63,289 nt of DNA from the NCBI GenBank assembly GCA_964504535.1, contig CAZDED010000009.1, positions 1 through 63,289 on the forward strand. The letters run 5' to 3'. The notes under the pieces were generated by a model. It was not told the DNA's origin and ran no database searches. It worked only from the letters and a program-made list of their open reading frames with translations. Source of the stretch: an uncultured Gammaproteobacteria bacterium (lineage in GTDB: Bacteria; Patescibacteriota; Microgenomatia; Levybacterales; GWA1-39-11). The translations under genes and the position numbers were made by a program. Positions 1 through 63,289 of this stretch are shown piece after piece (positions within the stretch are counted from its first letter, which is position 1; the number at the start of each line of letters is the position of its first letter).

Positions 1-52
1 TCCAGGAATTTATAGAAAGAAGTTTTGTGGTAAATTGAATTTTTGACATATG

Positions 53-125
53 GGTGGAAGACGGGTGCCGCCCCCGCGACCTCCGGTTCCACAAACCGGC
101 GTTCTACTGTTGAACTACATCCACC
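53..125 (-). tRNA. tRNA-His (anticodon GTG) with encoded G-1; non-canonical T-loop
   Basis: The reverse complement folds as acceptor GTGGATG/CTTCCAC (one T:T mismatch), D arm GTTC..GAAC, and anticodon arm CCGGT-TTGTGGA-ACCGG. The T stem is GCGGG/CCCGT, but the T-loop reads GGCGGCA rather than a TTCRAxx-type loop. An extra 5' G lies opposite discriminator C. Confidence 0.55.
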
Positions 126-216
126 ATGTTTGCTTCGCAAATGTGGTGGATGCAAGCAAGCGTAGCGCGCGCCACATCCATCAAACGAAGCTTAATTATT
201 GCCTTTTCTTTCTCTG

Positions 217-289
217 CGCCCTCGGCGGGACTCGAACCCACAACCTAATCGTTAGAACCGATGTGCTCTATCCATTGAGCTACGAAGGC
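217..289 (-). tRNA. tRNA-Arg (anticodon TCT)
   Basis: Reverse complement: GCCTTCG-TA-GCTC-AATGGATA-GAGC-A-CATCG-GTTCTAA-CGATT-AGGTT-GTGGG-TTCGAGT-CCCGC-CGAGGGC-G. This is a canonical cloverleaf with no encoded CCA. Confidence 0.85.
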
Positions 290-342
290 GTACTTTCAGC
301 CTATATTTTACTATACCATGGGTTACTAACACAACTGAGGGT

Positions 343-1590
343 TTAGAAAGAGAATTTAATGAATGTACAGTTATTTGCGTCTTGTCCTGTTTCTACATTT
401 TTGGCAGGCGTGAATGTCTGAAGTTGAAGATTTTTCTTTTGTTGTGCTGTCAGAGTTGGGGTTGGCGTCGACACTGCTACTTGATTTGTTCCACCACCAA
501 ATAGTCCTACGAAAAATGATGCCATCCTATCCCACAAACTCGGTGTTTTTGTACTAGTCCCCAAAACAACACTATGTGAAGCAAAATAAGCCGCAGCTGT
601 TTTTCTTGAACAATCTGGATGCGCCTGAATCCGGTAGGTTTGTGACTTATCAAGACCAGAATCGAGATTCAGAGTCCAAACAGCTTGGTATCTTGTCTTT
701 TCAGCACTGTCTTCGACAACTGTCGTATTAACTTTTTCAGGGGCTTTTACTTGCGTTACAATAGTTCCATTTCCTTTGTAAAATGTGAATGTAAAGGTAG
801 GTATTTTTGCATAATTTTTATTGGTTCCCATGACTTTCCCATAAGCAGTTACATGAAAGGGATTACCCAACACAATAGGTTCCAATGGTTGCTTTATATT
901 GTCACACTGACACATCGAATTATTGAAAGGAAAAGGAGTTGGTGTTGGTGTGGGGGTAGCCGTGGGAGATGGTGAAGGAGTTGGAGTAGCGGTTGGAATA
1001 GGTGTAGGAGTAGCACTTGGTGTTGGAGTTGCGGTTGGAATAGGTGTAGGAGTAGGCGTATTTGAAGGTGTTGGTGACACTGTAGGAGTCGGAGTTGCTG
1101 TAGGGGTTGGCGGGGGTGGTGAACATTTTTTATTAATACAGACAGTACAACCATCTTTCGCTCCCTGACAAGCATAATTTCCAGAACACGAAGACCCACA
1201 AGAGGGGGGTATTGTAGGAGTTGGTGTTGGAGCTGAACCACAAACATTTCTTCCTGCCCCATTTGGGTTACAAACAGGACATTCTAATGGACAAGTTGAT
1301 TCTGCAGGTGAACATGGTCCACCACAGGACACAATCGGTGGAGTAACCGGCGGCAAGCAGGACGACTCGTCTATCTCGTAGGCTGTGCAGTAAAGAGCAC
1401 CGTTTGTGCATCCGGTCGGCTCAACATTTTTGCAGATATTGTGGCACAACTGTCCACTAGAATTTGTCGTATAGGTATTGTATGCCTCGGTCCCTGAGGG
1501 TGGAGTAGCTGCCAATAGTCGCCTGGTTAATACTACGCAACCAATAAAAACAAGAAAGATAAATAAAATTATATTGATTTTTTTTGTCAT
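343..1590 (-). CDS. Secreted or membrane-anchored Cys-rich protein with a long Pro/Thr linker; function unknown
   Basis: 415-aa ORF. It has an N-terminal hydrophobic signal/anchor (KKINIILFIFLVFIGCVVL), a Cys-rich N-terminal half (CPLECPVCNP, CTVCINKKC) and a (T/S)P(T/S)P low-complexity linker. The start ATG abuts the stop of the upstream gene. Confidence 0.7.
   Translation of the reverse strand: MTKKINIILFIFLVFIGCVVLTRRLLAATPPSGTEAYNTYTTNSSGQLCHNICKNVEPTGCTNGALYCTAYEIDESSCLPPVTPPIVSCGGPCSPAESTCPLECPVCNPNGAGRNVCGSAPTPTPTIPPSCGSSCSGNYACQGAKDGCTVCINKKCSPPPPTPTATPTPTVSPTPSNTPTPTPIPTATPTPSATPTPIPTATPTPSPSPTATPTPTPTPFPFNNSMCQCDNIKQPLEPIVLGNPFHVTAYGKVMGTNKNYAKIPTFTFTFYKGNGTIVTQVKAPEKVNTTVVEDSAEKTRYQAVWTLNLDSGLDKSQTYRIQAHPDCSRKTAAAYFASHSVVLGTSTKTPSLWDRMASFFVGLFGGGTNQVAVSTPTPTLTAQQKKNLQLQTFTPAKNVETGQDANNCTFIKFSF
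981..1064 (-). repeat. 42-nt coding tandem repeat (2 copies) inside the PT-rich linker
   Basis: The first 33 nt of copy 1 (981-1013) and copy 2 (1023-1055) differ at one position (ttggagtWgcggttggaataggtgtaggagtag). They encode the repeated TPTPIPTATPTPS segment. Confidence 0.8.
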
Positions 1591-2756
1591 AACGTGCTAT
1601 TCAAATAAATCAGATAATTCGTGTAAGCAGTGTCTGATATTAATATCATATTAGTGGAAGGATTTGTAGACTTAGATTTAGAATAAAATGTTGTTCCACC
1701 TTCGCCAAATAGGATTTTGTTATCAGCAGTATCGTAAAAATGAATCAAAAAATCCGTAAGCAACTTTCGTGCAGTATCCTTGTAACCTGCATTTTCCAAA
1801 TACTTTCCTCCCAACATAAACGTTTCGATACATGGATGAATATGAACAGGATTATCAAATTCGACAATCGCATTCATTCGATTATTGATCCTTAAATATT
1901 CCAAAGCATTAATAACAGAGATCTCATCGTTCTCGGCGATTGCAATTTCCACCTGAGCCAAAGTGACCCAGCAGGCATATTTGGGCAAAACTACTTTGGG
2001 ACCGAATGGATTCAGATACTGTTTTTGCACTTCATCCTGAGCCAAAGCAAGTCTAGATTTTGCTTTTACTAGGAGAGATGAATCAGCAAAAAATTTCGAA
2101 AGCAAAGCTAATTCTCTGGCTTCTATTGAGAGAAGCATAAGGTCTGTCGAAGGCTTCTGAGCAACTAGTGCTACAGATTCCTTCTTGAGAAATGTCACCA
2201 TATTTTCATCCTTAAGGTCAGAGCTCATGATAATAGGTTGAGCAATCAGATAGGTACAGTCTTCTATTCTTGGCTTGCACCAATCATAGAGTACAGCCAA
2301 ATCTCTCTTAGTCTTCCCCAGTGCACTCATGTCTCCAATAGCTTTATATGCAGAATAGTGCCCTAATGCGGTCCAAGAATTAACCGGCAGTGAATTATTT
2401 ATTTCATAGAAACACTTTTTTTTACCATTAATTTCAGGGCAAGTTACTTCCTCATGCGACTGATACTTATATGTGGTGTCATCATTTCTTTGTGTTTCTA
2501 GATATCTAGAAATCCTTGATGTATTCTCACCCGAATCGTCATCGGAAATAGCTTTATCTATAAAACTTTTCTCTGAAATAACCCTTTTAGTATTATCTAT
2601 AGATACTTTTCGGCTTAAAAAGAGAATCATAAAAACGAGGATTAGACCAAATACAAAAAAGGCAGCAATAAAAATCTTTACCCTGCTTTTTCTTGGAACA
2701 AGATCAGCTGGTGCTTTTTCAGTCTCGTTAGATATAACGTTACTTTCTTCATTCAT
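1587..2756 (-). CDS. N-terminally anchored hypothetical protein
   Basis: The ORF track gives 1587..2819. I place the start at ATG 2756 (MNEESNV...) because the upstream gene ends at 2764. A single TM helix (IFIAAFFVFGLILVFMILFL) is followed by a roughly 330-aa soluble domain. Confidence 0.6.
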   Translation of the reverse strand: MNEESNVISNETEKAPADLVPRKSRVKIFIAAFFVFGLILVFMILFLSRKVSIDNTKRVISEKSFIDKAISDDDSGENTSRISRYLETQRNDDTTYKYQSHEEVTCPEINGKKKCFYEINNSLPVNSWTALGHYSAYKAIGDMSALGKTKRDLAVLYDWCKPRIEDCTYLIAQPIIMSSDLKDENMVTFLKKESVALVAQKPSTDLMLLSIEARELALLSKFFADSSLLVKAKSRLALAQDEVQKQYLNPFGPKVVLPKYACWVTLAQVEIAIAENDEISVINALEYLRINNRMNAIVEFDNPVHIHPCIETFMLGGKYLENAGYKDTARKLLTDFLIHFYDTADNKILFGEGGTTFYSKSKSTNPSTNMILISDTAYTNYLIYLNSTL

Positions 2757-2763
2757 AATAAAT

Positions 2764-3381
2764 TTATAGCGCGAGAAGAACGATGCCGCCAACAATAGCC
2801 AATAATATTCCTCCTGCAAGAATTACTGTCTGCCCTATTCCACCCGGAGGTTCAATTGTTGGAGTAGCCGTTGGGGGAATAGGAGTTGCAGTTGGTGCAA
2901 CAGAAGGTGTAATTAAAGCATCGACTTGACAGAGCAATTGATCGGAAGTAGCAGCTGCCAAGCCTCCGCAAGCACTCACCGCAACTACATCACATTTGTA
3001 TGTCTTGCCCTGCGTAATTGCAAAAAGAATTTTGGTTGTTGAAGCTGATTGTGACTCGTTATTCTTAAGTATTGTTCCTGATTCTACTTCTGTTACTGTG
3101 ACGTTAAATGACGCAGCATCCGCCTGAGAACTCCAAGAACAGCTTGCTTGTGTAAGATCGCATGAGGTTCCTGTACAGCCAGGGAACTCAACAACAACTC
3201 CACTAGCTGGAGCTGGAGCTGCGCATGCCTGAGCATGAGCCTTAGGTGCGTTAAACAAACCGAAAACTGACAAACTGAAAATAGCAAAAAGGAGAATGAA
3301 ATTTTGTAATGCAAGCCATGCAAAATGCTCTTTTTGCCTGAAAACTTTTTGAGAGGCAAAAATAAATACTTTTTTTATCAT
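2764..3381 (-). CDS. Secreted protein with a C-terminal hydrophobic anchor
   Basis: 205-aa ORF. It has a signal-like N-terminus ending AHAQA, a PT-rich stretch (APTATPIPPTATPTIEPPGG), and a terminal TM segment (ILAGGILLAIVGGIVLLAL) with no charged tail. Confidence 0.6.
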   Translation of the reverse strand: MIKKVFIFASQKVFRQKEHFAWLALQNFILLFAIFSLSVFGLFNAPKAHAQACAAPAPASGVVVEFPGCTGTSCDLTQASCSWSSQADAASFNVTVTEVESGTILKNNESQSASTTKILFAITQGKTYKCDVVAVSACGGLAAATSDQLLCQVDALITPSVAPTATPIPPTATPTIEPPGGIGQTVILAGGILLAIVGGIVLLAL

Positions 3382-3504
3382 AACTACAGAATCACCAGCA
3401 CGTGTGGTTCTTCTAATATACGCATAGAATTACCCGCAGGTCAAGAGGGGGAGGAGGATGGGTTTAGCTTGGTAGGGTTAAGGGTTTAGAAAACGTAAGT
3501 ATTG

Positions 3505-3576
3505 TGAGCGGCCAGGGACTCGAACCCTGAACCGATTCCTTAAGAGGGAATTGCTCTACCATTGAGCTAGCCGCCC
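3505..3576 (-). tRNA. tRNA-Lys (anticodon CTT)
   Basis: Reverse complement: GGGCGGC-TA-GCTC-AATGGTA-GAGC-A-ATTCC-CTCTTAA-GGAAT-CGGTT-CAGGG-TTCGAGT-CCCTG-GCCGCTC-A. Confidence 0.85.
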
Positions 3577-3601
3577 GACTCACAATTTCTAAATCTTTCT
3601 G

Positions 3602-3674
3602 CGCGCTCGAAGGGACTCGAACCCCCAACCCCATGGTCCGAAGCCACGTACTCTATCCATTGAGCTACGAGCGC
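3602..3674 (-). tRNA. tRNA-Arg (anticodon TCG)
   Basis: Reverse complement: GCGCTCG-TA-GCTC-AATGGATA-GAGT-A-CGTGG-CTTCGGA-CCATG-GGGTT-GGGGG-TTCGAGT-CCCTT-CGAGCGC-G. Confidence 0.85.
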
Positions 3675-3775
3675 AAAGACAATTGATCAGATGATGTATT
3701 TTATCAGATAATGAGCTTGTTTCAAAACTCTTTGGGTTCTTTTCGGTTTGTTTCATGTATTTTTAAGCGTAACTT

Positions 3776-3784
3776 TGCTATAAT
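3776..3784 (+). promoter_or_regulatory. Extended -10 promoter element (TGcTATAAT) about 11 nt upstream of the GT2 ATG
   Basis: The sequence tttGcTATAAT ends at 3784 and the first in-frame ATG is at 3796. This implies a leaderless or very short-leader mRNA. Confidence 0.4.
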
Positions 3785-3795
3785 TGAACCACACA

Positions 3796-4734
3796 ATGAA
3801 CCCAAAATATTCTGTCGTTATCCCTATTCTCAACGAGGAAGAAAGCATTGACGAGCTTCTGTCACAAATAGATACTGCATTTTCCAAGCTGAAGGAAAAA
3901 TACGAAATCATATTCGTTGATGATGGTTCGACCGATTCCACGCTTGAAAAGCTCAAAAAATATGCACAAAAAAATTCCTCCATCCATATTTATTCCTTCA
4001 GAAGAAATTTAGGAAAATCTACTGCTTTAACTTTAGCTTTCCAAAAAGTTAAAGGAGAATTCGTGATCACAATGGACGCTGATCTTCAAGATGATCTTGC
4101 AAATCTACCTGCAATAATCAAAACCCAAAAAGAAGGCAACTATGATCTAGTATCCGGATGGAGAAAAAATAGGAAAGATTCTTTACTTAAGATTATCAAT
4201 TCACGCTTCTTTAACAGCTTTATTATCCCCATGCTGTTTCAGGTAAATTTTAAAGACATGAATTCAGGACTAAAACTGTACCGCTCAGAATTGGCAAAGG
4301 AAATAAAAATATATGGAGGAATGCACAGATTCATTCCTATTCTGGCAAAAGAGATGGGATTTAAAGTGAAAGAAGAAGTTATCACTCACAAAAAGCGGAA
4401 ATACGGGGTTTCTAAATATAAATCAACAAAAATATTTACCGATATTCCAGATCTTATGACAATGTATTTTTTAGTCAAATATACAAGGCGCCCTCTGCAC
4501 TTTTTCTCCAAATTAGGCGGTATGCTTTTGGCAGCCGGAACACTGATCCTCCTATACCTTATTGTCATAAAACTTTTAGGACATTCTATCGGTACCAGAC
4601 CCCTTTTAACTTTCGGCGTACTATTTGAAATTGCGGGCATCCAAACAATATTTACAGGACTTCTTGCTGATCTTATGGTTAATTTCAACCGAGTCAACAG
4701 AGAAGAAGATCTTCCCATTAAGTATAAGTCTTAA
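3796..4734 (+). CDS. Family 2 glycosyltransferase (polyprenyl-phosphate glycosyltransferase-like) with C-terminal TM helices
   Basis: The N-terminus YSVVIPILNEEESI, FVDDGSTDST and TMDADLQDD are typical GT2/DPM1-like motifs, and there are two C-terminal TM helices. The track start at 3784 is a TTG inside the -10 box, so ATG 3796 is preferred. Confidence 0.85.
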   Translation: MNPKYSVVIPILNEEESIDELLSQIDTAFSKLKEKYEIIFVDDGSTDSTLEKLKKYAQKNSSIHIYSFRRNLGKSTALTLAFQKVKGEFVITMDADLQDDLANLPAIIKTQKEGNYDLVSGWRKNRKDSLLKIINSRFFNSFIIPMLFQVNFKDMNSGLKLYRSELAKEIKIYGGMHRFIPILAKEMGFKVKEEVITHKKRKYGVSKYKSTKIFTDIPDLMTMYFLVKYTRRPLHFFSKLGGMLLAAGTLILLYLIVIKLLGHSIGTRPLLTFGVLFEIAGIQTIFTGLLADLMVNFNRVNREEDLPIKYKS

Positions 4735-4739
4735 TTTCC

Positions 4740-7034
4740 ATGAAAAGCTTCAAAAAATTCGTAAGATTTTTTCTTGGAATTCCAGTAACGATATTAGCCT
4801 TTGTATTTATAGGTAAAGTCTTTTTCGATAACAGAAATGTCATCGTCAACTCCCTTCTGACACTAAATCCTCTTCTTTTTCTTTTGGGGTTATTATTCTT
4901 CGCGATATTCTTTATGATCAAGTCCTTTGTGTGGATCGAGATTCTCAAAAAAAGAGGCTATGTCCCACCAAAACGGTCTACCATATATCTTTACTCAATT
5001 TCAGAAGTAAAAAGATATATACCGGGAAGTATTTTTGCATTTATCGGACGCGCAAACTCTTTGTCTGAACATATTCCTGGAAAAGAGACACTGAAGAGTA
5101 TTGGAATTGAAGCGATACTATTAGTGCTGTCTGCCCTTGTTCTTTGCATTCCAGCTGCCTTTTTCCCCTTTCATAAAGCACAACAACAGGGATTTTCAGT
5201 TCCTGGTTATTTAGCGGCCGCTTTAATAGTACTTGGTATTGTTGCAGTTACTTTCGTTTATTTGAAATTCAAGCGCATAGTTCTTTCTTATCTTGACAGT
5301 TTTCTTCTTTTTGTTCTCGCTTGGTTTTTCTATGCACTCGGTTGTTTTTTCATAGCAATTTCCATAACGTACATTTATCCCTTCAATATTACTTTTATCC
5401 TTTCTTTTTTTGTTCTTTCATGGCTTAGCGGGTATCTTCTTTTTATTACGCCAATGGGACTTGGTATACGGGAAGTTATTGCAACAGCAAGTCTTTCTTT
5501 TTTCTTACCGGTACCTATCGCGTCAACCATAGCTATCCTTACAAGAGTTGGTATGGTTTTGGGTGAGATACTGTATCTTGCAGTCACGTATATATTTCAC
5601 AAACTAAAAATTAATTCGAGAATTTTACGACTCAATCCATGTCTTCTTATTGTTTGTTTTTGTGCCATTGTTTATTTTGCGTTCTTTTCAACTTACACAA
5701 CAACAAGGCATGACATATACATCTCCGGCAGATTTGATCTCGGAAACATGACGCAAACAGTATGGAACACTTCACATGGAAACTTTTTTTCTTTGACTAA
5801 TCCTGATGGCGTTGAGCAGATTTCCAGGTTGGCAGACCATTCGGATATCATTTTGGTCTTATTTGCTCCACTCTACCTTATCTGGTCTGACCCAAAAGTA
5901 CTACTTATCATCCAATCGCTTATTATTGCACTTGGAGGAATTGTGGTCTTTCTCCTTGCGAAAGAGGTTTTGAAAAATCAACGCATAAGCCTCGCTCTGG
6001 CACTATCATTTTATTTGAATTTCTGGGTACATGAACAAAATATATTTGATTTCCATGCAGTCTCAATCGGCACAACATTACTTCTTACGACATTCTACTT
6101 CCTGATCAAAAAAAGATATGTTCTGTTCTCCCTCTTTTTATTACTATCTGTTATGACAAAGGAAAATGTTTTTCTCGTAGCAAGTTTTTTCGGCTTGTAT
6201 CTTTTTTTCAAAGAAAAAAAATGGATTATAGGAACTTTACTTACAATAATTCCGACTATAATTTTTTTCTATCTTGTATCAAAAGCAATTCCCGATGCTC
6301 GCGGAAATGCACATTTTGCACTGTCATATTATTCCTATCTTGGAGGAACCACGCAAGAAATAGTCCAGAATCTTATCTTCAAGCCACAGATCGCTTTTGG
6401 TCACCTTTTTAGCCTTTCGACATTTGACTATCTTCATCAATTGCTTATACCAACCGGATATTTGGCGCTCCTTTCGCCTTTTTATCTGATATTCACACTA
6501 CCCGAACTTGCAATCTACCTATTGTCTGCTAACCCTGGGTTGAGATCGTATCAATACCATTATGGCGCTATAATCCTCCCTTTCATTTATATTTCAACAA
6601 TTTATGGAGTTAAAAGGTTTTTTGCAAAATTTGGGAATCAAAATTCTGAAAAAATTGTTTTTTATTACATACTTTTTTCAGCATTAGTTTCTCTCTATAT
6701 CTATTCACCTCTACCGGGCATGAGGAATGCTGACTATTCGCCTTATACTACTACCAGTAGCAAAACTATAGATACTTACTTGTCTATAATACCCGAAGAT
6801 GCTTCAGTAAGTGCATCAAATAACATAGGGGCACATTTGTCACACAGGCGTGAAATATTTGTCGTACCTTTTGCGATTGATACGGCTGACTATGTAGTTC
6901 TTTACATGGAGAGTAAGATCATGAAGGGGAATATTAATCTTCACAAATATCAAACAGTTATAGCAGACAGTAAAAATAATTTTTATCTCTATAGAATAAA
7001 ACCTATTGTCCCCTGTCCATCATGCAAACCCTAA
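4740..7034 (+). CDS. Polytopic membrane fusion protein: flippase-like (LPG-synthase-TM/UPF0104-type) N-terminal domain plus a DUF2079-like domain
   Basis: 764 aa with more than 15 predicted TM helices. The N-terminal third (about 300 aa) resembles the lysyl-PG-synthase TM family (...ITPMGLGIREV...). The remainder carries the DUF2079-like signature RHDIYISGRFDLGNMTQTVWNTSHG. It starts 6 nt after the GT2 stop. Confidence 0.7.
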   Translation: MKSFKKFVRFFLGIPVTILAFVFIGKVFFDNRNVIVNSLLTLNPLLFLLGLLFFAIFFMIKSFVWIEILKKRGYVPPKRSTIYLYSISEVKRYIPGSIFAFIGRANSLSEHIPGKETLKSIGIEAILLVLSALVLCIPAAFFPFHKAQQQGFSVPGYLAAALIVLGIVAVTFVYLKFKRIVLSYLDSFLLFVLAWFFYALGCFFIAISITYIYPFNITFILSFFVLSWLSGYLLFITPMGLGIREVIATASLSFFLPVPIASTIAILTRVGMVLGEILYLAVTYIFHKLKINSRILRLNPCLLIVCFCAIVYFAFFSTYTTTRHDIYISGRFDLGNMTQTVWNTSHGNFFSLTNPDGVEQISRLADHSDIILVLFAPLYLIWSDPKVLLIIQSLIIALGGIVVFLLAKEVLKNQRISLALALSFYLNFWVHEQNIFDFHAVSIGTTLLLTTFYFLIKKRYVLFSLFLLLSVMTKENVFLVASFFGLYLFFKEKKWIIGTLLTIIPTIIFFYLVSKAIPDARGNAHFALSYYSYLGGTTQEIVQNLIFKPQIAFGHLFSLSTFDYLHQLLIPTGYLALLSPFYLIFTLPELAIYLLSANPGLRSYQYHYGAIILPFIYISTIYGVKRFFAKFGNQNSEKIVFYYILFSALVSLYIYSPLPGMRNADYSPYTTTSSKTIDTYLSIIPEDASVSASNNIGAHLSHRREIFVVPFAIDTADYVVLYMESKIMKGNINLHKYQTVIADSKNNFYLYRIKPIVPCPSCKP

Positions 7035-8383
7035 GACTTACTTTTGGATAAATTGTATTCTTTAGGGAAGTAATAGAACGAAGCAGGCGCATCATCAGTC
7101 AGATATTTCTGGAAATCAGCATATATCTTTTTTCTCTTTTCCAAATCAGAAATAGACCTTCCATCTTCCAAAAGTTTGTCTATCCTGAGGTTTTTATAGT
7201 GAGTAATGTTATTCCTTTGATCTGAATGCCAAAGGACATATTGGTCTGGATCTTGCGGTAGCTTTACACGGTATATAAAAATCTGAAAATCAGAAGGCAC
7301 ATCCTGGACAATTTTAATCTTGGTTTTTATCCCTATTTGCTCCCAAGCTTTTTGGACATTTTGTGCAACTCTTTGATATTCATCAGTTGTCGAAATTTCA
7401 ATTGGATCTTTTATCGGTTCTTTTACCGAAAATAGTAATGTTTTTGCAAGTTCTATGTCAGTGATCTTATAAGTAGGAGGTTGGCTAAAGAAAATTGAAT
7501 TCGGTGGTATTGGCCCAAATGCCCGCTCACCGACTGACACTTTTTCAGGTAGAGAATAATTGAGAGCTTGGCGTATCTTCTTGTTGTTAAGAACCGAATC
7601 GTTATTGTTATAAAATATCGCAACAAGACCAGTATAGTTTGTGTAATTTTCTGTACGCACTTTTTTCCATTGTGATAGGTCTATCTTTTCAACTGTAGGC
7701 GTTATCGCACCATAAATTTTTGATACTTCACCAAGCATGAAAGCAACCTTTAACGCCCGCTGAGTTGGGTAGAAATATATTTTTTTCTTTTGATTTTTTA
7801 ATTTTTTGTTGGACAAAGTTATTGATCTGACAAATCCTCCATTTATATCTACGTTCTCAACCTTGTACCTTCCAATCCCTGCCAATTTCTTTCCAAAAAT
7901 AGGACGCGCAACCGTTGAAAGAAAAGGAGAGTAAGGATTGGCAAGAATGTATTGGATAGTATATTTGTCGATTACTTTTTCAGTCACATTCTCGAAATTG
8001 AAATTCACATTTTTACTGGTAAGCTCCTGACCGTTATGAAACTTAATGCCATGCTTTAACTTGAAAGTATAGATTTTCTCATTCTGAACTGTCCAGCTTT
8101 CTGCAGCACCAGATGTTATTTGGCCATCCGAGGCCACTTTCGTCAAACCATAACTTACCTCATCTAAAATTTCCGGAGGCAGCGTTGCAAGAGTATAAGA
8201 ACCTGCGTATCCAACATTCTCTGTTGTTTTAAAAATTAACGGACGGAAATAATAGTTAAGAAGCCCTACAATCGCAAAAAATACCAGTATTCCCAATACG
8301 AGTGAACTTATAATCGTTCTACTCATTTTCTTGAAATACGCTTTGATAAGCCAAACGTAATATCGTCTCTTGAGACTGGCCAT
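7031..8383 (-). CDS. ABC-transporter substrate-binding protein, family 5 (peptide/nickel type), N-terminally anchored
   Basis: 450 aa. An N-terminal TM helix is followed by an SBP_bac_5-like sequence (GLTKVASDGQITSGAAESWTV..., KFHNGQELTSKNV). Confidence 0.7.
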   Translation of the reverse strand: MASLKRRYYVWLIKAYFKKMSRTIISSLVLGILVFFAIVGLLNYYFRPLIFKTTENVGYAGSYTLATLPPEILDEVSYGLTKVASDGQITSGAAESWTVQNEKIYTFKLKHGIKFHNGQELTSKNVNFNFENVTEKVIDKYTIQYILANPYSPFLSTVARPIFGKKLAGIGRYKVENVDINGGFVRSITLSNKKLKNQKKKIYFYPTQRALKVAFMLGEVSKIYGAITPTVEKIDLSQWKKVRTENYTNYTGLVAIFYNNNDSVLNNKKIRQALNYSLPEKVSVGERAFGPIPPNSIFFSQPPTYKITDIELAKTLLFSVKEPIKDPIEISTTDEYQRVAQNVQKAWEQIGIKTKIKIVQDVPSDFQIFIYRVKLPQDPDQYVLWHSDQRNNITHYKNLRIDKLLEDGRSISDLEKRKKIYADFQKYLTDDAPASFYYFPKEYNLSKSKS

Positions 8384-8389
8384 ACAGAT

Positions 8390-8605
8390 CTATTGTAATA
8401 CGAGAGTTAAGATGGAGTTTGCAGCGAAAAGAACAGCCAAAATAATCGTAGCGTAGAAAAGGAACCTTTCAAGACCACGCTTACTCCGAAAACTTTCAGT
8501 ACCTCCACCAAAAGCTATTCCTGCCTCACTACCTCTTTGCTGCAAAATAATAACAACTACTAAAAGGAGAGACAAAACAACTTGTATGACTGCGAAAATA
8601 TTCAT
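8390..8605 (-). CDS. secG: Preprotein translocase subunit SecG
   Basis: 71 aa with two TM helices and the characteristic LLQQRGSEAGIAFGGG segment. Confidence 0.8.
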   Translation of the reverse strand: MNIFAVIQVVLSLLLVVVIILQQRGSEAGIAFGGGTESFRSKRGLERFLFYATIILAVLFAANSILTLVLQ

Positions 8606-8607
8606 TT

Positions 8608-9012
8608 TTACTTACCAAAAAGCCAGTTAATTGCCTTCGTGATGAGGTATATTGTAACAGAAATCAGGCAATAAGACAAAAGAAGTGACACATAAAACTT
8701 GTGTATTTCGATTCCCCAAAACGACAGACCATAAAAAGTAAAAGCTTTGACATCAATAGAAGGATAGATCAGTGTAATGAGAAACAAAATGAATGCTGTT
8801 ATAAATATGCTAAATAAACCCAGACTTAACATATTAAATGGAAGAGATATAACTGACAAAATTGGTTTTATCACCTTAAATCCAATTGCCAAGAGGATTC
8901 CGCCGATAACAAGGGTTCTAATTCCTCCATGTAGCACCAGCCCTGAAAAGAGCATTTGAGTTATGTACAAAGCGAATGCGTACAGTAATACGTTTCGTAA
9001 AATCCCACGCAT
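8608..9012 (-). CDS. Four-TM membrane protein, DUF360 / holin-family-4-like
   Basis: 134 aa with four hydrophobic helices. Size and topology fit the DUF360 family; the assignment is tentative. Confidence 0.5.
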   Translation of the reverse strand: MRGILRNVLLYAFALYITQMLFSGLVLHGGIRTLVIGGILLAIGFKVIKPILSVISLPFNMLSLGLFSIFITAFILFLITLIYPSIDVKAFTFYGLSFWGIEIHKFYVSLLLSYCLISVTIYLITKAINWLFGK

Positions 9013-9032
9013 ATCTTTAAGAATACCACAAG

Positions 9033-9053
9033 TTAGAAGCTAGAAGCTAGACA
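9033..9053. repeat. Three in-phase heptamers TTAGAAG-CTAGAAG-CTAGACA
   Basis: Direct reading. The repeat overlaps the uvrC stop codon (9047-9049) and lies 20-40 nt upstream of the 9012 start. The CTAG cores put stop codons in all three frames on both strands. Confidence 0.8.
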
Positions 9054-10342
9054 AGCATTGCTTTCTTTCTGAGGAGACGGTGATACGTTATTGCAAAGCG
9101 GTGAGCCTCATCTCTAATCCTTCGTAATAAATTAATACCGGGAGTTGAGTGAGAGAGCTTGATCTCTTCAAAAGAGATGCCGGATTGTTGTTTTACCGGT
9201 ACAACAATAATCTCCTCGCGTTTTGCAAGACCAATGATTGGAATTCTTTTACCTAAATTTGCGAGCGCTTTTAAGGAAGCTCCAACTTGTCCCTTGCCAC
9301 CGTCAATGACAAGAAGATCTGGCGAAGGCCATGAAGTGTTATCAAGTCTTCTCGAGAGCATCTCTTTCATCATCGCAAAATCATCTGGAGTATCTTTTAT
9401 CCGTATCCTAAATCTTCTATACTCTTTACCTGCCTTGTCTCCATTCTCAAAAACTACCATGGATCCTGTCGCGTTTTTTCCGGAAATATTTGAGATATCA
9501 TAGCACTCGATTCTTTTAAGACTTGATAGCTGGTAGTATGGTTTTAAAATCTCAGCCAGTGATGCTACTTCTTTCTCAATTCTCTCAAAATAGAAGTCGG
9601 GCTTATCAATATAATGAAACGGGTCATATGTATCTGAGGTTATTAGATTGATTCTGTTAATCCGCTCCTGAATCATTGCGGAATTCTCATAATTCTCAGC
9701 TTTGGTGTATTCGTCCCTTTGCTTGATCAACTCTTTTATTACTACTTCTTTTTTTCCATCGAGAAAATTTCCTATATTTTTTAGATTTTTACTATATTCA
9801 TTTTTATTGTCAGTATTTACAAGTACGCAGGGGCACAAACCAAGATGGTAATAGAGGCATTTCCTTTTTGGGTGATTTTTTACCGATTGATACGGAAAAA
9901 TTTTCCTTAAGAGTTTGAGTACGGCTTTAAGAGCCGTTACGTCTGAATATGGTCCGTAATATGTAGAACCTAAGTCAATTTTTTTTCTAGTTATTGTGAC
10001 AGAAGGATTTAACCCGGAGGTTATTTCAATCATAGGATAAGACTTATCATCGATAAGCTTGATATTGTAGAAAGGCTTGTGTCTTTTTATGAGAGAAGAC
10101 TCCAGAAGAAAAGCTTCAATCTCTGACCCAACTCGGATGTGCTCAATTGTTGAAACTAACGAGACTAATTTTAGCGTCTTGGCATCAAGTGCCTTGTGGG
10201 AGAAGTAAGAGGAAACGCGCTTTTTCAAATCTTTTGCCTTTCCCACGTAAAGAAGTTTACCGTTTGCGTCTTTGAAGAAGTACACTCCCGGTGTGGAAGG
10301 TAATTGCTGCAATAATAGTTGATCCACCGATAATTCCTCCAA
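9047..10342 (-). CDS. uvrC: Excinuclease ABC subunit C, short form lacking a C-terminal (HhH)2 domain
   Basis: It has a GIY-YIG N-terminus (PGVYFFKDANGKLLYVGKAKDLKKRVSSYF), a UVR-like helix and a C-terminal endonuclease region ending ...DEAHRFAITYHR. At 431 aa it is well short of the roughly 600 aa typical for UvrC. The track start is TTG at 10342, overlapping the upstream gene by 86 nt; GTG at 10327 is an alternative. Confidence 0.9.
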   Translation of the reverse strand: MEELSVDQLLLQQLPSTPGVYFFKDANGKLLYVGKAKDLKKRVSSYFSHKALDAKTLKLVSLVSTIEHIRVGSEIEAFLLESSLIKRHKPFYNIKLIDDKSYPMIEITSGLNPSVTITRKKIDLGSTYYGPYSDVTALKAVLKLLRKIFPYQSVKNHPKRKCLYYHLGLCPCVLVNTDNKNEYSKNLKNIGNFLDGKKEVVIKELIKQRDEYTKAENYENSAMIQERINRINLITSDTYDPFHYIDKPDFYFERIEKEVASLAEILKPYYQLSSLKRIECYDISNISGKNATGSMVVFENGDKAGKEYRRFRIRIKDTPDDFAMMKEMLSRRLDNTSWPSPDLLVIDGGKGQVGASLKALANLGKRIPIIGLAKREEIIVVPVKQQSGISFEEIKLSHSTPGINLLRRIRDEAHRFAITYHRLLRKKAMLV

Positions 10343-12104
10343 TAAGAAGCAACAACTGTAAGTCAGGGATAAATGAAATCCTTATTTTCTTTGAGTATGT
10401 AGCATCCTTTACCTGAATTGTAAGCAGATATTTCCCGTTTGTCAAAAAAGGGGCATCATCAAATGAGGTTGTAATTTTTTCAAGACCACCAGGTGGAATA
10501 TAGTCTATCAAGAACTGTTTTGTCGTACCCCTGCTCGTTTTGACATATGCAGTAGCATTTTCAAGCGCTGCGTTTCCGGAATTTTTAACTATAAAACTAC
10601 CCTGTATCTTAAATTTGGGAAAGGAAAATGTGGGGAATGTGTCTGTAATCACAATCTTTGAATTAGGTTTGAATGAACTACTCTCTGCAAATTTTACCTC
10701 GACGTCTTTGGATTCATTGTCGAATTTATAGCCACCGGCAGGTATAGGATATTGGCTGTCTACCCCTTTGATGGCAAATGCTATGTGGGCAAAGTCAAGA
10801 GTATTGAAATAATCCATACCCTTGGTTGTATTACCCCATGTCGGATCTACCATGATCCATTTTTTAGAAGAAGCATCATAATACTCAGGCCATGCATGCA
10901 AAATATCATTAACCAATGACAGCGGTCTTAATTTTGAATTTTGTGTGTATGCATATCCCTCAACAGAACGTGCCGGAATCCCTTTGGCCCGCGCCAGTGT
11001 TACGAAAAGATCGGTAAATTCAAGGCACACACTGTTTTTTGGATCAGAGAGAGCACCACTACCTCCAAGACGTAGATTGTCAGTAGCTACTTTTGAGTAA
11101 TTGTAGGAGAGATTTTTAACAACATAATCATAAATTTCTTGAGGCGTTTTAATATCTTTCGTTGCTTTTTGTATGGAGGGTGAATTAATATCCCAATGTT
11201 TCTCCGACGAGATATATTCTTTGTAAAGAGCGCTTGGGAGTTCTTCCTTGTTGGGTGAGGGCACGAGTTGCACCACTCCCTTTACCACTACTTGCTGCTT
11301 TTGTTGTGGTAAAAGCCTGTATTCAGCAATCCAATTCCCATCCTTATCCCGCGTTACATTTAGGGGGTCTATCGAAAATGAGTTGATGAGAACATCTTGA
11401 TAATTAGTTTTTGGAGGCAAGGCTATCTCAGTCCTTACAGGAAAAAGATTTGGGTTTGAAATATTGTATTTTACTGAAAAATTATAGTATTGCCGGTCTC
11501 CATACAAAATGTACACGCCTGATTTACCAACATCCTCCTTAGACAAGGTTAATGATTTGTCTTTTTGAGGATCTTTCTGTGGCTTTACAATTGTTGGTAA
11601 TCCGAAAGATGGAGGAACAATGATGTTAGAAGTATAAGAGCTAAAATCACCAGGAGAGGCAATTCCCGGTATGCTGACTTCCCACACACTCCCTTGTTTT
11701 TTTGCTATGTCTTTAGTATCAAATTTTAAAGTAAAGGTATTAACGTCAGACACCCCCGTGTACCGTTTTGGGAATGTTAATTTTATACTTTTATTTGAAG
11801 GTTTTTTGTCGTTAAGAGTCGTTGCTATTGTTCCATCTGCATTGTAAGCTTCAATATTTTGAATATCTGAAAATCCCACAGACACCGTATATGTCGGTGT
11901 GTAGTAAAATTCCGTTTTATTTTTTATATGAATAGTTTGAGAAATTGTCGTAAGGCCATTCTCTGAAATTTTGTACTTAGAGTCTACTGAAATGTCAAAA
12001 TTGGAGTCAGCGGCATTGGCCTGTGGCAAAGTAAAACCTAAAACTTCAAACGTTAAACTTAAAACTATGACAAGGAAAAGGGGAAGGAAAACTTTTTTAA
12101 ACAT
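10257..12104 (-). CDS. Transglutaminase-like (Cys-His-Asp core) envelope protein with signal peptide and C-terminal TM anchor
   Basis: 615 aa. Signal peptide ...PQANAAD. Transglutaminase core: NSVCLEFTDLFVTLARAKGIPARSVEGYAY...HAWPEYYD...WIMVDPTW. The C-terminal TM helix is followed by LLQRRKR. Confidence 0.8.
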   Translation of the reverse strand: MFKKVFLPLFLVIVLSLTFEVLGFTLPQANAADSNFDISVDSKYKISENGLTTISQTIHIKNKTEFYYTPTYTVSVGFSDIQNIEAYNADGTIATTLNDKKPSNKSIKLTFPKRYTGVSDVNTFTLKFDTKDIAKKQGSVWEVSIPGIASPGDFSSYTSNIIVPPSFGLPTIVKPQKDPQKDKSLTLSKEDVGKSGVYILYGDRQYYNFSVKYNISNPNLFPVRTEIALPPKTNYQDVLINSFSIDPLNVTRDKDGNWIAEYRLLPQQKQQVVVKGVVQLVPSPNKEELPSALYKEYISSEKHWDINSPSIQKATKDIKTPQEIYDYVVKNLSYNYSKVATDNLRLGGSGALSDPKNSVCLEFTDLFVTLARAKGIPARSVEGYAYTQNSKLRPLSLVNDILHAWPEYYDASSKKWIMVDPTWGNTTKGMDYFNTLDFAHIAFAIKGVDSQYPIPAGGYKFDNESKDVEVKFAESSSFKPNSKIVITDTFPTFSFPKFKIQGSFIVKNSGNAALENATAYVKTSRGTTKQFLIDYIPPGGLEKITTSFDDAPFLTNGKYLLTIQVKDATYSKKIRISFIPDLQLLLLIGGIIGGSTIIAAITFHTGSVLLQRRKR

Positions 12105-12105
12105 A

Positions 12106-14994
12106 CTAAGACGCCATTTCGCGCTTCAAATACTGTCCGGTGTAGGAGCCGGGAACCTTTGCAATATCCATAGGTTTCCCTGTAGCAACGACAGTGCCAC
12201 CAAGACCTCCCCCTTCCGGTCCAAGATCAATGATATAGTCTGCATTTTTAATTAGATCCAAATTGTGCTCTATAACAACAACCGTGTTACCTTTATCAAC
12301 AAGGCGTCTTAAAACGAGAATCAATTTTTCAAGGTCTGCGAAATGTAGCCCTGTTGTAGGTTCGTCCAAAACGTACAGTGATCCCCCTCCACCTTTTTTA
12401 CTCAACTCTGATGCGAGTTTGATTCTTTGTGCTTCTCCACCTGACAATGTTGTTGCAGGTTGGCCTAGTCTGATATAAGAAAGGCCCACTTCTTTAAGCG
12501 TTGTCAGTCTGGACGAAAGTGGCTCATGGAATGAGAAAAACGGTATAGCCTCTTCGACAGACATGCTGAGGACTTCGGCAATATTTTTCCCGTCAAACTG
12601 AATCTCAAGTGTATCCTGCGTATATCGTGTACCGTTGCAAGACTCGCACTTGACATAAACGTCAGGCAAAAATTGCATCTCTATTTTTATTTGTCCTTCC
12701 CCTTCGCACGTTTCACATCTTCCTCCCTTTACATTAAAAGAAAATCTACCCGGAGCATATCCTCTCATTTTTGCATCTCTGGAATTTGCAAAGATGTCCC
12801 TGATATATGTGAAAGCTCCTGTGTATGTTGCGGGATTGCTTCTCGGGGTTCTTCCAATCGGAGACTGGTCTATCATAAATATTCTTTTTATTTCATCATA
12901 GCCACTTATTTCTGAAAATTTTCCAGCCTTTTCTTTATGGAATGGGTTTTTATAGTGCGCAATTGCATGATAGAAGACATCATTGATAAGTGTTGATTTT
13001 CCACTACCAGAAACTCCGGTAACACATATAAATTTTCCAAGGGGGAATTGGACATCTATATTTTTCAAGTTGTGCTCACTAACCCCTTTAAGTGAAATAT
13101 TTCTTGGATTGTCTTCAACTCCTATTTGTTTTTCTTTCTTAATCTTAATGACTGCCTTACCAGACAAGTACTTTCCTGTTATAGAATTTTCATCAACTAA
13201 AATTTGTTTTGGAGTTCCATGTGCAATTATTTTACCTCCATGCTCCCCAGCTCCGGGCCCAAAATCAAAAATATAATCAGATTCCATCATCATTTCCTTA
13301 TCATGCTCTACAACTATCACACTGTTGCCTATATCCCTCAAGTGCTTCAAAGTCCCTATAAGCTTTGTGTTGTCTCTTGGATGAAGTCCGATTGAGGGTT
13401 CGTCAAGAACATACAAGACACCGGAAAGACCACTTCCTATTTGCGAGGCAAGCCGTATTCTTTGTGCTTCTCCCCCAGCGAGGCTATCGGCGGTGCGGGA
13501 TAGCGTCAGATAGGAAAGCCCGACATCAAACAAAAATTTAAGACGGGCATTTATCTCTTTGAGAATAATGGTGGCAATAGCTGTTTCTTTGGGGCTCAAT
13601 TTCTCAAGAAGTTTTAACGAGAAATCATAACAATCCTCTATAGACATGTCAGAGACATCAACAATTGATTTATCTACAATCGTAATCGCTAGTGCTTCCG
13701 GCTTGAGACGTGCTCCAAGACAGCTGTCACACACTTTTGAAGTCATGAATTTCTGGATTTCCTTTTTGATAAGTTCGCTGTCTGTCTCAAGAAAACGGGC
13801 TTGTAAATAACCTACAACTCCATGATATGGCTCAAAAATCGAAGTGGATTCACCAAAGCGGTTTTTTCCCTTGACTTTGTATACTCTTTCACCGGTACCA
13901 TAGAGCACTATTTTCTTTTGCTCAGGTGTCAAAGTCATGATAAGTTCTGTCATGGGGATGTCATTCTCATCAAATGCAGTTTTTAATGTTCTAGTAAGCC
14001 ATGTCTCTCTGTCATACAAATTGGCAAAGGCCAAAATCCCACCCTCAGCAATTGTAAGATGAGGATTTAAAACAAGATCCTCGTCAACAGTCATGATATT
14101 CCCAAGCCCATTACATTCGGGACAGGCCCCAAACGGTGAATTAAAGGAAAAAAGACGGGGCTCAATCTTTGGCATAGGTGTCCCGTCATATGGGCACGCA
14201 AATTTTTCAGAGTAGAAAGTGTCTTCCATTTCCTCTGGAATTTCTGGAAAAGTAAAACTTTTGTCAGTGACAAGAGAAAGTATCAACTCCCCACTACCCA
14301 ATGATAAAGCTTGCTCTACGCTATCCAAAACCCTTTGTCTCTCGAAATTTTTATCCAGTATTAGTTTGTCTACAACTGCCTCAATGGTATGCTTGTTAGT
14401 CTTGATGAGGGTGATGTCTGAATTAAGATTGATAACCTTGCCATCAATTCTTACTTGTTGAAAGGATCTTTTTCTCAAATCTTTAAAAAGATCTAAATAT
14501 TCTCCTTTGCGTCCACTCACTATTGGAGCCAAAATCATTACTTTCTTAGGAATGGACCCAACAAATTTCGAAATGATCTCTTCAACTATCTTTTCTTTTG
14601 TTGTGCGAGTAATTTCTCGTCCGCATTTTGGACAATGGGGATGACCTATTCGGGCAAATAGAAGCCTCATATAATCGTATATCTCGGTAACAGTACCTAC
14701 AGTCGAACGGGGATTATGAGAGGTTGTCTTTTGATCAATGGAGATAGCAGGAGACAGACCTTCAATAAAATCCACGTTAGGCTTTTTCATAATACCCAAG
14801 AACTGGCGAGCATACGAGGAAAGAGACTCGACATACCGTCTTTGTCCCTCAGCATAAATAGTGTCAAAGGCAAGGGATGACTTTCCACTACCTGACAGTC
14901 CCGTAAAAACGACGAGTTGATCTTTTGGGATTTCAACATCTACATTTTTGAGATTGTGCTCCCGTGCACCTTTAACTACTATTTTTCTATCCAT
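12106..14994 (-). CDS. uvrA: Excinuclease ABC subunit A
   Basis: 962 aa with two ABC ATPase modules (GLSGSGKSS; GVSGSGKST; LSGGEAQRI twice) and zinc-finger Cys clusters (CPKCGR, CPECNG, CETCEGEG, CESCNG). Confidence 0.97.
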   Translation of the reverse strand: MDRKIVVKGAREHNLKNVDVEIPKDQLVVFTGLSGSGKSSLAFDTIYAEGQRRYVESLSSYARQFLGIMKKPNVDFIEGLSPAISIDQKTTSHNPRSTVGTVTEIYDYMRLLFARIGHPHCPKCGREITRTTKEKIVEEIISKFVGSIPKKVMILAPIVSGRKGEYLDLFKDLRKRSFQQVRIDGKVINLNSDITLIKTNKHTIEAVVDKLILDKNFERQRVLDSVEQALSLGSGELILSLVTDKSFTFPEIPEEMEDTFYSEKFACPYDGTPMPKIEPRLFSFNSPFGACPECNGLGNIMTVDEDLVLNPHLTIAEGGILAFANLYDRETWLTRTLKTAFDENDIPMTELIMTLTPEQKKIVLYGTGERVYKVKGKNRFGESTSIFEPYHGVVGYLQARFLETDSELIKKEIQKFMTSKVCDSCLGARLKPEALAITIVDKSIVDVSDMSIEDCYDFSLKLLEKLSPKETAIATIILKEINARLKFLFDVGLSYLTLSRTADSLAGGEAQRIRLASQIGSGLSGVLYVLDEPSIGLHPRDNTKLIGTLKHLRDIGNSVIVVEHDKEMMMESDYIFDFGPGAGEHGGKIIAHGTPKQILVDENSITGKYLSGKAVIKIKKEKQIGVEDNPRNISLKGVSEHNLKNIDVQFPLGKFICVTGVSGSGKSTLINDVFYHAIAHYKNPFHKEKAGKFSEISGYDEIKRIFMIDQSPIGRTPRSNPATYTGAFTYIRDIFANSRDAKMRGYAPGRFSFNVKGGRCETCEGEGQIKIEMQFLPDVYVKCESCNGTRYTQDTLEIQFDGKNIAEVLSMSVEEAIPFFSFHEPLSSRLTTLKEVGLSYIRLGQPATTLSGGEAQRIKLASELSKKGGGGSLYVLDEPTTGLHFADLEKLILVLRRLVDKGNTVVVIEHNLDLIKNADYIIDLGPEGGGLGGTVVATGKPMDIAKVPGSYTGQYLKREMAS

Positions 14995-15020
14995 AAAATT
15001 TCAATTTTGCATACAAACTC

Positions 15021-15041
15021 TGTGAATAATACGAATTCACA
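15021..15041. promoter_or_regulatory. Perfect inverted repeat TGTGAAT-N7-ATTCACA between the small ORF and uvrA
   Basis: Direct reading: tgtgaat aatacga attcaca. It lies 27-47 nt upstream of the uvrA ATG (14994). The same TGTGAAT word recurs at 15390-15396. Confidence 0.45.
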
Positions 15042-15044
15042 ATA

Positions 15045-15380
15045 CTATGTTTGCCTATACTTATCGATACTTATAACCTTTCTGGCATCTGCCGTGGGTA
15101 GTCTCACAGGCTCATTTGCAGTATCAAACATTTCACTTACCAGAGGCATAACCATTTCGCCATATAAGATTTCCTCCTGTGATATTTCCTGACCATCAGA
15201 GTTTCTCCCAAAGATTTCGTATCCTTTTTCGCTTGCTTGTTCAAATAAACCATGCCTATGTGCGGCAAATACTAAATATGAAGGCACATCCATTTCAAGC
15301 TTCTCAGCTTCAAAAGAGACTACTGCCATTTGCTCGGGAGTAAAACTTACTACCACATTGATTTTACTTTCTTTTGTCAT
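15045..15380 (-). CDS. Hypothetical acidic protein (111 aa)
   Basis: The ORF is co-directional with and immediately upstream of uvrA. I recognise no motif. Confidence 0.5.
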   Translation of the reverse strand: MTKESKINVVVSFTPEQMAVVSFEAEKLEMDVPSYLVFAAHRHGLFEQASEKGYEIFGRNSDGQEISQEEILYGEMVMPLVSEMFDTANEPVRLPTADARKVISIDKYRQT

Positions 15381-15427
15381 ATGCTAGTTGTGAATTGTGA
15401 ACCCTCAACCTACTGAGTGGCTACAAA

Positions 15428-15441
15428 GTTAACCATTGTAC
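15428..15441. promoter_or_regulatory. GTTAACCATTGTAC, the second copy of a GTTA-N4-TTGTAC motif (candidate LexA/SOS operator)
   Basis: It matches GTTACAAATTGTAC (19041-19054) at 11 of 14 positions in the same orientation. It lies upstream of the small-ORF/uvrA unit. Confidence 0.3.
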
Positions 15442-15479
15442 ACCTAAAAGGGGATATTATTCAAGCAATTAAGCAGGTA

Positions 15480-16457
15480 TTACTTCCAAACATTGTGACT
15501 GAAATCCAATCCTTTTTTCCCTAAGTTTAACCAATGCTCATTCTCCTCTGAGTTGTTTTTCTTGGCATTCTTCTCAAGAACTGCACCAAGGTAATTCATA
15601 CTGTGGGCAAGTTTGATAAATAGAGGGAGAGCCTCAAGGTCTTCTTTAGTAAGCTTTATATATTTTTGGTATTCAGAAGTTAGTAAGTCAAAATACTTCT
15701 GAACAGTTACTTTGCCGGCGGGGTCAAACATAATATCAGACATAATAACAGCAAGCTCTACGATACGCGGATAATAATTTGCGGAGGAAAAATCCACAAA
15801 ATACATTTTCTCTTTTCCTTTTATTATGTTTGTTCCTATCAAATCTCCGTGAACCAACGAATGGGATAGGGATTTAATATTTACTTTCTCGAATTGGGCG
15901 AGAAGATTGTCAAAAACCTTTTTTTCATTATCTGATACATATTTTCTGGCTTTTTTGTACTCTGTAGGGAAATTGACCGTTGCCCATGGGTCATACAGAT
16001 CTGCGGTTTTGTAGTCGATTCCATTAATAGTCGCGGCCATTTTGATAATTTCCTTGAGTTCTGAAGTCGTTGGATTTCTTTTTAGCTCGTAAAAGGTTTT
16101 GCCTTCAATAAACTCAAACACTGCAAGGCGGATATTGAATTGCTCATATTGATTTCTAAAAATATATCCAACATCCCTTTTCAAAAATTCAGGATGGGAA
16201 ACTCCGTTGTCGGTACACATCTTTACGATGTTGATCAGACGTAAGCACTCTGCATTGTCTCTTTTTTCATTGAAAATCTTAACGAAATACTTGCCTTTTG
16301 TTGTTATGAGTTTTAGATTTAGATCCTCGATCCCCAGAAGCATCGGTTCAAATGAAACATATGAACCAAGTTCGTAAGAATTCGTAACATCAGTCAGTAG
16401 TTCTTCAAACTCACCCTGATAATTGATGCGTTTGCGGAGCGTTTGGGGTATATTCAC
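15480..16457 (-). CDS. Aminoglycoside/choline/homoserine-kinase-type phosphotransferase (APH family fold)
   Basis: 325 aa with the Brenner-type catalytic loop LVHGDLIGTNII and the metal-binding FVDFSSANY motif. Confidence 0.75.
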   Translation of the reverse strand: MNIPQTLRKRINYQGEFEELLTDVTNSYELGSYVSFEPMLLGIEDLNLKLITTKGKYFVKIFNEKRDNAECLRLINIVKMCTDNGVSHPEFLKRDVGYIFRNQYEQFNIRLAVFEFIEGKTFYELKRNPTTSELKEIIKMAATINGIDYKTADLYDPWATVNFPTEYKKARKYVSDNEKKVFDNLLAQFEKVNIKSLSHSLVHGDLIGTNIIKGKEKMYFVDFSSANYYPRIVELAVIMSDIMFDPAGKVTVQKYFDLLTSEYQKYIKLTKEDLEALPLFIKLAHSMNYLGAVLEKNAKKNNSEENEHWLNLGKKGLDFSHNVWK

Positions 16458-16480
16458 ACTCTATTCTAACAGATTTGAAT

Positions 16481-17014
16481 TTATTTTGCTTCAAAATACA
16501 TTTTTGCTTTAAAAAATGCGGCGATTGTCCCTGAAAGTGTTATCTCGTTTTTCCTTATAAGGTCCTCTACTTCATCAAGTGAATATTTCCGGACTTCAAT
16601 AGTGGGCTCTCCTTCTTTCACTTTTTTACAATTTAGTGCTAAAAATAGATAGAAAGGGGATTTTACTATCATAGTCAAGGGATTTACCACTCCAAGATCT
16701 ATCCAAGCATTTGATTCGTATCCTATTTCTTCCAACAATTCCCTTTTTGCGGCCTCAAGAGGGTTTTCGCCAGCGTCCACCCCTCCAGCAGGGAAAAGGA
16801 GGTCGTACCGCTCAATAGCATACATATACTCTCTGATGACAATCACTTTTCCGTCATTATCAATTGCCATAATGTGCGCTCCAGGCGCATAGTCGACAAC
16901 TCCAAAAATGCCATCCTTCCCGTCAGGTCTTTTAACACTATCCTCCCTGACTTTTATCCAAGGGTTTTCATAAATCACCTTACTGTCAATTACCTCAAAT
17001 GGTCCTTTTTTCAT
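16481..17014 (-). CDS. NUDIX hydrolase (ADP-ribose pyrophosphatase-like)
   Basis: Nudix box: GGVDAGENPLEAAKRELLEEIGY. Confidence 0.85.
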   Translation of the reverse strand: MKKGPFEVIDSKVIYENPWIKVREDSVKRPDGKDGIFGVVDYAPGAHIMAIDNDGKVIVIREYMYAIERYDLLFPAGGVDAGENPLEAAKRELLEEIGYESNAWIDLGVVNPLTMIVKSPFYLFLALNCKKVKEGEPTIEVRKYSLDEVEDLIRKNEITLSGTIAAFFKAKMYFEAK

Positions 17015-18987
17015 TAGTTTTGTTGAAGATATCTTACTTTGTCTCTTATCAGTGCTGCAGTTTCAAAGTCCAAATCTTTTGCTGCAGCCTGCATCTCGCG
17101 TCTTAGACTTTTTATCAACTTTTCTTTTTCATCTGGCAGGAGTACATCTTTTTCTATAAGAGGCTTTAGATCTTCCAATACCTTTTCCCGCTCGATGAGT
17201 TTTGCCCGTATCTCCTTTTCTACTGTCTTTGCAGTAATTCCATGATCCTTGTTATATTTCAATTGATACGCTCTTCTTCTGTTGACTTCAGATATTGCCT
17301 CTTCCATAGATCCAGTAGTGTTGTCAGCATACAAAATAACATGTGAATCAACACGTCGTGCTCCCCTACCCATAATTTGAATCAAAGAACTTCTCGATCT
17401 CAAAAAACCTTCCTTATCGGCGTCAAGGATGGCCACAAGCCCAACTTCCGGCAGATCAAGTCCTTCCCGAAGTAAATTTATTCCAACTAAAACATCGTAA
17501 ACACCCGAACGAAGGTCATCTAGAATATCTTGCCTCGATAATGTATCGACATCCGAGTGAAGGTAATTGACCTTTATTCCTTTTTCTTCAAGAAATGTAG
17601 TAAGGTCTTCCGACATTCTTTTTGTTAATGTGTTGACCAAAACCCTTTCACCTTTTTTGATTATCTTCTCAATTTCTCCTATTAGATTTTGAATTTGTCC
17701 TTCAGTTGGACGGATCTCAATTTCAGGGTCTACAACACCGGTAGGTCTTATCAACTGCTCGGCAATATTTTCTTTGCCTGATTTTTCTATTTCATAATCA
17801 CTTGGAGTTGCCGACATGTAGATAGTGCGCCGTATTTTCGTCAAAAACTCCTCAAATTTAAGAGGCCTATTATCATATGATGCCGGGAGACGAAAACCGT
17901 AATCGATAAGCGTTGATTTTCGTGATCTATCCCCGTTGTACATTCCCCGTATTTGAGGCAAGGTCATGTGAGACTCGTCAAGCACCAACAACCAATCTTT
18001 ACTGACATGATTGAAAAATTCCAATAGCGAATAAGGTGGATCCCCCGGATTTCTTCCATCAAAGTATCGCGAGTAATTTTCTATACCATTCACATATCCC
18101 AGTTCCTTTATCATCTTGAGGTCATATTCTGTCCGTTGCCGTATCCGTTGCGCCTCCACAAGCTTTCCTTCTTTTTCAAATTTTTCAACTTGAGCTGCCA
18201 GATCTGCACGAATCTGATCAAAAACTTTCTCGTACGTCGAAACATCCGTCATGTAATGTTTTGCCGGATATACAACCAGAAATTTACGCTCTTCAATTAC
18301 CTCTCCCGTAAGTGGATCTACTTGCTCAATATTTGATACATAATCTCCGTTAAATGATATTCTGTAAGACTTGTCTTCATATCCCGGGAGCACCTCGACA
18401 ACATCTCCCCTAACCCGGAACGTACTTCTTGTAAAGTTGTAGTCATTTCGCTGATACATAAGATCCAAAAGTCTATCCATGACAGACCCCCGCGAAACTT
18501 TTTCACCTTTTGCGATTTCTAGAACATATTTTCCGTATTCAGTCGGAGACCCAAGGTTGTATATGCAAGAAACCGATGAAACTACGATCGTATCCGGCCT
18601 TGTCAATAAATTTGTAGTTGCAGCTAGTCTTAGCCTGTCTATTTCATCATTTATCTCAGTCTCTTTTGCTATATACGTATCGGTTGTCGGGATATATGCT
18701 TCAGGTTGGTAGTAGTCGTAATAACTGACAAAGTAGCTCACTGCGTTGTTGGGAAAAAAATCACGAAGCTCCTGATATAACTGCGCTGCAAGGGTCTTGT
18801 TGTGGGAAAGAACAAGCGTAGGTCTTCCATAGTTCTTTATTACGTTTGCTATCGTATACGTTTTTCCACTACCGGTCACTCCAAGAAGCACTTGGTCAGG
18901 CTTGTTATTCTTCAGACCGTCAGTAAGCTTTTTTATTGCTGTGGGTTGGTCTCCGGTAGGTTGATATTTTGATACTAATTCAAACAT
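17014..18987 (-). CDS. uvrB: Excinuclease ABC subunit B
   Basis: 657 aa with GVTGSGKT Walker A, DESH box (VLDESHMT), helicase motifs and a C-terminal UVR domain (DFETAALIRDKV). Confidence 0.97.
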   Translation of the reverse strand: MFELVSKYQPTGDQPTAIKKLTDGLKNNKPDQVLLGVTGSGKTYTIANVIKNYGRPTLVLSHNKTLAAQLYQELRDFFPNNAVSYFVSYYDYYQPEAYIPTTDTYIAKETEINDEIDRLRLAATTNLLTRPDTIVVSSVSCIYNLGSPTEYGKYVLEIAKGEKVSRGSVMDRLLDLMYQRNDYNFTRSTFRVRGDVVEVLPGYEDKSYRISFNGDYVSNIEQVDPLTGEVIEERKFLVVYPAKHYMTDVSTYEKVFDQIRADLAAQVEKFEKEGKLVEAQRIRQRTEYDLKMIKELGYVNGIENYSRYFDGRNPGDPPYSLLEFFNHVSKDWLLVLDESHMTLPQIRGMYNGDRSRKSTLIDYGFRLPASYDNRPLKFEEFLTKIRRTIYMSATPSDYEIEKSGKENIAEQLIRPTGVVDPEIEIRPTEGQIQNLIGEIEKIIKKGERVLVNTLTKRMSEDLTTFLEEKGIKVNYLHSDVDTLSRQDILDDLRSGVYDVLVGINLLREGLDLPEVGLVAILDADKEGFLRSRSSLIQIMGRGARRVDSHVILYADNTTGSMEEAISEVNRRRAYQLKYNKDHGITAKTVEKEIRAKLIEREKVLEDLKPLIEKDVLLPDEKEKLIKSLRREMQAAAKDLDFETAALIRDKVRYLQQN

Positions 18988-19040
18988 GACTAACTAGTAT
19001 AACATATCTTTGAGGCCGAAACCCAAAATTGACGTAGTTT

Positions 19041-19054
19041 GTTACAAATTGTAC
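19041..19054. promoter_or_regulatory. GTTACAAATTGTAC (contains palindrome TACAA-A-TTGTA); candidate LexA operator in the uvrB/lexA divergent region
   Basis: Direct reading. It lies immediately upstream of the lexA -35 box, and a related copy occurs at 15428-15441. Confidence 0.35.
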
Positions 19055-19056
19055 TG

Positions 19057-19086
19057 TTGACATACTTCTACTTTTTTTCGTATATT
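19057..19086 (+). promoter_or_regulatory. Sigma-70-type promoter for lexA (TTGACA, 18-nt spacer, TATATT)
   Basis: TTGACA at 19057-19062 and TATATT at 19081-19086, about 74 nt upstream of the lexA ATG. Confidence 0.5.
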
Positions 19087-19120
19087 TTTAGTATAGTTTT
19101 ATAGAATAATTCTAGATACT

Positions 19121-19148
19121 TTCTAACTTCTAGCTATTAACTTCTAAC
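19121..19148 (+). repeat. Four in-phase heptamers TTCTAAC-TTCTAGC-TATTAAC-TTCTAAC in the lexA leader
   Basis: Direct reading. It shares the words CTTCTAGCT and CTTCTAAC with the coding-strand sequence of the 9033-9053 repeat. Confidence 0.8.
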
Positions 19149-19159
19149 TACTATTTTAT

Positions 19160-19813
19160 ATGACCGCAGTACTTTACCGACGAGAAAGAGAACTTTTAAC
19201 ATTTATCTGGCAGTTCCAGGAAAGAAATGGATATTCACCTACCCTTCGCGAGATGGCTGATGCAATGAACCGCAAAGCTCCATCAACTATTCATTCATTG
19301 ATACGGGGACTTGTAGAGAAAGGGTACGTCCAAAAAGTTGATGGTAACATGAGGACGCTAAAGATTCTCAAAAAGGAACAGCTAGGAGCACTCATTGGAG
19401 AAAAGATGAAGGGGATGGGAACAACCATCGCTTTGCCGCTCATGGGTTTTATTGCGGCCGGTGCTCCACTCGAGCCACATACTGATCCTGAGGCATCTCT
19501 TGATGTGGCTTCTTCCATGATATCGGGAAAAAGAACTTCTTATGCATTGCAAGTCAAAGGAAATTCAATGATTGAGGATGGAATTTTTGACGGTGATTTT
19601 GTTGTTGTCGAAAAAACCGATATCTGCAATGAAGGAGATATCGTTGTTGCTTTGGTTGATGATAGCCTGGCAACGCTGAAGCGTTTTTACAGGCAAAATG
19701 GACGCATAGTACTGATGCCATCAAATAGTGAAATGGATCCTATTTACCCTACTGAATGCAGGATACAAGGAGTTGTGACGGGGTTAGTTAGAAAATTTGG
19801 AGCGCTTAACTAA
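19160..19813 (+). CDS. lexA: LexA repressor (S24 peptidase)
   Basis: 217 aa with a winged-helix N-terminus (YSPTLREMADAM...SLIRGLVEKGYV), an Ala-Gly cleavage site (GFIAAGAPLE), catalytic Ser (GNSM) and Lys (ATLKRF). Confidence 0.92.
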   Translation: MTAVLYRRERELLTFIWQFQERNGYSPTLREMADAMNRKAPSTIHSLIRGLVEKGYVQKVDGNMRTLKILKKEQLGALIGEKMKGMGTTIALPLMGFIAAGAPLEPHTDPEASLDVASSMISGKRTSYALQVKGNSMIEDGIFDGDFVVVEKTDICNEGDIVVALVDDSLATLKRFYRQNGRIVLMPSNSEMDPIYPTECRIQGVVTGLVRKFGALN

Positions 19814-20499
19814 TCTTTTTTCATTACTGTCTTTATTTCTTTATATGAGACTGATTCTTCTTCCTTTCTCTTTCTTTTTTGCATGTTGTGCTTAATAAAT
19901 TCAAAGATCATTGGAGTAAGTGATAAGAGGATAATAATGTAAATCGCGTACTCAAAATTATCTTTGATAATTGGAAGATTTCCGAAGAAATATCCGGCAA
20001 GCACTAGACTTGTCACCCAGACAAAACCCCCAATTATGTTATAGAGAATAAATACACTGTATCGCATGCTCCCTATCCCTGCTACAAAAGGGGCAAAGGT
20101 TCTTATAATAGGTACAAATCTGGCTATGATGATTGTTTTGCCACCATATTTTTCATAAAATTCTTCAGTCTTTCGAAGGTATTTTTTGTTAAATATTTTT
20201 GAATTTTCTTTACTAAATACTTTTGCGCCCAGTTTGTGCCCAAGCCAGTAGTTGACTGTGTCTCCTAGTATTGCCGCTGCTAGAAGTACGATGTATACAA
20301 CTATGATATTGAGGTGTCCTATAGCTGCAAAAGCGCCAACAATAAAAATCAGAGAATCACCTGGCAAAAAAGGCGTGACTACAAATCCGGTTTCGGCAAA
20401 AATCACAAGAAACAGTATTGCATACGTCCAGTAGCCAAAGACTTCAATAATTTTTGCTAAATAATCTCCTAGATGCAGAAGGACGCTAACGATATCCAT
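19810..20499 (-). CDS. DedA-family membrane protein
   Basis: 229 aa with the DedA/SNARE-associated signature ...FLPGDSLIF...GHKLGAKVF...ARFVPIIRTFAPFVAGIG. Confidence 0.85.
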   Translation of the reverse strand: MDIVSVLLHLGDYLAKIIEVFGYWTYAILFLVIFAETGFVVTPFLPGDSLIFIVGAFAAIGHLNIIVVYIVLLAAAILGDTVNYWLGHKLGAKVFSKENSKIFNKKYLRKTEEFYEKYGGKTIIIARFVPIIRTFAPFVAGIGSMRYSVFILYNIIGGFVWVTSLVLAGYFFGNLPIIKDNFEYAIYIIILLSLTPMIFEFIKHNMQKRKRKEEESVSYKEIKTVMKKD

Positions 20500-20557
20500 C
20501 CCAAAATTTTATCAGTAATAACTGGCAAATAGCAATCACATAAACTACAATACAAAA

Positions 20558-21250
20558 ATGGATGGCAAAGGAACTTTGAGTGCTAAAGGTAATTTGTATG
20601 TGGTGGCTACACCAATTGGCAACTTGCAGGATATAACGCTTAGAGCTATTGAGACGCTTAAAAAAGTTGACGTAATTGTTTGCGAAGACACGCGGGTAAC
20701 TTCAACGCTTTTAAAGAAATATGAGCTAAAAAAGCCGATGATTGCTGTCAACGAATTTAATGAAGAACAAATCGTTTATCAGATCATACAACAACTTGAA
20801 TTAGGCAATGTAGCGCTTGTATCCGATGCCGGTACTCCCTTGATCTCAGATCCTGGATTTAGACTGGTTAATACAGCACGAAAGAAAGGTTTTCAGGTCA
20901 TACCTATTCCTGGACCGTCAGCTCTTGTTGCAGCGCTTTCTGCATCAGGACTTCCTACGGATAAATTCGTCTTCCTCGGATTCCTTTCAAAATCTGAAGC
21001 AAAAGCTGAAAAAAGCCTGGAAACAGTGAAAGAACTTCAAGCAACCGTTCTTCTGTACGAATCTCCTCATAGAATTATTCAAACTCTTGTTGTTATACAA
21101 AAAGTTTTTGGAGATATTGAAATTACTGTTGCTAGAGAACTGACCAAAATATATGAAGAGATTTACACTAAAAAAATTTCAGACCTGCTTGTGGATTTGG
21201 AAACAAAGCAGCCAAAAGGCGAATTCGTCCTTCTCTTCTCAACTAAGTGA
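20558..21250 (+). CDS. rsmI: 16S rRNA (cytidine1402-2'-O)-methyltransferase
   Basis: GNLYVVATPIGNLQDITLRAIETLKKVDVIVCEDTR... and ...LVSDAGTPLISDPG; tetrapyrrole-methylase fold, RsmI-type. Confidence 0.9.
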   Translation: MDGKGTLSAKGNLYVVATPIGNLQDITLRAIETLKKVDVIVCEDTRVTSTLLKKYELKKPMIAVNEFNEEQIVYQIIQQLELGNVALVSDAGTPLISDPGFRLVNTARKKGFQVIPIPGPSALVAALSASGLPTDKFVFLGFLSKSEAKAEKSLETVKELQATVLLYESPHRIIQTLVVIQKVFGDIEITVARELTKIYEEIYTKKISDLLVDLETKQPKGEFVLLFSTK

Positions 21251-21254
21251 CTGG

Positions 21255-21275
21255 ATCCCTGGTCAGGCCAGGGAT
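21255..21275. terminator. GC-rich hairpin between convergent rsmI and eno (ATCCCTGG-tcagg-CCAGGGAT)
   Basis: A perfect 8-bp stem with a 5-nt loop sits between the two stop codons. There is no clear U-tract on either side. Confidence 0.5.
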
Positions 21276-21286
21276 GATAATTGACG

Positions 21287-22552
21287 TCAACTCAGCTTGC
21301 TCTTACTTAATTCCTGCTCGATAGCCAGTAATCTGTTGTATTTTATTATCCTTTCGCGAGAGGGAGCTCCGAACTTCACGTAATCAGCATCAATAGCTAC
21401 CGCAAAATCAGCAATAAAATCGTCTTCAGTTTCGCCACTTCTACTACTTACAACAATCTTTAACTGCTTAAATTTGGCAATTTCAGCTACCGCTAATGCT
21501 TCAGTTACCGTGCCTATCTGGTTTGGTTTTAGAACTATTGCATTAAGAACGTTATTGTTGAGAGCTGATTGAAGCCGATACGGATTTGTACTGGTGATAT
21601 CATCCCCTGCAATAAGGGTTTTTGCGGCAAATGATGAAAACATTTTTTTCCAACCTTCCCAGTCGTCTTCTGCAAATGGGTCTTCAATGTATACCAATGA
21701 GAAATCATTGATCAGAGTTTGGTACAACTCAATAAGGTCATCCTGATCTAGCTGTCCATTTTTATCCTTGATAACATATTTTTTGTTTGAAAGAATAGCG
21801 TTTGCAGCAATATCAACTCCCATAAATACATCCCTCAGAAAAGCGTAGCGTGTTCCTTCAATTACAGCCTTTAATGTCCTGAAGGCATCAACATTTCCAG
21901 CATAAGAAGGCGCAAATCCTCCCTCTTCAGCGCTCAGAACAGACTGATTATTGTCTTTTAAGTACTCACGTAATTTTTTGTGAATTGTCACTCCAATTTC
22001 TAGAGATTCCGATAATGTATGCGAGGAGGCGGGAATGACAAGAAATTCCTGATAGTTCAGGGTGTTTTCAACATGCTTTCCTCCTTCGATAAGATTAAAC
22101 ATTGGACTTGGTATTCTGTGCTCTTGGCCGCTTTTTGAGGTAAACTGTCGTATATATAAAGCAAGGGGAAGTAAAGAACTTCTTGCAGCTGCTTTACAAA
22201 CTGCTTGACTGACTGAGAGAATGCTATTTGCCCCCAGTTTCATCTTATTTTGGGTGCCATCCATTTCAATCAGAAGTTTGTCTACAATCTGCTGCTCTGA
22301 TGCCTCCATACCAATGACTTTCGGAGCGATAATCGTATTTACAATATCGACCGCTTTTAATACCCCCATTCCAAAATATCTACTCGCATCCTCATCGCGC
22401 AGTTGTTGGGCTTCATAGGTTCCTCTGGATGACCCGGTAGGAACAGATGATCTCGCAACAGTACCATCTGACAATGAAACGGTAGTTTCTATAGTTGGAA
22501 ATCCCCTTGTATCCAAAATTTCCCGTGCTAATATTTGTTCAATTTTTGCCAT
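21287..22552 (-). CDS. eno: Enolase (phosphopyruvate hydratase)
   Basis: 421 aa; ILAREILDTRGFPTIET..., SRSGETED. Confidence 0.95.
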   Translation of the reverse strand: MAKIEQILAREILDTRGFPTIETTVSLSDGTVARSSVPTGSSRGTYEAQQLRDEDASRYFGMGVLKAVDIVNTIIAPKVIGMEASEQQIVDKLLIEMDGTQNKMKLGANSILSVSQAVCKAAARSSLLPLALYIRQFTSKSGQEHRIPSPMFNLIEGGKHVENTLNYQEFLVIPASSHTLSESLEIGVTIHKKLREYLKDNNQSVLSAEEGGFAPSYAGNVDAFRTLKAVIEGTRYAFLRDVFMGVDIAANAILSNKKYVIKDKNGQLDQDDLIELYQTLINDFSLVYIEDPFAEDDWEGWKKMFSSFAAKTLIAGDDITSTNPYRLQSALNNNVLNAIVLKPNQIGTVTEALAVAEIAKFKQLKIVVSSRSGETEDDFIADFAVAIDADYVKFGAPSRERIIKYNRLLAIEQELSKSKLS

Positions 22553-22573
22553 AATGCTTTTTCTGTGGAAAAA

Positions 22574-22685
22574 GAAATCCGAAATTCGAAATTCTAAATC
22601 CGGAATCTGTTTAATTCTTAATTTTCAATCTTTGAAGTTTGAAACATTTTGATTTGTTTCGAGCTTCGATATTAGTGCTTAGTGT
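22574..22685. repeat. Sixteen consecutive in-phase heptamers arranged as runs of near-identical neighbours
   Basis: In-frame reading: GAAATCC GAAATTC GAAATTC TAAATCC GGAATCT | GTTTAAT TCTTAAT TTTCAAT | CTTTGAA GTTTGAA | ACATTTT GATTTGT | TTCGAGC TTCGATA | TTAGTGC TTAGTGT. The run fills the whole intergenic space upstream of eno. Confidence 0.85.
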
Positions 22686-22691
22686 TTATTC

Positions 22692-23873
22692 TCATGATAC
22701 TAACATACTTCCTCTTTTTATCTCCCCTGTTGTTGCATTCAGACTAATCACATCCCCCGTAGAATAGAGCATCTGATTTTTTTTGCGAATGACGGTTGGT
22801 ATTCCAAAATTCTTCAATAAAAAAGCTACTTCAGGATGTGGTTCTTCTTCTATAATAAGCCCTTTTGCTTTTTTTAGTGCAGATAGCATTGATCTATCTA
22901 GTTTTTTTAGCATGATGATCTCGTCCTTTACCAGAAGCCCTGCTTTATCTTTTTCGTCAATTACTTTCAGTCTACCAATTGTGATCCCGGGATGCACTGA
23001 AAGATTTTTTGTGAGTGAAGAATATGTATCATGATAAGAAATCTGATCACTCAACGGGCCAACATGTGAAACCATAAACGCATCATCCTTTTTCCCCCAC
23101 AAAAGAATTTGAGGAAGATAGAGAGCTTTCTCAGTCAGTGTCGCATAATGGAGCAAGATTTTGATATCTTTTGGCGACAGTGCATCTTTTTTCCCACCGG
23201 GAAGAATATTACCTTCCAAAAGTTGTCGTGCGTGCTTGTTGTAGGTAAATTTCACCATAGAATGAGCTTCAATCTCGTACTCACTTTTCGTTTTTCCGAT
23301 AGTGGTAATTGATCCGGTAAGTTTGAATTCATATTCAGGTAGGATGGATAGGCATACTGAAAAAGTGTGATGATTGTTGTTGTGAATAGTGTGTTTTTTA
23401 AGATATTCCGGAGAATATAGATTTGCCCAGGCCAATCGTAGATTTTCTACCAAAACCGCTTCGCCTGAAATATTATTCCACGAATTTTTCCCTATCAATT
23501 TACTTCCTTGAAAATAGTATGCGTAAAGTGTTATAGATTTTGTATCTTGTTTTTTTAGCTTGTCAAACAAAGACTCTGCTAATTTTGCTGGAAAGACTCC
23601 TTTTTCAACAAGTTTTCTAATATAGGATGATGTCTGAGCAAGTGAATCGTGCCGTTCCGGATTAGTACTACCCAATAAATGTTTTATTTGCAAAGAAAGG
23701 TTATTGCCGGTAATAAATGCAGAGAAAGCATACGGAGTAACAATAATTGAGGGCATAATAGCTACACCCTGTCTTGAGATTTCTCCGAGTGAAGCAAGCT
23801 CAGCGCCTACCTCGCTCTTGTCTTCAAGTGTTAGATCTTTATTCCACACCACAAAATCTGTTTGGGCCAACAT
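22692..23873 (-). CDS. PEP-utilising-enzyme-like protein (PPDK/PpsA N-terminal nucleotide-binding plus swivel domain); no recognisable GGxTSH motif
   Basis: 393 aa. The N-terminus EVGAELASLGEISRQGVAIMPSIIV resembles the PPDK_N family. The C-terminus GLIIEEEPHPEVAFLLKNFGIPTVI aligns to the phosphohistidine swivel domain, but the canonical GG-x-TSH is replaced. Confidence 0.55.
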   Translation of the reverse strand: MLAQTDFVVWNKDLTLEDKSEVGAELASLGEISRQGVAIMPSIIVTPYAFSAFITGNNLSLQIKHLLGSTNPERHDSLAQTSSYIRKLVEKGVFPAKLAESLFDKLKKQDTKSITLYAYYFQGSKLIGKNSWNNISGEAVLVENLRLAWANLYSPEYLKKHTIHNNNHHTFSVCLSILPEYEFKLTGSITTIGKTKSEYEIEAHSMVKFTYNKHARQLLEGNILPGGKKDALSPKDIKILLHYATLTEKALYLPQILLWGKKDDAFMVSHVGPLSDQISYHDTYSSLTKNLSVHPGITIGRLKVIDEKDKAGLLVKDEIIMLKKLDRSMLSALKKAKGLIIEEEPHPEVAFLLKNFGIPTVIRKKNQMLYSTGDVISLNATTGEIKRGSMLVS

Positions 23874-23912
23874 ATACTTCCATTGTGGGGAATTGGTTAA
23901 AAAAATGCAAGA

Positions 23913-24956
23913 TTACTTCGCCAACTCTTCTTTGAACCAGTCTACCCAGGGATTAACGGCAGGATTCTGCTCATGGATAAGTCCCAAAAATAGTGTGAGA
24001 TATGAACCATATGATAAAGTAAGGATGAAATCCTCATATACATTTTCTCCCCCGAAATTTAGCTCGGCTACTTCAAACATGTTCTTCTCAACAACATCTG
24101 TCGTCAACTGTACTCTTTTCGTGATCTTCTCTGAAAAATTTGTTGAGTTGAGAATAATAAATTTGAGAACATGGTGCTTTGGGAATGCAAGACCTTCCAT
24201 GAGGTGATGGTTGAGATCCGGGATAAGAAAGCATGAGGAAAATGATTTACTTGTTTCATTGAATTGATTTCTCAAAATCTGCGCGTTGCCTGACAGATGT
24301 TCCGAGGCAAAAATGACTGGTATATACCCTTCGTATTCTACTGCATCAGCCATTGCCTGCTTTTTAATCTCTGGTGCATCATTTTTCAGTCTATTTATTG
24401 CCCCCATTAATTGCTCTTTATTTACTTCAAAAATACCAGCTTTATCCAGTAACCCTAAAAGCCCAATAATTGTATACCCATTACCAAGTCGTGGAACACC
24501 AGCCGGGTTGAGAGTACCATCGAAAATATAAGCAGGAATATTATTGGTTTTGGAAAATGCTGAAAGCGGCCCACCTTTGGTAAGTATAAGCATCTTTGCT
24601 CCCATATCTTTTGCTTCACGGGCACAAGAAAGTACCTCTTCAGTCGTTCCCGAATAGCTAGTCAGGACAACTAGGGTGTTGGCGTTCACAAATTTAGGAA
24701 GGTGATAATCCGAAACATATTCGGTAGGATAACGGTTATTTTCACCGGCAAGAGCTTTAAATACCAATGCTCCGTAAATAGAAGCACCCATCCCACAGAA
24801 AACGATGTTTCCCACATCTTTATAGTCCGGTGGTACCTGAACCTCTTGAACCTGAGCCCAGGCGGCCTCCATTTGATGCGCCAACATTTCTGTAGATCCT
24901 AAAGTATCCTGAGGATCAAGTCTTTTTATTTCTTCAATATTATTTAAATCAATCAT
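23913..24956 (-). CDS. Bifunctional phosphoglucose/phosphomannose isomerase (SIS domain)
   Basis: 347 aa; SIS motifs IVFCGMGASIYGA and VVLTSYSGTTEE; archaeal/CPR-type PGI/PMI architecture. Confidence 0.8.
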   Translation of the reverse strand: MIDLNNIEEIKRLDPQDTLGSTEMLAHQMEAAWAQVQEVQVPPDYKDVGNIVFCGMGASIYGALVFKALAGENNRYPTEYVSDYHLPKFVNANTLVVLTSYSGTTEEVLSCAREAKDMGAKMLILTKGGPLSAFSKTNNIPAYIFDGTLNPAGVPRLGNGYTIIGLLGLLDKAGIFEVNKEQLMGAINRLKNDAPEIKKQAMADAVEYEGYIPVIFASEHLSGNAQILRNQFNETSKSFSSCFLIPDLNHHLMEGLAFPKHHVLKFIILNSTNFSEKITKRVQLTTDVVEKNMFEVAELNFGGENVYEDFILTLSYGSYLTLFLGLIHEQNPAVNPWVDWFKEELAK

Positions 24957-24958
24957 GA

Positions 24959-25807
24959 TTACATCTGTCCGCGTTCCAATTTTCTCTGCGCATCTGTCTC
25001 GTCAGGCCTCTCATAATCATCTTGTATCCTCCACGTTTTGCCACGTTCCGGGGTTGATACTTCGAATACCTCACAGTCCGTTGCGCCTTGTTGCCTGTGT
25101 CTTTGTCCTACATTTGTAGTATATCCTTTATCATATTCCAATTGGAATGTTATCAACTCGCGGTTGGAATTTTCTATGATCATATTGCAGGTTCCTGAAA
25201 GCATCCAATAACTCTCTGTTTTTATTCTGTGAGCTTTTTCAGAAAGCCTGTCACCCTCATTAATGTGCAGTATTTTAGCCATAAGAGGATTACCCTCCTG
25301 ACCAAAATGTAGCTCATAACCCCATGGCTTTCCGATACGGGCAACGTACTCTTGAGACTGAAAATTTTCCCGAAGCACATCCCCTTCATCCGGACTTGCC
25401 ATAGCGGCTTCCAATATTCTAGAGACGTTATCTGCATGAATACTATACCGTTGACCCTTTTCTATGCAATATCCCAGATCAGTCTCCATCTGCTTTGTCA
25501 CCATATTCCCCGCCTCATCCTCTATCTGAATAGTTGCCCTGCCGTCTCTAAATACAAATATCCTAAATCTATCGCTTATCTGCTCGCCTGTTTCTTTTCC
25601 TTCTTCAAAACGGAGCTCTGCACCCATATAAGGAAGCCCTTGTGGCGTCCAGACTGCTCTTGTACCCCAACTGGTACTCGTAGTCTCAACAAATGGTTGC
25701 GTAATAAATGTTGCCGCTTCAAAATACTTAGCTGCATCAGCATATTTCAGATTGTCGATATTAATTTCTTCCGTGTTTGTATTTTGGGGATGTGAATTGT
25801 CGTCCAT
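24959..25807 (-). CDS. Cupin-fold protein (mannose-6-phosphate-isomerase-type cupin, tentative)
   Basis: 282 aa. KPWGYELHFG...AKILHINEGDRLSEKAHRIKTESYWMLSG is typical of a cupin_2/PMI type II barrel. It starts 3 nt after the stop of the upstream IMPase-cluster neighbour. Confidence 0.45.
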   Translation of the reverse strand: MDDNSHPQNTNTEEINIDNLKYADAAKYFEAATFITQPFVETTSTSWGTRAVWTPQGLPYMGAELRFEEGKETGEQISDRFRIFVFRDGRATIQIEDEAGNMVTKQMETDLGYCIEKGQRYSIHADNVSRILEAAMASPDEGDVLRENFQSQEYVARIGKPWGYELHFGQEGNPLMAKILHINEGDRLSEKAHRIKTESYWMLSGTCNMIIENSNRELITFQLEYDKGYTTNVGQRHRQQGATDCEVFEVSTPERGKTWRIQDDYERPDETDAQRKLERGQM

Positions 25808-25902
25808 TTTTTAGTATTTATATTTGTACCATCTATTAAAATCAATTACAAATTTAATAGATGTCGAGCGTCTTCTTGGCGCGTCTCATCTATTCAAACC
25901 CG

Positions 25903-26703
25903 TTACAACGGCGTGAATTCCGGATTGCCAAAAAGCACTCTTATTTCATCTTGAACAGAAGGCATTGCACAAACAATAAATTCTTTGCTCTGATCTTTGT
26001 ACTTACCTACACTAATACCGGCTTCGAGAAAAAGCCCGAGTCGCGGCATGGTATCCATAATCTTTGCCGATTGATTGAGAAGCAGGCATGCATCGACACC
26101 ACCGGTAAGTAAGCCTAGACTAAAAGTAGCTGCTGTAACTCTCATTCTGTATGCATTCCGAGCGATAATATTTAAAAAATTCAATTTCCATTCGATATCA
26201 TCACTTCTTCCTCCAAATTCAAAATCTACAATACAATCCTTTAACTCAGTACGGGGAGTTGGTGACAATTTTATATTATTGAGATAAACACCTGAACCCT
26301 TTGATGATGAAAAGAGCTGACGGGAAACAGGATTGTAGACAACTGAAACAACCGGAAGATTATTATGAACAAGGGCTACCTGAACAAAGTACAGAGGGAT
26401 ATTGCCAACATAATTTTTGGTTTGATCGATAGGATCTATGACCCAGTTGAATTCGTGCTTTTCAGTACTTTTACCCTCTTCCAGAAGAAATCCGACCCCC
26501 GGCAGGACATCAAAAAGGGCATCGGTCAGCATTTTTTCAGCTTCAATATCTACCGAAGTAACCATGTCACGGCCATCTTTGTAGTGAATCGTTCCTTGAT
26601 TCTCCCGGGACTTGTATACAAATTCACCAACAGTTCTGACAATTTCTTGCGCCTTTTCCCGAATCTCTGAAAGATCTTGTTGCGTTGGAGGATTAGAATA
26701 CAT
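25903..26703 (-). CDS. Inositol monophosphatase / FBPase-family phosphatase
   Basis: 266 aa with IMPase motifs (GFLLEEG..., WVIDPIDQTKNY). Confidence 0.8.
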   Translation of the reverse strand: MYSNPPTQQDLSEIREKAQEIVRTVGEFVYKSRENQGTIHYKDGRDMVTSVDIEAEKMLTDALFDVLPGVGFLLEEGKSTEKHEFNWVIDPIDQTKNYVGNIPLYFVQVALVHNNLPVVSVVYNPVSRQLFSSSKGSGVYLNNIKLSPTPRTELKDCIVDFEFGGRSDDIEWKLNFLNIIARNAYRMRVTAATFSLGLLTGGVDACLLLNQSAKIMDTMPRLGLFLEAGISVGKYKDQSKEFIVCAMPSVQDEIRVLFGNPEFTPL

Positions 26704-28510
26704 CGACTTTTATGGTTGATAATATCTCTTCAAATGTTGCAGCTATGGATTTTTCAAGAATTTCGGCTTCCTGCATAATCTCCGCTTTTGATTTTTCCTG
26801 AAGTCTTCCTTTTACATTCGTGTAGTATTTCATCTTCGGCTCTGTCCCTGATGGCCGTGCGTGTATCACGGTTCTTTCATCCTCTGTAAAGAAGAATGAG
26901 ATCATGTCCCCCTTGTCCCATGCTCGAGTTTCTAACAACTCCCCTGTTTGGGCATCACGGAGCTCTCCAGTTAGTCTGTCTAGTACCTTTAGGACTTTTC
27001 TTTCCCCAATTTCCTTTGGCAGATCTTGCCTCAGCTTTTTCATAGCCAAATTCATTTGATCAAATGCTCCAAAACCTTCAATGAGTTTGTAATACAACCG
27101 TTCTGCATAATAACCGAACTTTTCGTAGATAGACTCAAGCATTTCGCCAGGAGTTGTATTGTTATCTCTGCAATAAGCAGCCATCTCTGCAGCAATAACT
27201 GCTGGTGTTTCAGCTCCTTTATCCCTGTAAGCGGTACCGAAAAGATATCCTACGCTCTCCTCTGCAGCAAAAATGAAGTTCTTGTCGGAAGGCAAATGCT
27301 CTATCCTATCCCCGATGAATTTGAATCCAACCAAAAGATCCCCAATAACCTCAACACCATAACTTTCGCCAATATCTCGAAAAAGTTCAGTTGTAACAGA
27401 TGTCTTTACCATAACAGGATTTTGGGGGAGTTTGCCTGCTTTAGACATAGATTCTAAGATAAAGTATTCCATCAGAACCGCCCCCTGGTTACCGTCTAAA
27501 TTCTTCCAGTTACCATCCTTGTCAGGAACAGCCATCCCGAGTCTGTCAGCGTCAGGATCACTGACCAGAATAATGTTGGCATCTGTCTTTTTGGCAAGTT
27601 CTATTGCCATGTCATAGCATTCTGCAAATTCAGGGTTTGGGAAATGACCGGTCACATTTGGGAAATCGCCATTCAACTCCATCTGTTCCTCAACAACCTC
27701 GATATTGGTAAACCCCAGTGCTTTAAGAACTGGCAGAACTGACTGTGATCCTACTCCATGGAGAGGCGAAAACACAATTTTTACATCCCTACTGTCGTAA
27801 ATAGATGCTTTTTTAGCAGACTCTGCAAATGCTGTATCAACTTCCTTTGAGATATATTTGATAAGACCTTTCTCAACTGCCTCATCAAAATTCATTTTCG
27901 TAATTTCAGAAACCTTGTTAAATTCTTCTTCTATCTGAAGTCCGACATTTGGAAGAACCTGTATTCCATTTTCGTCATAGACTTTATATCCATTGAATTG
28001 TGGGGGATTGTGGCTTGCAGTAAGCACTATCCCACCCGCGCAGTGAAGATACCGGACGGTAAATGATAGTTGAGGGGTAGCTTTGTAATAATCGTATATG
28101 TGAACAGGTATACCATTTGCTGCTAGAACGCGCGCGGTCTCCTTCATAAACTGCTCAGAGTTATGCCTACTGTCATAAGCGATTGCAACACCCTTTTGTA
28201 CAATTTCTGATTTATGCTTGAGCAAATACTGCGCGTAAGCTTGAGAGGCCCATCGGACCATATAATTATTTATCCTATTGGTGCCAATATCCATTACCCC
28301 CCTGATTCCCCCAGTTCCAAAGATAAGTACTCTATAAAAAGAATCCATCAGGTCTTCCCATTTTTCATCCTTAATTCTTTGAGAAAGTGCAGGTACAAAT
28401 TCTGAAAATTCTTCATCGCTTAGCCATTTGGTTATTTCACCAAACGCCTTTTCGTTGAGTTTTTTTTCGTCGAGGGCTTTTTGAAGTAATGATTTTAATT
28501 CTTCCAGCAT
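26693..28510 (-). CDS. Phosphoglucomutase/phosphomannomutase (alpha-D-phosphohexomutase)
   Basis: 605 aa with the active-site loop TASHNPPQFNGYK and metal loop DPDADR. Confidence 0.9.
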   Translation of the reverse strand: MLEELKSLLQKALDEKKLNEKAFGEITKWLSDEEFSEFVPALSQRIKDEKWEDLMDSFYRVLIFGTGGIRGVMDIGTNRINNYMVRWASQAYAQYLLKHKSEIVQKGVAIAYDSRHNSEQFMKETARVLAANGIPVHIYDYYKATPQLSFTVRYLHCAGGIVLTASHNPPQFNGYKVYDENGIQVLPNVGLQIEEEFNKVSEITKMNFDEAVEKGLIKYISKEVDTAFAESAKKASIYDSRDVKIVFSPLHGVGSQSVLPVLKALGFTNIEVVEEQMELNGDFPNVTGHFPNPEFAECYDMAIELAKKTDANIILVSDPDADRLGMAVPDKDGNWKNLDGNQGAVLMEYFILESMSKAGKLPQNPVMVKTSVTTELFRDIGESYGVEVIGDLLVGFKFIGDRIEHLPSDKNFIFAAEESVGYLFGTAYRDKGAETPAVIAAEMAAYCRDNNTTPGEMLESIYEKFGYYAERLYYKLIEGFGAFDQMNLAMKKLRQDLPKEIGERKVLKVLDRLTGELRDAQTGELLETRAWDKGDMISFFFTEDERTVIHARPSGTEPKMKYYTNVKGRLQEKSKAEIMQEAEILEKSIAATFEEILSTIKVDVF

Positions 28511-28538
28511 GGATAGATACTTTTGTTGACTAACCTAC

Positions 28539-29219
28539 TCATATTAGTTGAGTAAGGATCAGTATGTCAAGATGTTTTGATAGACCTACGGGCAATTTTC
28601 CTGATTTCATTTTTATCTCTGTTTCTTGCAGTTTTTTATAGAAAAAAAGTAAAGTATCCTTCTTCCACAAACGCAACTGGCTCTGAAGCTTTCCAACTTG
28701 CCAGGGCGCCATCTTTGAAAGGTCTGAGACAGTACTTCCATTTGAAAGAACCACAAGTAGTCGAATGCGCTTTAGTAGTGAATAAAAAATCAGCTCTTCA
28801 CTGGTCGTTTTGAGTAGTTCATGATACATTGCAAAAAGTCTTTTTCCATTCCCGGGAGCGTATGAGTCGAGGAACAAGAAGTAATTTTGAGGCAATAAAA
28901 AGTCCCTTACCGTCCCATTTTTTAAATTGCCATATGAAGTTTTAGGAAGTTTTTTATCTTCCCACAATATTAACAAGACTTGACTGTTACTCGCATTGAG
29001 AAAGTTAACAAAATCTTTTTTCTTGGCATTTCTTGATAAAAGGTTTTCAACAATAACCGCTTTTTTTTCTTCAAAAAGAGACGTTGATGTTAATTTCTCT
29101 TCAAGGTCTTTTAGAGAAAGGGTTTTTCCATCTAACATGGTGACCTGAAACCCCTCAGTCAGATCTGAATAGAATTTTCTTGAGGCAGAGATATCATCTC
29201 CATGAAGAACGTATAACAT
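28539..29219 (-). CDS. holA: DNA polymerase III delta subunit-like protein (short)
   Basis: 226 aa. The N-terminus MLYVLHGDDISASRKF... and overall helical pattern resemble short CPR-type HolA. This is a weak motif-level call. Confidence 0.5.
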   Translation of the reverse strand: MLYVLHGDDISASRKFYSDLTEGFQVTMLDGKTLSLKDLEEKLTSTSLFEEKKAVIVENLLSRNAKKKDFVNFLNASNSQVLLILWEDKKLPKTSYGNLKNGTVRDFLLPQNYFLFLDSYAPGNGKRLFAMYHELLKTTSEELIFYSLLKRIRLLVVLSNGSTVSDLSKMAPWQVGKLQSQLRLWKKDTLLFFYKKLQETEIKMKSGKLPVGLSKHLDILILTQLI

Positions 29220-29239
29220 GTGTCAATTATTATCAAAAA

Positions 29240-30379
29240 TCAAAAGAAAAAGCGAACGTAATCTATCAAAAGTTCTTTTGCACTATATAGCTGTTGCTTC
29301 TCCGGGGTCACTACCAGCTGTTTAAATTTAGTTATTTGCTTTATCGCAATCCCTTTAACTGCCTGGATAAGCGGCTGTCCTTTTGTTTTTTCCATTTTTT
29401 CCGATGTTGCATAGTATTCTGTGAACTGTCCATTTTTGACAAACGAAAATATATCAAACGCTCCTCCTTGAGAGTTGAGAAGAAACGGGGTTATTGCAAC
29501 AATTTTGTCTTTATCCTTACCCCAAAAATCGTCATAGGCTATTTCGAAATACTTTGCAACGACACTACCTGGCAACTTACTGCTGTCCCATCCGGTTTCT
29601 GTAATAAATGCCGGAACTTTTTTACCACTGTGAGCGTTTATAAGCTCGTATTCGTATTGATATGTAGTTATTCCTTCCAATTTTTTAGGCAATGGAGGTG
29701 CTACAAACCCTGGATTGGGGTAAGAATGCGATGCAAATCCATCAATCTTAGTGAAAATCTCTGGGTCATGGGCTAGCATTTTATTGAGATAAACAAAATT
29801 ATCCATATATTTTTTACCGTCATTTGGCGCAGCATTATCAAGTCCACTCATGATGACATAGAAATTTTGACTTCTCTCTTTGAAAGTATCGTACGCATAT
29901 CTTAAAAGACCAGCGTACTCTATGGGGCTTGGTGCCTCTCCTCCCCATTCATCCGACCTATTAACTTCATTAAATACGATTATGTATCGGTTCTCGATAG
30001 GCCAATTTAGGCTATTTAAGAAATTTGCAAAATCCAAAATATCAGTGGCAGTCGGCTTGCTCCATGACGCGGTATTGAAAGGGTCACCCTGCGTTGCAAG
30101 TCTTAATATTGGAATCAATTTTAAATTTTTTGCCGAATCCATGAAGTTTTGCCATTTCTCAATATCTTTATCCCCTGCTTGTATTGGAATAGTTACATAT
30201 CCCCACTCACCTGTTTTTGAATTTACAAGATTTGCGGCATCGGGAAGTTCTGATGGGAATAAAATGTGAATACCATAGAAATTGTTGGGGCGGGACAAAG
30301 GATCAAAAAACGCAGATGTTTTGACTGGAAAGACGCATATTAAAAGACACAATATGACAACGGCAAGAATCTTTTTCAT
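29240..30379 (-). CDS. Secreted TIM-barrel glycoside-hydrolase-like protein (clan GH-A features)
   Basis: Signal peptide, an Asn-Glu acid/base-like motif (IIVFNEVNRSDEWGG) and a nucleophile-like motif (AFITETGW). Confidence 0.5.
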   Translation of the reverse strand: MKKILAVVILCLLICVFPVKTSAFFDPLSRPNNFYGIHILFPSELPDAANLVNSKTGEWGYVTIPIQAGDKDIEKWQNFMDSAKNLKLIPILRLATQGDPFNTASWSKPTATDILDFANFLNSLNWPIENRYIIVFNEVNRSDEWGGEAPSPIEYAGLLRYAYDTFKERSQNFYVIMSGLDNAAPNDGKKYMDNFVYLNKMLAHDPEIFTKIDGFASHSYPNPGFVAPPLPKKLEGITTYQYEYELINAHSGKKVPAFITETGWDSSKLPGSVVAKYFEIAYDDFWGKDKDKIVAITPFLLNSQGGAFDIFSFVKNGQFTEYYATSEKMEKTKGQPLIQAVKGIAIKQITKFKQLVVTPEKQQLYSAKELLIDYVRFFF

Positions 30380-30432
30380 GGTGTATACAATATTAAAGAG
30401 TTTAGCTCAAAAGTCAAATGAAATGAGTAAAA

Positions 30433-30609
30433 CTATTTCTTTTTTCGTGAAGAGGCTTTTGAAGGAAGATACCAAAGAATAACACCGCCGACTGCAAAAA
30501 GTGCACCTGTAATCTGACTACCATCTGACGCAAATTGGGAAAATTGTGGATAAAAGTAAATGATGACTCCTACTACTACTAGAACGAGGGCAAGATTTCT
30601 TTTGTTCAT
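30433..30609 (-). CDS. Unannotated small two-TM membrane protein (58 aa)
   Basis: Hand translation gives MNKRNLALVLVVVGVIIYFYPQFSQFASDGSQITGALFAVGGVILWYLPSKASSRKKK*. It falls below the 60-aa cutoff of the ORF track and fills an otherwise empty gap. Confidence 0.4.
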   Translation of the reverse strand: MNKRNLALVLVVVGVIIYFYPQFSQFASDGSQITGALFAVGGVILWYLPSKASSRKKK

Positions 30610-30661
30610 GAAACTAGCGTATCACCCTTAAAAATAACTTGTCAAGGGGCAAAAAAGGGGT

Positions 30662-30703
30662 TAAGGATAAAGAATCAAGAATTAAGGAATTATGGATTAT
30701 AAT
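30662..30703 (+). repeat. In-phase heptamers TAAGGAT-AAAGAAT-CAAGAAT-TAAGGAA-TTATGGA-TTATAAT upstream of dus
   Basis: Direct reading. The repeat runs across the track's ATG at 30692. Confidence 0.65.
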
Positions 30704-30709
30704 ATTAAG

Positions 30710-31735
30710 ATGAAATTTAGTTGGAAAACTTTGCCAAAGCCTTTTTTTGTACTCGCACCCATGGAGGGAGTAACTGATACTGTTTTTCGTCAAGTCGTAG
30801 GAAGTCTTGCCGCACCCGACGTATATTTTACCGAATTTACTAATTGTGAGGGAATGATGTCAAAGGGAAGGGAGAAAGTCGGCAGACGACTTATATATAG
30901 TGGACATGAAAAACCACTTATTGCACAGCTCTGGGGACTTGATCCTAATGCATTCTTTGAGGTTTCGAGAATGGTTGTTGAGATGGGATTTGAGGGTGTA
31001 GATCTTAACATGGGGTGCCCGGTCAGTGCTGTAGTTGCTAGGGGCTCATGCTCTGGCCTTATTGGCAACCCTACCCGTGCAAAAGAAATGATAGAAGCAA
31101 CAAAAAAAGGAGTCCAGTCCGCCGGCTGGGGGATTCCTGTGAGTGTCAAAACAAGAATTGGACTTAAAAGTATTACTACAGAGGAATGGATAGGATTTTT
31201 ATTAGAACAAAACCTGGATGCACTTACCATCCACCTTCGTACCCAAAAAGAAATGTCAAATGTTCCCGCTCATTTTGAAGAACTTGAAAAAATTGTAGCT
31301 TTAAGAAATAAGATTTCACCAAATACTGTACTTATTGCCAATGGCGATATCATGTCTAAATCACAGGGAAAAGAATTGGTTGAAAAATACGGCATTGATG
31401 GGGCAATGATAGGACGAGGAGTATTTCATAATCCATTTGTCTTTGATGAGTCCGTAAACTACGTACTACAAACTAAAGACCAGAGAATTGAACTTCTTAA
31501 ACTTCATATAGATATGTTTGAGAAAGTGTGGACTCATGACCACCCTCTCTCTGAAAAAGAGATAGCAAAACTTTTCCCACCTCTCAAAAGATTTTTTAAG
31601 ATTTATATCAGTGGATTTGAAGGAGCCGCAGAACTGAGAGAAAAATTGATGTCAACAAAAAGCATTGACGAGACAAAGAAAGTGCTTGGGGGATTATATA
31701 ACATTTCAATTCCTGAAGCTAATGCGACAAATTAA
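30710..31735 (+). CDS. dus: tRNA-dihydrouridine synthase
   Basis: FVLAPMEGVTDTVFR, LNMGCP and KTRIG motifs. The track start is 30692. ATG 30710 (MKFSWKTL...) is preferred because 30692 lies inside the heptamer repeat. Confidence 0.85.
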   Translation: MKFSWKTLPKPFFVLAPMEGVTDTVFRQVVGSLAAPDVYFTEFTNCEGMMSKGREKVGRRLIYSGHEKPLIAQLWGLDPNAFFEVSRMVVEMGFEGVDLNMGCPVSAVVARGSCSGLIGNPTRAKEMIEATKKGVQSAGWGIPVSVKTRIGLKSITTEEWIGFLLEQNLDALTIHLRTQKEMSNVPAHFEELEKIVALRNKISPNTVLIANGDIMSKSQGKELVEKYGIDGAMIGRGVFHNPFVFDESVNYVLQTKDQRIELLKLHIDMFEKVWTHDHPLSEKEIAKLFPPLKRFFKIYISGFEGAAELREKLMSTKSIDETKKVLGGLYNISIPEANATN

Positions 31736-32115
31736 GAAGAGAAAACTACTCCAACTTTTCCTTGACTACCTGTTATCAAATCATAAAATTCTACCGGAAC
31801 GACTGAGTTTTCTACCCTCCTCCACATACCGATGTGGCCATGGTCGTAGGCAATAGTCCTGTCCTCATTTAAACTAACAGCCACTCCCAGAACTAGCTCA
31901 TTCCTATAAAGAACCTGTTCCTCTCGTATCCCGGCCACCTCTTGCAGTGCCTCGCGAAGCTTCGTCGCTTCAGCATTCTGATAAAATTCGTACTTTGAAG
32001 TACCCTTCCTGTTATCAGCTACAATTCCTATCTCAACGGTAGTGCAGCTTGTTATCTTCCCCATTACGCGAGCGGTGGCAGGATCGATGGGATGAATGTA
32101 TTCTAATCTTTTCAT
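31732..32115 (-). CDS. Hypothetical protein (127 aa)
   Basis: The track ORF 31732..32160 is trimmed to ATG 32115 (MKRLEYIHP...) because the upstream part overlaps tRNA-Lys(TTT). The purine-rich GGTAGAGG precedes this ATG. Confidence 0.5.
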   Translation of the reverse strand: MKRLEYIHPIDPATARVMGKITSCTTVEIGIVADNRKGTSKYEFYQNAEATKLREALQEVAGIREEQVLYRNELVLGVAVSLNEDRTIAYDHGHIGMWRRVENSVVPVEFYDLITGSQGKVGVVFSS

Positions 32116-32128
32116 ACCTCTACCTAAG

Positions 32129-32200
32129 TGATCCGGCAGAGATTCGAACTCTGAACCCAAAGCTTAAAAGGCTTTTGCTCTACCATTGAGCTACCGGACC
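32129..32200 (-). tRNA. tRNA-Lys (anticodon TTT)
   Basis: Reverse complement: GGTCCGG-TA-GCTC-AATGGTA-GAGC-A-AAAGC-CTTTTAA-GCTTT-GGGTT-CAGAG-TTCGAAT-CTCTG-CCGGATC-A. Confidence 0.85.
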
Positions 32201-32286
32201 AACGGCTCAACATCAGCTTTGTTCCACATAACTTCAATTGAACCGACCCTAATTTTACCAAATTCACCCTCATATAAGCAAATGGA

Positions 32287-32323
32287 TTGTCAATTTGACA
32301 AAAACTGCAATATTTTTCATACT
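32287..32323 (+). promoter_or_regulatory. Promoter (TTGACA, 17-nt spacer, CATACT) whose -35 box is embedded in the 15-bp palindrome TTGTCAA-T-TTGACAA
   Basis: Palindrome at 32287-32301, -35 at 32295-32300, -10 at 32318-32323. A strong SD (GGGAGGGGAGGTGA) precedes the ATG at 32347. Confidence 0.5.
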
Positions 32324-32346
32324 GTGAAGGGAGGGGAGGTGAGAAA

Positions 32347-33003
32347 ATGGACAGTGTAAACAATGTTTTAATAAGTACATTGAATGGAAGTGTATCAACT
32401 ATCTTCTCTTTTATCCCACGCTTCTTGTCCGGTTTTATAATCCTTCTGATTGGAATAATAATCGCTACTTTTTTAAGGCAACTTGTACAAGAAGTTCTCA
32501 AATTCGTTAAATTTGAGGTATTTCTGAAAAAGTACGGCGTTCCTGAATCAAAAGAGAATGCACAGTGGAGTGTAATTATTGCTGAGATAGTCAGGTGGTT
32601 TGTTATCATTGTATTTTTAGTACCAACAGCTGATGTCTGGGGACTTGGTAAATTTGTAGATGTTCTCAACAATTTACTTCTTTTCCTTCCAAACGTTTTC
32701 ATAGCAGTACTGCTGCTTTTAGTCGGATTTGTCGTCTCAAAATTGGTCTATGATTTACTCTTGGCTTCGGTGAGAGGACTCTCAAAAGATAGCGCAAGGA
32801 CAATTGCTATGGTGGGAAGATGGTCAGTGCTCACCTTTGTGTTCTTGGTAGTTCTCAATCAACTAGGGATTGCAAGTGATCTCATACGGATTCTCTTTTC
32901 GGGCATAGTGGCAATGCTAGCTCTTGCTGGTGGACTGGCTTTTGGTCTTGGAGGAAAGGATGCGGCAAAGGATATCATAGACAAACTTCGTAAAAAGATC
33001 TAG
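32347..33003 (+). CDS. Membrane protein with repeated conserved TM helices (TM_helix / small mechanosensitive-like, tentative)
   Basis: 218 aa with four or five TM helices and internally repeated helix-loop units. Confidence 0.55.
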   Translation: MDSVNNVLISTLNGSVSTIFSFIPRFLSGFIILLIGIIIATFLRQLVQEVLKFVKFEVFLKKYGVPESKENAQWSVIIAEIVRWFVIIVFLVPTADVWGLGKFVDVLNNLLLFLPNVFIAVLLLLVGFVVSKLVYDLLLASVRGLSKDSARTIAMVGRWSVLTFVFLVVLNQLGIASDLIRILFSGIVAMLALAGGLAFGLGGKDAAKDIIDKLRKKI

Positions 33004-33121
33004 TTTGTTGCATTTTGCTATACTCGAGCTGTAATTAGATGACAGATGAAGCTCTCGCATAACCGAGCACTTTATTACTAGGCATGATTCGGTTATAATA
33101 TAAGGCTGGTAAATCACATAC

Positions 33122-33193
33122 GGCCCGTTCTTCTATCGGTTAGGAAACAGGGTTTTCATCCCTGTAGGGTGGGTTCGACTCCCACACGGGTCA
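33122..33193 (+). tRNA. tRNA-Glu (anticodon TTC)
   Basis: GGCCCGT-TC-TTCT-ATCGGTTA-GGAA-A-CAGGG-TTTTCAT-CCCTG-TAGG-GTGGG-TTCGACT-CCCAC-ACGGGTC-A. A TATAAT box lies at 33094-33099. Confidence 0.8.
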
Positions 33194-34707
33194 CTAAATG
33201 GGACGACACCGTCGTCAAATGAACGAATACATTGATATAGCGGGCTAATCTGGCGGTTCGAAATGCCCGGATAGCTCCACACCAGTTTTTTAGCAAATAT
33301 CGAACCAAGAAGGATGCGTTTTATAGTTAGGTTGGAATTGAGGTACGTTTGACCTAAATTTTCAAAATAGATTTTTACAGTTTCCACAATTTCTTCAAGA
33401 TTATATTGCTGAATTAGCATTCCGCTCCTATTCATCTGACAGGAGGCAATCTTATCTTCTATGACAGCATTTTGTTCTCTGAATATTTGGTCTGAATAAG
33501 TTCCGCTTAGATTTTTCTCAATTAACGCTTGTCGTAAAGCATAAAGTTTTGTGATTTCTACCTCTGCCATTTCTTTCCTCTTTTGAATATTAGAAAGCCT
33601 TTTCATATATTCCCTTCGAAGAACGGAGATAAATAGAGCTAAACACTTTTCGGTTGGTGTTATTTCTTGTAATGTACCAACTAAAGTTTGTTCCAATTTT
33701 TCAATCGGTACAGATGGAGCACCACACCTCTCTCGACAAAAATAATACCCATACCTACAACTTCTACCCTTACTCCATGCGCCTGTAAAAACTGCCCCGC
33801 ATTTGCCGCAGTTAATTATTCTTCGTAAGGGAAAGTCTGTATTATCTTTATTCTTTCTGGCTAGTGGGACAGCAATATTCGTGTTTCTTCCGTCAAGAAT
33901 AGATTGAACCTTATAAAATTGTTCTTCGGTAACCATCGGCGGATGTTGACCCTTAACTTCTTCCGGATGTGCACTAGAAGTTAGAATCCCCATGTAAAAC
34001 TTATTCTTAAAAATCCTTTGCACAACGCTTTTTCCAAGAGGATATCTCTTTCCCTTATAAGTTTGGTACAACCCCCAATAATTCATTATGTTAACAATTT
34101 CCCTTAAGGACTTGCTGCCAGTTGTCATCAAGTCCCATGCTTCTTTTACTTTGTTAAAGGCTTGAGGGTCTTTTATCACATATCCGTTCTGGTTTAGGTA
34201 TCCTAAAGGAACATAACCTGTATGAAGGCCTGATAAAAACCGCGCACGCATACCATTTCTTGTTCTTTCCGATCTTACGTCATTATCAAGCTGTGCAAAC
34301 CCGGCAAGCATAGTCTCAACAAGCTTTTCCGTAGGGCTGTTTCCGGTAGGCTCTGTAGCAGAAATTAACGTAATTTCACATTCTGCTAACTTTTTTCTTA
34401 TAGCTAGATAATCAGATGTTTGACGGGAAATTCTGTCTAATCGGTATATAAAAACAGCGCTTAAATTCCTTTTGTTTCTCCTGCAATACTCAAGCATTTC
34501 AATAAGTATTGGCCGTCCAAGAATAGTTTTTGCGGATTTTCCTTCTTCACGAAACACTTCTACAATCTCAAAACCCTTGCGCATCGCCTCTTTCCTACAT
34601 AGCTCTTCTTGAGTTCCAAGAGAGAAGTTGTCAACCTGTTCTTCGGTTGAGACACGAAGATAAATGACTGCTTTTTTTGGCTTTACGTTCTCTGTATATA
34701 TACCCAT
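33133..34707 (-). CDS. Large serine recombinase (resolvase catalytic domain plus recombinase domain plus zinc ribbon)
   Basis: 524 aa. KAVIYLRVSTEEQ carries the catalytic Ser, followed by ...VFIYRLDRISR, and the Cys cluster CGKCGAVF...CRERCG. The last 61 nt of the ORF are antisense to tRNA-Glu. Confidence 0.9.
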   Translation of the reverse strand: MGIYTENVKPKKAVIYLRVSTEEQVDNFSLGTQEELCRKEAMRKGFEIVEVFREEGKSAKTILGRPILIEMLEYCRRNKRNLSAVFIYRLDRISRQTSDYLAIRKKLAECEITLISATEPTGNSPTEKLVETMLAGFAQLDNDVRSERTRNGMRARFLSGLHTGYVPLGYLNQNGYVIKDPQAFNKVKEAWDLMTTGSKSLREIVNIMNYWGLYQTYKGKRYPLGKSVVQRIFKNKFYMGILTSSAHPEEVKGQHPPMVTEEQFYKVQSILDGRNTNIAVPLARKNKDNTDFPLRRIINCGKCGAVFTGAWSKGRSCRYGYYFCRERCGAPSVPIEKLEQTLVGTLQEITPTEKCLALFISVLRREYMKRLSNIQKRKEMAEVEITKLYALRQALIEKNLSGTYSDQIFREQNAVIEDKIASCQMNRSGMLIQQYNLEEIVETVKIYFENLGQTYLNSNLTIKRILLGSIFAKKLVWSYPGISNRQISPLYQCIRSFDDGVVPFSDPCGSRTHPTGMKTLFPNR

Positions 34708-34709
34708 AT

Positions 34710-35093
34710 TTATAATGTTTGTAATATTTCACCTAATGTTTTTCCTCCGTAAGTTTGTCGTTCGAAAATATCAAGCCAACTACAAGCCAAAAACTCAAAA
34801 TCCGATACTAGATTCGTAAGTTGTTCGTCTGTAAATTCCCTTGATGCTTCTCCAATAACTCCTCTTGCTCGCTCCGACTTTGTAAGTTCCTGTGATGTAG
34901 GGAAAATAGCACTTAAAGCTTTTTCTATGCTTGTCGTTTGTATTGGAGTAGGCAAGTAGTTTTCTTTTGCATAATCAGTAACATTCTGAGAATTCAATTC
35001 AGGACTATCAAGCTTAAATAGTGGTAATTCTGAGGTTTGCATACTATCAATATATGGATAGTATATATCCAAATAGGGATAGTTGTCAAGCAC
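34710..35093 (-). CDS. Hypothetical protein (127 aa) directly upstream of the recombinase
   Basis: The ORF ends 3 nt before the recombinase start. I recognise no motif. Confidence 0.45.
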   Translation of the reverse strand: MLDNYPYLDIYYPYIDSMQTSELPLFKLDSPELNSQNVTDYAKENYLPTPIQTTSIEKALSAIFPTSQELTKSERARGVIGEASREFTDEQLTNLVSDFEFLACSWLDIFERQTYGGKTLGEILQTL

Positions 35094-35154
35094 TAACTTG
35101 CTTCAAAATTATGTGATATACTACGCTTAATCTGCTCATCTGCCCATTAAGGGT

Positions 35155-37797
35155 ATGATGGATTATCAGTCATTAAGAGCTGACCATATAATCGGAGCAT
35201 TTATCTCCAATCTTCCCCATATAGTTGGGAATTTTAACAGGGGTTTTCAGGTAGTCATTTTCATCTTTCTTTCGGTGTTCTTAGTTTTTCTTCTTGGATT
35301 TTCCTTACTAATGCTTATAAGGCTCTATTTCTTCGTAAGATCTTTAAAGAAAGAAGAAGTATACTTGGAATTAACCCCTCCTTCAATAACCGAACAAAGC
35401 GCATATTCTACAGAACAGCTTTTCCTACTTATCCATACCTTAGGGAACCAAAAATCTTTTCTTGAAAGATTATTAAATTTAAAACCGAGATTTTCACTAG
35501 AAATTGTATCAACAAAGAGCGAAGGTATCCGTTATTTACTAAAGACTAATAAGAAAGAGGCGGGAGCACTTAAGAAAAGCATCCTTTCATATCTACCCCA
35601 GGTAAAGATACAAAAAGTTAATGATTATTTAATAATGGAACCGAGTTTTAGTAAGTTTAAAATTGTCGAGTTTAAATTATCAAATCATTTTGCCTACCCC
35701 CTAAAGAGCCAACAAACACTAGGGTTGCACGATCCGATTTCATATATAACGGGCATGATGACAAAGCTTGAAAAGGATGAGTTGGTAGCCCTTCAGATTG
35801 TTTTAACTTCAACCAAAAATAAAAAGATAAATGAAATTTCAAACTTAATCCTTCGAAATTACGATGTCCTAGATTTTCTTAAAAATGACAAGGACTTTGG
35901 TCTGCTAACTCCGATTATTGCTCTTGGTAAAATTCTTATTTCCTTTGTATTTATTGTTTTCTCAATTCCATTTTGGATTCTTTCAAATATAACAACGAAC
36001 GGAAAAGCACCTTTCCCAAAATTACCGTTTCAAAAACCCGGAACTCTTTATATACCCTCAATCCACGAGCAGGAAATTATAAGTTCCGTTAAATCAAAAA
36101 TAGAACAAGGTTTATTTGAAACCTCAATTAGGCTTTTACTCGCAATTAATGACAGAGATGATGCAAAAGAGCGTATAAGAGGCTTTAAATCATCATTCGC
36201 ATCCTTTAATAGTCCTGAACATCAAAGTGTAGTATCGGTTAAGGACTCAAGGTTTAAATTCTTAAAACAGTACCGACTTTTTATTTTTAAGAATAGATTA
36301 TTATCCTTTTTTAACAAATCCATCTTCTCGGTTTCCGAGATTTCAAGCATTTACCACTTCCCTTATACCTCAAACACAAAAACAGAAAATATTGTCAAAA
36401 CCTACAGCAAAGAGCTTCCGGCACCACTTTCTTTAAAAGGTGAACGGGAATTGGATGTTGTGTTTGCCAAAAACACTTACGGTGGAACATCTACTCTAAT
36501 CGGTTTGTCGGAAGAGGAAAGGGAAAAGCACATGTATATTATCGGAGCAACAGGATCGGGAAAAACAACCATGATTACGTCTATGGTTTCCCAAGACATT
36601 AAAAACGGAAAAGGGGTGGCTATAATTGATCCTCATGGAGATCTGGCAGAAACACTTTTAACTTGTATTCCGGACTCTAGAATTGACGATCTGATTTATG
36701 TTAATCCTGACGACTTAAAGTATCCTATCGGAATAAATCTACTTGAAATTACACCCGGACTTGATGAGGATGATTTGCTTAGGGAAAAGGAATTTATTAC
36801 AGAAAGTGTAATTTCTCTTTTTAGAAAAGTTTTCTCGGAATCAATGGCAGGTCATGCTCACAGAATTGAATACATTTTAAGAAACACTATCCAAACCGCA
36901 TTAACTCTTGAGAACCCAACCCTTTTTACAATTTATGAGCTATTAAATAACCCTCCTTTTCAAAAGCAGGCAACAAAGAATTTGGAGGATGAAAATTTAA
37001 AAAACTTTTGGAAGTATGAGTATGGGAAAGCCGGTGACTACCAGAAAGTTAAGATGATTTCACCGGTTGCAGCACGTATCGGAAGATTTTTATTCTCCCC
37101 TTCTGCAAAGCGAATGCTTGAGCAGAAAAAATCTACCATTAATTTCGATGAGATTCTAGAAAAACAGAAAATACTAATTTGCAATCTTGCAAAAGGAAAA
37201 TTAGGTGAGGACACATCGGAAGTTTTAGGAATTATGGTTATCGCAAAGCTACAGCTTGCCTCCCTCAGACGCGCCAGGATAAGCGAAAAGAAGAGAAAAC
37301 CGTTCTATCTATACGTTGATGAGTTTCAAAACTTTGCAACTGTATCGTTTATCCAAATGTTATCGGAAGCAAGAAAATACAAGACATATTTAGTCATGGC
37401 CGAACAGTCAACTTCCCAGCAAAAAGATAAAAATTTGGTAAATGTTATTTTGGCAAATGTGGGAACAGTTGTTTCTTTCAGAAGTGCAAACCCCGATGAT
37501 GAAAGACTTATGCTTCCGCAGTTTTCCCCTTTTATTGAGAAGGGGGACATTGCAAATTTACCCCGTTATAACTTTTATATAAAGATTTCTGCAGTTAATC
37601 CCGAAGAATCCTTCTCTGGAACAACAATGCCTGTTGAAATTACTTTTAGTAAAGACCGTATTGAGAAGTTGATTCAAGCCTCACGTTTACAAAACGCAAT
37701 AGTATATAAGAAGCCGATTGTTAAATCTTACCACAACGTAAAAACCGCGACTGATACGCAAAATAATATCAATCCCAAAGACGTTTCTGTACTTTAA
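35155..37797 (+). CDS. Type IV secretion coupling-protein-like ATPase (VirD4/TraD/TraG, DUF87-type P-loop) with an N-terminal TM region
   Basis: 880 aa with Walker A (IIGATGSGKTTMI), AIIDPHGDLAE, Walker B (FYLYVDEFQNF) and ARKYKTYLVMAEQS. Confidence 0.75.
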   Translation: MMDYQSLRADHIIGAFISNLPHIVGNFNRGFQVVIFIFLSVFLVFLLGFSLLMLIRLYFFVRSLKKEEVYLELTPPSITEQSAYSTEQLFLLIHTLGNQKSFLERLLNLKPRFSLEIVSTKSEGIRYLLKTNKKEAGALKKSILSYLPQVKIQKVNDYLIMEPSFSKFKIVEFKLSNHFAYPLKSQQTLGLHDPISYITGMMTKLEKDELVALQIVLTSTKNKKINEISNLILRNYDVLDFLKNDKDFGLLTPIIALGKILISFVFIVFSIPFWILSNITTNGKAPFPKLPFQKPGTLYIPSIHEQEIISSVKSKIEQGLFETSIRLLLAINDRDDAKERIRGFKSSFASFNSPEHQSVVSVKDSRFKFLKQYRLFIFKNRLLSFFNKSIFSVSEISSIYHFPYTSNTKTENIVKTYSKELPAPLSLKGERELDVVFAKNTYGGTSTLIGLSEEEREKHMYIIGATGSGKTTMITSMVSQDIKNGKGVAIIDPHGDLAETLLTCIPDSRIDDLIYVNPDDLKYPIGINLLEITPGLDEDDLLREKEFITESVISLFRKVFSESMAGHAHRIEYILRNTIQTALTLENPTLFTIYELLNNPPFQKQATKNLEDENLKNFWKYEYGKAGDYQKVKMISPVAARIGRFLFSPSAKRMLEQKKSTINFDEILEKQKILICNLAKGKLGEDTSEVLGIMVIAKLQLASLRRARISEKKRKPFYLYVDEFQNFATVSFIQMLSEARKYKTYLVMAEQSTSQQKDKNLVNVILANVGTVVSFRSANPDDERLMLPQFSPFIEKGDIANLPRYNFYIKISAVNPEESFSGTTMPVEITFSKDRIEKLIQASRLQNAIVYKKPIVKSYHNVKTATDTQNNINPKDVSVL

Positions 37798-37801
37798 AAC
37801 T

Positions 37802-37827
37802 GTGTAAGCTGATTTACACTGTTTTTT
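37802..37827 (+). terminator. Intrinsic terminator after the coupling-protein gene (GTGTAA-gctgat-TTACAC followed by TGTTTTTT)
   Basis: A 6-bp stem followed by a T-run, 5 nt after the stop codon. Confidence 0.5.
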
Positions 37828-37870
37828 CATTATTTTAAGGCTAAATAGATAACAAGTTCTATATCTATAC

Positions 37871-37890
37871 CCTTATATAAATATAAGGGG
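37871..37890. promoter_or_regulatory. Perfect hairpin CCCTTATA-taaa-TATAAGGG between the coupling-protein and relaxase-like genes (oriT candidate)
   Basis: Direct reading; an 8-bp inverted repeat about 35 nt upstream of the replication-relaxation gene. Confidence 0.35.
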
Positions 37891-37924
37891 AATAAAAATA
37901 ATTTTAAACCTAAAAATAAACTTT

Positions 37925-38695
37925 ATGATAACTCCTACAGAATTAAAACTAAAAGATAAACAAACAGAGATACTCCTTAACCTATATCGCTTTCGCTTCT
38001 TAAACAGAAACCAAATCCAACGACTACTTAACCACAAGAAACACAACAGAATAATTAAATGGCTAAACGAACTAACAAAAGAAAAATATGTTATTCAGGA
38101 ATTCGAAAGAAAAATAGGAGCCATACCTTCTGTGTATTGTCTTGGAACGAAAGCAAGAAAAGAACTTAAAAAGAGAAAGGAAATTAACGAAAAATTACTT
38201 GAACGGGTATACCAAGAAAAAAACTCTTCTCTGGAATTCAAAGCTCACAATATGGCAATAGCCGATATCTATCTATCGTTAATCGATTTAACAAAAAAAC
38301 ATGATGCAAAACTAACCTTCTATACAGCAGTTGATTTAACAGATATGAAATATCTTGTTCTGCCACATCCGGACGCTTACTTTTCTATTCAACAAAAAGA
38401 AATGACAAAGAGATATTTTCTTGATGTTTTTAATCTCAATGCATCTGAAAAATGGTTATTCAAAAGAGTAAAGCAATATTTTAATTACTACGAAGAAGAG
38501 TATTGGCAAGACCACAACAAAAACCCATTTCCTGAAATTATTCTTGTTTGCTTTGATGAAAAAACCAAAAAGAATCTTATAAAAAATATAAAGAAAGGTT
38601 TGGAGGATGAAGAAAACCTCAGCTTTTCCTTAACAACTATGAAGGATATTAAAAACAAGGGAATAAGTAAAGAAATTTTGCTTAAGGTTGATTAA
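37925..38695 (+). CDS. Replication-relaxation family protein
   Basis: 256 aa. The N-terminus LKDKQTEILLNLYRFRFLNRNQIQRLL and ...PHPDAYF are typical of this family. Confidence 0.65.
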   Translation: MITPTELKLKDKQTEILLNLYRFRFLNRNQIQRLLNHKKHNRIIKWLNELTKEKYVIQEFERKIGAIPSVYCLGTKARKELKKRKEINEKLLERVYQEKNSSLEFKAHNMAIADIYLSLIDLTKKHDAKLTFYTAVDLTDMKYLVLPHPDAYFSIQQKEMTKRYFLDVFNLNASEKWLFKRVKQYFNYYEEEYWQDHNKNPFPEIILVCFDEKTKKNLIKNIKKGLEDEENLSFSLTTMKDIKNKGISKEILLKVD

Positions 38696-38710
38696 AACTT
38701 TCAACATTTT

Positions 38711-38878
38711 CTATTCTTTCCCTTTTTGTTCATTAATTATTTTATACCCATCATTCATAATCTTATTAACAAGTACTGTCACTATCCCCTGTAAATCGCT
38801 TCTCGTGTACTTGTCTTGATTATCGATAAGTTCCAAAATCTCATTTTCGTACTCATTTGTAAGTAGCGGATTTATCAT
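38711..38878 (-). CDS. Unannotated small ORF (55 aa) with a strong SD
   Basis: Hand translation gives MINPLLTNEYENEILELIDNQDKYTRSDLQGIVTVLVNKIMNDGYKIINEQKGKE*. It is preceded by AAAGGAGGTTAAAAAAT. Confidence 0.45.
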   Translation of the reverse strand: MINPLLTNEYENEILELIDNQDKYTRSDLQGIVTVLVNKIMNDGYKIINEQKGKE

Positions 38879-38951
38879 ATTTTTTAACCTCCTTTCCCTA
38901 TTTTAGTTCTTGCTGCTTACCTCTACAATAAGTAAAGGCAAGCTGTAAAAA

Positions 38952-39257
38952 CTAAACTTGTTCGTGTAGTTTTTTAACTTCCGTTAATAAACAGGGAGTA
39001 AAATACAAATCTCTCTCAACCCCTGCACCATATGGTCCCTCTATCTCTTTTAGTTCTTTTAATGAAAAATAGCCGAGTTCCGGAAAATCACCCACAACGT
39101 AGCCGAAAAAAGTATCTTTTCCGTCGAACTCTAACGCATACCATGTCCATTTGGTGAACGGTAGAAAGAATTTACATAAAACTTTTGGGTCTTTCTTGTT
39201 TTCGACAGAGTAAAGAGGAGGTAGTTTCTTCTCCACATAAGAAGGCATAAGCATCAT
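38952..39257 (-). CDS. DUF2958-family protein
   Basis: KFFLPFTKWTWYALEFDGKDTFFGYVVGDFPELGYFSLKELKEI matches the DUF2958 core. The start is placed at ATG 39257 (MMLMPS...) behind AAAGGAGGTGAAAAGTAT; the track start is 39338. Confidence 0.65.
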   Translation of the reverse strand: MMLMPSYVEKKLPPLYSVENKKDPKVLCKFFLPFTKWTWYALEFDGKDTFFGYVVGDFPELGYFSLKELKEIEGPYGAGVERDLYFTPCLLTEVKKLHEQV

Positions 39258-39392
39258 ATACTTTTCACCTCCTTTCTTTTCACTTTTTAGAATTTGTTTT
39301 CCTGAAAGCATGCTCATGCTTTCAGATATGAAGAGCACTTAAGCGGGGTGAATTTTGCAAGGGCGAATGTAATGAGTGCACTTTACCCTTGT

Positions 39393-39413
39393 CAAAAGAG
39401 GGGTGCAACCCCT
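39393..39413 (-). terminator. Intrinsic terminator closing the R-M/LexA-like/MBL operon (AGGGGT-tgc-ACCCCT followed by CTTTTG)
   Basis: Read on the minus strand about 20 nt after the 39433 stop codon. Confidence 0.5.
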
Positions 39414-39432
39414 AAAGATATACTTTAACTTT

Positions 39433-39918
39433 TTATCTACTTGCCTTTATTCTTTTTGTTATATAGTCCGTTTGTTTTCTATAGGAACACAAGAACATAA
39501 CCAAAAGTAAACTAATTAATATATAAGGACTCCAGCTTTCAAGTAGTTGAAGTTTTAATTCAATAAATTCATAAAATTTTAACAAAAACAATAGTACCAA
39601 CATTGAACAAAATGTTCGATACATATTATTCGTCTCGGAAAGAAGATCAATCATTGAATCTTTTTTTGAAGCAAAAATAAATTCCTTGTAGTCTGTGAAC
39701 TTTAAGAACGAAACCTTTCTCAATAGTGGTTCAATGACTAACGACCCAAATCTACTAATCACTAATCCTATGAAATAGTATGTAAAAGCCGCAATAATAA
39801 GATTGTCCTGCACTAAGGAAAAGATTGTAAACTTATCGAGAACAATTATAAATATTGTGCCGGGTAACAAATAGTTAAAAAGATTGTATGATGATATCTT
39901 GTCTAAAATTTCCTTCAT
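39433..39918 (-). CDS. Four-TM membrane protein, hypothetical
   Basis: 161 aa. It starts 3 nt after the stop of the upstream MBL gene. Confidence 0.5.
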   Translation of the reverse strand: MKEILDKISSYNLFNYLLPGTIFIIVLDKFTIFSLVQDNLIIAAFTYYFIGLVISRFGSLVIEPLLRKVSFLKFTDYKEFIFASKKDSMIDLLSETNNMYRTFCSMLVLLFLLKFYEFIELKLQLLESWSPYILISLLLVMFLCSYRKQTDYITKRIKASR

Positions 39919-39921
39919 GAT

Positions 39922-40791
39922 TCAATCTATTAAAAAGCTTCGGTAGGTTCTACTTCCATCAAGGTCAAAACTTACCCATAAATGTCCATCGCTACGCGTA
40001 GTAAGGACTTTTCTTAGTGGTCCAATGCCATTAAGACTTACTCCCGTGGTTACATGTTGTGCATATCTACTTGCCATACCACCCTGTGTATCATACATAA
40101 TGTCTCTATCTGAAATGACTATACAATCTACATTAGAGCAATGCAAGAAAATATTTTCATGATAGCCGTTATCGTGACCATGATGTGATGCAACATAAAC
40201 ATTTGTGGAATTAAGATGACTCTGTATTTCTGGATTCTGTAAAAGTTTCTCCCAGGAAGGTGTTTTTTCAAGATCTCCACCAATACAGATTTTTGATCCG
40301 CCATATTCAACAAATACTAATTGACTCAAATGATTTGTGTTGATTTCGTATGAATTGAGATCGCTCCTATTTAGCGAGTATATATATTTATTATACGGTG
40401 GCATATGATAGGGAACCGGCGTGGTATAAGTGTCTTTAAGGTAACAAATATGCCTCAATGCCTCGGTAATTTCGGGCTTAATACTTTTTAATTCGCTTGA
40501 TGAAATATTTTGAGCCAATGAAACGGTTTGAATATGCATTTTTTGTCTAATACTGGGAAGCCCAAAAAAATGATCATGGTCATAATTTGTGATCGTAAGA
40601 TTTCCGAGCACATGCCTTGTTCCATCATGATGGATTAGATTTTGTTTTACTAAAAAATCAATTGGATCATAATTTTCTCCGGAAGCACAATCAACAAGCA
40701 TCCCGTATTCTGGATGACTTCGTGGATAAAAAAAGATGCATTGTGCTTGTCCAACATTGAATATCAAAATCTCTAAATTATTGCTGTTCAT
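39922..40791 (-). CDS. MBL-fold metallo-hydrolase (divergent)
   Basis: 289 aa; ITNYDHDHFFGL (HxHxDH-like) and VASHHGHDNGYH. Confidence 0.65.
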   Translation of the reverse strand: MNSNNLEILIFNVGQAQCIFFYPRSHPEYGMLVDCASGENYDPIDFLVKQNLIHHDGTRHVLGNLTITNYDHDHFFGLPSIRQKMHIQTVSLAQNISSSELKSIKPEITEALRHICYLKDTYTTPVPYHMPPYNKYIYSLNRSDLNSYEINTNHLSQLVFVEYGGSKICIGGDLEKTPSWEKLLQNPEIQSHLNSTNVYVASHHGHDNGYHENIFLHCSNVDCIVISDRDIMYDTQGGMASRYAQHVTTGVSLNGIGPLRKVLTTRSDGHLWVSFDLDGSRTYRSFLID

Positions 40792-40808
40792 ATAAATTCC
40801 ATTTCACG

Positions 40809-41867
40809 TTAATCTTCCACTTTGTCGTGAAATGGTTCTTCTTGTGCCACAGACCAATCCGGTCGTTCAGGAGCCTCGTGATGATGATGCAAAATATTTT
40901 TTCTATTAACATATACTCTTGTTCCTTGTTTCTTGAGCGCATTTGTAATTTTTTTTGCAGGATGCTTTGGATTGTCTCCAGAAGCAGAAATGAATGCGGT
41001 TTCAGCTTTAATTCTTGATAGCACCTTACTACTAAGATTTCTCTTACTTCCATGGTGGGGTACGTCTAAAAACCGAAGGTCGTTAAGTATTAGTCCTTGG
41101 CTGTCAGCATAATCCGATGCAAGTGTTAATCCAGTTTTTCCTGCATCTCCGGTAAATAAAAGCTTGTAACCATCGATGTTAAACAAAATAATTGTACTAG
41201 TATTATTTTCGGGCGAAGTTGTGTCTTCGTCGTTATTTATTAAGTCTATACCAGTATTATCCTCCAGCCAATTAATAGCCTCTTCAGCCATTTTTTGAAT
41301 CGGTGCAAATAATTGACTGAGTGTCTCAATCGGAGAAGGAGTTGACCGAAATAACGGTATTTGAGTTTCATAGTATTCCTTTGAGGGGCCTAAAATGTGC
41401 ATTTTCCCACTGTATCCAGTTGTCCCTTGAAAAGGTTCAATAATTGTAATTCCTTTGCTGGTTGCAAGTTCCTCTAGCTCGTTCGCATTTTGGATCGATT
41501 TCTCAAGTCTTTCCTTCAATCCAGAAAAGGTAATATTTTTATTTTTAAAAAAGTTTTTTATTTCTTGGGAATGTTCCCACGGTTTATGCATAAGTAAGGC
41601 ACCAACCCTTAACTTATCTAATACGATAAGGAGCCCAGAAATATGGTCGATATCTGGATGTGTTGAAATTACTAGGTCAACATAGTCAGTATTGTAATAT
41701 TGGCTAATATGTTGAACAATTAGTTCACCTGCCTCGCTAAAACCCCCATCGATTACAATGATAAATTGCTCGTCGCGCGTCCCGGTTAAATTACCAAAAC
41801 GCAATATAATAGCGTCACCACTTTTTTTACCATTACCAACCGGTATGTAATCTACTTCATATGCCAT
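40809..41867 (-). CDS. MBL-fold metallo-hydrolase, ComEC/Rec2 beta-lactamase-domain-like
   Basis: 352 aa; GDAIILRF...IVIDGG, VISTHPDIDHISGL, LLFTGDAG, LDVPHHGSKRN. Confidence 0.7.
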   Translation of the reverse strand: MAYEVDYIPVGNGKKSGDAIILRFGNLTGTRDEQFIIVIDGGFSEAGELIVQHISQYYNTDYVDLVISTHPDIDHISGLLIVLDKLRVGALLMHKPWEHSQEIKNFFKNKNITFSGLKERLEKSIQNANELEELATSKGITIIEPFQGTTGYSGKMHILGPSKEYYETQIPLFRSTPSPIETLSQLFAPIQKMAEEAINWLEDNTGIDLINNDEDTTSPENNTSTIILFNIDGYKLLFTGDAGKTGLTLASDYADSQGLILNDLRFLDVPHHGSKRNLSSKVLSRIKAETAFISASGDNPKHPAKKITNALKKQGTRVYVNRKNILHHHHEAPERPDWSVAQEEPFHDKVED

Positions 41868-41869
41868 AT

Positions 41870-42109
41870 TTAATGTTTTTTATCTTTGGGTGGATTAGGA
41901 TCGTGTCCGGGGGGAACAGTGTCACTGTCCCGAATTTTCCCGTCAATCCCATGAATTCTGACCTCTCCACCACCAGAGTTAGCTGAAAAGTGTTTTGCAT
42001 TTGCTTCAGCTTGTCTTTGAGTACTACTGTTTGAACTTGCTCGAGAAGCATTATCTCGCTTGGAATCCCATCCGCCATTTGGATTTTTTACTACATGATA
42101 ATTTGCCAT
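41870..42109 (-). CDS. DUF2188-family small protein
   Basis: YHVVKNPNGGWDSKRDNASRASS...TQRQAEANAKHF...GGEVRIHGIDGKIRDSDT fits the DUF2188 pattern. Confidence 0.65.
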   Translation of the reverse strand: MANYHVVKNPNGGWDSKRDNASRASSNSSTQRQAEANAKHFSANSGGGEVRIHGIDGKIRDSDTVPPGHDPNPPKDKKH

Positions 42110-42111
42110 TT

Positions 42112-42729
42112 TTATCGACCTCCTTTCTTGATTACGTCTGACACAACTCCTTGTATTGAAAAGTCTTCAAAAAGATAAATTGGTTTGTTTGCTGGATTTG
42201 TAGATTCGGGCTCTAATCGATAACCTTCTTCACCTTTTGTTAATTTTTTAATAGTTGCTTCCTCGCCAATTAAAGCCACAATTCTACTACCAAAATCTGC
42301 TGTAGACTGTTTTTTGATAAGTACATAATCCCCATCATCAATAGTTTTTCCTGCAACACTTGTATCATTCATACTGTCACCAACTGCACGCAAAAAGAAA
42401 TAATCTTGTTGGGTTCCACGAATTCTCGAAGCATCATATGGGATATATGCTTCTATATTCTCGGTTGCCAAGAGGGGCATACCGCAAGCCACATTTCCAA
42501 CTAAGGGGATTTGTATTTTTTCCGAAGAAACGGGAAGCGACAAGCCACGAGATTTATCAATATATCCTTTTTCTTTCAAAGCATCTGTGTGACGTTGTAC
42601 TGAACTTATTTGAGTGTAATTGAGGGCAATTCGTAATTCCTCAAGTTTAGGGGGAGAGCCCTTTTTATGAGTTAAATCATTAATAGTAGAAAGAACAATT
42701 TTTTGTTTTGACGTAAGAGGATTCCGCAT
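42112..42729 (-). CDS. LexA-like repressor / S24 peptidase paralogue carried by the element
   Basis: It has a LexA-type winged helix (LTSKQKIVLSTINDL...SVQRHTDALKEKGYI), a cleavage-site region GNVACGMPLL, Ser (GDSM) and Lys (ATIKKL). The start is placed at ATG 42729 (MRNPL...); the track start is 42765. Confidence 0.8.
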   Translation of the reverse strand: MRNPLTSKQKIVLSTINDLTHKKGSPPKLEELRIALNYTQISSVQRHTDALKEKGYIDKSRGLSLPVSSEKIQIPLVGNVACGMPLLATENIEAYIPYDASRIRGTQQDYFFLRAVGDSMNDTSVAGKTIDDGDYVLIKKQSTADFGSRIVALIGEEATIKKLTKGEEGYRLEPESTNPANKPIYLFEDFSIQGVVSDVIKKGGR

Positions 42730-42770
42730 GCGTACTATTATACGCGAAATAGCGTAATTATGCAAGGGGT

Positions 42771-43907
42771 TTACGAAGCAACGAATGATTTTTGCATCAA
42801 AGCCTGAAATTGTATATCTAAATCTCCTGATTGTTTGAGCATTTTTTGTTTAAGTGATTCTGTTTTCTGAACTACATCAGAAAATTTTTTTTGTAAAACG
42901 ATCGGAATGTTTGGTATTGTTAAGTCTCTTATTGCATCTTTTCTTATAGTTTTTGTAACTGCTCCCTTTACCTTCTTTTGAATTATATCTTCACCATATT
43001 TAGAACGAAGAAGATAATACATAAATTGAGTATCAGTATATTCGTTGAATCTTAATAAGAAAGCGTTCATACCAAGTGAAACCGGCCTATTAAGTTTTGG
43101 CATCAAATAAACTTTGCCTGCACTTCCAATTTTGTTAATAATCATTTCACCCCCGTATACTTTTGATTTGTCTAAAAAATTATATGCGTGCTGGTCGATA
43201 TATTTAACATCTTTAATAAAGTTATTGCTTTCTAGGTCTGAGGTTCTAACCATAAGTGCATAATCGGGTTCTGAAAGCAATGTCACGTTTTTCTTAAGAG
43301 TTTCGTAACTACCGTTTGCGTGGTAGTCAGTCAAATTTAGAATGAACTTTCCTAAGTTTGAATATGTCCAATTCTTGTCATTTTTATGTAAGTCTCCGAA
43401 CATATCTAAAAAAACAGATCTTAAGTAATCATCTAGTAGGTTAAGTGATTCTTTTCGTTTTTGACGAATATAATCAACCTTATCAAACACTTCTACAATT
43501 CGTTTTTGATCATCAAGAGTCAACTTCGGAATGTCAATATTGTCTATGAATCCTTTTGAAATATGTTTCAGTCCAGCTCCTTTGAATCCTTGTTCTAAAA
43601 TCCATATATTACCAGACAGATAATAATAAATAAATTTTATATCGAATTTTTGAAAAAAATCAGACCTTAATTGCGCTACCAAGCAATCTGTTGAGACTGA
43701 AAAAGGATTTTCGCATAGATGAATGCTTGCGTTACCACCAGTTCCAAAAATTAGACTCGGCATGTTGAATTGGAAGGAATTGGAATATTTTGAAAGAGTT
43801 GGACTTGACGTAAAGAATGGATATGACCCTTCAGTTAATCCGTCCCCTGCTTTTATGTGCGATTTTTCTTGAAATTTCAGTATCTGCGAGAATTTTATGG
43901 AATCCAT
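42771..43907 (-). CDS. hsdS: Type I restriction-modification specificity subunit
   Basis: 378 aa with two target-recognition domains separated by a conserved helical spacer (LTLDDQKRIVEVFDKVDYIRQKRKESLNLLDDYLRSVF). Confidence 0.85.
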   Translation of the reverse strand: MDSIKFSQILKFQEKSHIKAGDGLTEGSYPFFTSSPTLSKYSNSFQFNMPSLIFGTGGNASIHLCENPFSVSTDCLVAQLRSDFFQKFDIKFIYYYLSGNIWILEQGFKGAGLKHISKGFIDNIDIPKLTLDDQKRIVEVFDKVDYIRQKRKESLNLLDDYLRSVFLDMFGDLHKNDKNWTYSNLGKFILNLTDYHANGSYETLKKNVTLLSEPDYALMVRTSDLESNNFIKDVKYIDQHAYNFLDKSKVYGGEMIINKIGSAGKVYLMPKLNRPVSLGMNAFLLRFNEYTDTQFMYYLLRSKYGEDIIQKKVKGAVTKTIRKDAIRDLTIPNIPIVLQKKFSDVVQKTESLKQKMLKQSGDLDIQFQALMQKSFVAS

Positions 43908-43909
43908 AT

Positions 43910-45427
43910 CTATGATTTTTTTAAATCACTAAGACCTGCAACAATTTCTCGTTCCAAAAGTTCAATTTTTTCTAAAATTAATTTTGGATCTTCATATTCC
44001 TCTTCAGTATGATCAGTCACTTTATAATGATTAATACTCAAATCAAGATTATCATTTTCAATCTCCTTTTTTTCAACATAGAAAAACTTACCCGAACGAT
44101 CATTATTCTTCTGTTCTTTTCTATGTTTCCATTTCTCAACAATATCTGGAATGTCATTTTCTTTTATTCTGCTTCGTTTGTCATCCAAACTATATCCATC
44201 TGCCTTCATGTCATAAAACCAAACTTTTTCTGTTTCTCCACCTTTAACAAAAATAAGAATCGCTGTGCTGACGCCCGCATAAGGCTTAAATACTCCACTA
44301 GGTAAGGATATAACTCCTTGAAGTTCACAATCATCTAACAACATTTTCCTTGCATGTCTATGAGCGTTACTTGAACCAAAAAGAACACCATCAGGGACAA
44401 TTACGCCTGCGCGCCCTCCGATTTTAAGTGATTTGATAATTCTATTTATAAAAAGAAGCTCGGTTTTGGTTGTCGCAAGTGAAAGTGACTCATTGATATC
44501 TCCCTTATCAATACTTCCTTTAAAAGGCGGGTTTGCCATAATGACATCAAAATGATTATCATCTTCATGCTTTTTAGAGAGAGTGTCCTTTTGTTCGATG
44601 TTTGGGCTGGATATTCCGTGCATCATTAAATTCATGAGTCCAATTCGCACCATGCTGTCATCCATATCGTACCCGTAAAATGTTTTTTCTTTTAGTTGTT
44701 TCCATTGTCTTTCATCGGTAAGTTTATCTCCTACCAACCCTCGAGTAAGTCCGTTTTCATCAATTTGTTGGTGCTCTTTACTTGTATGTTGAGTAAGAAT
44801 GTGTTGGTAGGCTCCAAGCAAGAATCCTCCCGTTCCACACGCTGGATCACAAATCGTATCACCAAGTTTTGGATCAACTAATTCGCAAATGAGCTGAATT
44901 ATGTGTCTGGGAGTACGAAATTGACCAAGTTTTCCGGCACTCGTTATCTCTGAAAGTAGATACTCGTATAAATCTCCTTGTGTATCTTGAAAGCCTTGAC
45001 CTGCAGATTCTTGCTTTGATATTTCTTCAAAAATTTCATCAATGATGTTTACTGCTTCAACTAATAGGGAAGGCTTTGAAATAATAAAAACAGCGTTACC
45101 CATATGCTTTGCAAAATGGCTTTCCTCATCTCCCAATGTTTTTAAGAAAGGGAAAACTTTGGTTTGAATATGTGTCAACATCTCTCCACCTTCCATATGG
45201 CGGAAATGACTCCATCTCAAAGCATCATTTTCTCCATTAAATATTGACTTATAAGCCTCTCCTGTAAATTTGGCATCTTGTCTTTTTTTAATATCAAATT
45301 GATCAAGCCTTTTCATAAAAAGAAGATATGATATTTGCTCAATTGCTGTTAGAGGGTTTGATATGCCACCGCTCCAGAATTTATCCCAAAGACGGTCGAT
45401 TGATGATTTAATTTTTGTATTAAGCAT
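43910..45427 (-). CDS. hsdM: Type I restriction-modification N6-adenine DNA methyltransferase subunit
   Basis: HsdM_N (SIDRLWDKFWSGGISNPLTAIEQISYLLFMKRL), motif I (DPACGTGGFL) and motif IV (NPPF). The start at ATG 45427 overlaps the hsdR stop by 8 nt; the track start is 45481. Confidence 0.92.
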   Translation of the reverse strand: MLNTKIKSSIDRLWDKFWSGGISNPLTAIEQISYLLFMKRLDQFDIKKRQDAKFTGEAYKSIFNGENDALRWSHFRHMEGGEMLTHIQTKVFPFLKTLGDEESHFAKHMGNAVFIISKPSLLVEAVNIIDEIFEEISKQESAGQGFQDTQGDLYEYLLSEITSAGKLGQFRTPRHIIQLICELVDPKLGDTICDPACGTGGFLLGAYQHILTQHTSKEHQQIDENGLTRGLVGDKLTDERQWKQLKEKTFYGYDMDDSMVRIGLMNLMMHGISSPNIEQKDTLSKKHEDDNHFDVIMANPPFKGSIDKGDINESLSLATTKTELLFINRIIKSLKIGGRAGVIVPDGVLFGSSNAHRHARKMLLDDCELQGVISLPSGVFKPYAGVSTAILIFVKGGETEKVWFYDMKADGYSLDDKRSRIKENDIPDIVEKWKHRKEQKNNDRSGKFFYVEKKEIENDNLDLSINHYKVTDHTEEEYEDPKLILEKIELLEREIVAGLSDLKKS

Positions 45428-48230
45428 ATTGGAATATATGGTCTGTAAATTGAAGTATTTCTTTTTGCATAGGCGAATCAAATAAACCTAAGAAACCGTT
45501 TGCATGAAGCTTTGTAAATGGTTCTTGAACCAAGTCCTTTTTCGTAAGCTCACCGTTTTCAACAATAAAGGTTTGTAGGGTATGCAAAAACTGTATTTGC
45601 TTTGCTGAAAGAGTGTTGTGTGTTGCAATAAACTCAGCAAAAGCCTCAGACACTTTCTCAGGAAAAGTGATCAAACCCCCAATTCCCATTATGTGCCTAA
45701 TAAGATCTAGAAAACTTACCTTACGCGCATCATAAGCCTTTTGAAGATTTTCTTCAGTTGGGTAGGGCTCATATTCCTGTAAAGTAGTTGCAAGTTCCTC
45801 AACCTCTTCGCTTGTTATGCTTTCCCCTTGCTTTATCTTCTGTAAAATTTCATTTTCATCTTCAAGCTTTTTTATGAGAGCTTCAACTTTTTCTCTGTAT
45901 TTTTGAATTGTTATACGCTCATTTGCAGGACCGAACTTAATATATTCTTTTTCTAAGGTTAAATCTCTCAAGTTGAGTGAGTCCTGGTCAGGCTTGATAC
46001 CTTCCTCACGGTATTTCATTAAAGGCGCAATCCTTTCTATCAAAATGTCTAAATCTTTCTCATCGGCAATTGTTAAATAGCCACTATGTAATACTGCTTC
46101 GATAAGATCCTTTTCTTTAGCAACTACATTAACCGTTAATGGAAGATCTGAAACCATTTCAATAATAACCTCTTCGAGAGTCTGAACTTTCTTATCCTGT
46201 TTTTCAGTATCTGAAAGTTTTGCGATAGAATACTGAAGAACCTTTAGTTCAAAACTCATCGCTTTATAATCCTCACCAGTTCTAGTTCTCATTAGTGGTG
46301 CAATCTCTTTTTGAAGATATTGCTTTTTTTCATCATTTAGTTTTTGCCAGAAGGTATCGTTTACAACTTCTAATTTAGTCTTTGCATCTAAAATTACCAC
46401 GTTATTTTGTGGAAGCTTTTCTATATCACTTTTAAGTTTTTTAATTGTATTTTGAACAACAAATTCATTGCCAACAGTTTCTGCAGAGTTCAGTTTTTCT
46501 AACTTTACTTCAAAAAGTCTTACCGGTATTGGTTTTGTAGGTCTTTCTGTTTTTCCCGTAGGATTCATTTCGAAATACTCAAAATTATCCCAACAATCCA
46601 TGATTAAAAACTTATCTTTTTCTTTACACCAGGGTTTCATTTTCTTAGGTTCCAGAAGTCTTGTTCCTCGACCAATCATTTGCCAGAATTTTGTATACGA
46701 AAATACGGGCTTCGCAAAAACTAGATTTACAACCTCACGCACATCAATACCTGTATCAAGCATGTCAACGCTTATGGCAACTCTTGGAAAATCATTATTA
46801 ATAAACTGATCTAACAACCCTCCTTTTCCATAAACACGAGGGTCATCCGAAACAATAACTTTAGCAAGATTACCTTTGTGTTCTGGATACAGATCATCAA
46901 ATACTTCCTGCAAGCGTCTTGCATGTTTCATTGTCATTGCAAAAAATATGGTTTTTCCGGGCAAAGTTCCGCTCTCATCCTTAATGCATTCTTCCATAAA
47001 TTCTTGGACAATTAATGCGTTTGTCCCTTTATTGGTAACCTTCTTTTCAAGATCAGTTCCTTCGTAATTTATCTCTTCGGGCTCTTTCCCGTCGGCTAAA
47101 AGCTTTTGTTGCTCAGCAAGAGAAATATTTTGCTTATGAATTCCTTCTTTTTGGAATTTAGTTTTAATTCTTAAGACTTCATAATCACAAAGATAGGGTG
47201 GTTTGTGATTTATTGCTTCCTCATAAGAATAGGCATACGTTGGAAGACCATCTTCGCATTCAAACAAGCTAAATGTATTATGCTCAACAACATCTTTTGG
47301 AGTTGCAGTAAGACCTAATTGAACACAATCAAAATAATCAAAAATGTTTTTATAAACGTTATAAATTGATCTATGACTTTCATCTGCAACGATCATGTCA
47401 AAGAAGTGAGGGCTTATAGGACAATCTTTATTCTCAATAATATTTAGCATCGTTGGGTAAGTAGTTACATAAACACGTCTGTCTGTAGCTATTTCTGTTT
47501 CTCCAATTTTTGGCCACACAGGGGCGTTTGGTAAAAATTCTTTAAACGCATCTAGGGCTTGGTTTCTTAGGGCTATTCTATCTACTAAAAATAACACTCT
47601 TTGCACTCTGTTGGTTCTCATAAGCACATCAAGCATCGATACGCAGGTTCTTGTTTTTCCAGTACCCGTAGCCATTACAACCAACGCTTTTCTGTGTCCT
47701 TTTTCAAGACTTTCTAGAACTGATCTGATTGCCTCAATTTGGTAAGGTCTGCCGGAAATATCACGATCAATAAGTTCTTGTGAAATTGGTTTTGCATTTT
47801 TTCTAAGGAAAAGGAGTCTTTCTAAATCTTTTCTTGTTGGGAATCCATAAACTTTTCGTGGAGGAGTTTTCTCGGTGTCCCAAAAATAAATATCGTGTCC
47901 ATTTGTATAGAATACAAACGGCATGTCTTTACCTGAGTTTTTTTGAATGTTTTCTGCGTATTGTCTTGCTTGTTCTTGACCTATGCGAGCGTCTTTGGAT
48001 GTCTTTTTAGCTTCAACAACCGCTAACGGATAACCATCTTCACCCAAAAGTGCATAATCAGCATATTGAAAACCTTGATGTTCATGTTCTGGTTCCTTAA
48101 CTCCTTCCGGTAATCCAATCCATATATCTAACTCTGAAGTAACCTGAGAGGGATCGTTTACATTCCAGCCAGCTTTTAATAGGCGAAGGTCTATTATTTC
48201 CTGACGTGTTGATGCTTCGCTTTGACTCAT
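45420..48230 (-). CDS. hsdR: Type I restriction enzyme R subunit (EcoEI-like C-terminal domain)
   Basis: 936 aa with an N-terminal nuclease region, helicase motifs (MATGTGKT, DESH) and the C-terminal LSAKQIQFLHTLQTFIVENGELTKKDL. Confidence 0.92.
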   Translation of the reverse strand: MSQSEASTRQEIIDLRLLKAGWNVNDPSQVTSELDIWIGLPEGVKEPEHEHQGFQYADYALLGEDGYPLAVVEAKKTSKDARIGQEQARQYAENIQKNSGKDMPFVFYTNGHDIYFWDTEKTPPRKVYGFPTRKDLERLLFLRKNAKPISQELIDRDISGRPYQIEAIRSVLESLEKGHRKALVVMATGTGKTRTCVSMLDVLMRTNRVQRVLFLVDRIALRNQALDAFKEFLPNAPVWPKIGETEIATDRRVYVTTYPTMLNIIENKDCPISPHFFDMIVADESHRSIYNVYKNIFDYFDCVQLGLTATPKDVVEHNTFSLFECEDGLPTYAYSYEEAINHKPPYLCDYEVLRIKTKFQKEGIHKQNISLAEQQKLLADGKEPEEINYEGTDLEKKVTNKGTNALIVQEFMEECIKDESGTLPGKTIFFAMTMKHARRLQEVFDDLYPEHKGNLAKVIVSDDPRVYGKGGLLDQFINNDFPRVAISVDMLDTGIDVREVVNLVFAKPVFSYTKFWQMIGRGTRLLEPKKMKPWCKEKDKFLIMDCWDNFEYFEMNPTGKTERPTKPIPVRLFEVKLEKLNSAETVGNEFVVQNTIKKLKSDIEKLPQNNVVILDAKTKLEVVNDTFWQKLNDEKKQYLQKEIAPLMRTRTGEDYKAMSFELKVLQYSIAKLSDTEKQDKKVQTLEEVIIEMVSDLPLTVNVVAKEKDLIEAVLHSGYLTIADEKDLDILIERIAPLMKYREEGIKPDQDSLNLRDLTLEKEYIKFGPANERITIQKYREKVEALIKKLEDENEILQKIKQGESITSEEVEELATTLQEYEPYPTEENLQKAYDARKVSFLDLIRHIMGIGGLITFPEKVSEAFAEFIATHNTLSAKQIQFLHTLQTFIVENGELTKKDLVQEPFTKLHANGFLGLFDSPMQKEILQFTDHIFQYA

Positions 48231-48239
48231 AATTTAACT

Positions 48240-48248
48240 ATTTTAGCA
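48240..48248 (-). promoter_or_regulatory. Extended -10 element TGCTAAAAT about 9 nt upstream of the hsdR ATG
   Basis: The minus strand reads ...TTTGTGCTAAAATAGTTAAATTATG, which implies a leaderless or near-leaderless mRNA. Confidence 0.35.
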
Positions 48249-48279
48249 CAAAGCCAGCAATATTGATAATAGTTTGAGG

Positions 48280-48663
48280 CTAGTTCGATTTTTTCGTTTT
48301 TTCCTTCTGTTCCTTATCTTCAAGTTTTTTTGAGAGTTCTTCTAGTTGGTCTCTGGTTATAAGTACTTTGCTTGGCACAGACCCGACATAAGGCTCTATT
48401 ATTCCATTTTCAGAGAGAGCTTCCATAAGTCTCATTGCTCTATTAAAACCGATCTGCATTCTTCGTTGAAGTAATGACGCTGATACACGATCATGTTGCA
48501 AGGTAATCGTTACTGCTTTGTCATACAATTCGTCTTGGCTACCATCAATATTTGCTTCTTCAAATGCTTCTTCGAAAGACTGTTGATTGGTTAAAAAATT
48601 TTCAATAATTTTAATACGCTTTTCAAGCTCTTTTATTTTTTTTAATAACTCATCATTACTCAT
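48280..48663 (-). CDS. Stand-alone FtsK-gamma (winged-helix, KOPS-binding type) domain protein
   Basis: ELYDKAVTITLQHDRVSASLLQRRMQIGFNRAMRLMEALSENGIIEP is a clear FtsK_gamma signature, preceded by a coiled-coil. The start is placed at ATG 48663 (MSNDELL...); the track start is 48873. Confidence 0.65.
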   Translation of the reverse strand: MSNDELLKKIKELEKRIKIIENFLTNQQSFEEAFEEANIDGSQDELYDKAVTITLQHDRVSASLLQRRMQIGFNRAMRLMEALSENGIIEPYVGSVPSKVLITRDQLEELSKKLEDKEQKEKTKKSN

Positions 48664-48709
48664 ATTGAAATTGTACCACCAAAAAAATAAATAAGGGTAT
48701 AATTTATCT

Positions 48710-49432
48710 GTGATACGAAAACTTAAGAATTTATTTACTGATATTATTAGCGACTTTACCTCCTGTAAAAACAGGGCTGTATATCTTCTATCATTTTCTC
48801 CAATCAACAAGAAGTTTCTTTTTGCTACATTAATTGCCATATTCTTATTTACCATCTTCCGGTCTTCAAGCAAATATGAATTTTATCTTTATTTTTTAGA
48901 AATTATGTTTGTTAGTCTTATTACATTCATTATTTTTGTACAGTCTGATACTTACTGGTTTTTAAGAAAGAAGGCGTGGAGTTTTAAGCTTGTCGTTAAA
49001 AACAGGAAGAGCATACAAACCACAATCAAAAAAATTAAAGAACTTAAACTTGAGAAAGAGAAAAATCCAAGCGGTGCAATATATGTTACTGCATATAACG
49101 ATTTGGTAGGATATAAACCTCATGCACGAAGACTTGAAATAGAAATTATAATTTTACTTGCAATTCTTTTTTTCACTTTCCCACCATTCTTTATTTTCAA
49201 TCTTGCCCTTTTCTGCATGATGTTTTTTTATGTAACGTTTTATGAAAGCCAAGCCCCAACCTATGTATGGCAAGATATAATGACTCTGACAAATAGCGTT
49301 AAGTCTTTATATGAAGATGATCCAGAAAACTGCAGAAAATTTATCCTTGAAAATGATTCACTATATGTTCGCGAGCTTGGCAATATTTATAGAACTGTAA
49401 GAAATTATAAAAGCAATATCTTTAATCATTAA
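48710..49432 (+). CDS. Hypothetical multi-TM membrane protein
   Basis: 240-aa ORF divergent from the FtsK-gamma gene. The start is uncertain. Confidence 0.4.
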   Translation: MIRKLKNLFTDIISDFTSCKNRAVYLLSFSPINKKFLFATLIAIFLFTIFRSSSKYEFYLYFLEIMFVSLITFIIFVQSDTYWFLRKKAWSFKLVVKNRKSIQTTIKKIKELKLEKEKNPSGAIYVTAYNDLVGYKPHARRLEIEIIILLAILFFTFPPFFIFNLALFCMMFFYVTFYESQAPTYVWQDIMTLTNSVKSLYEDDPENCRKFILENDSLYVRELGNIYRTVRNYKSNIFNH

Positions 49433-49433
49433 T

Positions 49434-49907
49434 TTACGTTTCTAGCATTGTTAATATTGCTTCTTTTCTGTCTTTAAGCATGAATCCCATTTTTTTATGT
49501 AATTTCATCGAGTTCGGATTATCGGTATTAATAAGTGCCTCTATTTTTTCAACTTTTTTTTGTTTAGCAATTGAAATTAATTTCTCATAGAGCAATTGCC
49601 CTATGCCTTGGCCCTGAAATTCCGGATCAATTGCAATATGGTTTACATAAATAGAATCTTTAAAGGGAGAGTTTTCATAAGCAAAAAGAAATCCAACAAT
49701 ATTATTCTCAACATAGGCAACCAACGAGAATCCAGAATCCACGTACGCTTTAAAATCTTCTTTTCTCGAAACCAAACATTCCGTTTTTTTCTTGGATGAA
49801 AGATTCTTCCATTTTTTACCTAAATATTGTATTTGAGTCAATTCATCCACTTCATGTACACCCTTATAATCCTCTTGTTGAACGGGCTTGACCTTAATTT
49901 GTTGCAT
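49434..49907 (-). CDS. GNAT-family N-acetyltransferase
   Basis: HIAIDPEFQGQGIGQLLYEKLI is the acetyl-CoA binding motif A. The start is placed at ATG 49907 (MQQIKV...); the track start is 50045. Confidence 0.75.
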   Translation of the reverse strand: MQQIKVKPVQQEDYKGVHEVDELTQIQYLGKKWKNLSSKKKTECLVSRKEDFKAYVDSGFSLVAYVENNIVGFLFAYENSPFKDSIYVNHIAIDPEFQGQGIGQLLYEKLISIAKQKKVEKIEALINTDNPNSMKLHKKMGFMLKDRKEAILTMLET

Positions 49908-49963
49908 AAAGCGATTATACATCAACTCGTTCCGAAACAAGAAATAATTGTTATAATGACTGG

Positions 49964-50713
49964 ATGAACGGAAAGTTTTACGACAAAGTAGCAAGAAAAT
50001 TTGGAAGCTATTCAAGGTCAATTGCAACCCTTGATGAATATTCAACTCAAGATCCTGAGAAAGTGTTTAAGGAAATGTTAATTAAAATAGGCGGAAAAAA
50101 TAAAAATGCTCTTGATATAGGGTGTGCTGACGGTAATTTTACAATAAAGGTATCAAAATATTTTAAAAACATTACGGGAATTGACATATCTAAAGAAATG
50201 TTGAAAGTTGCTCGTAAAAATCAAGAAACGGCAGGAAATCATAATGTAACATTCCTAAAACAGAGTGTTTTTAGGAACAATTTACAGCCTGAATCATTCG
50301 ATATAATTTATAACCGTCGAGGGCCCACAAATTATCCTTCATTTTATTCATTGCTTAAAACAGGTGGTTATTATCTTGAAATCGGAATTGGGGAAAACGA
50401 TTGCAGGAAAATAAAGGAAATTTTTGGAAGAGGCCAAGGTTATAAAAAATGGGGCAGAAGTACTTTACAAAAGGATATAAAAGAGTTAAAAAAAATTGGC
50501 TTTAAGATCGTTATGTCGGAGGACTATTTTTATAATGAATATTACCCTTCTTATAATGAGCTCGACGTTTTTTTACAGGGGGTACCAATTTTTGAAGATT
50601 TTGATTCTTCAAAAGATAAGAAATTTTTACAGCAATATCAAATAAAGTTCCAGGATAAAAAGGGGATTAAATTACCACGTCATAGAATCGTTATTCTTGC
50701 AAAAAAAGTATAA
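49964..50713 (+). CDS. Class I SAM-dependent methyltransferase
   Basis: Motif I: ALDIGCADGNFT. Confidence 0.75.
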   Translation: MNGKFYDKVARKFGSYSRSIATLDEYSTQDPEKVFKEMLIKIGGKNKNALDIGCADGNFTIKVSKYFKNITGIDISKEMLKVARKNQETAGNHNVTFLKQSVFRNNLQPESFDIIYNRRGPTNYPSFYSLLKTGGYYLEIGIGENDCRKIKEIFGRGQGYKKWGRSTLQKDIKELKKIGFKIVMSEDYFYNEYYPSYNELDVFLQGVPIFEDFDSSKDKKFLQQYQIKFQDKKGIKLPRHRIVILAKKV

Positions 50714-50715
50714 AT

Positions 50716-51759
50716 TTATCTATCTTTTCCTCTTAATACAAGCGAAAGAGTTCTTAGCTCTGAATTATTTAACTTATCAAACGGTTTTCCAAGTATATCG
50801 GAGGGGATTCCAAACCCGTCAACAATAGCTCTTTCCCCAACTCTCAAAAGGCGCGCCCTACTGTTTGAACGATCGTCATTTACCTCAATTCTACCAAATT
50901 CGTTGTATTCTCTTGCAGCCTGTTTTAAATCGAAATTTGCGCTTCTTCTTATTACCTTGCGCCTTTCTTTTTTAGTGCGTGTACCTAAATTTTGCTGTTC
51001 AGTAAATTCTGTTAAACCTTCTTTCATACAATTTCTAACAAGCGGGCTTTTATTTGAAGTTAAAAAAAGTTTTCTCAATAAGAAGTCTCTCATATTGGGA
51101 GGCCCTTCCTTAGGGGAAAGACGAATTATAGATGATTCTGTTCTTGGAGGAGGAAGAAAACTGTCTCTTCCTAATTCCATTAGAACATCTATATCAAAGA
51201 ATGATTGAGCAAGGAGTGTTAATTTTCCAAAGCCAAGACTGTCTTCGTTTTGTGCTTGAATTGATTCGGCTAATTTTCTTCCTACAACCATTGTTGCACT
51301 TTCAATATCAAGTTCCGCTATGCGACGCATAAACGGTTCGGTTATGTGATAAGGGATACTGGCAATAATCTGTGTATCATTTTCGTCTTCTTTTGCAACA
51401 AAATCTTGCAATCTAAGTGCAAGAGCATCCCCATAAACCACATGTAAATTTGAATATCGATTTGAAATTTCAGATAAAATAGGTTCATATCTTCTGTCTA
51501 TTTCTATTGCAACAACTTTAGTTGCGTTTTTAGCTAATGCTTCCGTTAATTGTCCGATTCCGGCACCGACTTCAAGAACTTTATTTCCGGGACTTATTGA
51601 ATGGGTTAGCAAATTTATGGCTTTGTCATCAATTAAAAAATGCTGTCCTAGATTTTCATTTGGTACAATGTCTAACGATTCAATACGACCCAGAACTACT
51701 TGTTTCAGCAGCATTGAATTATCCGGCGTCTGTTGGTTTAAGCTTTCTATTCTATTCAT
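50716..51759 (-). CDS. rRNA adenine N6-dimethyltransferase family protein (KsgA/Erm fold) with a C-terminal extension of roughly 90 aa
   Basis: LGQHFLID (QNFL-like), LEVGAGIGQLTE and IIASIPYHITEPF (NIPY-like). At 347 aa it is longer than my recalled 260-290 aa for KsgA/Erm. Confidence 0.75.
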   Translation of the reverse strand: MNRIESLNQQTPDNSMLLKQVVLGRIESLDIVPNENLGQHFLIDDKAINLLTHSISPGNKVLEVGAGIGQLTEALAKNATKVVAIEIDRRYEPILSEISNRYSNLHVVYGDALALRLQDFVAKEDENDTQIIASIPYHITEPFMRRIAELDIESATMVVGRKLAESIQAQNEDSLGFGKLTLLAQSFFDIDVLMELGRDSFLPPPRTESSIIRLSPKEGPPNMRDFLLRKLFLTSNKSPLVRNCMKEGLTEFTEQQNLGTRTKKERRKVIRRSANFDLKQAAREYNEFGRIEVNDDRSNSRARLLRVGERAIVDGFGIPSDILGKPFDKLNNSELRTLSLVLRGKDR

Positions 51760-51904
51760 GGTAAAATTTATTTTCTAAAAATAAATAGGCCTATATTATA
51801 CTATTCGTGAGTAAATAACGCAATTATAAAAGAGGGGTATCAAATATAGTTTTTTCTATATGGTTGTTACGGTTTAATTAAATTAAAACAAACAGATTAA
51901 TCGG

Positions 51905-52678
51905 TTAAATTGGTTGAAGATTAATTATGGAATCAGACGCTTCTTCGAGTGCCTTTATCTCATCACTCCATTTTTCATTCATAGCCATCCGATTAAAAAG
52001 TAGATCAAATACCATGTCTAAAATTGGATTATTTTGATGTGTTTTTGAAAAATCCATTATTGATGTTTTATTAAAAGTAAACATTTTGTTTAGAAGATCC
52101 AATTTAATTAAATTACCGTTTTTTAGATAAACAAAAATTTCTCGTCTTGGTTTTCCGTACTCAACATTAACTTGCCATGGAATTTTTCTTTCAAACAGAT
52201 AAAACCATAAGTCTATATCGTGTATCCCCAAATCAAATTTCGGATTGATCGAATAATCTCTTTGTGGTTTCAAACCAAACCGATAGCTTTTAATCTTTTT
52301 AATTTCGTGCGTTTTGATGTTTCTTTTTAAAAACTGGACTATTGGATTATATCTTTCGAGGGTAGATTGATATAAGATTAATTTTCTTTTCTGTGCTAAG
52401 TTTTCAAGTATCTTTGCTTCATTCGATGAAAAACAAAGAGGTTTTTCGCATAGAACATTATAATCATTCATTAACAATTTCTTTACAATTTCATAATGAT
52501 TCTGGATTGGAGTAGAAACAATAACCAAATCAACGGGTTGTCGGTAATCTATAAATTCATCAACATTGCTAAAATATATTCTGTTCATGACCGGATTAAC
52601 GTCCACAATATATTTCCCATTTAATAAACTGTCATAAATTTTCCCCATCTTTCCGAATCCGATAATTGCAATATCCAT
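51905..52678 (-). CDS. Gfo/Idh/MocA-family NAD(P)-dependent oxidoreductase
   Basis: MDIAIIGFGKMGKIY Rossmann N-terminus and the LCEKPL motif. Confidence 0.7.
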   Translation of the reverse strand: MDIAIIGFGKMGKIYDSLLNGKYIVDVNPVMNRIYFSNVDEFIDYRQPVDLVIVSTPIQNHYEIVKKLLMNDYNVLCEKPLCFSSNEAKILENLAQKRKLILYQSTLERYNPIVQFLKRNIKTHEIKKIKSYRFGLKPQRDYSINPKFDLGIHDIDLWFYLFERKIPWQVNVEYGKPRREIFVYLKNGNLIKLDLLNKMFTFNKTSIMDFSKTHQNNPILDMVFDLLFNRMAMNEKWSDEIKALEEASDSIINLQPI

Positions 52679-52679
52679 A

Positions 52680-53735
52680 TCATTTCTCTACAAAATACAA
52701 AAGCTTTTTTGATAATTCTTGCCAAGATAAGTCTTTTGCCAACTTTATATTGCTTTTTTTTGCAATATATTTGAGCTTTAATGCGCTTTTTATTCCCTCC
52801 TTCCAGGAAAATACATTACCGTCAACCATTCGGCCTGTCTTTCCATCCTTTAGGAGCCATTCCATTCTTCCTTTACCCATTACAATTGGTGATCCAATTG
52901 CTAAATATTCACTTATAACTATCGGGCTACAGTCAACTTCAACCGGAAAAACAAATACGTCCGCTATATTCATATAGTCAGGGACTTTTTCTATAGGAAT
53001 CATGCCGCATTTAATGATGTTTTTTCTATTTGGAATTTCCTTTAAAAGAGGGCCATCTCCAACTACGAAAAACACTTGCCTATCGTCTATTGCTTCGCTA
53101 ATTACTTTTAAATTATCGTACCATTTTCCAACTTTCCCACAATACATTATTATCTCTTTTCCCATTAAGTCAACGTTGTATTTTTTCTCAAAATACTTTT
53201 TTAACAATGCTATTTTCGCAGATGAATAAGGATAGAAAAGAGATCTGTCATATCCATTCGGAATAATTATAGTATCTTTCGTTTTTAGACCCCAATTTTT
53301 CATTGCTTCGAGAATTACCGGTGACTGTGCAATAACCTTAGATGCTCTTTGCAAAATATCCAAATAGCTATATCGTAGAAGGTAATACTGTTGATTTACG
53401 CCAAATTCCTTTAAATACATTTCATCATACCAGTCTATACAATCAAATATAATTGGAGTTTTAATTTCCTTGCCGATAATTAGGTTGCTAAGCGGATTGT
53501 CAATCATCAAATAATCAAAACTGCGATTAGAAAGAAACTTTTTTAATCTTTCTCGCTCCTTCGTAACAACATCAATATCTTTCAAAATTTTATGTTTAAA
53601 GAAATCAAATTCGATTTCTTTTGAATACTTTAATAAATATTGCTCCCTTTGCGGGAATCCTACTAGATATGATTTAGCGAAGTGTTGAAGGCTTTGGGTG
53701 TATGTTTTATCTCCAATTTTTAAAACTTTTTTCAT
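52680..53735 (-). CDS. GT-B glycosyltransferase (family 4 / group 1)
   Basis: 351 aa; C-terminal domain ...FFVVGDGPLLKEI...VFVFPVEVDCSPIVISEYLAIGSPIVM (E-x7-E-type region). Confidence 0.7.
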   Translation of the reverse strand: MKKVLKIGDKTYTQSLQHFAKSYLVGFPQREQYLLKYSKEIEFDFFKHKILKDIDVVTKERERLKKFLSNRSFDYLMIDNPLSNLIIGKEIKTPIIFDCIDWYDEMYLKEFGVNQQYYLLRYSYLDILQRASKVIAQSPVILEAMKNWGLKTKDTIIIPNGYDRSLFYPYSSAKIALLKKYFEKKYNVDLMGKEIIMYCGKVGKWYDNLKVISEAIDDRQVFFVVGDGPLLKEIPNRKNIIKCGMIPIEKVPDYMNIADVFVFPVEVDCSPIVISEYLAIGSPIVMGKGRMEWLLKDGKTGRMVDGNVFSWKEGIKSALKLKYIAKKSNIKLAKDLSWQELSKKLLYFVEK

Positions 53736-54727
53736 ATAAAAAATTCTTCAAGAGCCTTTCTTATTGTTGAAATTTCATTCATGGTTAAATTCCATCTGCA
53801 TGGAATTGAAACAATTGAAGAAGTGATATCTTCATACTCATCCCTTACCGAAACGGGAAGCACATCATTATCGTAATAAACTTTAGTTTCAATTCCTTTA
53901 TTTTTCATATGTTTTATAAATTTGTCTCTATTATTCAAAATAATATTAAAAGTTGAAAATATGTGCCTGCTTCCTTCCTGTTCTTCCAAAAAAGGTTGAC
54001 TACCGGGAATTAGGGGAATAAGTTCTTTTGCAATATCTCTTTGAATATCCGTTCTCTTGTCATAATCTTTAAGCTCGTCTAAAAGAAACTCTGCCTTAAC
54101 TTCATCAAATCGAAGATTTAGCGCTACATTTTCGGTTAGTTTTCCGCCGTTTCTACCTGATTCAATAAATACTTTTAATTTTTCGTAATAATCTTTATTA
54201 TCGGTAACAACGGCTCCTCCGTGGCCACAAGTGTGGAGCGTTTTGGTCGGATAAAAACTATAACAACCCAATAATCCAAATGTTCCCACTTTTTTCCTGT
54301 TTAATTCCGCACCAAACGATTGGCATGCATCTTCGATAAGAACACTTTTATTAATTGTTTTAACTAATTCATTTGGTTGACCGTATAGATGTGTTATTGT
54401 ATAAAGTTCATTTTTCGTTGTTGCAAGATGCTTTAAGAAAAGCATGCGTTTGAAATTTATTTCATAATTTAACAAACGAGCGGGTTGGTAAGTTGCCGGA
54501 AAAGTATACGGATCAACGGAAAGCTTGCGATATTTATCCCTCAATACCCAATAGCATGCAAGAAGCGCTGAGGTTCCGCTGTTTGTTAATATCACATATT
54601 TTACACCAAGATATTCTTTTATCTTTTCCTCGAGCTCTTTTATTTTTATTCCATCAATCCAATCTCCGCTATTGTATCTCGTACTTTTATGTTGAGATGC
54701 AAGTTTATAAAGAGGGATTTTAATCAT
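53732..54727 (-). CDS. DegT/DnrJ/EryC1/StrS-family PLP-dependent sugar aminotransferase
   Basis: VILTNSGTSALL, EDACQSFGA and SFYPTKTLHTCGHGGAVVT (PLP lysine context). Confidence 0.8.
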   Translation of the reverse strand: MIKIPLYKLASQHKSTRYNSGDWIDGIKIKELEEKIKEYLGVKYVILTNSGTSALLACYWVLRDKYRKLSVDPYTFPATYQPARLLNYEINFKRMLFLKHLATTKNELYTITHLYGQPNELVKTINKSVLIEDACQSFGAELNRKKVGTFGLLGCYSFYPTKTLHTCGHGGAVVTDNKDYYEKLKVFIESGRNGGKLTENVALNLRFDEVKAEFLLDELKDYDKRTDIQRDIAKELIPLIPGSQPFLEEQEGSRHIFSTFNIILNNRDKFIKHMKNKGIETKVYYDNDVLPVSVRDEYEDITSSIVSIPCRWNLTMNEISTIRKALEEFFI

Positions 54728-54736
54728 ATAACGTAC

Positions 54737-55456
54737 CTACATTATTTCTGAAGCAATTTTTAATGCTTTAGGAGTCAATGGAGAATAATTGTTTATTATG
54801 AAAGCTTCTCCATATTCGCCATTGATGGAAGCGCCCCTAATACTTGCTACGGATCTTAATCTTCTTTCAATCCAATCTTGGTTCATACTATGCTCATCTT
54901 TTACTGATGTGTAAAAATTAAACGCTTCAATTTTTCGATTTATATTTTCTTTCGTAAGTAAGGATACAACCGAATAATCAAATGGTGTGGTCATCTCCAA
55001 ATCAACTTCTCCTTGCAAGAGTAGGGGAGCTCTTGATTTTGTAATGCCCCCCACAACGGCACAGCCGCTTTGAAAATTTGCTTCCGGTACTATCCTTCCC
55101 AGCGTTCTGTGGTCAATATGTTTATCTTGAGAATAGTGAGTGAAAATTACGTCTGGATTAATTTTTCTAATTTCTTTAATTGTTTGCTGTAAAAGAACGC
55201 CCTCATTTTTTCCGACCTCCATGTCATGAAAGGGAAGAAAATTAATTTTATATCCAAGGACATCGGAACTTTTATTTGCTTCTATTAGGGAACGCTTTTT
55301 TCTTTTTGCTTGTGTTTCTTTATAGAAGTAGCCTTGACAATTTTGTGTGTAAAATGTAACGAATACTTCATGCCCCTTTTTGATCAGCTTATCTATAGTT
55401 GCTCCACACATAATAATTTCATCGTCCGGATGCGCAACGAGTATTAATATTTTCAT
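54737..55456 (-). CDS. LmbE/PIG-L-family N-acetylglucosaminyl deacetylase
   Basis: MKILILVAHPDDEII and HIDH metal-binding motifs. Confidence 0.8.
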   Translation of the reverse strand: MKILILVAHPDDEIIMCGATIDKLIKKGHEVFVTFYTQNCQGYFYKETQAKRKKRSLIEANKSSDVLGYKINFLPFHDMEVGKNEGVLLQQTIKEIRKINPDVIFTHYSQDKHIDHRTLGRIVPEANFQSGCAVVGGITKSRAPLLLQGEVDLEMTTPFDYSVVSLLTKENINRKIEAFNFYTSVKDEHSMNQDWIERRLRSVASIRGASINGEYGEAFIINNYSPLTPKALKIASEIM

Positions 55457-56148
55457 ATATTTTCTTTAATCTCTGCGATGTTTTTCTCTCTTTCCTTACA
55501 ATTGGCACATTCATGGCATGAGGATATCTTCCCGTCGTTGTATTGGGCATTCCAACACGAAACCGTTAAATCAAGCATTCCTGCATCGGAAAGTCTTTTT
55601 AACAAGGCTTTTTTCGTGAGAGATCTTATTGGGAGGAACACCTCCATAGGCCGCAAGAAGGATTTTGATAGGATGTCTTCAACTCCTTTGTGGTGAAAAT
55701 AATCGTTATCTCCAAATACAAAATTGTCGTCTAACATATAACCTATTGCTATACCGTCCCCATCGATTTGCTCGGCATATATTCCTGCAATTACCATAAA
55801 AAGAGTATTTCTTCCCGGAACCCAAGCATCGGAATCGTCTTTGGACTCTTCACCAAGTAGTTTACTTCTGGTTAATTTCTTAAGAAGGTCTGTTTCGATA
55901 ACTTGCGTTGGTTGAAATCCAAGTTGGACCGGTACGTTTTCTACCAGTTGTCTTTCTGCCGTAGCAGAAGATTGTCCGTAATCAATAAAAAGAGGGTACA
56001 CATCTTTTCCTTGTTCTTGAAGAATTAATCCGGCTACCGTACTATCAACACCACCCGAATACATTAAAACGACTCTTCCGGTATTTTCCCTCTGAAGACC
56101 TCTCAGCAGATCTTCGTTCATTTTTGTTTTTATAGGTTCTAATTCCAT
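55453..56148 (-). CDS. queC: QueC-family PP-loop ATPase (7-cyano-7-deazaguanine synthase-like, divergent middle region)
   Basis: VLMYSGGVDST PP-loop, FIDYGQ, VPGRNTLF and the 4-Cys zinc motif SCWNAQ...SSCHECANCKER. Confidence 0.75.
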   Translation of the reverse strand: MELEPIKTKMNEDLLRGLQRENTGRVVLMYSGGVDSTVAGLILQEQGKDVYPLFIDYGQSSATAERQLVENVPVQLGFQPTQVIETDLLKKLTRSKLLGEESKDDSDAWVPGRNTLFMVIAGIYAEQIDGDGIAIGYMLDDNFVFGDNDYFHHKGVEDILSKSFLRPMEVFLPIRSLTKKALLKRLSDAGMLDLTVSCWNAQYNDGKISSCHECANCKEREKNIAEIKENI

Positions 56149-56151
56149 TTA

Positions 56152-57168
56152 TTAATTTAGTTGTATTAATGAAAAAAACTTTTCAAGATTTAATTTCTTT
56201 ATTCTCTCAGATGATAAATCATTATAAATACTATAACGTAAATGATGCATTTTAACATAACCTTGCATTTCATTCAAAGCTTTTAATACTATTGGTCTGT
56301 TTAGTCCTTCTAAAACATATTTAATACCAACAGAATCCATGAATGATTTTATTTCTATAATGTCCTGTCCCTGAATAAATGCTGTTAACAAAACGCTAAA
56401 AGCTATCATTTCTCCATGCAAAAATTTTTTTAATTTATTTTCCATAGCATATGTAAAGAAGTGTTCCCCTCCCTCTTCAGGCCTACTATTTCCATAAAAA
56501 TTACATAGCTGGACTTCCATAGCGAGAAACTGCACAAGGTAAATTAACCCCTTTTTTGAAACTTTTCTAATTTCACTTGATTCCGTGAGTAATCCTCTAA
56601 ATATTGATTCTGCCATTAAGGCTACGCTTTCGGAATATTTTTCATCTTCTGCTGCCTTTTTTCTATTGTTTGCATATTTCCAATCAAACAACCCGGTATA
56701 TATTGAAAGAACGTCACCGCAACCGCTTAGATGAAATCTTTTTGGACTTTTTTTAAGTAAATTATAATCTAGCAAAACCAAATCTGCTTTTTTTGATGGG
56801 AAATAGGTGACACACCCCTTATCTCTTAATCCGGTGCAATCAACTAGAAAAGCATCTGTTGAAATAATAGTTGGAACACATATTATTTCAAGGTTCCAAT
56901 TATAGGCGATAAAACGGCCCAAATCACATACTCTTCCACCACCCAATGCATAAATAACCTTTCCTACATGTTTTTCTTTTACTAATTTTTTAGCATATTC
57001 TTTTTCTGCGGATTTAATATAAATTGTTTGAACAATATTTAGATTTTTTATTATATTTTTGCTTTTCTTTAATGATGCAGGGCTTGTTATTAGAATTACG
57101 GGACGGGAATCAAATAGTGTATCTATACTTCCCCATTTTATTTTCGGTAGATTTGAAATATATCTCAT
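56152..57168 (-). CDS. Glycerol-1-phosphate dehydrogenase (AraM/EgsA)-like enzyme of the DHQS/Fe-ADH superfamily
   Basis: YALGGGRVCDLGRFIA (GGGxxxD), VPTIISTDAF and SGCGDVLSIYTGLFDWKYA (GxGDxxxxxxxxxDW). Confidence 0.6.
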   Translation of the reverse strand: MRYISNLPKIKWGSIDTLFDSRPVILITSPASLKKSKNIIKNLNIVQTIYIKSAEKEYAKKLVKEKHVGKVIYALGGGRVCDLGRFIAYNWNLEIICVPTIISTDAFLVDCTGLRDKGCVTYFPSKKADLVLLDYNLLKKSPKRFHLSGCGDVLSIYTGLFDWKYANNRKKAAEDEKYSESVALMAESIFRGLLTESSEIRKVSKKGLIYLVQFLAMEVQLCNFYGNSRPEEGGEHFFTYAMENKLKKFLHGEMIAFSVLLTAFIQGQDIIEIKSFMDSVGIKYVLEGLNRPIVLKALNEMQGYVKMHHLRYSIYNDLSSERIKKLNLEKFFSLIQLN

Positions 57169-57170
57169 GA

Positions 57171-58703
57171 TTAATTAGTAGATAGAATAAAAGGATGGAA
57201 TAGGTCCATGTTTCTGAAAGCCAAATGAAAATATAATTCGGATGCAAATTTATCTATAACTTTTGATGGGTCTGGATATCTTGAAGGGTCGAGTGAATGT
57301 TGAAAATTTGCAATCATTTGTTGCAAGGTTTCTCTTTTAGATTTTTCTCCTTCATTTGTGCGTTTTAAGAAAACCTGCAGGTTGGCATTCATAGTTTCAT
57401 TACCATCTGCAAGCTCAGCTTCTAATTCACCCAATAAAGGCAACATATCGTTAAAACCTGCAGCAAATTCAGGATGAGTAAATGCCTGATACCCATAAAA
57501 GCTAAGCAACTCAGGGGGAACGTCCAATAGCCTTCCTTTTCTCTTAAACTCATGATAAAGAGGAGTATTCGGTTGCATTTCAAGATTGGCAATAATGTAT
57601 CCACTTGAGCCCAGATCCTTAAGAAGCTTTACTTCTTCGCGAATGTTTTTTCTGTTCTGCCAGTCCAATCCGACTATGTATGTTGAAACAACATTAATTC
57701 CAGCATCTTGCAATCGTGCATTAACAGCTTTCAAGTCAACTCCTTCATTTTTTTTATATCCTTTAATTAAAGATTCGACTCCAATATTTACGGTACTGAG
57801 CCTTAACGCACCTTTTGTTAACTCATCTATATCATACTTATCAATTACCTTTGAAGATGTTGTGCTGACCAGTTCACATTGAAATGGCAGATCCCTACAA
57901 AGTCTAAGAACGTCTTTCCACAATTTCACATTGCCCATCCCTTGAGGTTCTGCAATACTTACGGTAAAGGTCTCACTTTCGGGAGCAATCGTGTCATGTG
58001 CAGAAATTATTGCATCTTTAATCTCGTCAGCGGCAAATGGCGCCCTATATTCCTGTCCGTACTGTGCTGTTGAAGGGCAGAAATCACACCCATACATACA
58101 TCCCAAACTACTGACCAAAAGACCATAACTTCCTCTCTTTGTAATTCCGTTAAAACGGGTTTCGGTGTCTGAACGAATTGTTGCGACTTTTAATGGATCA
58201 TTGGTAGGTTGGCCAATTATTTTTCTTAAATCGGTAACCTGATCTCCTCTTAATCTATAGTCAGATAAATTTACCGACTCTTCAAGAAGAGCGCCAACAG
58301 AAGAGGCAATTACCTTAACCTCCGGATGTTTATCTCTTACGAATTGTGCAATTTCTCTAAATGTACTGTATCCGCTTAAATATGTTGAAATAACAATATG
58401 TCCATACCTACCGGTATCAAGCTCTTCCCTTGCTCTTTCAAGAGTTATTGGTTCTGGAATTACCGTATTTGGAAGGTTTATATTTGCGCTCATCCATTCA
58501 CCGGGAGCATTTTGTGGATACCAATCAAATGAAAACGTGTCTTCTCTTCCTTGAGTTTTGGTTTGTTGAATATAATCGGCAAGAAATTGAGAATCATAAT
58601 ATTTATCAAATCCTTTTCTTTGTAATCCTTCTAATTTTTCAGTGGGATTTGTTGTGTTGTATGACGGATCTTGAGCTATAGTAAATAGTACTTCTTTACT
58701 CAT
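57171..58703 (-). CDS. Radical SAM enzyme with a roughly 190-aa N-terminal Rossmann-like (B12-binding-type) domain
   Basis: CxxxCxxC cluster (LGCMYGCDFCPS) after an N-terminal domain (HIVISTYLSGYSTFREIAQFVRDKHPEVKVIASS). The class-B assignment rests on architecture only. Confidence 0.75.
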   Translation of the reverse strand: MSKEVLFTIAQDPSYNTTNPTEKLEGLQRKGFDKYYDSQFLADYIQQTKTQGREDTFSFDWYPQNAPGEWMSANINLPNTVIPEPITLERAREELDTGRYGHIVISTYLSGYSTFREIAQFVRDKHPEVKVIASSVGALLEESVNLSDYRLRGDQVTDLRKIIGQPTNDPLKVATIRSDTETRFNGITKRGSYGLLVSSLGCMYGCDFCPSTAQYGQEYRAPFAADEIKDAIISAHDTIAPESETFTVSIAEPQGMGNVKLWKDVLRLCRDLPFQCELVSTTSSKVIDKYDIDELTKGALRLSTVNIGVESLIKGYKKNEGVDLKAVNARLQDAGINVVSTYIVGLDWQNRKNIREEVKLLKDLGSSGYIIANLEMQPNTPLYHEFKRKGRLLDVPPELLSFYGYQAFTHPEFAAGFNDMLPLLGELEAELADGNETMNANLQVFLKRTNEGEKSKRETLQQMIANFQHSLDPSRYPDPSKVIDKFASELYFHLAFRNMDLFHPFILSTN

Positions 58704-59697
58704 AATTAGTTTTAATACCTCGTACTAAGCTTTTATTTAAAGAGTTTATGAAATTATTAACGGAATCGGGTAGGTGTTCTAGATTATATCCACCCTCAAA
58801 AACCACACAACTTGGAATATTAAGTCCTCCAATTTTATAACCCAAATAGCCATAATCATCTGCGGTAAGTCCTGCTAACGGTGTTCTTCCAGGTGGATGA
58901 TCTTCCTCATGTCCATCGAATCCCGCGCTTACTACTAATACATCTGGATTATAACTATCTATAGTTTTAATTGCTCTTCCAAATTTTTCTTTATATCTAT
59001 CTGTAGAAACACCGATATCAACAGGGATATTAACAATTAAGCCTTTTCCCAGTCCCTCACCAATCTCTTCTGGAAAACCTGTGAATGGAAATGCTATGCT
59101 AGGGTCTGCATGGACAGAAACAAACAGCGCCTCTCCAGAATTAAAAAAAATATCCTGTGTCCCATCTCCATGGTGAATATCAAAATCTAATACTGCAACT
59201 TTAGCACCAGCATTTCGTAGGTTACGAGTAGCTAATGCTGCATTATTAATAAAACAAAAACCATGATAAAAATCATGCCCCGCGTGATGTCCAGGGGGAC
59301 GCGAGAGTGAAAAAACCAATTTAGTTTTCTTTTGAATTAGTAGCTCTGAAGAATGAATACTATTACTTGCAGCTAGAACTGCCTGATCATAGGTACCCTT
59401 TAATATTGGTGTTGAATACGCGGTGTCACTACAAAACTTAGTAAACGCTTCATCCCCCACTTTAAGTAACTCGCTGTATCTTTGAAGCAACTCAATCATT
59501 TCAGGTGAGTGGGTCTCTTTTATTAAGGGGTGTTCATATATATTCGGTGCTTCAACTTTTATGTTAAGCCCGCTCCCAAGAAGAGCATTTTTTACCAATT
59601 CTACCCTTTCAGCAATTTCACATGGATCATCTTTACGCGTTTTGTGTTGCGCATGTTTTTCATCGTAAACTAAAAATACATCATGCTCTATTTCCAT
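58696..59697 (-). CDS. Histone-deacetylase-family amidohydrolase (acetylpolyamine/acetoin-utilisation type)
   Basis: RPPGHHAG, DFDIHHGDGTQDIF and SAGFDGHEEDHP. Confidence 0.85.
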   Translation of the reverse strand: MEIEHDVFLVYDEKHAQHKTRKDDPCEIAERVELVKNALLGSGLNIKVEAPNIYEHPLIKETHSPEMIELLQRYSELLKVGDEAFTKFCSDTAYSTPILKGTYDQAVLAASNSIHSSELLIQKKTKLVFSLSRPPGHHAGHDFYHGFCFINNAALATRNLRNAGAKVAVLDFDIHHGDGTQDIFFNSGEALFVSVHADPSIAFPFTGFPEEIGEGLGKGLIVNIPVDIGVSTDRYKEKFGRAIKTIDSYNPDVLVVSAGFDGHEEDHPPGRTPLAGLTADDYGYLGYKIGGLNIPSCVVFEGGYNLEHLPDSVNNFINSLNKSLVRGIKTNYE

Positions 59698-60887
59698 AAA
59701 TCTGTATTAACTTGTCCTGTTTCAAATAACTTGCCCATTAATTCATTTGATGGAATTGCTCGAGAAGCATTTTCTAGAAAAGTCCTAATATCATCCAAAT
59801 ACATACTTGTTTGTAATCGGGAATCTCGTTGTCGAATTGTCACAGAATCATTTTTTACACCCTCTTCATCTGCTGTAAATACATATGGCACACCGATACC
59901 ATCTGCCTTTCTATATCTACTACCAATAGAGCCCGTTTCTAGAATTGGTGTTCGAATACCGTATTCTTTTAATAGTTCACTTACGAGTATGGACATATTG
60001 TGCAACTCAGGTGTTTTCTTAAGGGGAAAAACCATTCCCTGCACGGGAGCCAATCTTTCGGGTAAATGTAGAACGACTCTATCTCCAATTTTCTCCAATG
60101 CTTGTCCCAATGCTATATAGAAAGGTCTGTCGCTTGAAAAAGAAATCTCAAAAACCTCGGGATATTTACCGTTCACTTCCAGTTTTGTTCCTGTCGCAAG
60201 ACTATGTCTTTTAAAATCGTAGGATGAGCGGTATTGAATTCCGAGCAATTCCATTTCATTTCCGTCCTCGTCCGGTACATATAAACCAAATGCTTTGTTG
60301 GCATAAAATGGTTTATCAGATTCAATCTTTTCTCTAAAATTCATACTACCTTCTTTAATACCAACACTATTCATTAATACATAAGATAAATGCTGTAGGT
60401 AATCGACTGTAGCGGCAACATCTACATCTTTTGTCTGCATAAATATATGTCCTTCGTGTCCTGTATATTGTCTTGTTCTCGTTTGCCATTCAGTTTGTCT
60501 ATCATTAGGCAATACGATTCCCGACTGAAAAACTCTAAATGGTAAATTTCCCCTATAATATTCGAGCAGTCTTCTAAAAAGAGGGTATATGGTTGTAGCG
60601 AGTTCACCTCTACCCATCAGCGCTTGACCGTCTGAAGTTTGTGTTTGGAACATCTCGTCATTAAATTTCTGTAAATGTCCACTTGCTTCCCAGGCTTTTC
60701 GGGGATAAAGGACCGGTGTCTCAATCTCATCAAAGCCTTCATCGATAAAAACTTCCCTGAATTGTTGTTCCATATTGGTTTTAAGGGCTTTACCCATAGG
60801 ACCATATGTCATAAAACCAGCCACGCCGTATGGACTGTGCTCCGGCCCCCATAAAAATCCGTTTGAAACTAAATGTTCTTTTAACAT
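59688..60887 (-). CDS. Class II glycyl-tRNA-synthetase-like paralogue (catalytic core plus anticodon-binding-like domain), divergent motif 2
   Basis: GlyRS-type N-terminus (GFLWGPEHSPYGVAGFMTYGPMGKALKTNMEQQF), motif-3-like PEVFEISFSSDRPFY, and a class IIa C-terminal domain (APVQGMVFPL...GSIGSRYRKADGIGVPYVFTAD...VTIRQRDS). Confidence 0.75.
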   Translation of the reverse strand: MLKEHLVSNGFLWGPEHSPYGVAGFMTYGPMGKALKTNMEQQFREVFIDEGFDEIETPVLYPRKAWEASGHLQKFNDEMFQTQTSDGQALMGRGELATTIYPLFRRLLEYYRGNLPFRVFQSGIVLPNDRQTEWQTRTRQYTGHEGHIFMQTKDVDVAATVDYLQHLSYVLMNSVGIKEGSMNFREKIESDKPFYANKAFGLYVPDEDGNEMELLGIQYRSSYDFKRHSLATGTKLEVNGKYPEVFEISFSSDRPFYIALGQALEKIGDRVVLHLPERLAPVQGMVFPLKKTPELHNMSILVSELLKEYGIRTPILETGSIGSRYRKADGIGVPYVFTADEEGVKNDSVTIRQRDSRLQTSMYLDDIRTFLENASRAIPSNELMGKLFETGQVNTDLWK

Positions 60888-60890
60888 AAT

Positions 60891-61634
60891 CTATATTCCT
60901 CTTTTGTCTCCCCAAAGCAATACATGCAAACGAGGGGTCAATCGCCATCCTCGCTCCTTTACTCCTTCAACAACTTCTAGTGCATGTGTTTTAATATCAT
61001 CATCTGTTGTCCCTTCAGGCATGATAATAATTTTTGACGGATCAAGACTGCAATCTTCAACCAATTGAGAAATTTCATCCAGATCTCTTTCGCTTTTTAC
61101 AACAAATTTAAAAGTTGTATTGGGTAGCTCATTAAACTGAGATAGCACTTCCGGTTTATATCTCCTGTTAAGCGCATTACCTGAATTTTCCAGCTTAGGA
61201 GAAACATTAAATTGACATTTATCTGCCAGTGTTTGAGTAGGAGGAATAGTTCCGTTTGTTTCAATTTCAATATCCCAGCTCGGTATCAAATCGACAAATT
61301 TACTAATTCTTTCTTGTTGTATCAATGGTTCACCACCTGTTATGACTAATCTTTTTACAGGGTATCTCTCGATTTCTGAAAGTGTTTTTTGGTAATCCCA
61401 GTTCTCGGCATCTTGCCAAAATTCTTTGGACTTTCTATCCCAGGTATATTTCGTATCGCACCAACCACATTGTAAATTACAAAAATTAAGGCGAAGAAAA
61501 ACTGCCGGCTTTCCTATGCTTTGACCCTCGCCTTGGATTGTAAAAAACACACCATCTCCGGATACCTTAAACTCATCAGCATTCATTCTCATCGATTCAC
61601 GCTCTGATATTGTTGGTGTATATATTTCTGTCAT
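60891..61634 (-). CDS. queE: 7-carboxy-7-deazaguanine synthase (radical SAM)
   Basis: FTIQGEGQSIGKPAVFLRLNFCNLQCGWCDTKYTW. The start at ATG 61634 forms an ATGA overlap with the queD stop; the track start is 61691. Confidence 0.85.
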   Translation of the reverse strand: MTEIYTPTISERESMRMNADEFKVSGDGVFFTIQGEGQSIGKPAVFLRLNFCNLQCGWCDTKYTWDRKSKEFWQDAENWDYQKTLSEIERYPVKRLVITGGEPLIQQERISKFVDLIPSWDIEIETNGTIPPTQTLADKCQFNVSPKLENSGNALNRRYKPEVLSQFNELPNTTFKFVVKSERDLDEISQLVEDCSLDPSKIIIMPEGTTDDDIKTHALEVVEGVKERGWRLTPRLHVLLWGDKRGI

Positions 61635-61990
61635 TCTTTGCTTTCTTTGCCTGGTCCTTGAAAGGCAACAAAACTGCTTGGAGTTTCCCAAAGCTTAATT
61701 TCGTACAGTGGCATATCTCCTTCTAACTGCTCCCATATCCACATAGCTATATTTTCTGCTGTCGGTTGCTTAATAATTTTATTAATAAAAGCGTGGTCAA
61801 GTTTTTGGAGCACCTTTTTATTAACAGAATTTTTTATTTCGGTAAAATCCATGACCATTCCGTTTTTTTGGACAACGCCTTTTAAAATAACTTGTAGTTT
61901 ATAGGTATGCCCATGTAAATTAGCGCAAGGACCATTATAGTTACGTAACCTGTGGGCAGAATCGAAAGTAAACTGTTTAGCAATAAACAT
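61631..61990 (-). CDS. queD: 6-carboxy-5,6,7,8-tetrahydropterin synthase
   Basis: 119 aa; FTFDSAHRL...CANLHGHTYKLQV (PTPS/QueD signature). Confidence 0.88.
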   Translation of the reverse strand: MFIAKQFTFDSAHRLRNYNGPCANLHGHTYKLQVILKGVVQKNGMVMDFTEIKNSVNKKVLQKLDHAFINKIIKQPTAENIAMWIWEQLEGDMPLYEIKLWETPSSFVAFQGPGKESKE

Positions 61991-61992
61991 AA

Positions 61993-62778
61993 TTAATTGT
62001 GTTTAACATCGTCAATACTTGTATATCGAGCGTAGGCATTATGGTTATGTATTGATTCGAAACTTTCACACTCTACAGTGAACGAAAGAATGTTTTTGTT
62101 CTTTTTTATCGAAAGAGCAGTATCTCTAACCGCATCTTCAACAAATTTAGGATTTTCATAGGATTTTTCGGTTACATATTTTTCATCAGGCCTTTTTAGT
62201 ACAGGGTATATCTCACAACTACCGTTTTTTTCAATCGTTTTTATTAATTCATCTATCAATAAGTCCCCTTTTAGAAGTGCGTCTACCGTTATAATCGATC
62301 TTTGGTTGTGAGCATTAAATTTACTTATTGCTTTACTGCACGGGCACAAAAGCATAACAGGAACTTTCACTATTATCCTTTGTTCCGAATCTCCGGAATT
62401 AACCCTTGAATATATTTTGCATTCATAATCAACGAAACTACTTTTTCTGGAAACAGGAGCCTCTTTTTTCAGGAAATATATAAAAGAAATTTCAAGATAA
62501 GCATTGTCTGCCTGTAATTCCTTTTTTGCTTCACTCGCTATTGATTTCAATTTTTCAAACGTTAGAATATTTTCCCGATTCCTAAAAAGTATTTCTACAA
62601 ACCTACTCATATGATGTCCTTTTAATGAATGGCGTAAGTCTGCAAAGAAATTAACAGATGCCGTAACCTGTTGGGTATCTTTTTTGTGGGGGATTAACAA
62701 AGGAAGCGATATCTTGGTAATACCAACCCTATCTAGTCGAAGTCCTCTTTTATCTTTTAGTTTTTGTATGTCTTTCAT
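61993..62778 (-). CDS. folE2: GTP cyclohydrolase I type 2 (FolE2/MptA family)
   Basis: 261 aa; GHHMSRF, LLCPCSK and NHNAYA motifs. Confidence 0.85.
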   Translation of the reverse strand: MKDIQKLKDKRGLRLDRVGITKISLPLLIPHKKDTQQVTASVNFFADLRHSLKGHHMSRFVEILFRNRENILTFEKLKSIASEAKKELQADNAYLEISFIYFLKKEAPVSRKSSFVDYECKIYSRVNSGDSEQRIIVKVPVMLLCPCSKAISKFNAHNQRSIITVDALLKGDLLIDELIKTIEKNGSCEIYPVLKRPDEKYVTEKSYENPKFVEDAVRDTALSIKKNKNILSFTVECESFESIHNHNAYARYTSIDDVKHN

Positions 62779-62781
62779 GCT

Positions 62782-62808
62782 ATAAAAAAACGAGCGTACC
62801 CGCTCGTT
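62782..62808 (-). terminator. Intrinsic terminator/attenuator inside the folE2 leader (AACGAGCG-ggta-CGCTCGTT followed by TTTTT)
   Basis: The minus strand reads AGAACGAGCGGGTACGCTCGTTTTTTTATAGCATG. The 8-bp stem and U-tract end 6 nt before the folE2 ATG. Confidence 0.6.
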
Positions 62809-62899
62809 CTATATAACTATATATCAATATTGGTAGGTATAACCTAAATGCGGGTCGCCCTTTCCACTATTGTTTGCAACTTGAATCTAATTGAACTCG

Positions 62900-62927
62900 A
62901 TTATACCATAATAATTAGAAAAAGCAA
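62900..62927 (-). promoter_or_regulatory. Strong sigma-70-type promoter for the 12-gene operon (TTGCTT, 16-nt spacer, TGgTATAAT)
   Basis: The minus strand reads TTGCTTTTTCTAATTATTATGGTATAAT. The predicted leader is about 115 nt. Confidence 0.55.
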
Positions 62928-62965
62928 AAAATCAATTCTAAAAGAGATTTTACCTCAAATAGTGC

Positions 62966-62994
62966 TTGACTTCACTGAGACGGTCTGATATATA
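62966..62994 (+). promoter_or_regulatory. Sigma-70-type promoter (TTGACT, 17-nt spacer, TATATA) facing the pilin gene
   Basis: Direct reading; it is divergent from the operon promoter. Confidence 0.5.
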
Positions 62995-63027
62995 TTGATA
63001 CAATAATTTAATTGTTCGGTTTTATGG

Positions 63028-63053
63028 AAACTGCTCTCCGGGGCAGTTTTTTT
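63028..63053 (+). terminator. Intrinsic terminator (AAACTGC-tctccggg-GCAGTTT followed by TTTT) between that promoter and the pilin gene
   Basis: A perfect 7-bp stem followed by a T-run, about 30 nt downstream of the -10 box and 34 nt upstream of the pilin ATG. Confidence 0.55.
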
Positions 63054-63086
63054 GTATTTACCGCTTTTTAGAAAGGGGGTGAAGGC

Positions 63087-63289
63087 ATGAAAAAACTAAT
63101 AACATTACAATCAATTATTTTAACTTCATTAATAGTCGCTACTCCTGTGTTTGCACAAGCTGCAGATGTTACAAAAGTCCAAAGCTTTATAGAAAATATT
63201 ATCCAGATTCTAACGACCATGGCAGGATTACTAGCGTCCGGCTTTTTTGTATGGGGTGGAGTCAGATACATAACATCAAGTGGAAATCC
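63087..63289 (+). CDS. VirB2/TrbC-like type IV secretion pilin (partial; runs off the window)
   Basis: Hand translation gives MKKLITLQSIILTSLIVATPVFAQAADVTKVQSFIENIIQILTTMAGLLASGFFVWGGVRYITSSGN... It has a signal peptide ending AQA and a hydrophobic helix followed by GG-x-x-Y-I-T-S-x-GN, typical of TrbC/VirB2 pilins. The SD is AAAGGGGGTGAAGG. Confidence 0.55.
   Translation, partial: MKKLITLQSIILTSLIVATPVFAQAADVTKVQSFIENIIQILTTMAGLLASGFFVWGGVRYITSSGN

Follow-up and report, generated by a model that had tools for sequence, protein, structure and literature searches.

A candidate gene cluster for a sugar- and glycine-decorated 7-deazaguanine natural product in Microgenomates-type bacteria

Introduction

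What is made by a set of 7-deazaguanine genes that sits among amino-sugar genes, an aminoacyl-tRNA synthetase (aaRS) paralogue and radical SAM enzymes? The question is raised by a stretch of 63,289 nucleotides of DNA, the whole of which we call the window. An earlier interpretation made from the letters alone (the sequence-only reading) described a 12-gene operon there, preferred a small-molecule product to tRNA modification and knew of no described pathway with this gene combination; we likewise found no published description of the cluster in the literature. Most likely the cluster makes a new antibiotic-type compound in which a 7-deazaguanine carries sugar and glycine decorations.

Results

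Extent of the cluster

The 12 minus-strand genes at 51905-62778 are co-directional and intact (Table 1), and the ORF list gives exactly the coordinates reported from the sequence, with junctions that again span -10 to +9 nt. From FolE2 to Gfo, 5' to 3', these are +2, -4, +3, -10, -8, +2, +3, -4, +9, -4 and +1 nt. This list takes QueE to start at ATG 61634, which fits the 247-aa homologues, rather than at the upstream TTG 61691; the ATG is the likely start and overlaps the QueD stop codon by 4 nt. With it, 8 of the 11 junctions, not seven as first counted, either overlap by 4-10 nt or leave no more than 2 nt between the genes. A consensus scan for internal promoter and terminator sites in the cluster found no excess over shuffles, a result compatible with a single transcript and with several. 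Pfam and NCBIfam profile searches, which took in every ORF of the window from about 290 aa upward, upheld all 12 gene-family labels, and all enzymes of the cluster look intact. The 12 genes are thus real, but they are not the whole unit: conserved partners continue downstream (49434-51759), and the unit is one of about 15 genes, larger than the operon first described.

Table 1. Coordinates of the cluster genes, their downstream partners and the upstream control region
Feature	Position	Strand	Evidence
Promoter and 5' leader	62779..62927	-	sequence, terminator scan, fold z = -4.1
FolE2, GTP cyclohydrolase (GTP to dihydroneopterin triphosphate)	61993..62778	-	PF02649 E = 2.6e-82
QueD, 6-carboxytetrahydropterin synthase	61631..61990	-	TIGR03367, 108 bits (cutoff 89)
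QueE-like radical SAM enzyme (7-carboxy-7-deazaguanine synthase)	60891..61634	-	best NCBIfam matches are QueE models
GlyRS paralogue	59688..60887	-	class II catalytic core, HGTP anticodon-binding domain
HDAC/acetylpolyamine-amidohydrolase-like deacetylase	58696..59697	-	PF00850 (Hist_deacetyl) E = 1.6e-64
Radical SAM enzyme, ~510 aa, N-terminal Rossmann-like (B12-domain-like) module	57171..58703	-	C202/C206/C209
G1PDH/glycerol-dehydrogenase-like NAD(P) dehydrogenase	56152..57168	-	NCBIfam G1PDH, PDB G1PDH/GldA
Divergent QueC homologue, PP-loop ATPase	55453..56148	-	PF06508 E = 1.5e-32; TIGR00364
LmbE/PIG-L family N-acetylglucosaminide deacetylase	54737..55456	-	PF02585 E = 4.5e-23
DegT/DnrJ/EryC1 sugar aminotransferase	53732..54727	-	PF01041 E = 1.5e-45
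GT4-family glycosyltransferase	52680..53735	-	PF13692, PF00534, PF13439
Short Gfo/Idh/MocA oxidoreductase	51905..52678	-	PF01408
KsgA/Erm-family RNA adenine-N6 methyltransferase, basic C-terminal insertion	50716..51759	-	PF00398 E = 2.9e-36
Class I SAM-dependent methyltransferase, conserved accessory	49964..50713	+	Methyltransf_25/11/31
GNAT N-acetyltransferase, conserved accessory	49434..49907	-	PF00583 E = 3.6e-18

Upstream of FolE2 lies an extended -10 element, TGGTATAAT, at about 62900-62908, followed by a structured leader with a conserved hairpin motif of about 69 nt (62810-62879) and a terminator-like hairpin immediately before the FolE2 ATG (62788-62805). The leader motif CAATAGNNNNAAGGGCGAYC is kept upstream of FolE2 in four related loci (L023, L011, L024 and L014), with 4 compensatory pairs, and matched no family in an Rfam search.

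Recurrence and genomic setting

Whether deazaguanine and sugar genes occur together elsewhere was a check proposed with the sequence-only reading. They do: about 20 independent contigs, from metagenomes or MAGs and with few exceptions of Patescibacteria/Microgenomates origin, carry both, and because the juxtaposition recurs in many divergent genomes it is not chance. Gene order is shuffled across these loci and content is conserved: the core, at 40-97% identity, comprises a radical SAM enzyme of about 500 aa, the G1PDH-like enzyme, the divergent QueC, LmbE, DegT, GT4 and Gfo. The GlyRS paralogue, the HDAC-like protein, an APH kinase, a SPASM radical SAM enzyme, an O-carbamoyltransferase and MFS proteins are interchangeable extras, and a second GT4 also occurs among the related loci. 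Such interchangeable content is typical of natural-product families and favours a natural-product cluster. The cluster is rare and scattered in its distribution: a search of 185,579 species-representative genomes gave only 3 matches. In two lineages (L001 and L007), YhhQ-type (Vut_1) deazaguanine transporters replace FolE2, QueD and QueE; the deazaguanine is therefore an importable building block. YhhQ is known as a preQ0 transporter (PMC5372724), and if it imports preQ0 here, the retention of the QueC homologue in these salvage-type loci counts against the natural-product reading.

The absence of TGT, DpdA, QueF, QueA and QueG noted at the outset holds for the profiled window ORFs (at least about 290 aa) and for 13 annotated related loci, none of which has a Pfam TGT domain, although the genomes may encode a tgt beyond the cluster loci. 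Deazapurine pathways for secondary metabolites have been distinguished from those for nucleic acids by the criterion that no transglycosylase is present (bioRxiv 10.64898/2026.04.15.718813). No exporter or regulator was found within the window's cluster; MFS genes flank three other loci (L003, L004 and L021).

The cluster lies in a low-GC island, together with a VirD4/TraD-like ATPase, a serine recombinase beside a tRNA, and a type I restriction-modification (R-M) system. These features support the conjugative element proposed earlier only in part: searches for a relaxase, VirB4 and an att repeat found none of them.

Deazaguanine genes

FolE2 scores above its NCBIfam equivalog cutoff (264 versus 215 bits), as does QueD. 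The QueE-like protein has a CxxxCxxC motif, and its top NCBIfam matches are five QueE models, at 83-101 bits, under their equivalog cutoffs. The QueC homologue, likewise under cutoff (100 versus 150 bits for TIGR00364), keeps SGGxDS and the C-terminal Cys cluster; across its family, however, DDNFVFGDNDYFHH stands where the canonical D-x-SGYPDCR loop would be. The four families of a complete preQ0 pathway are thus present, as had been claimed, but completeness is uncertain, because the QueC homologue, with its changed loop at the active site, is a member of a divergent subgroup. RoyL-type QueC homologues make amides of 7-carboxy-7-deazaguanine (CDG), and by its sequence this one may be either a preQ0 synthase or a RoyL-like CDG amide-bond synthetase.

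Radical SAM enzyme and sugar genes

The radical SAM enzyme of about 510 aa is the signature enzyme of the cluster family. Its own family is rare, with about 5 representatives at 50% identity among 1.84 billion. Its three listed cysteines are invariant. It had no sequence match in the PDB; its AF2 model (pLDDT 92.7) best matches AprD4, which is an aminoglycoside 1,2-diol dehydratase (E = 2e-12; TM only 0.52-0.59), and class B methylases come next, almost as close. AprD4 and its reductase AprD3 act on an aminoglycoside. The G1PDH-like gene nearly always adjoins the radical SAM or the QueC-like gene across loci. It scores 131 bits against NCBIfam G1PDH, under the cutoff of 413, and just 16.7 bits against aroB, and it matches G1PDH/GldA in the PDB at E = 1e-22. 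The roles proposed below for these two enzymes are weakly supported.

The best family match of the Gfo protein is UDP-GlcNAc 3-dehydrogenase (NCBIfam, E = 1.2e-19; top PDB entry 7bvj); GnnA/GnnB are known to make UDP-GlcNAc3N. LmbE/PIG-L matches BshB1 best in NCBIfam, and LmbE-related proteins, chitobiose deacetylase and BshB in the PDB. No solved structure is close to the GT4. The HDAC-like protein, nearest among solved structures to HDAC6 and bacterial APAH, belongs to the family first assigned to it but is an optional member of the cluster: 6 loci have it, and elsewhere APH or GNAT takes its place.

GlyRS paralogue

The GlyRS paralogues form a separate clade of about 41 proteins with 41-100% identity, compared with 27% to true GlyRS; ours scores 227 bits in NCBIfam, under the equivalog cutoff of 312, and its AF2 model (pLDDT 90) has a TM of 0.83 to GlyRS. 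Conservation extends to the Gly-pocket residues (RPE, E145 and E247-x-S249) and to the arginines of motifs 2 and 3, and the protein is predicted to be a glycine-adenylating ligase. It lacks insertion domain 1, between motifs 1 and 2, which in GlyRS-tRNA structures contacts the tRNA acceptor stem. Retention of the ATP and glycine pockets while this domain is absent favours the natural-product reading, although the retained anticodon-binding domain may point to a tRNA-linked role. Three loci (L020-L022) have the cluster without this paralogue.

Downstream partners

The KsgA/Erm-like gene follows a 145-bp gap with a TATAAT box. Its product keeps the catalytic motifs and all KsgA motifs; it scores 150.7 bits against RsmA (cutoff 171) and 108 bits against Erm (cutoff 212), both under cutoff, and by sequence it is nearer KsgA than Erm. 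The gene is present, in varying positions, in 12 of the 13 full-length loci, with GNAT and APH as further consistently linked resistance-type genes. Its subfamily is also linked to other, different CPR deazaguanine clusters, and its identity pattern across loci follows FolE2/QueD/QueE and not the tailoring genes; in L014 a second, more KsgA-like copy adjoins the divergent one. Rather than conferring immunity, the enzyme may serve a lineage-specific RNA modification or act as an N-methylase on small molecules. Homologues of the SAM methyltransferase (41-88% identity) occur in L010, L020, L023 and L025, and those of the GNAT, whose likely start is ATG 49907, in L004, L007, L013, L023 and L025.

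Discussion

We consider that the locus is probably a natural-product cluster whose product joins a CDG/preQ0-derived 7-deazaguanine to a modified amino sugar and, here, glycine, with self-protection genes alongside; the product, its target and several enzyme roles are what we infer from the genes. FolE2, QueD and QueE would convert GTP to CDG, established chemistry for these families, and the steps after that are inferred. The GnnA/GnnB-like pair Gfo and DegT would turn UDP-GlcNAc into a 3-amino sugar nucleotide, and GT4 would place the sugar on the deazaguanine, as HuiG does in making huimycin, or on a polyol phosphate, as in mycothiol synthesis. LmbE would then carry out an N-deacetylation of the kind known from paromamine, mycothiol and bacillithiol synthesis, and the AprD4-like radical SAM enzyme with the adjacent G1PDH-like enzyme may remodel a sugar diol, for example by dehydration and then keto-reduction. 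The divergent QueC would convert the CDG carboxylate to a nitrile or form a RoyL-like amide link; the GlyRS paralogue would adenylate glycine and move it to a sugar amine, much as MshC does with cysteine; and the SAM methyltransferase would decorate the product. GNAT, the HDAC-like protein and, in other loci, APH are candidate protection/deprotection or immunity enzymes, and the KsgA/Erm-like methyltransferase may protect the producer's ribosome, which would imply a ribosome-targeting product. This logic combines huimycin-, aminoglycoside- and mycothiol-like elements; for huimycin, preQ0 is used together with a methyltransferase and a GlcNAc transferase of the Glyco_transf_4 family.

The same genes could be read as primary, non-antibiotic metabolism, a reading that we regard as unlikely; the product would then be a cofactor, a small molecule with a protective role or a deazaguanine glycoconjugate that is cell-surface- or lipid-anchored. 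The route would be of the mycothiol/bacillithiol type, from a polyol phosphate supplied by the G1PDH-like enzyme through GT4, LmbE, the aaRS-like ligase and GNAT, with the KsgA-like gene a linked ribosome-biogenesis gene. All five mycothiol families have a counterpart (Ino1-like polyol-phosphate supply, MshA as GT4, MshB as LmbE, MshC as aaRS paralogue, MshD as GNAT); the bacillithiol enzyme BshB1 is the best match of the LmbE gene, the G1PDH-like enzyme is similar to genuine G1P dehydrogenases, the KsgA motifs and the score nearest RsmA fit, and so does a cluster without an exporter. However, a housekeeping product agrees poorly with the patchy, rare distribution, the low-GC island beside a recombinase, a VirD4-like gene and an R-M system, the swapping of APH, GNAT, HDAC, carbamoyltransferase and MFS accessories between loci, and the second KsgA-like copy in L014.

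Hypermodification of a nucleic acid we find improbable. Here a deazaguanine in tRNA or rRNA, put there by a TGT from another locus or along some other route, would be glycosylated, deacetylated, aminated and glycylated in situ to something like mannosyl-, galactosyl- or glutamyl-queuosine, with the KsgA-like enzyme and the GlyRS paralogue acting on RNA. Both are from RNA-binding families and each keeps an RNA-binding module (the basic C-terminal insertion and the HGTP domain, respectively), and tRNA queuosine salvage is the usual job of YhhQ-type transporters. It also counts in its favour that GluQRS, which aminoacylates queuosine, is an aaRS paralogue and that the human enzyme mannosylating Q is of the GT4 type. 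Yet the transglycosylase and later queuosine genes are absent from the window and the 13 annotated loci, the tailoring genes differ greatly between loci, with aminoglycoside-type kinases, carbamoyltransferase and MFS among them, the GlyRS paralogue is dispensable, and Gfo and DegT, acting at the sugar-nucleotide level, together with the AprD4-like enzyme suggest small-molecule substrates. The low-GC island and its mobility and R-M genes, and the fact that phages and genomic islands are known to modify DNA with deazaguanines, would suit Dpd-like derivatives that shield a mobile element's DNA from restriction; this is very improbable, since no locus has a DpdA/TGT-family transglycosylase, other genomes hold the cluster in ordinary chromosomal contexts (by ftsZ/ftsA in L020, ribosomal protein genes in L001), and DNA deazaguanines with sugar and aminoacyl tailoring are unprecedented. 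The preference for a small-molecule product thus stands, as it fits the variable tailoring, the resistance-type genes and the lack of TGT/DpdA. Natural products are scarcely known from CPR/Microgenomates-type ultra-small bacteria, and it is here that a natural-product cluster of this kind would matter.

Gene content and transcription of the cluster

Twelve ORFs are present on the minus strand exactly where the sequence-only reading had placed them, between 51905 and 62778 with FolE2 first and Gfo last, and profile searches confirmed the family that had been named for each. FolE2 and QueD exceed the equivalog cutoffs that NCBIfam sets for them; the QueE-like protein, whose best matches are QueE models only, and the QueC-like protein are matched at the family level. 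These four clustered genes constitute a set of the type that yields 7-carboxy-7-deazaguanine (CDG) or 7-cyano-7-deazaguanine (preQ0). The other genes, many of them for tailoring enzymes, encode GlyRS-like, Hist_deacetyl (HDAC-like), radical SAM (510 aa), G1PDH-like, LmbE/PIG-L, DegT, GT4, and Gfo/Idh/MocA family proteins. Catalytic motifs are readable in the cluster proteins (CxxxCxxC in both radical SAM proteins, as well as SGGxDS, AHPDDE, GHHA, EGGY, EKP, and class II motifs), and no pseudogene signs were seen in the cluster sequences. No transporter was found in the window's own cluster; MFS or YhhQ transporters are found in related loci.

The proposal of a tight 12-gene operon holds for the packing: with the QueE start taken as the ATG at 61634, which gives a protein of 247 aa, equal to its homologues, the junctions measure +2, -4, +3, -10, -8, +2, +3, -4, +9, -4, and +1 nt. 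However, the unit extends further downstream by three genes, for a KsgA/Erm-like methyltransferase, a class I SAM methyltransferase, and a GNAT (see table), all of which recur beside the cluster in other genomes. A TATAAT box lies inside the 145-bp gap between Gfo and the KsgA/Erm-like gene. Within the operon, a generic scan found no excess of promoter or terminator matches over shuffled sequences, and a single transcript for the operon is plausible.

The region upstream of FolE2 contains an extended -10 element, TGGTATAAT, and a structured leader RNA (fold z = -4.1). A hairpin of about 69 nt with the core CAAUAG-N4-AAGGGCGAYC sits between the promoter and a terminator-like hairpin. Four other loci have it upstream of FolE2 as well, although only three independent lineages are represented, and compensatory changes occur in 4 of the 18 predicted pairs. 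Rfam searches with the leaders of the window and L024 returned nothing credible at gathering or permissive thresholds, and a covariance model built from the five leaders recovered only those five among 25 loci. Judging from these few sequences, the hairpin is a candidate attenuator or riboswitch, which would be a new cis-regulatory RNA.

Coordinates of features in the window and in related loci (L001 to L029, metagenomic or MAG contigs)
Feature	Sequence	Coordinates	Strand	Remark
Leader hairpin	window	62810-62879	-	
Leader hairpin	L023	5495-5564		
Leader hairpin	L011	165-232		
Leader hairpin	L024	7931-7998		
Leader hairpin	L014	7705-7773		
Terminator-like hairpin	window	62788-62805		abuts start codon
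KsgA/Erm-family RNA adenine methyltransferase	window	50716-51759		after 145-bp gap downstream of Gfo
Class I SAM methyltransferase	window	49964-50713	+	
GNAT	window	49434-49907		
Recombinase/VirD4/R-M stretch	window	33122-48873		starts at tRNA-Glu (33122)
Shared housekeeping stretch	window	7031-14994		
Shared housekeeping stretch	L029	14144-21023		
Four ORFs with no Pfam family	window	343-2819, 29240-30379, 39922-40791		289-415 aa
Vut_1/YhhQ genes	L001	8876-9894, 19234-19887		
Vut_1/YhhQ gene	L007	3746-4435		
Protein family of ~290 aa	L020	9120-10004		
Protein family of ~290 aa	L021	14708-15580		
Protein family of ~290 aa	L027	5421-6299		
Protein family of ~290 aa	L029	3886-4749		
SHMT/carbamoyltransferase-type cluster	L027	1-11032		
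SHMT/carbamoyltransferase-type cluster	L029	1260-11023		
APH-containing deazaguanine cluster	L028	10001-20092		

Genomic setting and host

The first 32 kb of the window carry housekeeping genes, including UvrABC, enolase, PGM, PGI, Dus, and tRNAs. Genes for SBP_bac_5, UvrC, a transglutaminase-like protein, and UvrA are found in the same order, at 32-60% amino-acid identity, in L029, a contig of a Candidatus Daviesbacteria MAG. Because this housekeeping stretch is syntenic with a Daviesbacteria contig, the host is, as far as sequence can place it, a Microgenomates-type bacterium of the Patescibacteria (CPR). No Pfam family matches four of the window's ORFs at E <= 1e-4; these are typical CPR "dark" proteins.

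The gene content switches at a tRNA-Glu, and the GC content changes there from 39.0% upstream to about 35% onward. The stretch that follows encodes a large serine recombinase, the 3' end of whose gene overlaps the tRNA-Glu, a VirD4/TraD-like ATPase, a LexA-like repressor, a complete type I R-M set (HsdS/M/R), and an FtsK-gamma protein; the cluster comes after it. From the tRNA-Glu onward, the window is probably a genomic island. It had earlier been read as an apparent conjugative element: the island-like features stand, but the term "conjugative" is not established because neither a relaxase nor VirB4 nor an att repeat turned up in the window. Elsewhere, the cluster occupies ordinary chromosomal contexts.

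Recurrence of the cluster in other genomes

BLAST comparison covered the genomic contexts of about 25 contigs. Gene order and orientation are shuffled between loci, while the content is kept: the radical SAM, G1PDH-like, and QueC-like genes, the LmbE-DegT-GT4-Gfo block, and the KsgA/Erm-like methyltransferase (present in 12 of the 13 loci of sufficient length). Chance juxtaposition of que and sugar genes was rejected, as the combination recurs in other genomes. Around this content, several genes are exchanged. The GlyRS-like gene is missing from L020-L022, which carry instead a SPASM radical SAM protein, APH, a second GT4 or an O-carbamoyltransferase, and MFS. Six loci possess the HDAC-like gene, and APH or GNAT takes its place in L008, L023, L024, and L025; SAM methyltransferases and GNATs differ from locus to locus. 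The supply genes FolE2/QueD/QueE sometimes give way to a type I FolE and, in L001 and L007, to transporters of the Vut_1/YhhQ family, which is known to import preQ0 (PMC5372724). These loci suggest a switch from making the deazaguanine precursor to salvaging it. One or two Vut_1/YhhQ genes flank the clusters without QueD/QueE, and L001 retains a 108-aa FolE fragment. A conserved scaffold module with swappable tailoring and protection genes, and with import of the building block as an option beside its synthesis, is the pattern of a natural-product cluster family, not of a tRNA-modification operon.

Most of the evidence for the taxonomic range comes from metagenome contigs because a scan of species-representative genomes gave only three loci. 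Carriers of the cluster include the near-complete genomes GCA_049287205.1 (contig JBAQFJ010000001.1), ERZ25039479 (contig_57221), and GCA_016176335.1. Some contigs have doubtful bin labels, namely Candidatus Methanoperedens, Pedobacter, and Niabella (L007 642-3128 and L013; P0026/P0144; P0176), and the Methanoperedens-binned copies adjoin archaeal-style HMG-CoA synthase and thiolase genes. Such labels reflect either mis-binned CPR contigs or horizontal transfer beyond CPR. A family of proteins of about 290 aa that lacks a Pfam match (26-50% identity by BLAST) occurs both in the variants without the GlyRS-like gene and in the SHMT/carbamoyltransferase-type clusters described below; it may be a further common biosynthetic enzyme.

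Putative sugar-modifying enzymes and the radical SAM protein

The best match of Gfo is UDP-GlcNAc 3-dehydrogenase, and together Gfo and DegT resemble GnnA and GnnB, the makers of UDP-GlcNAc3N. LmbE is most similar to BshB1, and GT4 has only a marginal relative in the PDB by sequence. A GT4 and an LmbE protein form the glycosylate-then-deacetylate pair of paromamine, mycothiol, and bacillithiol synthesis. The HDAC-like protein is closest to acetylpolyamine amidohydrolases, which are small-molecule N-deacetylases.

The radical SAM family is small: it comprises 74 proteins at 90% clustering, and an exhaustive HMMER search among 1.84 billion proteins yielded about five representatives at 50% identity. 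Its labels are Patescibacteria, except for two members that are probably mis-binned and for many metagenome entries that have no label. Sequence searches found no relative in the PDB, and for the nearest outgroup radical SAM families NCBIfam showed only faint HpnJ/BchE similarity. The top Foldseek match of the model (pLDDT 92.7) is AprD4 (E = 2e-12, TM 0.52-0.59), with a sequence identity of only 12-13% and with B12-dependent class B methylases close behind. AprD4 is a radical SAM 1,2-diol dehydratase that acts on paromamine and is partnered by the reductase AprD3 (PMC5461906). Because AprD4 is the best match of the modeled fold, AprD4 works with AprD3, and the G1PDH-like dehydrogenase nearly always adjoins the radical SAM gene, it is reasonable, if weakly so, to regard the two as a putative dehydratase/reductase pair. 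The G1PDH-like gene was also considered as a sugar-phosphate cyclase (DOIS/EEVS), which was rejected on its scores (131 bits for G1PDH vs 16.7 for aroB).

The GlyRS paralogue and the QueC homologue

The GlyRS-like proteins form a clade of about 41 members (41-100% identity), which a wide gap in score sets apart from genuine GlyRS with its 27% identity. The paralogue scores 227 bits against an equivalog cutoff of 312; it is missing the insertion (domain 1) between motifs 1 and 2 but retains the anticodon-binding domain. On the grounds of its identity, its score, and the loss of the insertion, a resistant or duplicate GlyRS was rejected. At the same time, 29 sequences share R93/E95, E145, E247, S249, and R254 without variation, and these residues correspond in alignment to the RPE, E296, E522, and S524 positions of human GlyRS; the motif 2/3 arginines and the glycine-pocket Glu/Ser are conserved throughout. 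The AF2 model (pLDDT 90) superimposes on GlyRS with a TM of 0.83. We infer that the paralogue is a glycine-adenylating ligase whose acceptor is other than the normal tRNA acceptor end. As an aaRS paralogue that acts as a ligase, MshC provides a precedent.

Alignments with the family and with QueC from the PDB show that the QueC homologue keeps the SGGxDS of the PP-loop and, at its C-terminus, the zinc Cys cluster. It scores 100.5 bits against an equivalog cutoff of 150.3 and falls in a subgroup whose active-site loop is altered: DxSGYPDCR is changed to DDNFVFGDNDYFHH in all 12 loci with window-like amino-sugar content, and the loop is canonical-like in L027 and L029. The homologue is kept in the YhhQ-bearing loci, although it would be unneeded there if YhhQ imports preQ0. 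An amide-forming role is plausible by analogy, because QueC homologues of the RoyL type are CDG amide synthetases.

The KsgA/Erm-like methyltransferase

This protein retains all catalytic motifs of the KsgA/Erm family in alignment (SAM motif I, (N/S)(I/L)PY motif IV, and FxPxP motif VIII), and its long forms have a Lys/Arg-rich C-terminal insertion. The window protein falls below both the RsmA cutoff (150.7 vs 171 bits) and the Erm cutoff (108.5 vs 212 bits). Nine of 10 related copies score 101-151 bits with RsmA; only copy 1 of the two in L014, probably the true KsgA, reaches 171.9. Because 10 of 11 copies miss the RsmA cutoff, L014 has two copies, and the position varies between loci, these comparisons do not support a plain housekeeping KsgA.

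The wider family comprises more than 120 proteins at >=39% identity, and those with taxonomic labels are mostly Microgenomates. Of the more distant members, three on long contigs were inspected, and each adjoins another kind of deazaguanine cluster. In L027 and L029, FolE2-QueD-QueE-QueC are combined with an O-carbamoyltransferase, SHMT, methyltransferases, and the protein of about 290 aa without a known family; in L028, FolE-QueD-QueE-QueC are combined with two APH, a nucleotide-sugar transferase, DegT, and an FAD oxidase. The L028 QueC is long (376 aa), and that cluster lies beside prophage-like genes. Because all three distant members adjoin differing deazaguanine clusters, the subfamily is a common partner of several such clusters in CPR. 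The simplest reading, by analogy with the erm genes that go with macrolide clusters, is that the enzyme would confer target-site immunity against a family of deazaguanine compounds that bind the ribosome. Alternatively, it may N-methylate a purine-like product or have a genuine role in RNA modification.

Proposed pathway and alternatives

On balance, we favor small-molecule or antibiotic biosynthesis, with a 7-deazapurine natural product as the probable outcome. FolE2, QueD, and QueE would convert GTP to CDG by established chemistry, and Gfo and DegT would convert UDP-GlcNAc to a 3-amino sugar nucleotide. The sugar would be transferred by GT4, deacetylated by LmbE, and remodeled by the radical SAM/dehydrogenase pair. 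The QueC homologue would form a nitrile or an amide, the GlyRS paralogue would add glycine, and methylation of the product would follow. GNAT, HDAC, or APH would provide acetyl or phosphoryl protection, and the KsgA/Erm-like enzyme would methylate the ribosome. Two schemes of assembly are equally good fits: the base may become a huimycin-like N-glycoside and then undergo aminoglycoside-like tailoring, or a mycothiol-like polyol-phosphate glycoside may be capped by a CDG amide.

That the same enzymes make a non-antibiotic metabolite or a glycoconjugate is rather unlikely. The GlyRS paralogue and the KsgA/Erm-like enzyme both come from RNA-handling families and keep their RNA-binding modules, which speaks for a function in RNA. 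On the other hand, no QueF, QueA, QueG(H), or ArcS domain was found in the window or in related loci, and neither the 63-kb window nor the 13 related loci with Pfam annotation showed a TGT/DpdA-family gene, which would encode an enzyme for insertion into nucleic acids. We consider RNA hypermodification as the function of the cluster improbable. The specific version in which both enzymes act on RNA, and a glycosylated, glycylated 7-deazaguanine is put or elaborated on rRNA or tRNA without a TGT-type transglycosylase, is decidedly improbable; if true, it would be a new route of nucleic-acid hypermodification, and the methyltransferase subfamily would mark a set of systems that includes the SHMT/carbamoyltransferase and APH/DAO variants of L027-L029. 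DNA modification of the Dpd type relies on DpdA with DpdB/DpdC, and no locus has a TGT-family domain; a function in DNA modification is very hard to credit.

Comparison with known pathways

In gene content, the preferred natural-product reading has its closest known counterparts in the huimycin and dapiramicin clusters of Kutzneria and Streptomyces. Common to these and the present cluster are the CDG/preQ0 core, a SAM methyltransferase, a GlcNAc transferase of the Glyco_transf_4 type (at the family level), and the lack of TGT/DpdA. The present cluster adds LmbE, Gfo/DegT, the AprD4-like radical SAM protein with its dehydrogenase, the GlyRS paralogue, the KsgA/Erm-like methyltransferase, and the GNAT/HDAC/APH genes; however, it has no LuxR regulator, and its host belongs to Patescibacteria rather than Actinomycetota. 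The cluster for roseomycin A, a peptidyl 7-deazapurine, also combines a divergent QueC (RoyL) with CDG genes, and by analogy the QueC homologue here could join the CDG carboxylate to an amine rather than form the nitrile. Unlike that cluster, the present one has no ATP-grasp, TauD, or desaturase, and amino-acid activation would be carried out by the aaRS paralogue.

In tailoring logic, the aminoglycoside and mycothiol pathways are closest. Like the 2-DOS aminoglycosides (neamine/paromamine; apramycin with AprD4/AprD3), the cluster combines a GT4 GlcNAc transferase with an LmbE-type deacetylase, a dehydrogenase with a DegT-type transaminase, and a radical SAM protein that has AprD4 as its nearest solved structure with an adjacent dehydrogenase, along with APH, AAC-like GNAT, and rRNA methyltransferase genes. 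Unlike in those pathways, there is no 2-deoxy-scyllo-inosose synthase here, the sole DHQS-superfamily protein being G1PDH/GldA-like; the aglycone is presumably a deazaguanine, and the rRNA methyltransferase is of the KsgA/Erm rather than the FmrO/Kam type. Mycothiol and bacillithiol synthesis (MshA-D, BshA-C) likewise involves a GT4 GlcNAc transferase, LmbE, a ligase that is an aaRS paralogue and works on the amine thus exposed, and a GNAT. However, the ligase here is GlyRS-derived with a glycine pocket, whereas that of mycothiol is CysRS-derived, so a cysteine ligase and a thiol are not indicated, and the deazaguanine genes, radical SAM, Gfo/DegT, and rRNA methyltransferase have no counterpart. 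In puromycin (pur) and blasticidin/gougerotin-type pathways, a sugar hydroxyl is oxidized, transaminated to an amine, and then aminoacylated, N-acetylation/deacetylation gives self-protection, and the ribosome is the target. The likeness to these is in concept only, not by sequence: the ribosome target would be shared, but the base here would be deazaguanine, the sugar would be a GT4-added hexosamine instead of a ribonucleotide, and the ligase type differs.

Novelty and implications

Full-text literature searches found no published description of this cluster. In a 2026 survey of about 2 million genomes, 7-deazapurine clusters were found mainly in Actinomycetota; the survey makes no mention of CPR or of aaRS-like or LmbE components and describes nothing like the present cluster. 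Biosynthetic gene clusters have seldom been described for CPR genomes (PMC7298704).

On the favored reading, the KsgA/Erm-like methyltransferase would be a candidate new resistance determinant; it can readily serve as a marker for finding related deazaguanine clusters in genomes. If the favored reading is true, the cluster would represent the first nucleoside- or aminoglycoside-like natural-product family from CPR bacteria, and new enzymology would come from a GlyRS paralogue that ligates glycine, from a divergent QueC, and from a radical SAM enzyme that is rare and AprD4-like. Patescibacteria, whose genomes are tiny, are considered dependent on host cells; such a product would suggest a chemical weapon or a signal between episymbiont and host.

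Follow-up and report, generated by a model that had tools for sequence, protein, structure and literature searches.

A rare Patescibacteria gene cluster that may build a 7-deazaguanine–amino sugar conjugate

Six adjacent genes (51905–57168) on a 63,289-nucleotide stretch of Patescibacteria DNA, hereafter the window, may belong with their neighbours to a specialised-metabolite cluster that makes a 7-deazaguanine–amino sugar conjugate by aminoglycoside- or mycothiol-style chemistry. We put the probability of this reading at roughly 45%. If it is true, these genes represent the conserved half responsible for building and coupling the sugar in a deazaguanine cluster. No 7-deazaguanine–amino sugar product of this kind is described in the literature that we searched.

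Operon structure and conserved core

ORF calling and family matches showed that all genes named by the initial annotation are intact and lie in one tight minus-strand operon, as judged from intergenic distances between a 10-nt overlap and a 9-nt gap. A 4-nt overlap between the QueC-like gene and LmbE points to translational coupling. The radical SAM gene (57171–58703) lies just outside the 51905–57168 range under study. Mobile-element genes adjoin the cluster, and a GNAT gene is found nearby. The genes are as follows.

50716–51759, minus strand: KsgA/Erm-family rRNA adenine dimethyltransferase (PF00398; ksgA model, 150.7 bits)
51905–52678, minus strand: short-form Gfo/Idh/MocA NAD(P) oxidoreductase, 257 aa (PF01408, E = 7e-14)
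52680–53735, minus strand: retaining GT-B glycosyltransferase, family GT4 (PF13692, PF00534)
53732–54727, minus strand: DegT/DnrJ/EryC1 PLP-dependent aminotransferase, sugar or cyclitol (PF01041, E = 1.5e-45)
54737–55456, minus strand: LmbE/PIG-L zinc N-deacetylase (PF02585, E = 4.5e-23)
55453–56148, minus strand: divergent QueC-family ATP pyrophosphatase (PF06508, E = 1.5e-32, 113 bits)
56152–57168, minus strand: G1PDH/AraM-like NAD(P)- and metal-dependent polyol(-phosphate) dehydrogenase (Fe-ADH_2; NCBIfam G1PDH model)
57171–58703, minus strand: radical SAM enzyme, 510 aa, AprD4-like architecture (CxxxCxxC; structure model)
58696–59697, minus strand: HDAC-family deacetylase, accessory (PF00850, E = 1.6e-64)
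59688–60887, minus strand: truncated GlyRS-like class II aaRS paralogue, accessory (GlyRS model, 227 bits vs cut-off 312)
60891–62778, minus strand: QueE, QueD and FolE2 (PF04055 with PF13353, PF01242, PF02649)

Seven genes form a fixed core: AprD4-like radical SAM, G1PDH-like, divergent QueC, LmbE, DegT, GT4 and short Gfo/Idh/MocA. They are syntenic in at least 10 independent contigs of different lineages (Levy-, Roizman-, Shapiro- and Gottesmanbacteria, Microgenomates and other MAGs), with gene-by-gene identities of 41–73%, so the adjacency of the GT4, LmbE, DegT, Gfo, DHQS/Fe-ADH-superfamily and radical SAM genes to which the initial annotation had drawn attention is real and not due to chance. 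Catalytic motifs of the core enzymes are invariant across the orthologues examined. The cluster is rare and mobile, its carriers being mostly tiny-genome Patescibacteria; neither it nor its GT4 family was found in other sampled genomes of the phylum (0/400). The core is always accompanied by FolE/QueD/QueE or, where the genome lacks QueD, by YhhQ-type precursor transporters. In the two genomes without QueD anywhere, such transporters flank the cluster and the QueC-like gene is kept. A Chloroflexia locus (L017) has a reduced set of G1PDH-like, QueC-like, LmbE, GT4, QueD and QueE genes with a methyltransferase and an ABC-2 exporter; the radical SAM gene is missing here, which shows that the G1PDH-like gene need not be paired with it.

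Other genes vary by locus (GlyRS-like, HDAC, kinases, GNAT, extra glycosyltransferases, exporters), and the core is surrounded by MFS and ABC exporters and by tailoring genes that differ greatly between loci, as is typical of secondary-metabolite clusters. Class I methyltransferases lie in or beside several loci. The HDAC gene is present in L004 and L013 and absent from L002, L003, L007 and L008. The GlyRS-like gene is missing from L007, L008, L011, L014 and L017, and L007 has another class II aaRS-like gene and an Asp/Glu racemase in its place. Its product retains the anticodon-binding domain and is a candidate accessory amino-acid ligase. The genome's sole RrnaAD-family member is the KsgA/Erm-family gene 145 nt downstream of the operon; it accompanies the cluster in L002, L004, L007, L013, L014 and L089. 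One genome has a second, canonical KsgA.

Candidate enzymes of the sugar and its acceptor

The GT4 family is discrete: the score falls from 146 to 59 bits after 82 matches, and at least 20 of its contigs could be matched by length to contigs in the G1PDH-like list. These proteins, about 80 in all, go with this cluster type and are not O-antigen enzymes. Catalytic residues K201, D268 and E276 are invariant across orthologues, and the N-terminal domain is rich in invariant aromatic and acidic residues. The top Foldseek match of the structure model (pLDDT 89) was MshA (3c48, E = 2.8e-16; 3c4q, TM 0.77), followed by sucrose-phosphate synthase, GlgM, HepE and BshA. The model is nearest to small-acceptor GT4s, several with phosphorylated acceptors (MshA, sucrose-phosphate synthase, GlgM, BshA); such structural likenesses, at 12–16% identity, show fold and not substrate. 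Two relatives occur without deazaguanine genes, one (47% identity) beside LmbE, DegT, two Gfo genes and an IMPase-family gene and the other (56% identity) beside Gfo only, which argues that the GT4 acceptor is not a deazapurine. We infer that GT4 is an N-acetylhexosamine transferase.

GT4 and LmbE constitute an intact, always co-occurring pair. LmbE has the HPDD and HxDH motifs, with H9, D11, D12, H113, D115 and H116 invariant. Its best NCBIfam match was the BshB1 model (78.9 bits vs cut-off 182.5), and its solved-structure matches were 2ixd, diacetylchitobiose deacetylase and BshB. The initially proposed GT4–LmbE–ligase logic is partly supported, by this pair with its catalytic residues present and invariant across orthologues, the MshA match and a plausible ligase; its thiol, cyclitol and methylase details are not.

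The Gfo/Idh/MocA protein keeps GxGxxG, EKP and H153 (invariant in 7 orthologues). Its best NCBIfam match was UDP-GlcNAc 3-dehydrogenase, at 70.9 bits far below the cut-off, and its best solved structure by sequence was 7bvj. In DegT, K162 and D133 are invariant across orthologues, and the solved-structure matches were 7b0d (glutamine–scyllo-inositol transaminase, 110 bits), QdtB (103) and WbpE (74). Gfo/Idh/MocA likely supplies DegT with a ketone to aminate, formed by oxidation of a hydroxyl on a sugar or cyclitol.

The product of 56152–57168 had been considered as a possible aminocyclitol synthase. Its family profile instead matched G1PDH-type structures at 103–113 bits, GldA at 40–70 bits and DHQS structures at no more than 30 bits in the N-terminal domain only, with no DOIS or EEVS match among solved structures. 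This places the family in the G1PDH/GldA branch and rules out a DOIS/EEVS-type cyclase. The protein scored 130.8 bits against the NCBIfam G1PDH model (cut-off 413). Metal ligands D152, H236 and H251 are intact and invariant, and the GGGxxxD NAD motif is conserved. With about 100 members, the family forms a clade of its own that is tied to this cluster, and more distant relatives are found in catabolic-looking operons with LmbE. The enzyme is a plausible candidate supplier of the GT4 acceptor.

In the radical SAM enzyme, the CxxxCxxC motif (C202, C206, C209) is invariant across orthologues. The N-terminal domain is Rossmann (B12-domain-like), and PF02310 gave no match in the Pfam search. The structure model (pLDDT 90.7) best matched AprD4 (6fd2; Z 21.9, rmsd 3.3 Å, 372 residues), with TsrM second (Z 18.9). 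AprD4 is a diol dehydratase whose substrate is paromamine, a GlcN pseudodisaccharide (PMC5461906). The suggestion that this is a B12-radical SAM methyltransferase was rejected since the model is nearest to AprD4.

Deazaguanine supply and a candidate coupling enzyme

The family assignments of QueE, QueD and FolE2 show a route from GTP to 7-carboxy-7-deazaguanine (CDG). TGT and a YhhQ homologue are encoded in the genome, QueF and QueA are not. Its only QueC-family gene is the one in the operon, whose product scored 100.5 bits against TIGR00364, below the QueC equivalog cut-off of 150.3. By the motif definitions of PMC13082051, the protein keeps SGGxDS, VPGRN and four Cys and lacks both the His of YxQxHxxE (the Glu is shifted) and YPDC, replaced by FGD[NS]. 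The score, the loss of two canonical motifs and retention in QueD-less genomes suggest that it probably differs from a plain QueC. Since both the core and the minimal Chloroflexia set include it, the QueC-like protein is the universal candidate of the two ligases put forward at the outset, QueC-like and GlyRS-like; the latter is absent or replaced at several loci. We regard the QueC-like protein as a candidate enzyme for coupling the CDG carboxyl to an amine. In QueD-less genomes, the imported precursor is probably preQ0 or preQ1 rather than CDG (PMC5372724), and coupling there might proceed by addition to the nitrile instead of carboxyl activation.

In the proposed pathway, FolE2, QueD and QueE would make CDG. 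GT4 would glycosylate a small soluble alcohol with an N-acetylhexosamine, probably GlcNAc donated by UDP-GlcNAc; a polyol phosphate, for example sn-glycerol-1-phosphate from the G1PDH-like enzyme, is the best candidate acceptor. LmbE would strip the acetyl group to expose the 2-amine, and Gfo/Idh/MocA and DegT may install a second amine via a keto intermediate. The AprD4-like enzyme might remodel the glucosamine glycoside, for example by deoxygenation, with the resulting ketone reduced by an NAD(P)H enzyme. The divergent QueC would adenylate the C7 carboxyl of CDG and join it to a sugar amine instead of ammonia. Finally, the product could be decorated, protected or exported by the variable genes (GlyRS-like or other aaRS-like ligase, HDAC, APH-type kinases, GNAT, methyltransferases, glycosyltransferases, MFS/ABC exporters). 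Against this pathway stand the score of the G1PDH-like enzyme far below the G1PDH cut-off (131 vs 413 bits), the occurrence of its gene without the radical SAM gene at L017, the probable import of preQ0 or preQ1 in QueD-less genomes, and HuiG, a GT4-type enzyme that N-glycosylates a deazapurine directly with GlcNAc (PMC7439116).

Alternative readings and known systems

The conjugate reading has to be weighed against a huimycin-type N-glycoside, in which the QueC-like protein is a working QueC making preQ0, GT4 puts GlcNAc on N2 or N9, LmbE, Gfo, DegT, radical SAM and G1PDH-like enzymes remodel the sugar, and the GlyRS-like protein acylates the freed amine. The huimycin pathway itself comprises preQ0 genes, a methyltransferase and HuiG, the enzyme that adds GlcNAc to the 2-amino group (PMC7439116), and the huimycin family is reported with PF13439-type glycosyltransferases. 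The methyltransferases in or alongside several loci fit such a product, and the invariant aromatic and acidic residues of GT4 could stack on a base. We nevertheless consider this rather unlikely: close GT4 relatives keep LmbE, DegT and Gfo with no deazaguanine gene nearby, the QueC-like protein lacks the YxQxHxxE His and YPDC and falls below the QueC cut-off, it is kept in QueD-less genomes, where there would be no CDG for it to convert, and the core G1PDH-like enzyme gets no clear role. A product acting on nucleic acids, either a bulky queuine-like base or a direct RNA modification, delivered to tRNA by the single TGT or to the ribosome with the KsgA-family enzyme, would agree with the TGT and YhhQ homologue in a genome lacking QueF and QueA, with the linked RrnaAD-family gene directly after the operon and with the anticodon-binding domain of the GlyRS-like protein. 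It is improbable, as no TGT or DpdA homologue was found in or near any locus examined, absence from the 400 other genomes is unlike a housekeeping modification, exporters and variable tailoring genes indicate a secreted small molecule, and one genome also has canonical KsgA.

A mycothiol- or bacillithiol-like housekeeping cofactor, GlcN-O-(glycerol phosphate or cyclitol) acylated by the aaRS paralogue, is very improbable. GT4, LmbE, the aaRS paralogue and the nearby GNAT formally mirror MshA, MshB, MshC and MshD, and MshA is the top match of the GT4 model, but the paralogue is GlyRS-like rather than CysRS-like and dispensable, the cluster has no cysteine ligase, LmbE is well under the BshB1 cut-off, distribution is sporadic with mobile-element genes adjoining, and the invariant deazaguanine link is left without a role. 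Nothing in the cluster indicates the thiol that the initial annotation had suggested. That ordinary O-antigen or S-layer glycan genes merely sit beside queuosine genes might be argued from the GT4, DegT, Gfo and LmbE families common in surface-polysaccharide loci and from weak NCBIfam matches to TuaC, WcaI, PseC and LegC. These scores are all far below cut-offs, no flippase, polymerase or initiating transferase was found in any locus examined, and this reading is already contradicted by the fixed synteny with QueC-like, G1PDH-like and radical SAM genes, the 0/400 count and the discrete GT4 family restricted to this cluster type; the sugar genes and the deazaguanine genes travel together.

Among known systems, the characterised family nearest to the G1PDH-like enzyme by sequence and profile is that of sn-glycerol-1-phosphate dehydrogenase (archaeal EgsA, bacterial AraM). 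Both have the GGGxxxD motif and Asp/His/His metal ligands, although identity is about 30% and the G1PDH score is 131 bits against 413.

In mycothiol and bacillithiol synthesis, MshA/BshA is the GT4, MshB/BshB the LmbE enzyme and MshC/BshC the ligase. The preferred conjugate pathway shares this order, with GlcNAc transferred to a small alcohol, the amine freed and an ATP-dependent ligase acylating it, and MshA is top and BshA high for the GT4 model while BshB1 is best for LmbE in NCBIfam. It differs in having neither cysteine ligase nor thiol, in a QueC-family candidate ligase whose acyl group would be a deazapurine carboxylate, in scores far below equivalog cut-offs and in being rare, mobile and variably tailored rather than housekeeping. 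GT4-type GlcNAc transfer followed by LmbE-type deacetylation also occurs in aminoglycosides (BtrM/BtrD, NeoD/NeoL).

The enzyme set matches the paromamine branch of the 2-deoxystreptamine aminoglycosides with its AprD4/AprD3 C3′-deoxygenation (PMC5461906): a DegT aminotransferase and dehydrogenases, a radical SAM model closest to AprD4 with paromamine (Z 21.9), and accessory APH-like kinases, GNAT, rRNA methyltransferase and exporters. However, the cluster has no 2-deoxy-scyllo-inosose synthase or other sugar-phosphate cyclase, the genome lacks MIPS, radical SAM–AprD4 identity is only about 14%, and a deazaguanine unit would be involved. Huimycin and dapiramicin clusters (PMC7439116; bioRxiv 10.64898/2026.04.15.718813) likewise combine preQ0/CDG genes with a GT4-type UDP-GlcNAc glycosyltransferase and methyltransferases, but their hosts are actinomycetes, their QueC is canonical (HuiB is 72% identical to ToyM) and they lack LmbE, DegT, Gfo, G1PDH-like and radical SAM tailoring genes.

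The proposed coupling resembles that of two QueC homologues that form CDG amides, RoyL of roseomycin (peptidyl-7-deazapurines; bioRxiv 10.64898/2026.04.15.718813) and Cap9 of type IV CBASS (protein deazaguanylation), in which the CDG carboxylate is coupled to an amine with no nitrile. RoyL keeps the Tyr/His/Glu triad of YxQxHxxE, whereas in the QueC-like family here the His is gone and the Glu is displaced. The amine in those systems is a lysine or a protein N-terminus; here it is putatively that of an amino sugar.

Operon structure and genomic context

The genome (G000) comprises 1.27 Mb in 28 contigs and is 100% complete by marker genes; the window fully covers contig C9. The operon is tightly packed and occupies minus-strand positions 62778 to 51905; adjacent genes overlap by up to 10 nt or are separated by no more than 9 nt. 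The only exception is the QueD/QueE junction, where the extent of overlap is set by the start codon chosen. The gene order is FolE2, QueD, QueE, a truncated GlyRS-like class II aaRS paralogue, an HDAC-family deacetylase and a 510-aa radical SAM enzyme, followed by a G1PDH-like Fe-ADH_2 dehydrogenase, a QueC-family protein, LmbE, DegT, GT4 and a short Gfo/Idh/MocA oxidoreductase. A KsgA/Erm-family methyltransferase gene is found 145 nt downstream.

50716-51759, minus strand, KsgA/Erm-family methyltransferase
51905-57168, minus strand, module from Gfo/Idh/MocA to the G1PDH-like enzyme
56152-57168, minus strand, G1PDH-like dehydrogenase
57171-58703, minus strand, radical SAM enzyme
59688-60887, minus strand, GlyRS-like protein

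Every gene named for the module in the initial annotation was found where it had been placed, with the radical SAM gene just beyond the annotated range; the QueC-like gene lies inside that range but was unnamed in the annotation's title. A type I R-M system and a stand-alone FtsK-gamma protein flank the operon (39433-49432 and 62966-63289), surroundings that fit an operon carried on a mobile element.

The KsgA-family gene is the only RrnaAD-family gene of the genome, and two further carriers likewise have a single copy. Another carrier genome has an additional canonical KsgA, and in yet another the lone copy is apparently away from the cluster locus. Because copy number and location differ among carriers, this gene may be a housekeeping RsmA, a resistance gene, or both. 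Two further genes of G000 relate to queuosine:

Contig C1, 117351-118448, bacterial-type TGT
Contig C7, 7207-7695, YhhQ/Vut_1 transporter, single copy

Neither QueF nor QueA was found in G000, and whether its tRNAs carry queuosine must hinge on salvage or something unusual.

Conservation of the gene set across loci

Loci around G1PDH-like orthologues were scored with all 15 window proteins. The orthologues form ~100 clusters at 41-67% identity, nearly all from Patescibacteria metagenomes. Seven genes (radical SAM, G1PDH-like, QueC-like, LmbE, DegT, GT4 and Gfo) are co-located in Levy-, Roizman-, Shapiro- and Gottesmanbacteria, in Microgenomates and in an unclassified bacterium, and also on MAG contigs labelled Pedobacter and Methanoperedens. 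Per-gene identities covary among the loci, with the Levybacteria locus L007 top for every gene and the Chloroflexia locus L017 bottom. The latter, on a 360-kb contig, has a reduced set consisting of an ABC-2 exporter, the G1PDH-like enzyme, the QueC-like enzyme, LmbE, GT4, QueD, QueE and a methyltransferase. Since L017 retains them, we regard the G1PDH-like enzyme, the QueC-like enzyme, LmbE and GT4 as the innermost core. An exact-sequence look-up of the L017 G1PDH-like protein gave no record.

A deazaguanine source is present at each locus, mostly FolE or FolE2 with QueD and QueE. In two carrier genomes QueD is missing genome-wide, and the cluster is bordered by queuosine-precursor transporters of the YhhQ type (one or two; TIGR00697, 121 bits), along with a small T-fold protein. 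This protein of ~107 aa is encoded beside the transporter (L002:6825-7151 and L004:6229-6549 in the two QueD-less carriers) and matches FolE and QueF-II models equally weakly, at ~30 bits; it may handle imported preQ0.

Other genes vary between loci. The GlyRS-like gene is missing from five of them, and at L007 (3573-5648) another class II aaRS-like gene with a tRNA-synt_2b core and an Asp/Glu racemase gene replace it, a swap that suggests attachment of a different amino acid, possibly a D-amino acid. Further variable genes encode HDAC, APH- or fructosamine-type kinases, GNAT, methyltransferases, DUF4037, MFS or ABC exporters, a second GT-B or GT2 glycosyltransferase and a SPASM radical SAM enzyme. 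Two loci (L011:4316-8364 and L014:4484-8336) carry the SPASM-domain radical SAM enzyme together with GT2-like and DUF4037 proteins, to which L014 adds an APH-type kinase and L011 an extra GT4; these extras add to the tailoring genes of aminoglycoside-like type. By analogy, a fixed core with interchangeable tailoring genes and an exporter is the pattern of secondary-metabolite cluster families.

Family assignments of the core enzymes

We checked the catalytic residues of the sugar-gene products and found none missing; all are invariant across orthologues. The GT4 protein has Pfam GT4 domains in a GT-B arrangement, with K201 and D268-x7-E276 invariant. Its predicted structure (pLDDT 89) is closest to MshA, then to sucrose-phosphate synthase, GlgM, HepE, PimB' and BshA, with TM values of about 0.7-0.77 against MshA, BshA and other GT4 enzymes and small gaps between matches. 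Several of these enzymes glycosylate soluble acceptors of small size, in some cases phosphorylated ones. The NCBIfam matches listed for GT4 include no MshA or BshA model. LmbE has HPDD and HxDH motifs, and H9, D11, D12, H113, D115 and H116 are invariant in 10/10 sequences; it is closest to BshB1, at 78.9 bits and thus below the cut-off of 182.5.

Relatives of GT4 number 82 among 5.8 billion proteins, after which the score falls from 146 to 59 bits, and at least 20 of the GT4-bearing contigs are equal in size to contigs in the G1PDH-like list. A sample of 400 other genomes from the phylum yielded no copy of GT4. The initial annotation had left room for ordinary surface-glycan genes, and we rejected an O-antigen or S-layer origin on the basis of the sub-cut-off NCBIfam scores, the fixed synteny and a GT4 family that is discrete and rare in the phylum. 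Two GT4 relatives have no deazaguanine genes nearby. One (47% identity, on the contig of P0195) occurs with LmbE, a 268-aa unknown protein, two Gfo/Idh/MocA proteins, DegT and a divergently transcribed IMPase-family gene, and its neighbourhood looks like a stand-alone amino-pseudodisaccharide module. The other (56% identity) has Gfo alone alongside.

The product of 56152-57168 had been placed in the DHQS/Fe-ADH superfamily next to aminocyclitol-type enzymes, with a comparison to AraM/EgsA, DOIS and EEVS suggested; its profile does not bear out an aminocyclitol-synthase reading. Sequence searches against structures returned only G1PDH-type and glycerol dehydrogenase matches, and the family profile scores 103-113 bits on G1PDH-type structures, 40-70 on GldA and at most 30 on DHQS, the latter confined to the NAD domain. 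No match of the profile to DOIS or EEVS was obtained at E up to 10. The enzyme keeps the G1PDH fold together with the NAD motif and an Asp/His/His metal site. From these profile matches and conserved NAD and metal sites, we conclude that the enzyme is a dehydrogenase and not a carbocycle-forming cyclase, and a sugar-phosphate cyclase of any kind (DOIS, EEVS or other) is ruled out. It is also not simply EgsA or AraM, because its score of 130.8 bits is far under the equivalog cut-off of NF002022 (413). Distant homologues (~30% identity) repeatedly adjoin distant LmbE homologues in Poribacteria, Abyssobacteria, Planctomycetota, Deltaproteobacteria and Spirochaetes (loci L059, L070, L023, L066 and others). 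At L059 (9968-13712) the genes encode a sigma-54 regulator, a cupin, Fe-ADH_2, a PALP enzyme, RidA, LmbE and a ceramidase-like protein, and this set resembles a so far uncharacterised operon that breaks down an amino-polyol or amino sugar carrying an N-acetyl group. We left such pairs out of the evidence given their different, catabolic-looking surroundings.

In the QueC-like enzyme, the sole QueC-family protein of the genome, the SGGxDS PP-loop, VPGRN (VPxRN) and the zinc Cys4 are all invariant, with the first Cys spaced 12 residues versus 8. The YxQxHxxE motif is altered (His to Ser, Thr or Ala; Glu shifted by one position), and YPDC is lost, with FGD[NS] in its place (motif definitions from PMC13082051). 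Together with a TIGR00364 score of 100.5 bits, below the cut-off of 150.3, these losses rule against a canonical QueC converting 7-carboxy-7-deazaguanine (CDG) to preQ0. The gene is kept in the QueD-less carriers, which are unable to make CDG. QueC homologues that form CDG amides are known, namely RoyL and Cap9.

DegT is about equidistant from glutamine:scyllo-inositol transaminase and the C3 sugar aminotransferases QdtB and WbpE, and Gfo is closest to UDP-GlcNAc 3-dehydrogenase models. The two would add an amine via a ketone; these matches fix neither its position nor the substrate.

The radical SAM protein has an invariant CxxxCxxC motif (C202, C206, C209) and gave zero matches to solved structures by sequence. 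The best superposition of its predicted structure (pLDDT 91) is with paromamine-bound AprD4 (Z 21.9, rmsd 3.3 Å over 372/453 residues, identity only ~14%), ~3 Z units ahead of TsrM, CysS and OxsB. With an NADPH reductase, AprD4 deoxygenates a GlcN pseudodisaccharide (PMC5461906). We consider the enzyme AprD4-like in overall architecture and a candidate 1,2-diol dehydratase for a GlcN glycoside. Residues 1-165 overlay the IcmF B12 domain (Z 11.9, rmsd 2.5 Å), and PF02310 (B12-binding) occurs in about 30% of members of the nearest Atlas clusters but was not detected in the enzyme itself at E up to 0.01. Because Pfam finds no B12 domain, and with a model nearer AprD4, a reading as a B12 methyltransferase is not favoured. 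HpnI, HpnK and HpnJ carry out a ring contraction in the hopanoid cyclitol ether route; for a reaction of this type the one match, to HpnJ at 25 bits, leaves a lead.

Proposed pathway, rival readings and known systems

From the observed family assignments and conservation, we infer substrates and a step order as follows. GT4 and LmbE would generate a glucosamine glycoside on a small alcohol, for which the G1PDH-like enzyme would most simply provide a polyol-phosphate acceptor such as G1P, which these bacteria are not otherwise known to have. Gfo and DegT would introduce a second amine, the AprD4-like enzyme would remodel the sugar, and the QueC-like enzyme would join deazaguanine C7 to a sugar amine. 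Accessory genes may then acylate, phosphorylate, acetylate or deacetylate, methylate, glycosylate and export the product. An inositol-derived acceptor of the cell's own making was rejected, as the genome has no MIPS; its IMPase-family matches are uninformative on this point. We assign a probability of about 0.45 to the whole reading, that is, a deazaguanine-amino sugar conjugate cluster with the steps as proposed.

The main rival, which we think unlikely, is a huimycin-type N-glycoside, with GT4 acting on the deazapurine itself (PMC7439116). Huimycin clusters do pair deazaguanine genes with such a transferase, but we take the two deazaguanine-free GT4 relatives to mean that the sugar genes are a separable unit for amino-sugar formation, with an acceptor other than the deazapurine, and did not take them as a refutation of the initial annotation. 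A role of the cluster in nucleic-acid modification appears quite improbable. In its favour, the only KsgA-family gene of the genome is linked to the operon, and the genome has a TGT but neither QueF nor QueA; against it, the cluster is rare and has no linked transglycosylase. A Dpd-type DNA-modification system was rejected, as no DpdA or TGT gene is present at any locus and the genome's only TGT is on C1.

It is somewhat doubtful that the conjugate represents a new natural-product class, in which a repurposed QueC links the amine of an aminoglycoside-like (di)amino-sugar glycoside to 7-deazaguanine C7 as an amide or amidine, and which ultra-small Patescibacteria would make and export by means of a horizontally mobile cassette. 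Chemically such a product would be new, and the minimal gene set is directly testable; with its six or seven genes, the Chloroflexia version is compact enough to be expressed as a whole in a heterologous host. Almost no secondary metabolism is known in Patescibacteria, and the cluster combines two chemistries that, to our knowledge, do not otherwise meet: aminoglycoside- or mycothiol-style GlcNAc transfer plus deacetylation, and 7-deazaguanine biosynthesis. Two 2026 surveys of QueC proteins and deazapurine clusters contain no LmbE, PIG-L, DegT, glycyl or Patescibacteria, and a literature search pairing CPR/Patescibacteria with deazaguanine listed no paper naming the phylum. If the new-class reading is true, Patescibacteria would have their first defined and phylum-typical pathway of antibiotic type, and the QueC scaffold would serve as a ligase in a third setting. 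In such episymbionts, a cluster that is conserved, linked to exporters and tailored differently at each locus would give a concrete lead on their competition with, or manipulation of, neighbouring cells. Candidate new activities open to testing are a QueC-family amino-sugar ligase, an AprD4-like radical SAM enzyme outside actinomycetes and a biosynthetic G1PDH-like dehydrogenase.

The module resembles three known systems yet fails one defining feature of each: the cysteine ligase, the cyclase and canonical QueC. The initial annotation had described its GT4-LmbE-ligase logic as mycothiol/bacillithiol-like. The retaining GT4 and LmbE bear this out, but similarity to BshB/MshB or BshA/MshA stays below equivalog level, and where those pathways use MshC (a CysRS paralogue) or the BshC cysteine ligase, the sole aaRS paralogue here is the dispensable-looking GlyRS-like protein. 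The logic also resembles how aminoglycoside synthesis proceeds at its paromamine and apramycin steps; here, the GT4 and LmbE pair is accompanied by a DegT aminotransferase as in 2-deoxystreptamine/aminocyclitol aminoglycoside clusters, whose DOIS/EEVS/DHQS-like cyclase is absent here. The third resemblance is to the huimycin and roseomycin deazapurine clusters. Canonical QueC is absent here, and the combination of deazaguanine genes with a GT4-type GlcNAc transferase is shared with huimycin-type clusters.

Follow-up and report, generated by a model that had tools for sequence, protein, structure and literature searches.

The window, i.e. the whole stretch of 63,289 nucleotides analyzed here, contains at positions 59688..60887 (minus strand, ATG start) a gene for a 399-aa paralogue of alpha2-type glycyl-tRNA synthetase (GlyRS), embedded in an operon for 7-deazaguanine synthesis and amino-sugar or cyclitol chemistry. 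Sequence comparison strongly supports the view that this GlyRS-like protein serves no housekeeping role; we give about an even chance to its being a GlyRS-derived enzyme, without a role in translation, that glycylates an amine of the cluster product following the logic of MshC. The family keeps nearly all ligand contacts of GlyRS, yet it has replaced an arginine regarded as invariant throughout class II; an active enzyme would represent a new way of running class II chemistry, an inactive one a new ligand-binding module. The gene is the marker of a conserved cluster (12-15 genes), in which 7-deazaguanine synthesis and amino-sugar/cyclitol chemistry are combined with resistance-like genes. Metabolism has recruited several known paralogues of aminoacyl-tRNA synthetases (aaRS); we know of no described GlyRS-derived paralogue family other than Pol gamma B, the accessory subunit of Pol gamma, and a literature search found no paper describing the present family or its cluster.

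Fold and active site of the GlyRS-like protein

The reading frame is tightly packed: 3 nt separate the stop of the upstream QueE gene (60891) from its start, and its last 10 nt are shared with the start of an HDAC-like gene (58696..59697); length and spacing are as given in the initial annotation. The only Pfam match is HGTP_anticodon (PF03129; residues 285-372, 3.1e-13), and the NCBIfam scores for GlyRS lie below the equivalog cut-offs (PRK04173, 227.1 bits vs 312; glyS_dimeric, TIGR00389, 186.5 bits vs 243.3). The nearest solved structure by sequence is the GlyRS of N. equitans (5z5e; 8.6e-35, and 3.2e-64 in a profile search). An AlphaFold2 model (pLDDT 89.6, pTM 0.89) was matched by Foldseek to the alpha2 GlyRS structures 8u2p, 8slg, 5z5e and 5e6m with TM 0.83-0.85 and E about 1e-33; the protein is thus modeled as an alpha2-GlyRS fold with a class IIa anticodon-binding domain. 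The initial annotation had read an alpha2-GlyRS-type N-terminus, a motif-3-like segment and a class IIa anticodon-binding C-terminal domain from the sequence; the latter two are borne out by R254 and by the HGTP_anticodon match, respectively.

Compared with the alpha2 GlyRS of M. tuberculosis (Mtb; 8U2P), N. equitans (5Z5E) and human (GARS1, 5E6M), the fold is common (TM 0.83-0.85), as are the Glu triad, the adenine-stacking aromatic residue, the motif-3 Arg, the ribose/metal Glu, the lid Tyr and the HGTP domain. In contrast, sequence identity is about 27%, the class II core lacks the insertion domain, an additional C-terminal helix is present (residues 380-398), and the paralogue scores below the equivalog cut-offs; alpha2 GlyRS is universal, whereas the paralogue is rare and cluster-bound.

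The remodeled motif 2 (residues 125-149, VLPNDRQTEWQTRTRQYTGHEGHIF; 60441..60515, minus strand) is the best-conserved block of the family. It carries P127 in the position of the catalytic Arg and retains T138, R139, Y141 and E145. The missing Arg-rich motif 2 had been suspected from this same sequence, and HMM and MAFFT alignments place Pro in that column in 32/32 paralogues, against Arg in 23/23 canonical GlyRS and 4/4 ThrRS; a motif scan of the family returned Pro in 41/41, and Leu occupies the position at locus L013. In GlyRS, this Arg holds the alpha-phosphate or sulfamoyl group and the glycyl carbonyl (PMC12208437).

The other contacts were taken from the glycyl-AMS-bound Mtb GlyRS (PMC12208437) and compared across the 32 aligned paralogues. 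Most of these contacts are retained in all 32 members, namely the ammonium-binding Glu triad (E95/E145/E247) and S249, the adenine contacts T138, Y141 and R254 (the motif-3 Arg), the ribose/metal Glu E213, and R137, R139, R220, D224 and the lid Tyr Y195. R137, R139, R220 and E213, interpreted here as contacts to the triphosphate and metal of ATP, are invariant or nearly so. The motif alignment against GlyRS that had been proposed earlier gives a motif-2 Arg that is lost and a motif-3 Arg and glycine pocket that are retained. Further changes are found at the position of Q214 in the Mtb enzyme, which touches the ribose and the glycyl carbonyl (PMC12208437) and is Ala or Gly in the paralogues, and at the buried E218 (to His); in addition, a Glu is Asp, RPETAQG is RxExATT, and the motif-3 Gly is Ser. 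The near-complete retention of ligand contacts argues for an active site that binds ligand and is probably catalytic.

On the tRNA-binding side, the stretch from motif 1 to the RPE strand that forms the insertion domain is reduced to 22 residues in all aligned paralogues, whereas canonical GlyRS have 61-149 (median 85). The insertion domain of GlyRS helps to bind the acceptor stem, and its loss would remove the acceptor-side hardware for tRNA. In solved alpha2-GlyRS structures, the ordering of this domain goes along with that of the tRNA recognition loops (PMC12208437); these loops, as described for the Mtb enzyme (YxG loop and motif-2 loop; PMC12208437), are both present in the paralogues and highly conserved within the family. 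The anticodon-binding domain is also retained and conserved in nearly all members, including the GlyRS-specific residues Y325, D329, G332, R354, D355 and Q359, at which ThrRS differs.

Clade, rarity and hosts

The paralogues form a separate small clade (neighbor-joining bootstrap 99/100) whose closest relatives are DPANN-type GlyRS. The family amounts to about 41 protein sequence clusters among 5.8 billion, and a search of 185,579 species-representative genomes detected its signature in 3. Most hosts are Patescibacteria of Microgenomates lineages, and canonical alpha2 GlyRS is abundant in Patescibacteria; the gene accompanies its cluster also on contigs labeled Methanoperedens and Pedobacter. 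Two further candidates were rejected as members, one from Geobacter (L012), for which the pattern match spans 38 residues only, and one (L024) whose protein is a ProRS.

The initial annotation had described a divergent GlyRS paralogue embedded in the operon, and had suggested a phylogeny combined with synteny. The description is borne out by the separate clade, the loss of both the motif-2 Arg and the insertion domain, the extreme rarity and the persistence of the gene in its cluster across many changes of gene order, and the clade coincides with the same gene neighbors in 18 of 21 distinct loci. A search for a second GlyRS by tblastn, with the Patescibacteria GlyRS P0068 as query against the 63-kb window and all fetched loci, returned the paralogue only; among the best 120 relatives of P0068 all were of the Paceibacteria type, and none was located on the 1,020,031-bp Microgenomates contig JBAQFJ010000001.1, of which the fetched locus covers 10 kb on either side.

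The gene cluster and its variants

The operon (minus strand, except where stated) begins with GTP cyclohydrolase FolE2 (61993..62778; PF02649, 2.6e-82; NF010200, 264 bits, above cut-off), followed by the 6-carboxytetrahydropterin synthase QueD (61631..61990; TIGR03367, 108.4 bits vs cut-off 89.25) and a QueE-like radical SAM protein (7-carboxy-7-deazaguanine synthase by Pfam/NCBIfam; 60891..61691), whose true start is probably located downstream because the listed TTG start would place its first 61 nt within QueD. Behind the GlyRS-like gene lies the gene for an HDAC/acetylpolyamine-amidohydrolase-like deacetylase (58696..59697), a variable member that is elsewhere replaced by an APH-type kinase or absent, and then a gene for a radical SAM protein of about 510 aa (57171..58703; CxxxCxxC at about residues 202-209). 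The match of the latter to HpnJ is collinear, though weak (25 bits, 7.9e-6), and the PDB holds no relative by sequence; an HpnJ/PtmC-like role is therefore taken as a lead only.

Further downstream, the operon encodes an Fe-ADH_2/glycerol-1-phosphate-dehydrogenase-like (G1PDH-like) oxidoreductase (56152..57168; Pfam/NCBIfam), a divergent QueC homologue (55453..56148; TIGR00364, 100.5 bits vs cut-off 150.3), a PIG-L/LmbE-family deacetylase (54737..55456; best NCBIfam match BshB1, 78.9 bits), a DegT/DnrJ/EryC1-family sugar aminotransferase (53732..54727; Pfam/NCBIfam), a GT4-family glycosyltransferase (52680..53735) and a Gfo/Idh/MocA oxidoreductase (51905..52678; best match UDP-GlcNAc 3-dehydrogenase, 70.9 bits). 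The QueC homologue could be a preQ0 synthase or a CDG amide synthetase of the RoyL type, for which RoyL provides the precedent (bioRxiv 10.64898/2026.04.15.718813). A homologue of KsgA/Erm-family rRNA adenine dimethylases (50716..51759; ksgA, 150.7 bits vs cut-off 171) is found in most loci, and genes for a SAM-dependent methyltransferase (49964..50713, plus strand) and a GNAT acetyltransferase (49434..50045) are recurrent accessory genes.

The folE2 5' leader (62783..62885, minus strand) is a candidate cis-regulatory RNA of the operon, in which an imperfect but conserved hairpin (core 62835-62861) precedes a second hairpin that resembles a terminator and has a T-run (62788-62805). No Rfam family was found within 48000-63289, including T-box, glycine riboswitch and preQ1 riboswitch. 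Neither the window, with five tRNA genes (Arg x2, Lys x2, Glu), nor seven related loci contain a gene for tRNA-Gly. TGT, DpdA and carrier-protein genes were not seen in the gene tables of any locus, the Pfam tables contain no PP-binding domain, and the carrier-protein Ser motif is absent by eye from the small ORFs near the GlyRS-like gene, which are unrelated to one another; a 104-aa ORF at locus L028 resembles, by eye, a remnant of the Gfo gene.

In the 18 syntenic loci the gene order is rearranged. The shared neighbors are FolE2/QueD/QueE, the radical SAM protein of about 500 aa, the G1PDH-like Fe-ADH, the divergent QueC and PIG-L, and the usual companions are DegT, GT4, Gfo/Idh/MocA and the KsgA/Erm-like methyltransferase. 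PIG-L is found in every locus long enough to reveal it, and GT4 in most. The GlyRS-like gene is usually located directly upstream of the radical SAM gene, or else often separated from it by one inserted gene (HDAC-like or APH). A minimal type (L006/L019) and L028 lack the GT4, DegT and Gfo genes within the stretch examined, so an amino-sugar acceptor would not be universal.

Three related clusters differ in the slot of the GlyRS-like gene. At locus L030, a divergent SerRS-like gene is located there, upstream of the radical SAM gene with an 8-nt overlap, and adjoins a gene for an Asp/Glu-type racemase; its product (serS, 273.6 vs cut-off 301.65; no Seryl_tRNA_N match) retains the motif-2 FRIE and the motif-3 Arg. 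At L029 and L031, the cluster is present with no aaRS-like gene; a 294-aa protein encoded in the slot of L029 was rejected as a family member (hhalign probability 0.2%) and is weakly GT2-like. A Gly-type, a Ser-type or no synthetase-like gene in one and the same slot points to an exchangeable aminoacyl tailoring step, by which different amino acids, or none, may be added. The three types of cluster represent a natural experiment, in which a comparison of products should reveal what the enzyme adds.

Proposed function and alternative explanations

In the mechanism that we favor, FolE2, QueD, QueE and the QueC-like enzyme would provide a 7-deazaguanine (CDG/preQ0) unit, and Gfo/Idh/MocA, DegT, GT4, PIG-L, the radical SAM protein and the Fe-ADH-like enzyme a GlcNAc-derived amino-sugar or aminocyclitol unit. 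As the GlyRS-like protein has preserved the pocket in which GlyRS binds glycine, along with most of the nucleotide contacts, we infer that it binds glycine and ATP; it would form or hold an activated glycyl species and from this glycylate an intermediate of the pathway at a free amine, with the amine exposed by the PIG-L deacetylase or installed by DegT as candidate acceptors. The cluster appears as a conserved, horizontally mobile unit in which the GlyRS-like enzyme would be an optional tailoring member. Glycine as substrate, the use of ATP without the motif-2 Arg, the amine acceptor and the nature of the product are all putative in this scheme.

A parallel to the proposed logic is MshC, the Cys:GlcN-Ins ligase of mycothiol synthesis, which is a class I CysRS paralogue with its adenylation motifs kept. 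Common to both is an aaRS paralogue encoded alongside GT4 and PIG-L/LmbE deacetylase genes, and the order of glycosylation, deacetylation and aminoacylation of the freed amine would also be common. In contrast to MshC, the GlyRS-like protein belongs to class II, is missing a residue that is key to adenylation and keeps its anticodon domain, and there is no sequence relationship between the two. An aaRS paralogue is tied to 7-deazaguanine chemistry also in the case of GluQRS/YadB, a class I GluRS paralogue that glutamylates queuosine (Q34) in tRNA-Asp; the present cluster, however, contains neither TGT nor tRNA, and looks like small-molecule biosynthesis. Class II cores have likewise been recruited beyond translation in the SerRS-like amino acid:carrier-protein (aa:CP) ligases, AsnA, EpmA/PoxA, HisZ, Pol gamma B and VlmL. 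The aa:CP ligases have shed the tRNA acceptor-side module, as has the GlyRS-like protein, but no carrier-protein gene is located near the latter.

Described 7-deazapurine clusters (toyocamycin, huimycin, dapiramicin, roseomycin/RoyL) likewise combine FolE, QueD, QueE and QueC-like genes without TGT/DpdA, and the present set of glycosyltransferase, deacetylase, radical SAM, oxidoreductase and aminotransferase is reminiscent of the genes for the GlcNAc-derived aminocyclopentitols of pactamycin and the BHT cyclitol ether (PtmJ/PtmG/PtmC, HpnJ; PMC9092360); the HpnJ likeness is limited by the 25-bit match. None of these described clusters contains an aaRS-like gene, and an architecture with a GlyRS-like gene goes unmentioned in a 2026 survey of 7-deazapurine clusters. 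The hosts here are mostly Patescibacteria rather than actinomycetes; Patescibacteria have minimal genomes and, to our knowledge, no record of producing compounds of this kind.

The initial annotation had proposed an amino-acid ligase acting on a pathway intermediate. This proposal has comparative support only; it gains from the slot exchange and from the co-occurrence, in most loci, of GT4 and PIG-L, which would create a GlcN-type amine; it is weakened by the loss of the motif-2 Arg, the changes of Q214 to Ala/Gly and of E218 to His, and the retained anticodon domain. Known class II homologues that lack the motif-2 Arg, such as HisZ and Pol gamma B, are non-adenylating and non-catalytic, and most known small-molecule ligase paralogues have shed the anticodon-binding domain. 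A fuller version of the ligase reading is speculative, and we regard it as rather unlikely as a whole: a tRNA-independent glycine ligase working without the motif-2 Arg, which decorates an undescribed, queuine-like metabolite (a 7-deazaguanine linked to a GlcNAc-derived aminocyclitol or amino sugar), possibly a ribosome-targeting antibiotic, whose producers are mainly ultra-small Patescibacteria and whose genes are disseminated by mobile elements and controlled by the hitherto unrecognized leader RNA. A ribosome-targeting product is conceivable because KsgA/Erm-like, GNAT and APH genes recur.

The retained anticodon domain suggests that the protein might instead bind tRNA-Gly, and either supply the pathway with a charged tRNA, like VlmL in the synthesis of valanimycin, or hold Gly-tRNA(Gly) made by the housekeeping enzyme and pass its glycyl group to the intermediate; streptothricin-type pathways offer a precedent in which an amino sugar is glycylated in a tRNA-dependent manner. 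In the second form no adenylation would be needed and the motif-2 Arg would be dispensable, so that its loss would suit a reaction that bypasses this step. The HGTP domain retained at Pfam level, its GlyRS-specific residues that differ in ThrRS, and the highly conserved YxG and motif-2 loops (tRNA recognition loops in Mtb GlyRS, PMC12208437) are consistent with a tRNA-dependent role. Nevertheless, we consider it improbable: every member has lost the insertion domain, the (near-)invariance of R137, R139, R220 and E213 is unexpected if ATP is unused, no cluster is accompanied by a tRNA-Gly gene (window and seven related loci), and the SerRS-like substitute at L030 has no recognizable tRNA-binding N-terminal arm.

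The absence of the motif-2 Arg from every member, a feature shared with HisZ and Pol gamma B, the latter of which also retains an anticodon-binding-like domain, would fit a non-catalytic, glycine- or nucleotide-sensing regulatory or scaffold subunit; precedents are HisZ for ATP-phosphoribosyltransferase, and Pol gamma B. The likely partner would be the adjacent radical SAM protein of about 500 aa, given the tight juxtaposition of the genes. We think such a role quite improbable, since L029 and L031 contain the radical SAM gene and the remaining cluster without a GlyRS-like gene, hence the protein is not an obligatory subunit, and since an HDAC-like or APH gene often sits between the two. Moreover, the SerRS-like replacement at L030 keeps both catalytic Arg, which indicates catalysis in this slot, and the ATP/glycine contact set is almost wholly invariant, while in the non-catalytic paralogues it is far less kept.

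Very doubtful is a function in immunity, by which the crippled GlyRS copy would sequester a product that mimics glycyl-AMP (a deazapurine base, a sugar or cyclitol and a free amine, without phosphate) and so protect the producer. In its favor, what has been lost (R to P, Q to A/G) is the contact with the phosphate and carbonyl linker, those with the base, ribose and ammonium group are retained, and other resistance-like genes are found in the cluster (GNAT, HDAC-like deacetylase or APH kinase, KsgA/Erm-like methyltransferase). However, known self-resistance to synthetase inhibitors relies on a complete and active synthetase that is insensitive, the recurring gene for an rRNA methyltransferase suggests a ribosomal target rather than GlyRS, the SerRS-like swap at L030 would imply another target for a closely related cluster, and the slot is empty at L029 and L031.

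That the gene encodes a housekeeping GlyRS which happens to sit in the operon has a negligible chance in our view: a GlyRS fold, glycine pocket and anticodon-binding domain are present, the window has no second GlyRS, and CPR proteins often fall below curated cut-offs, but the motif-2 Arg and the insertion domain are missing, the family occurs in 3/185,579 species genomes although every cell needs a GlyRS, canonical alpha2 GlyRS is abundant in Patescibacteria, and the gene follows its cluster into contigs labeled Methanoperedens and Pedobacter, while the related clusters L029, L030 and L031 are without it.

Identity and distribution of the GlyRS-like protein

A gap of 3 nt separates the start of the GlyRS-like gene (59688..60887, minus strand; 399 aa, ATG start) from the stop of the QueE-like gene before it (60891..61691, minus strand), and the last 10 nt of the GlyRS-like gene are shared with the start of an HDAC/acetylpolyamine-amidohydrolase-like gene (58696..59697, minus strand). 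The initial annotation had described this ORF from its sequence, and the description was borne out: VLPNDRQTEWQTRTRQYTGHEGHIF occupies residues 125-149, an anticodon-binding domain is present, and the 3-nt gap and 10-nt overlap to the neighboring genes were confirmed. The only Pfam match is HGTP_anticodon (class IIa anticodon-binding domain; residues 285-372, 3.1e-13), and the nearest NCBIfam models are two alpha2-GlyRS equivalogs, with scores below the cut-off of both (227.1 vs. 312 and 186.5 vs. 243.3). The solved structures closest in sequence are the N. equitans, human and mycobacterial GlyRS. An AlphaFold2 model, for which the 32-sequence family alignment was used as input, is confident (pLDDT 89.6, pTM 0.89), with low confidence limited to the motif-2 loop (131-138), and superposes on alpha2-GlyRS structures with TM 0.83-0.85 (E about 1e-33).

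In a search of 5.8 billion proteins, the family comprised 41 clusters (360-416 aa, 41-100% identity), below which identity falls sharply to about 27%, i.e. to canonical GlyRS. In a neighbor-joining tree with 23 canonical alpha2 GlyRS and four ThrRS, the paralogues form a single clade (99/100 bootstraps), to which DPANN/nanoarchaeal-type enzymes are the nearest canonical sequences; the status of a divergent GlyRS paralogue is well established. When one genome for each of 185,579 species was scanned with three peptide patterns specific to the family, three real loci emerged, in a Microgenomates MAG (1.02-Mb contig), in a Shapirobacteria MAG, and on a contig binned as Methanoperedens; further source names include Gottesmanbacteria and a Pedobacter MAG, and the co-occurring radical SAM family is also found in Levybacteria and Roizmanbacteria. 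Canonical alpha2 GlyRS is common among Patescibacteria, and a gene as rare as the GlyRS-like gene cannot serve the lineage as its GlyRS. No published description of the family or of its gene cluster was found in the literature searched.

The gene cluster and its exchangeable position

Within its minus-strand operon the GlyRS-like gene comes fourth, after the genes for FolE2 (61993-62778), QueD (61631-61990) and QueE. Downstream of the HDAC-like gene, and also on the minus strand, follow genes for a 510-aa radical SAM protein (57171-58703), a G1PDH-like Fe-ADH (56152-57168), a divergent QueC (55453-56148; 100.5, well below the QueC equivalog cut-off of 150.3), a PIG-L/LmbE deacetylase (54737-55456), a DegT aminotransferase (53732-54727), a GT4 (52680-53735), a Gfo/Idh/MocA protein (51905-52678; best match UDP-GlcNAc 3-dehydrogenase), a KsgA/Erm-family methyltransferase (rRNA adenine dimethylase homologue; 50716-51759), and a GNAT (49434-50045); a SAM methyltransferase (49964-50713) is encoded on the plus strand. 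A survey of 7-deazapurine pathways from 2026 argues that where a full CDG/preQ0 pathway comes without enzymes for nucleic-acid insertion, it is a secondary-metabolite cluster; divergent QueC homologues (RoyL) are reported there as amide synthetases joining amines to CDG, and the architecture found here is not described (bioRxiv 10.64898/2026.04.15.718813). The QueC homologue in the window may be such a RoyL-type CDG amide synthetase (amine plus 7-carboxy-7-deazaguanine) rather than a preQ0 synthase. The GT, deacetylase, radical SAM protein, oxidoreductase and aminotransferase resemble the GlcNAc-to-aminocyclopentitol logic proposed for pactamycin and the BHT cyclitol ether (PMC9092360); the sole direct test of this likeness, the radical SAM protein against HpnJ, gave a weak collinear match (25 bits, 7.9e-6), and the resemblance is taken as a lead only.

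The cluster was compared across 21 distinct related loci (L-numbers below) in public assemblies, with gene presence and absence tabulated by tblastn. Of the 21 loci, 18 carry the GlyRS-like gene, always amid the same cluster genes, with varying gene order and strand; the gene that separates it from the radical SAM gene varies as well (HDAC-like, APH-type kinase, or none). Every locus with a long enough contig has the radical SAM, Fe-ADH, QueC and PIG-L genes. DegT, GT4 and Gfo occur in most loci, being missing from the examined stretch of the L006/L019 type and of L028. No TGT, DpdA, tRNA-Gly gene or carrier protein was found in any locus examined. The KsgA/Erm-like gene is retained in nearly all loci through many rearrangements (e.g. 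L006, two copies, 6767-7546 and 14984-15856; L001, 14506-15552; L004, 19811-20692), with most copies below the KsgA cut-off, and it is accompanied by GNAT, APH-type kinase and HDAC-like genes; this set suggests self-resistance to a ribosome-targeting product.

The most informative result is the exchangeability of the position (slot) that the GlyRS-like gene occupies upstream of the radical SAM gene, as found with the radical SAM protein as query and by examining members on contigs outside the GlyRS-like list. In a Patescibacteria MAG (L030, GCA_018820145.1), the slot directly upstream of the radical SAM gene, with an 8-nt overlap, is filled by a gene for a divergent 400-aa SerRS-like protein (7338-8540, plus strand), which is not GlyRS-like (BLASTP E 0.23), scores 273.6 against the serS cut-off of 301.65, and has A. 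aeolicus SerRS as its top PDB match (1.2e-56). In this protein, no Seryl_tRNA_N arm is recognized at any E value up to 1, while the motif-2 FRIE and the motif-3 Arg are retained. Its gene adjoins that of an Asp/Glu-type racemase, and the protein is a candidate for a second aaRS-derived tailoring enzyme. In L029 the slot holds a 294-aa, weakly GT2-like protein, and L031 has no aaRS-like gene whatsoever. With the slot of Gly type, of Ser type or missing, and the rest of the pathway unchanged, its product behaves like an amino-acid-adding tailoring enzyme, and unlike an obligatory subunit or a translation enzyme.

Between L025, which is the closest relative of the cluster in the window, and the window, the GlyRS-like proteins share 78% identity, and the other cluster proteins 83-97%, except for QueE (77%) and GNAT (51%); the value for the GlyRS-like protein fits a peripheral role. 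L025 lacks the HDAC-like gene and has, between QueE and the GlyRS-like gene, an extra methyltransferase and a 581-aa protein without Pfam or NCBIfam match (8250-9995, plus strand). The cluster of the Microgenomates MAG (L001) is without QueD and QueE, and is flanked (8876-9894, 19234-19887) by two genes for Vut_1 proteins (YhhQ-type transporters of queuosine precursors) and by a short GTP_cyclohydroI-like ORF of 108 aa, which suggests that a 7-deazaguanine precursor is imported there instead of made de novo.

Active site and proposed function

Residues were compared in a MAFFT alignment (32 paralogues, 23 canonical GlyRS, four ThrRS), with ligand contacts taken from the M. tuberculosis enzyme bound to glycyl-AMS (PMC12208437). 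All or almost all of the 32 paralogues retain the Glu triad that binds the ammonium group of glycine (E95, E145, E247), S249, the adenine-contacting T138, Y141 (a Phe in canonical GlyRS) and R254 (the motif-3 Arg), the ribose/metal Glu E213, the lid Tyr Y195, and R137, R139, R220 and D224; with these contacts kept, the protein still looks built for holding glycine and an adenine nucleotide. Position 127, the motif-2 Arg in canonical GlyRS (23/23) and Arg also in ThrRS (4/4), is Pro in the paralogues (32/32 aligned, 41/41 by motif scan) and Leu in one metagenomic member (L013); this Arg normally stabilizes the alpha-phosphate and the glycyl carbonyl (PMC12208437). Other changes relative to canonical GlyRS are Asp (30/32) for Glu (23/23) at position 129, Ala/Gly for Gln at 143, His for Gln/Glu at 147, Ser for Gly at 251 in motif 3, and RxExATT for the RPETAQG segment; all of these positions, including 127, are fixed in the new state among the paralogues, and PNDxQTEWQxRTRQYTxHEGH is the most conserved block of the family. 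In every paralogue, the insertion domain that follows the first core strand is cut down to 22 residues (canonical median 85, range 61-149); in alpha2 GlyRS, this domain contributes to acceptor-stem binding. The anticodon-binding domain retains the GlyRS-specific Y325, D329, G332, R354, D355 and Q359, at which ThrRS differs. Two traits are unusual, the replacement of an "invariant" Arg in an otherwise intact site and the retention of the anticodon-binding domain.

The best-supported reading is that the GlyRS-like protein would bind ATP and, in the pocket conserved from GlyRS, glycine, and would transfer the glycyl group to the amine of a pathway intermediate, most plausibly one that PIG-L exposes or DegT installs. 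Such ligase logic is that of MshC, reached here from a class II scaffold; an MshC-like ligase had been proposed in the initial annotation, an interpretation that is partly supported, and it is still the most likely function of the paralogue. The family joins a known theme, i.e. an aaRS paralogue recruited to metabolism. The main difficulty for a ligase mechanism is the missing motif-2 Arg; R137, R139, R220 and E213, taken as triphosphate/metal-binding, are invariant, which suggests that ATP is still bound, and K187, H147, N128 or a second metal ion are candidates to stand in for the lost Arg.

Among the alternatives to a glycyl ligase, a tRNA-dependent role would accord with the retained anticodon domain. 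The protein might also act in immunity, as a decoy for a product resembling glycyl-AMP, as the lost residues are those contacting phosphate and carbonyl. Loss of the motif-2 Arg would likewise suit a non-catalytic sensor or scaffold; however, the conserved site and the exchangeable slot argue against such a function. A housekeeping role is practically excluded by the residues, the domain loss, the rarity and the cluster linkage.

Leader element, possible mobile island and upstream ORF

The folE2 5' leader (62783-62885, minus strand) contains a conserved, roughly 55-nt element whose core (AAGGGCGAYC...GRTTAKACCT) lies inside a longer imperfect hairpin; a terminator-like hairpin and T-run come next, directly before the start codon. 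The element is found upstream of folE2 at six distinct loci (elsewhere L025, 5513-5539; L016, 183-206; L026, 7949-7972; L008, 234-257; L006, 7651-7675), with compensatory changes on both sides of stems P2 and P4 and with G-U pairs, and matches no Rfam 15 family; it is a candidate for a new riboswitch or attenuator of the cluster.

The deazaguanine cluster lies in a lower-G+C stretch of the window (about 0.39-0.41, then 0.31-0.38 past about 34 kb), downstream of a large serine recombinase gene (33133-34707) beside tRNA-Lys (32128-32200) and tRNA-Glu (33122-33194), a TrwB/HerA-like ATPase (35155-37797), a LexA-like repressor (42112-42765), a type I restriction-modification system (42771-48230) and an FtsK-gamma protein (48280-48873), and may be part of an integrated mobile island. 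The L026 cluster adjoins an rve transposase, and that of L027 a relaxase-like gene and another FtsK-gamma protein; such neighbors in the window and in related loci fit a horizontal spread of the cluster. Upstream of the cluster promoter, a partial ORF (62990-63289, minus strand) encodes a small hydrophobic protein (MKKLITLQSIILTSLIVATPVFAQAADV...) that by eye appears signal-peptide-bearing and pilin-like, and ends in a strong terminator-like hairpin (63026-63051).
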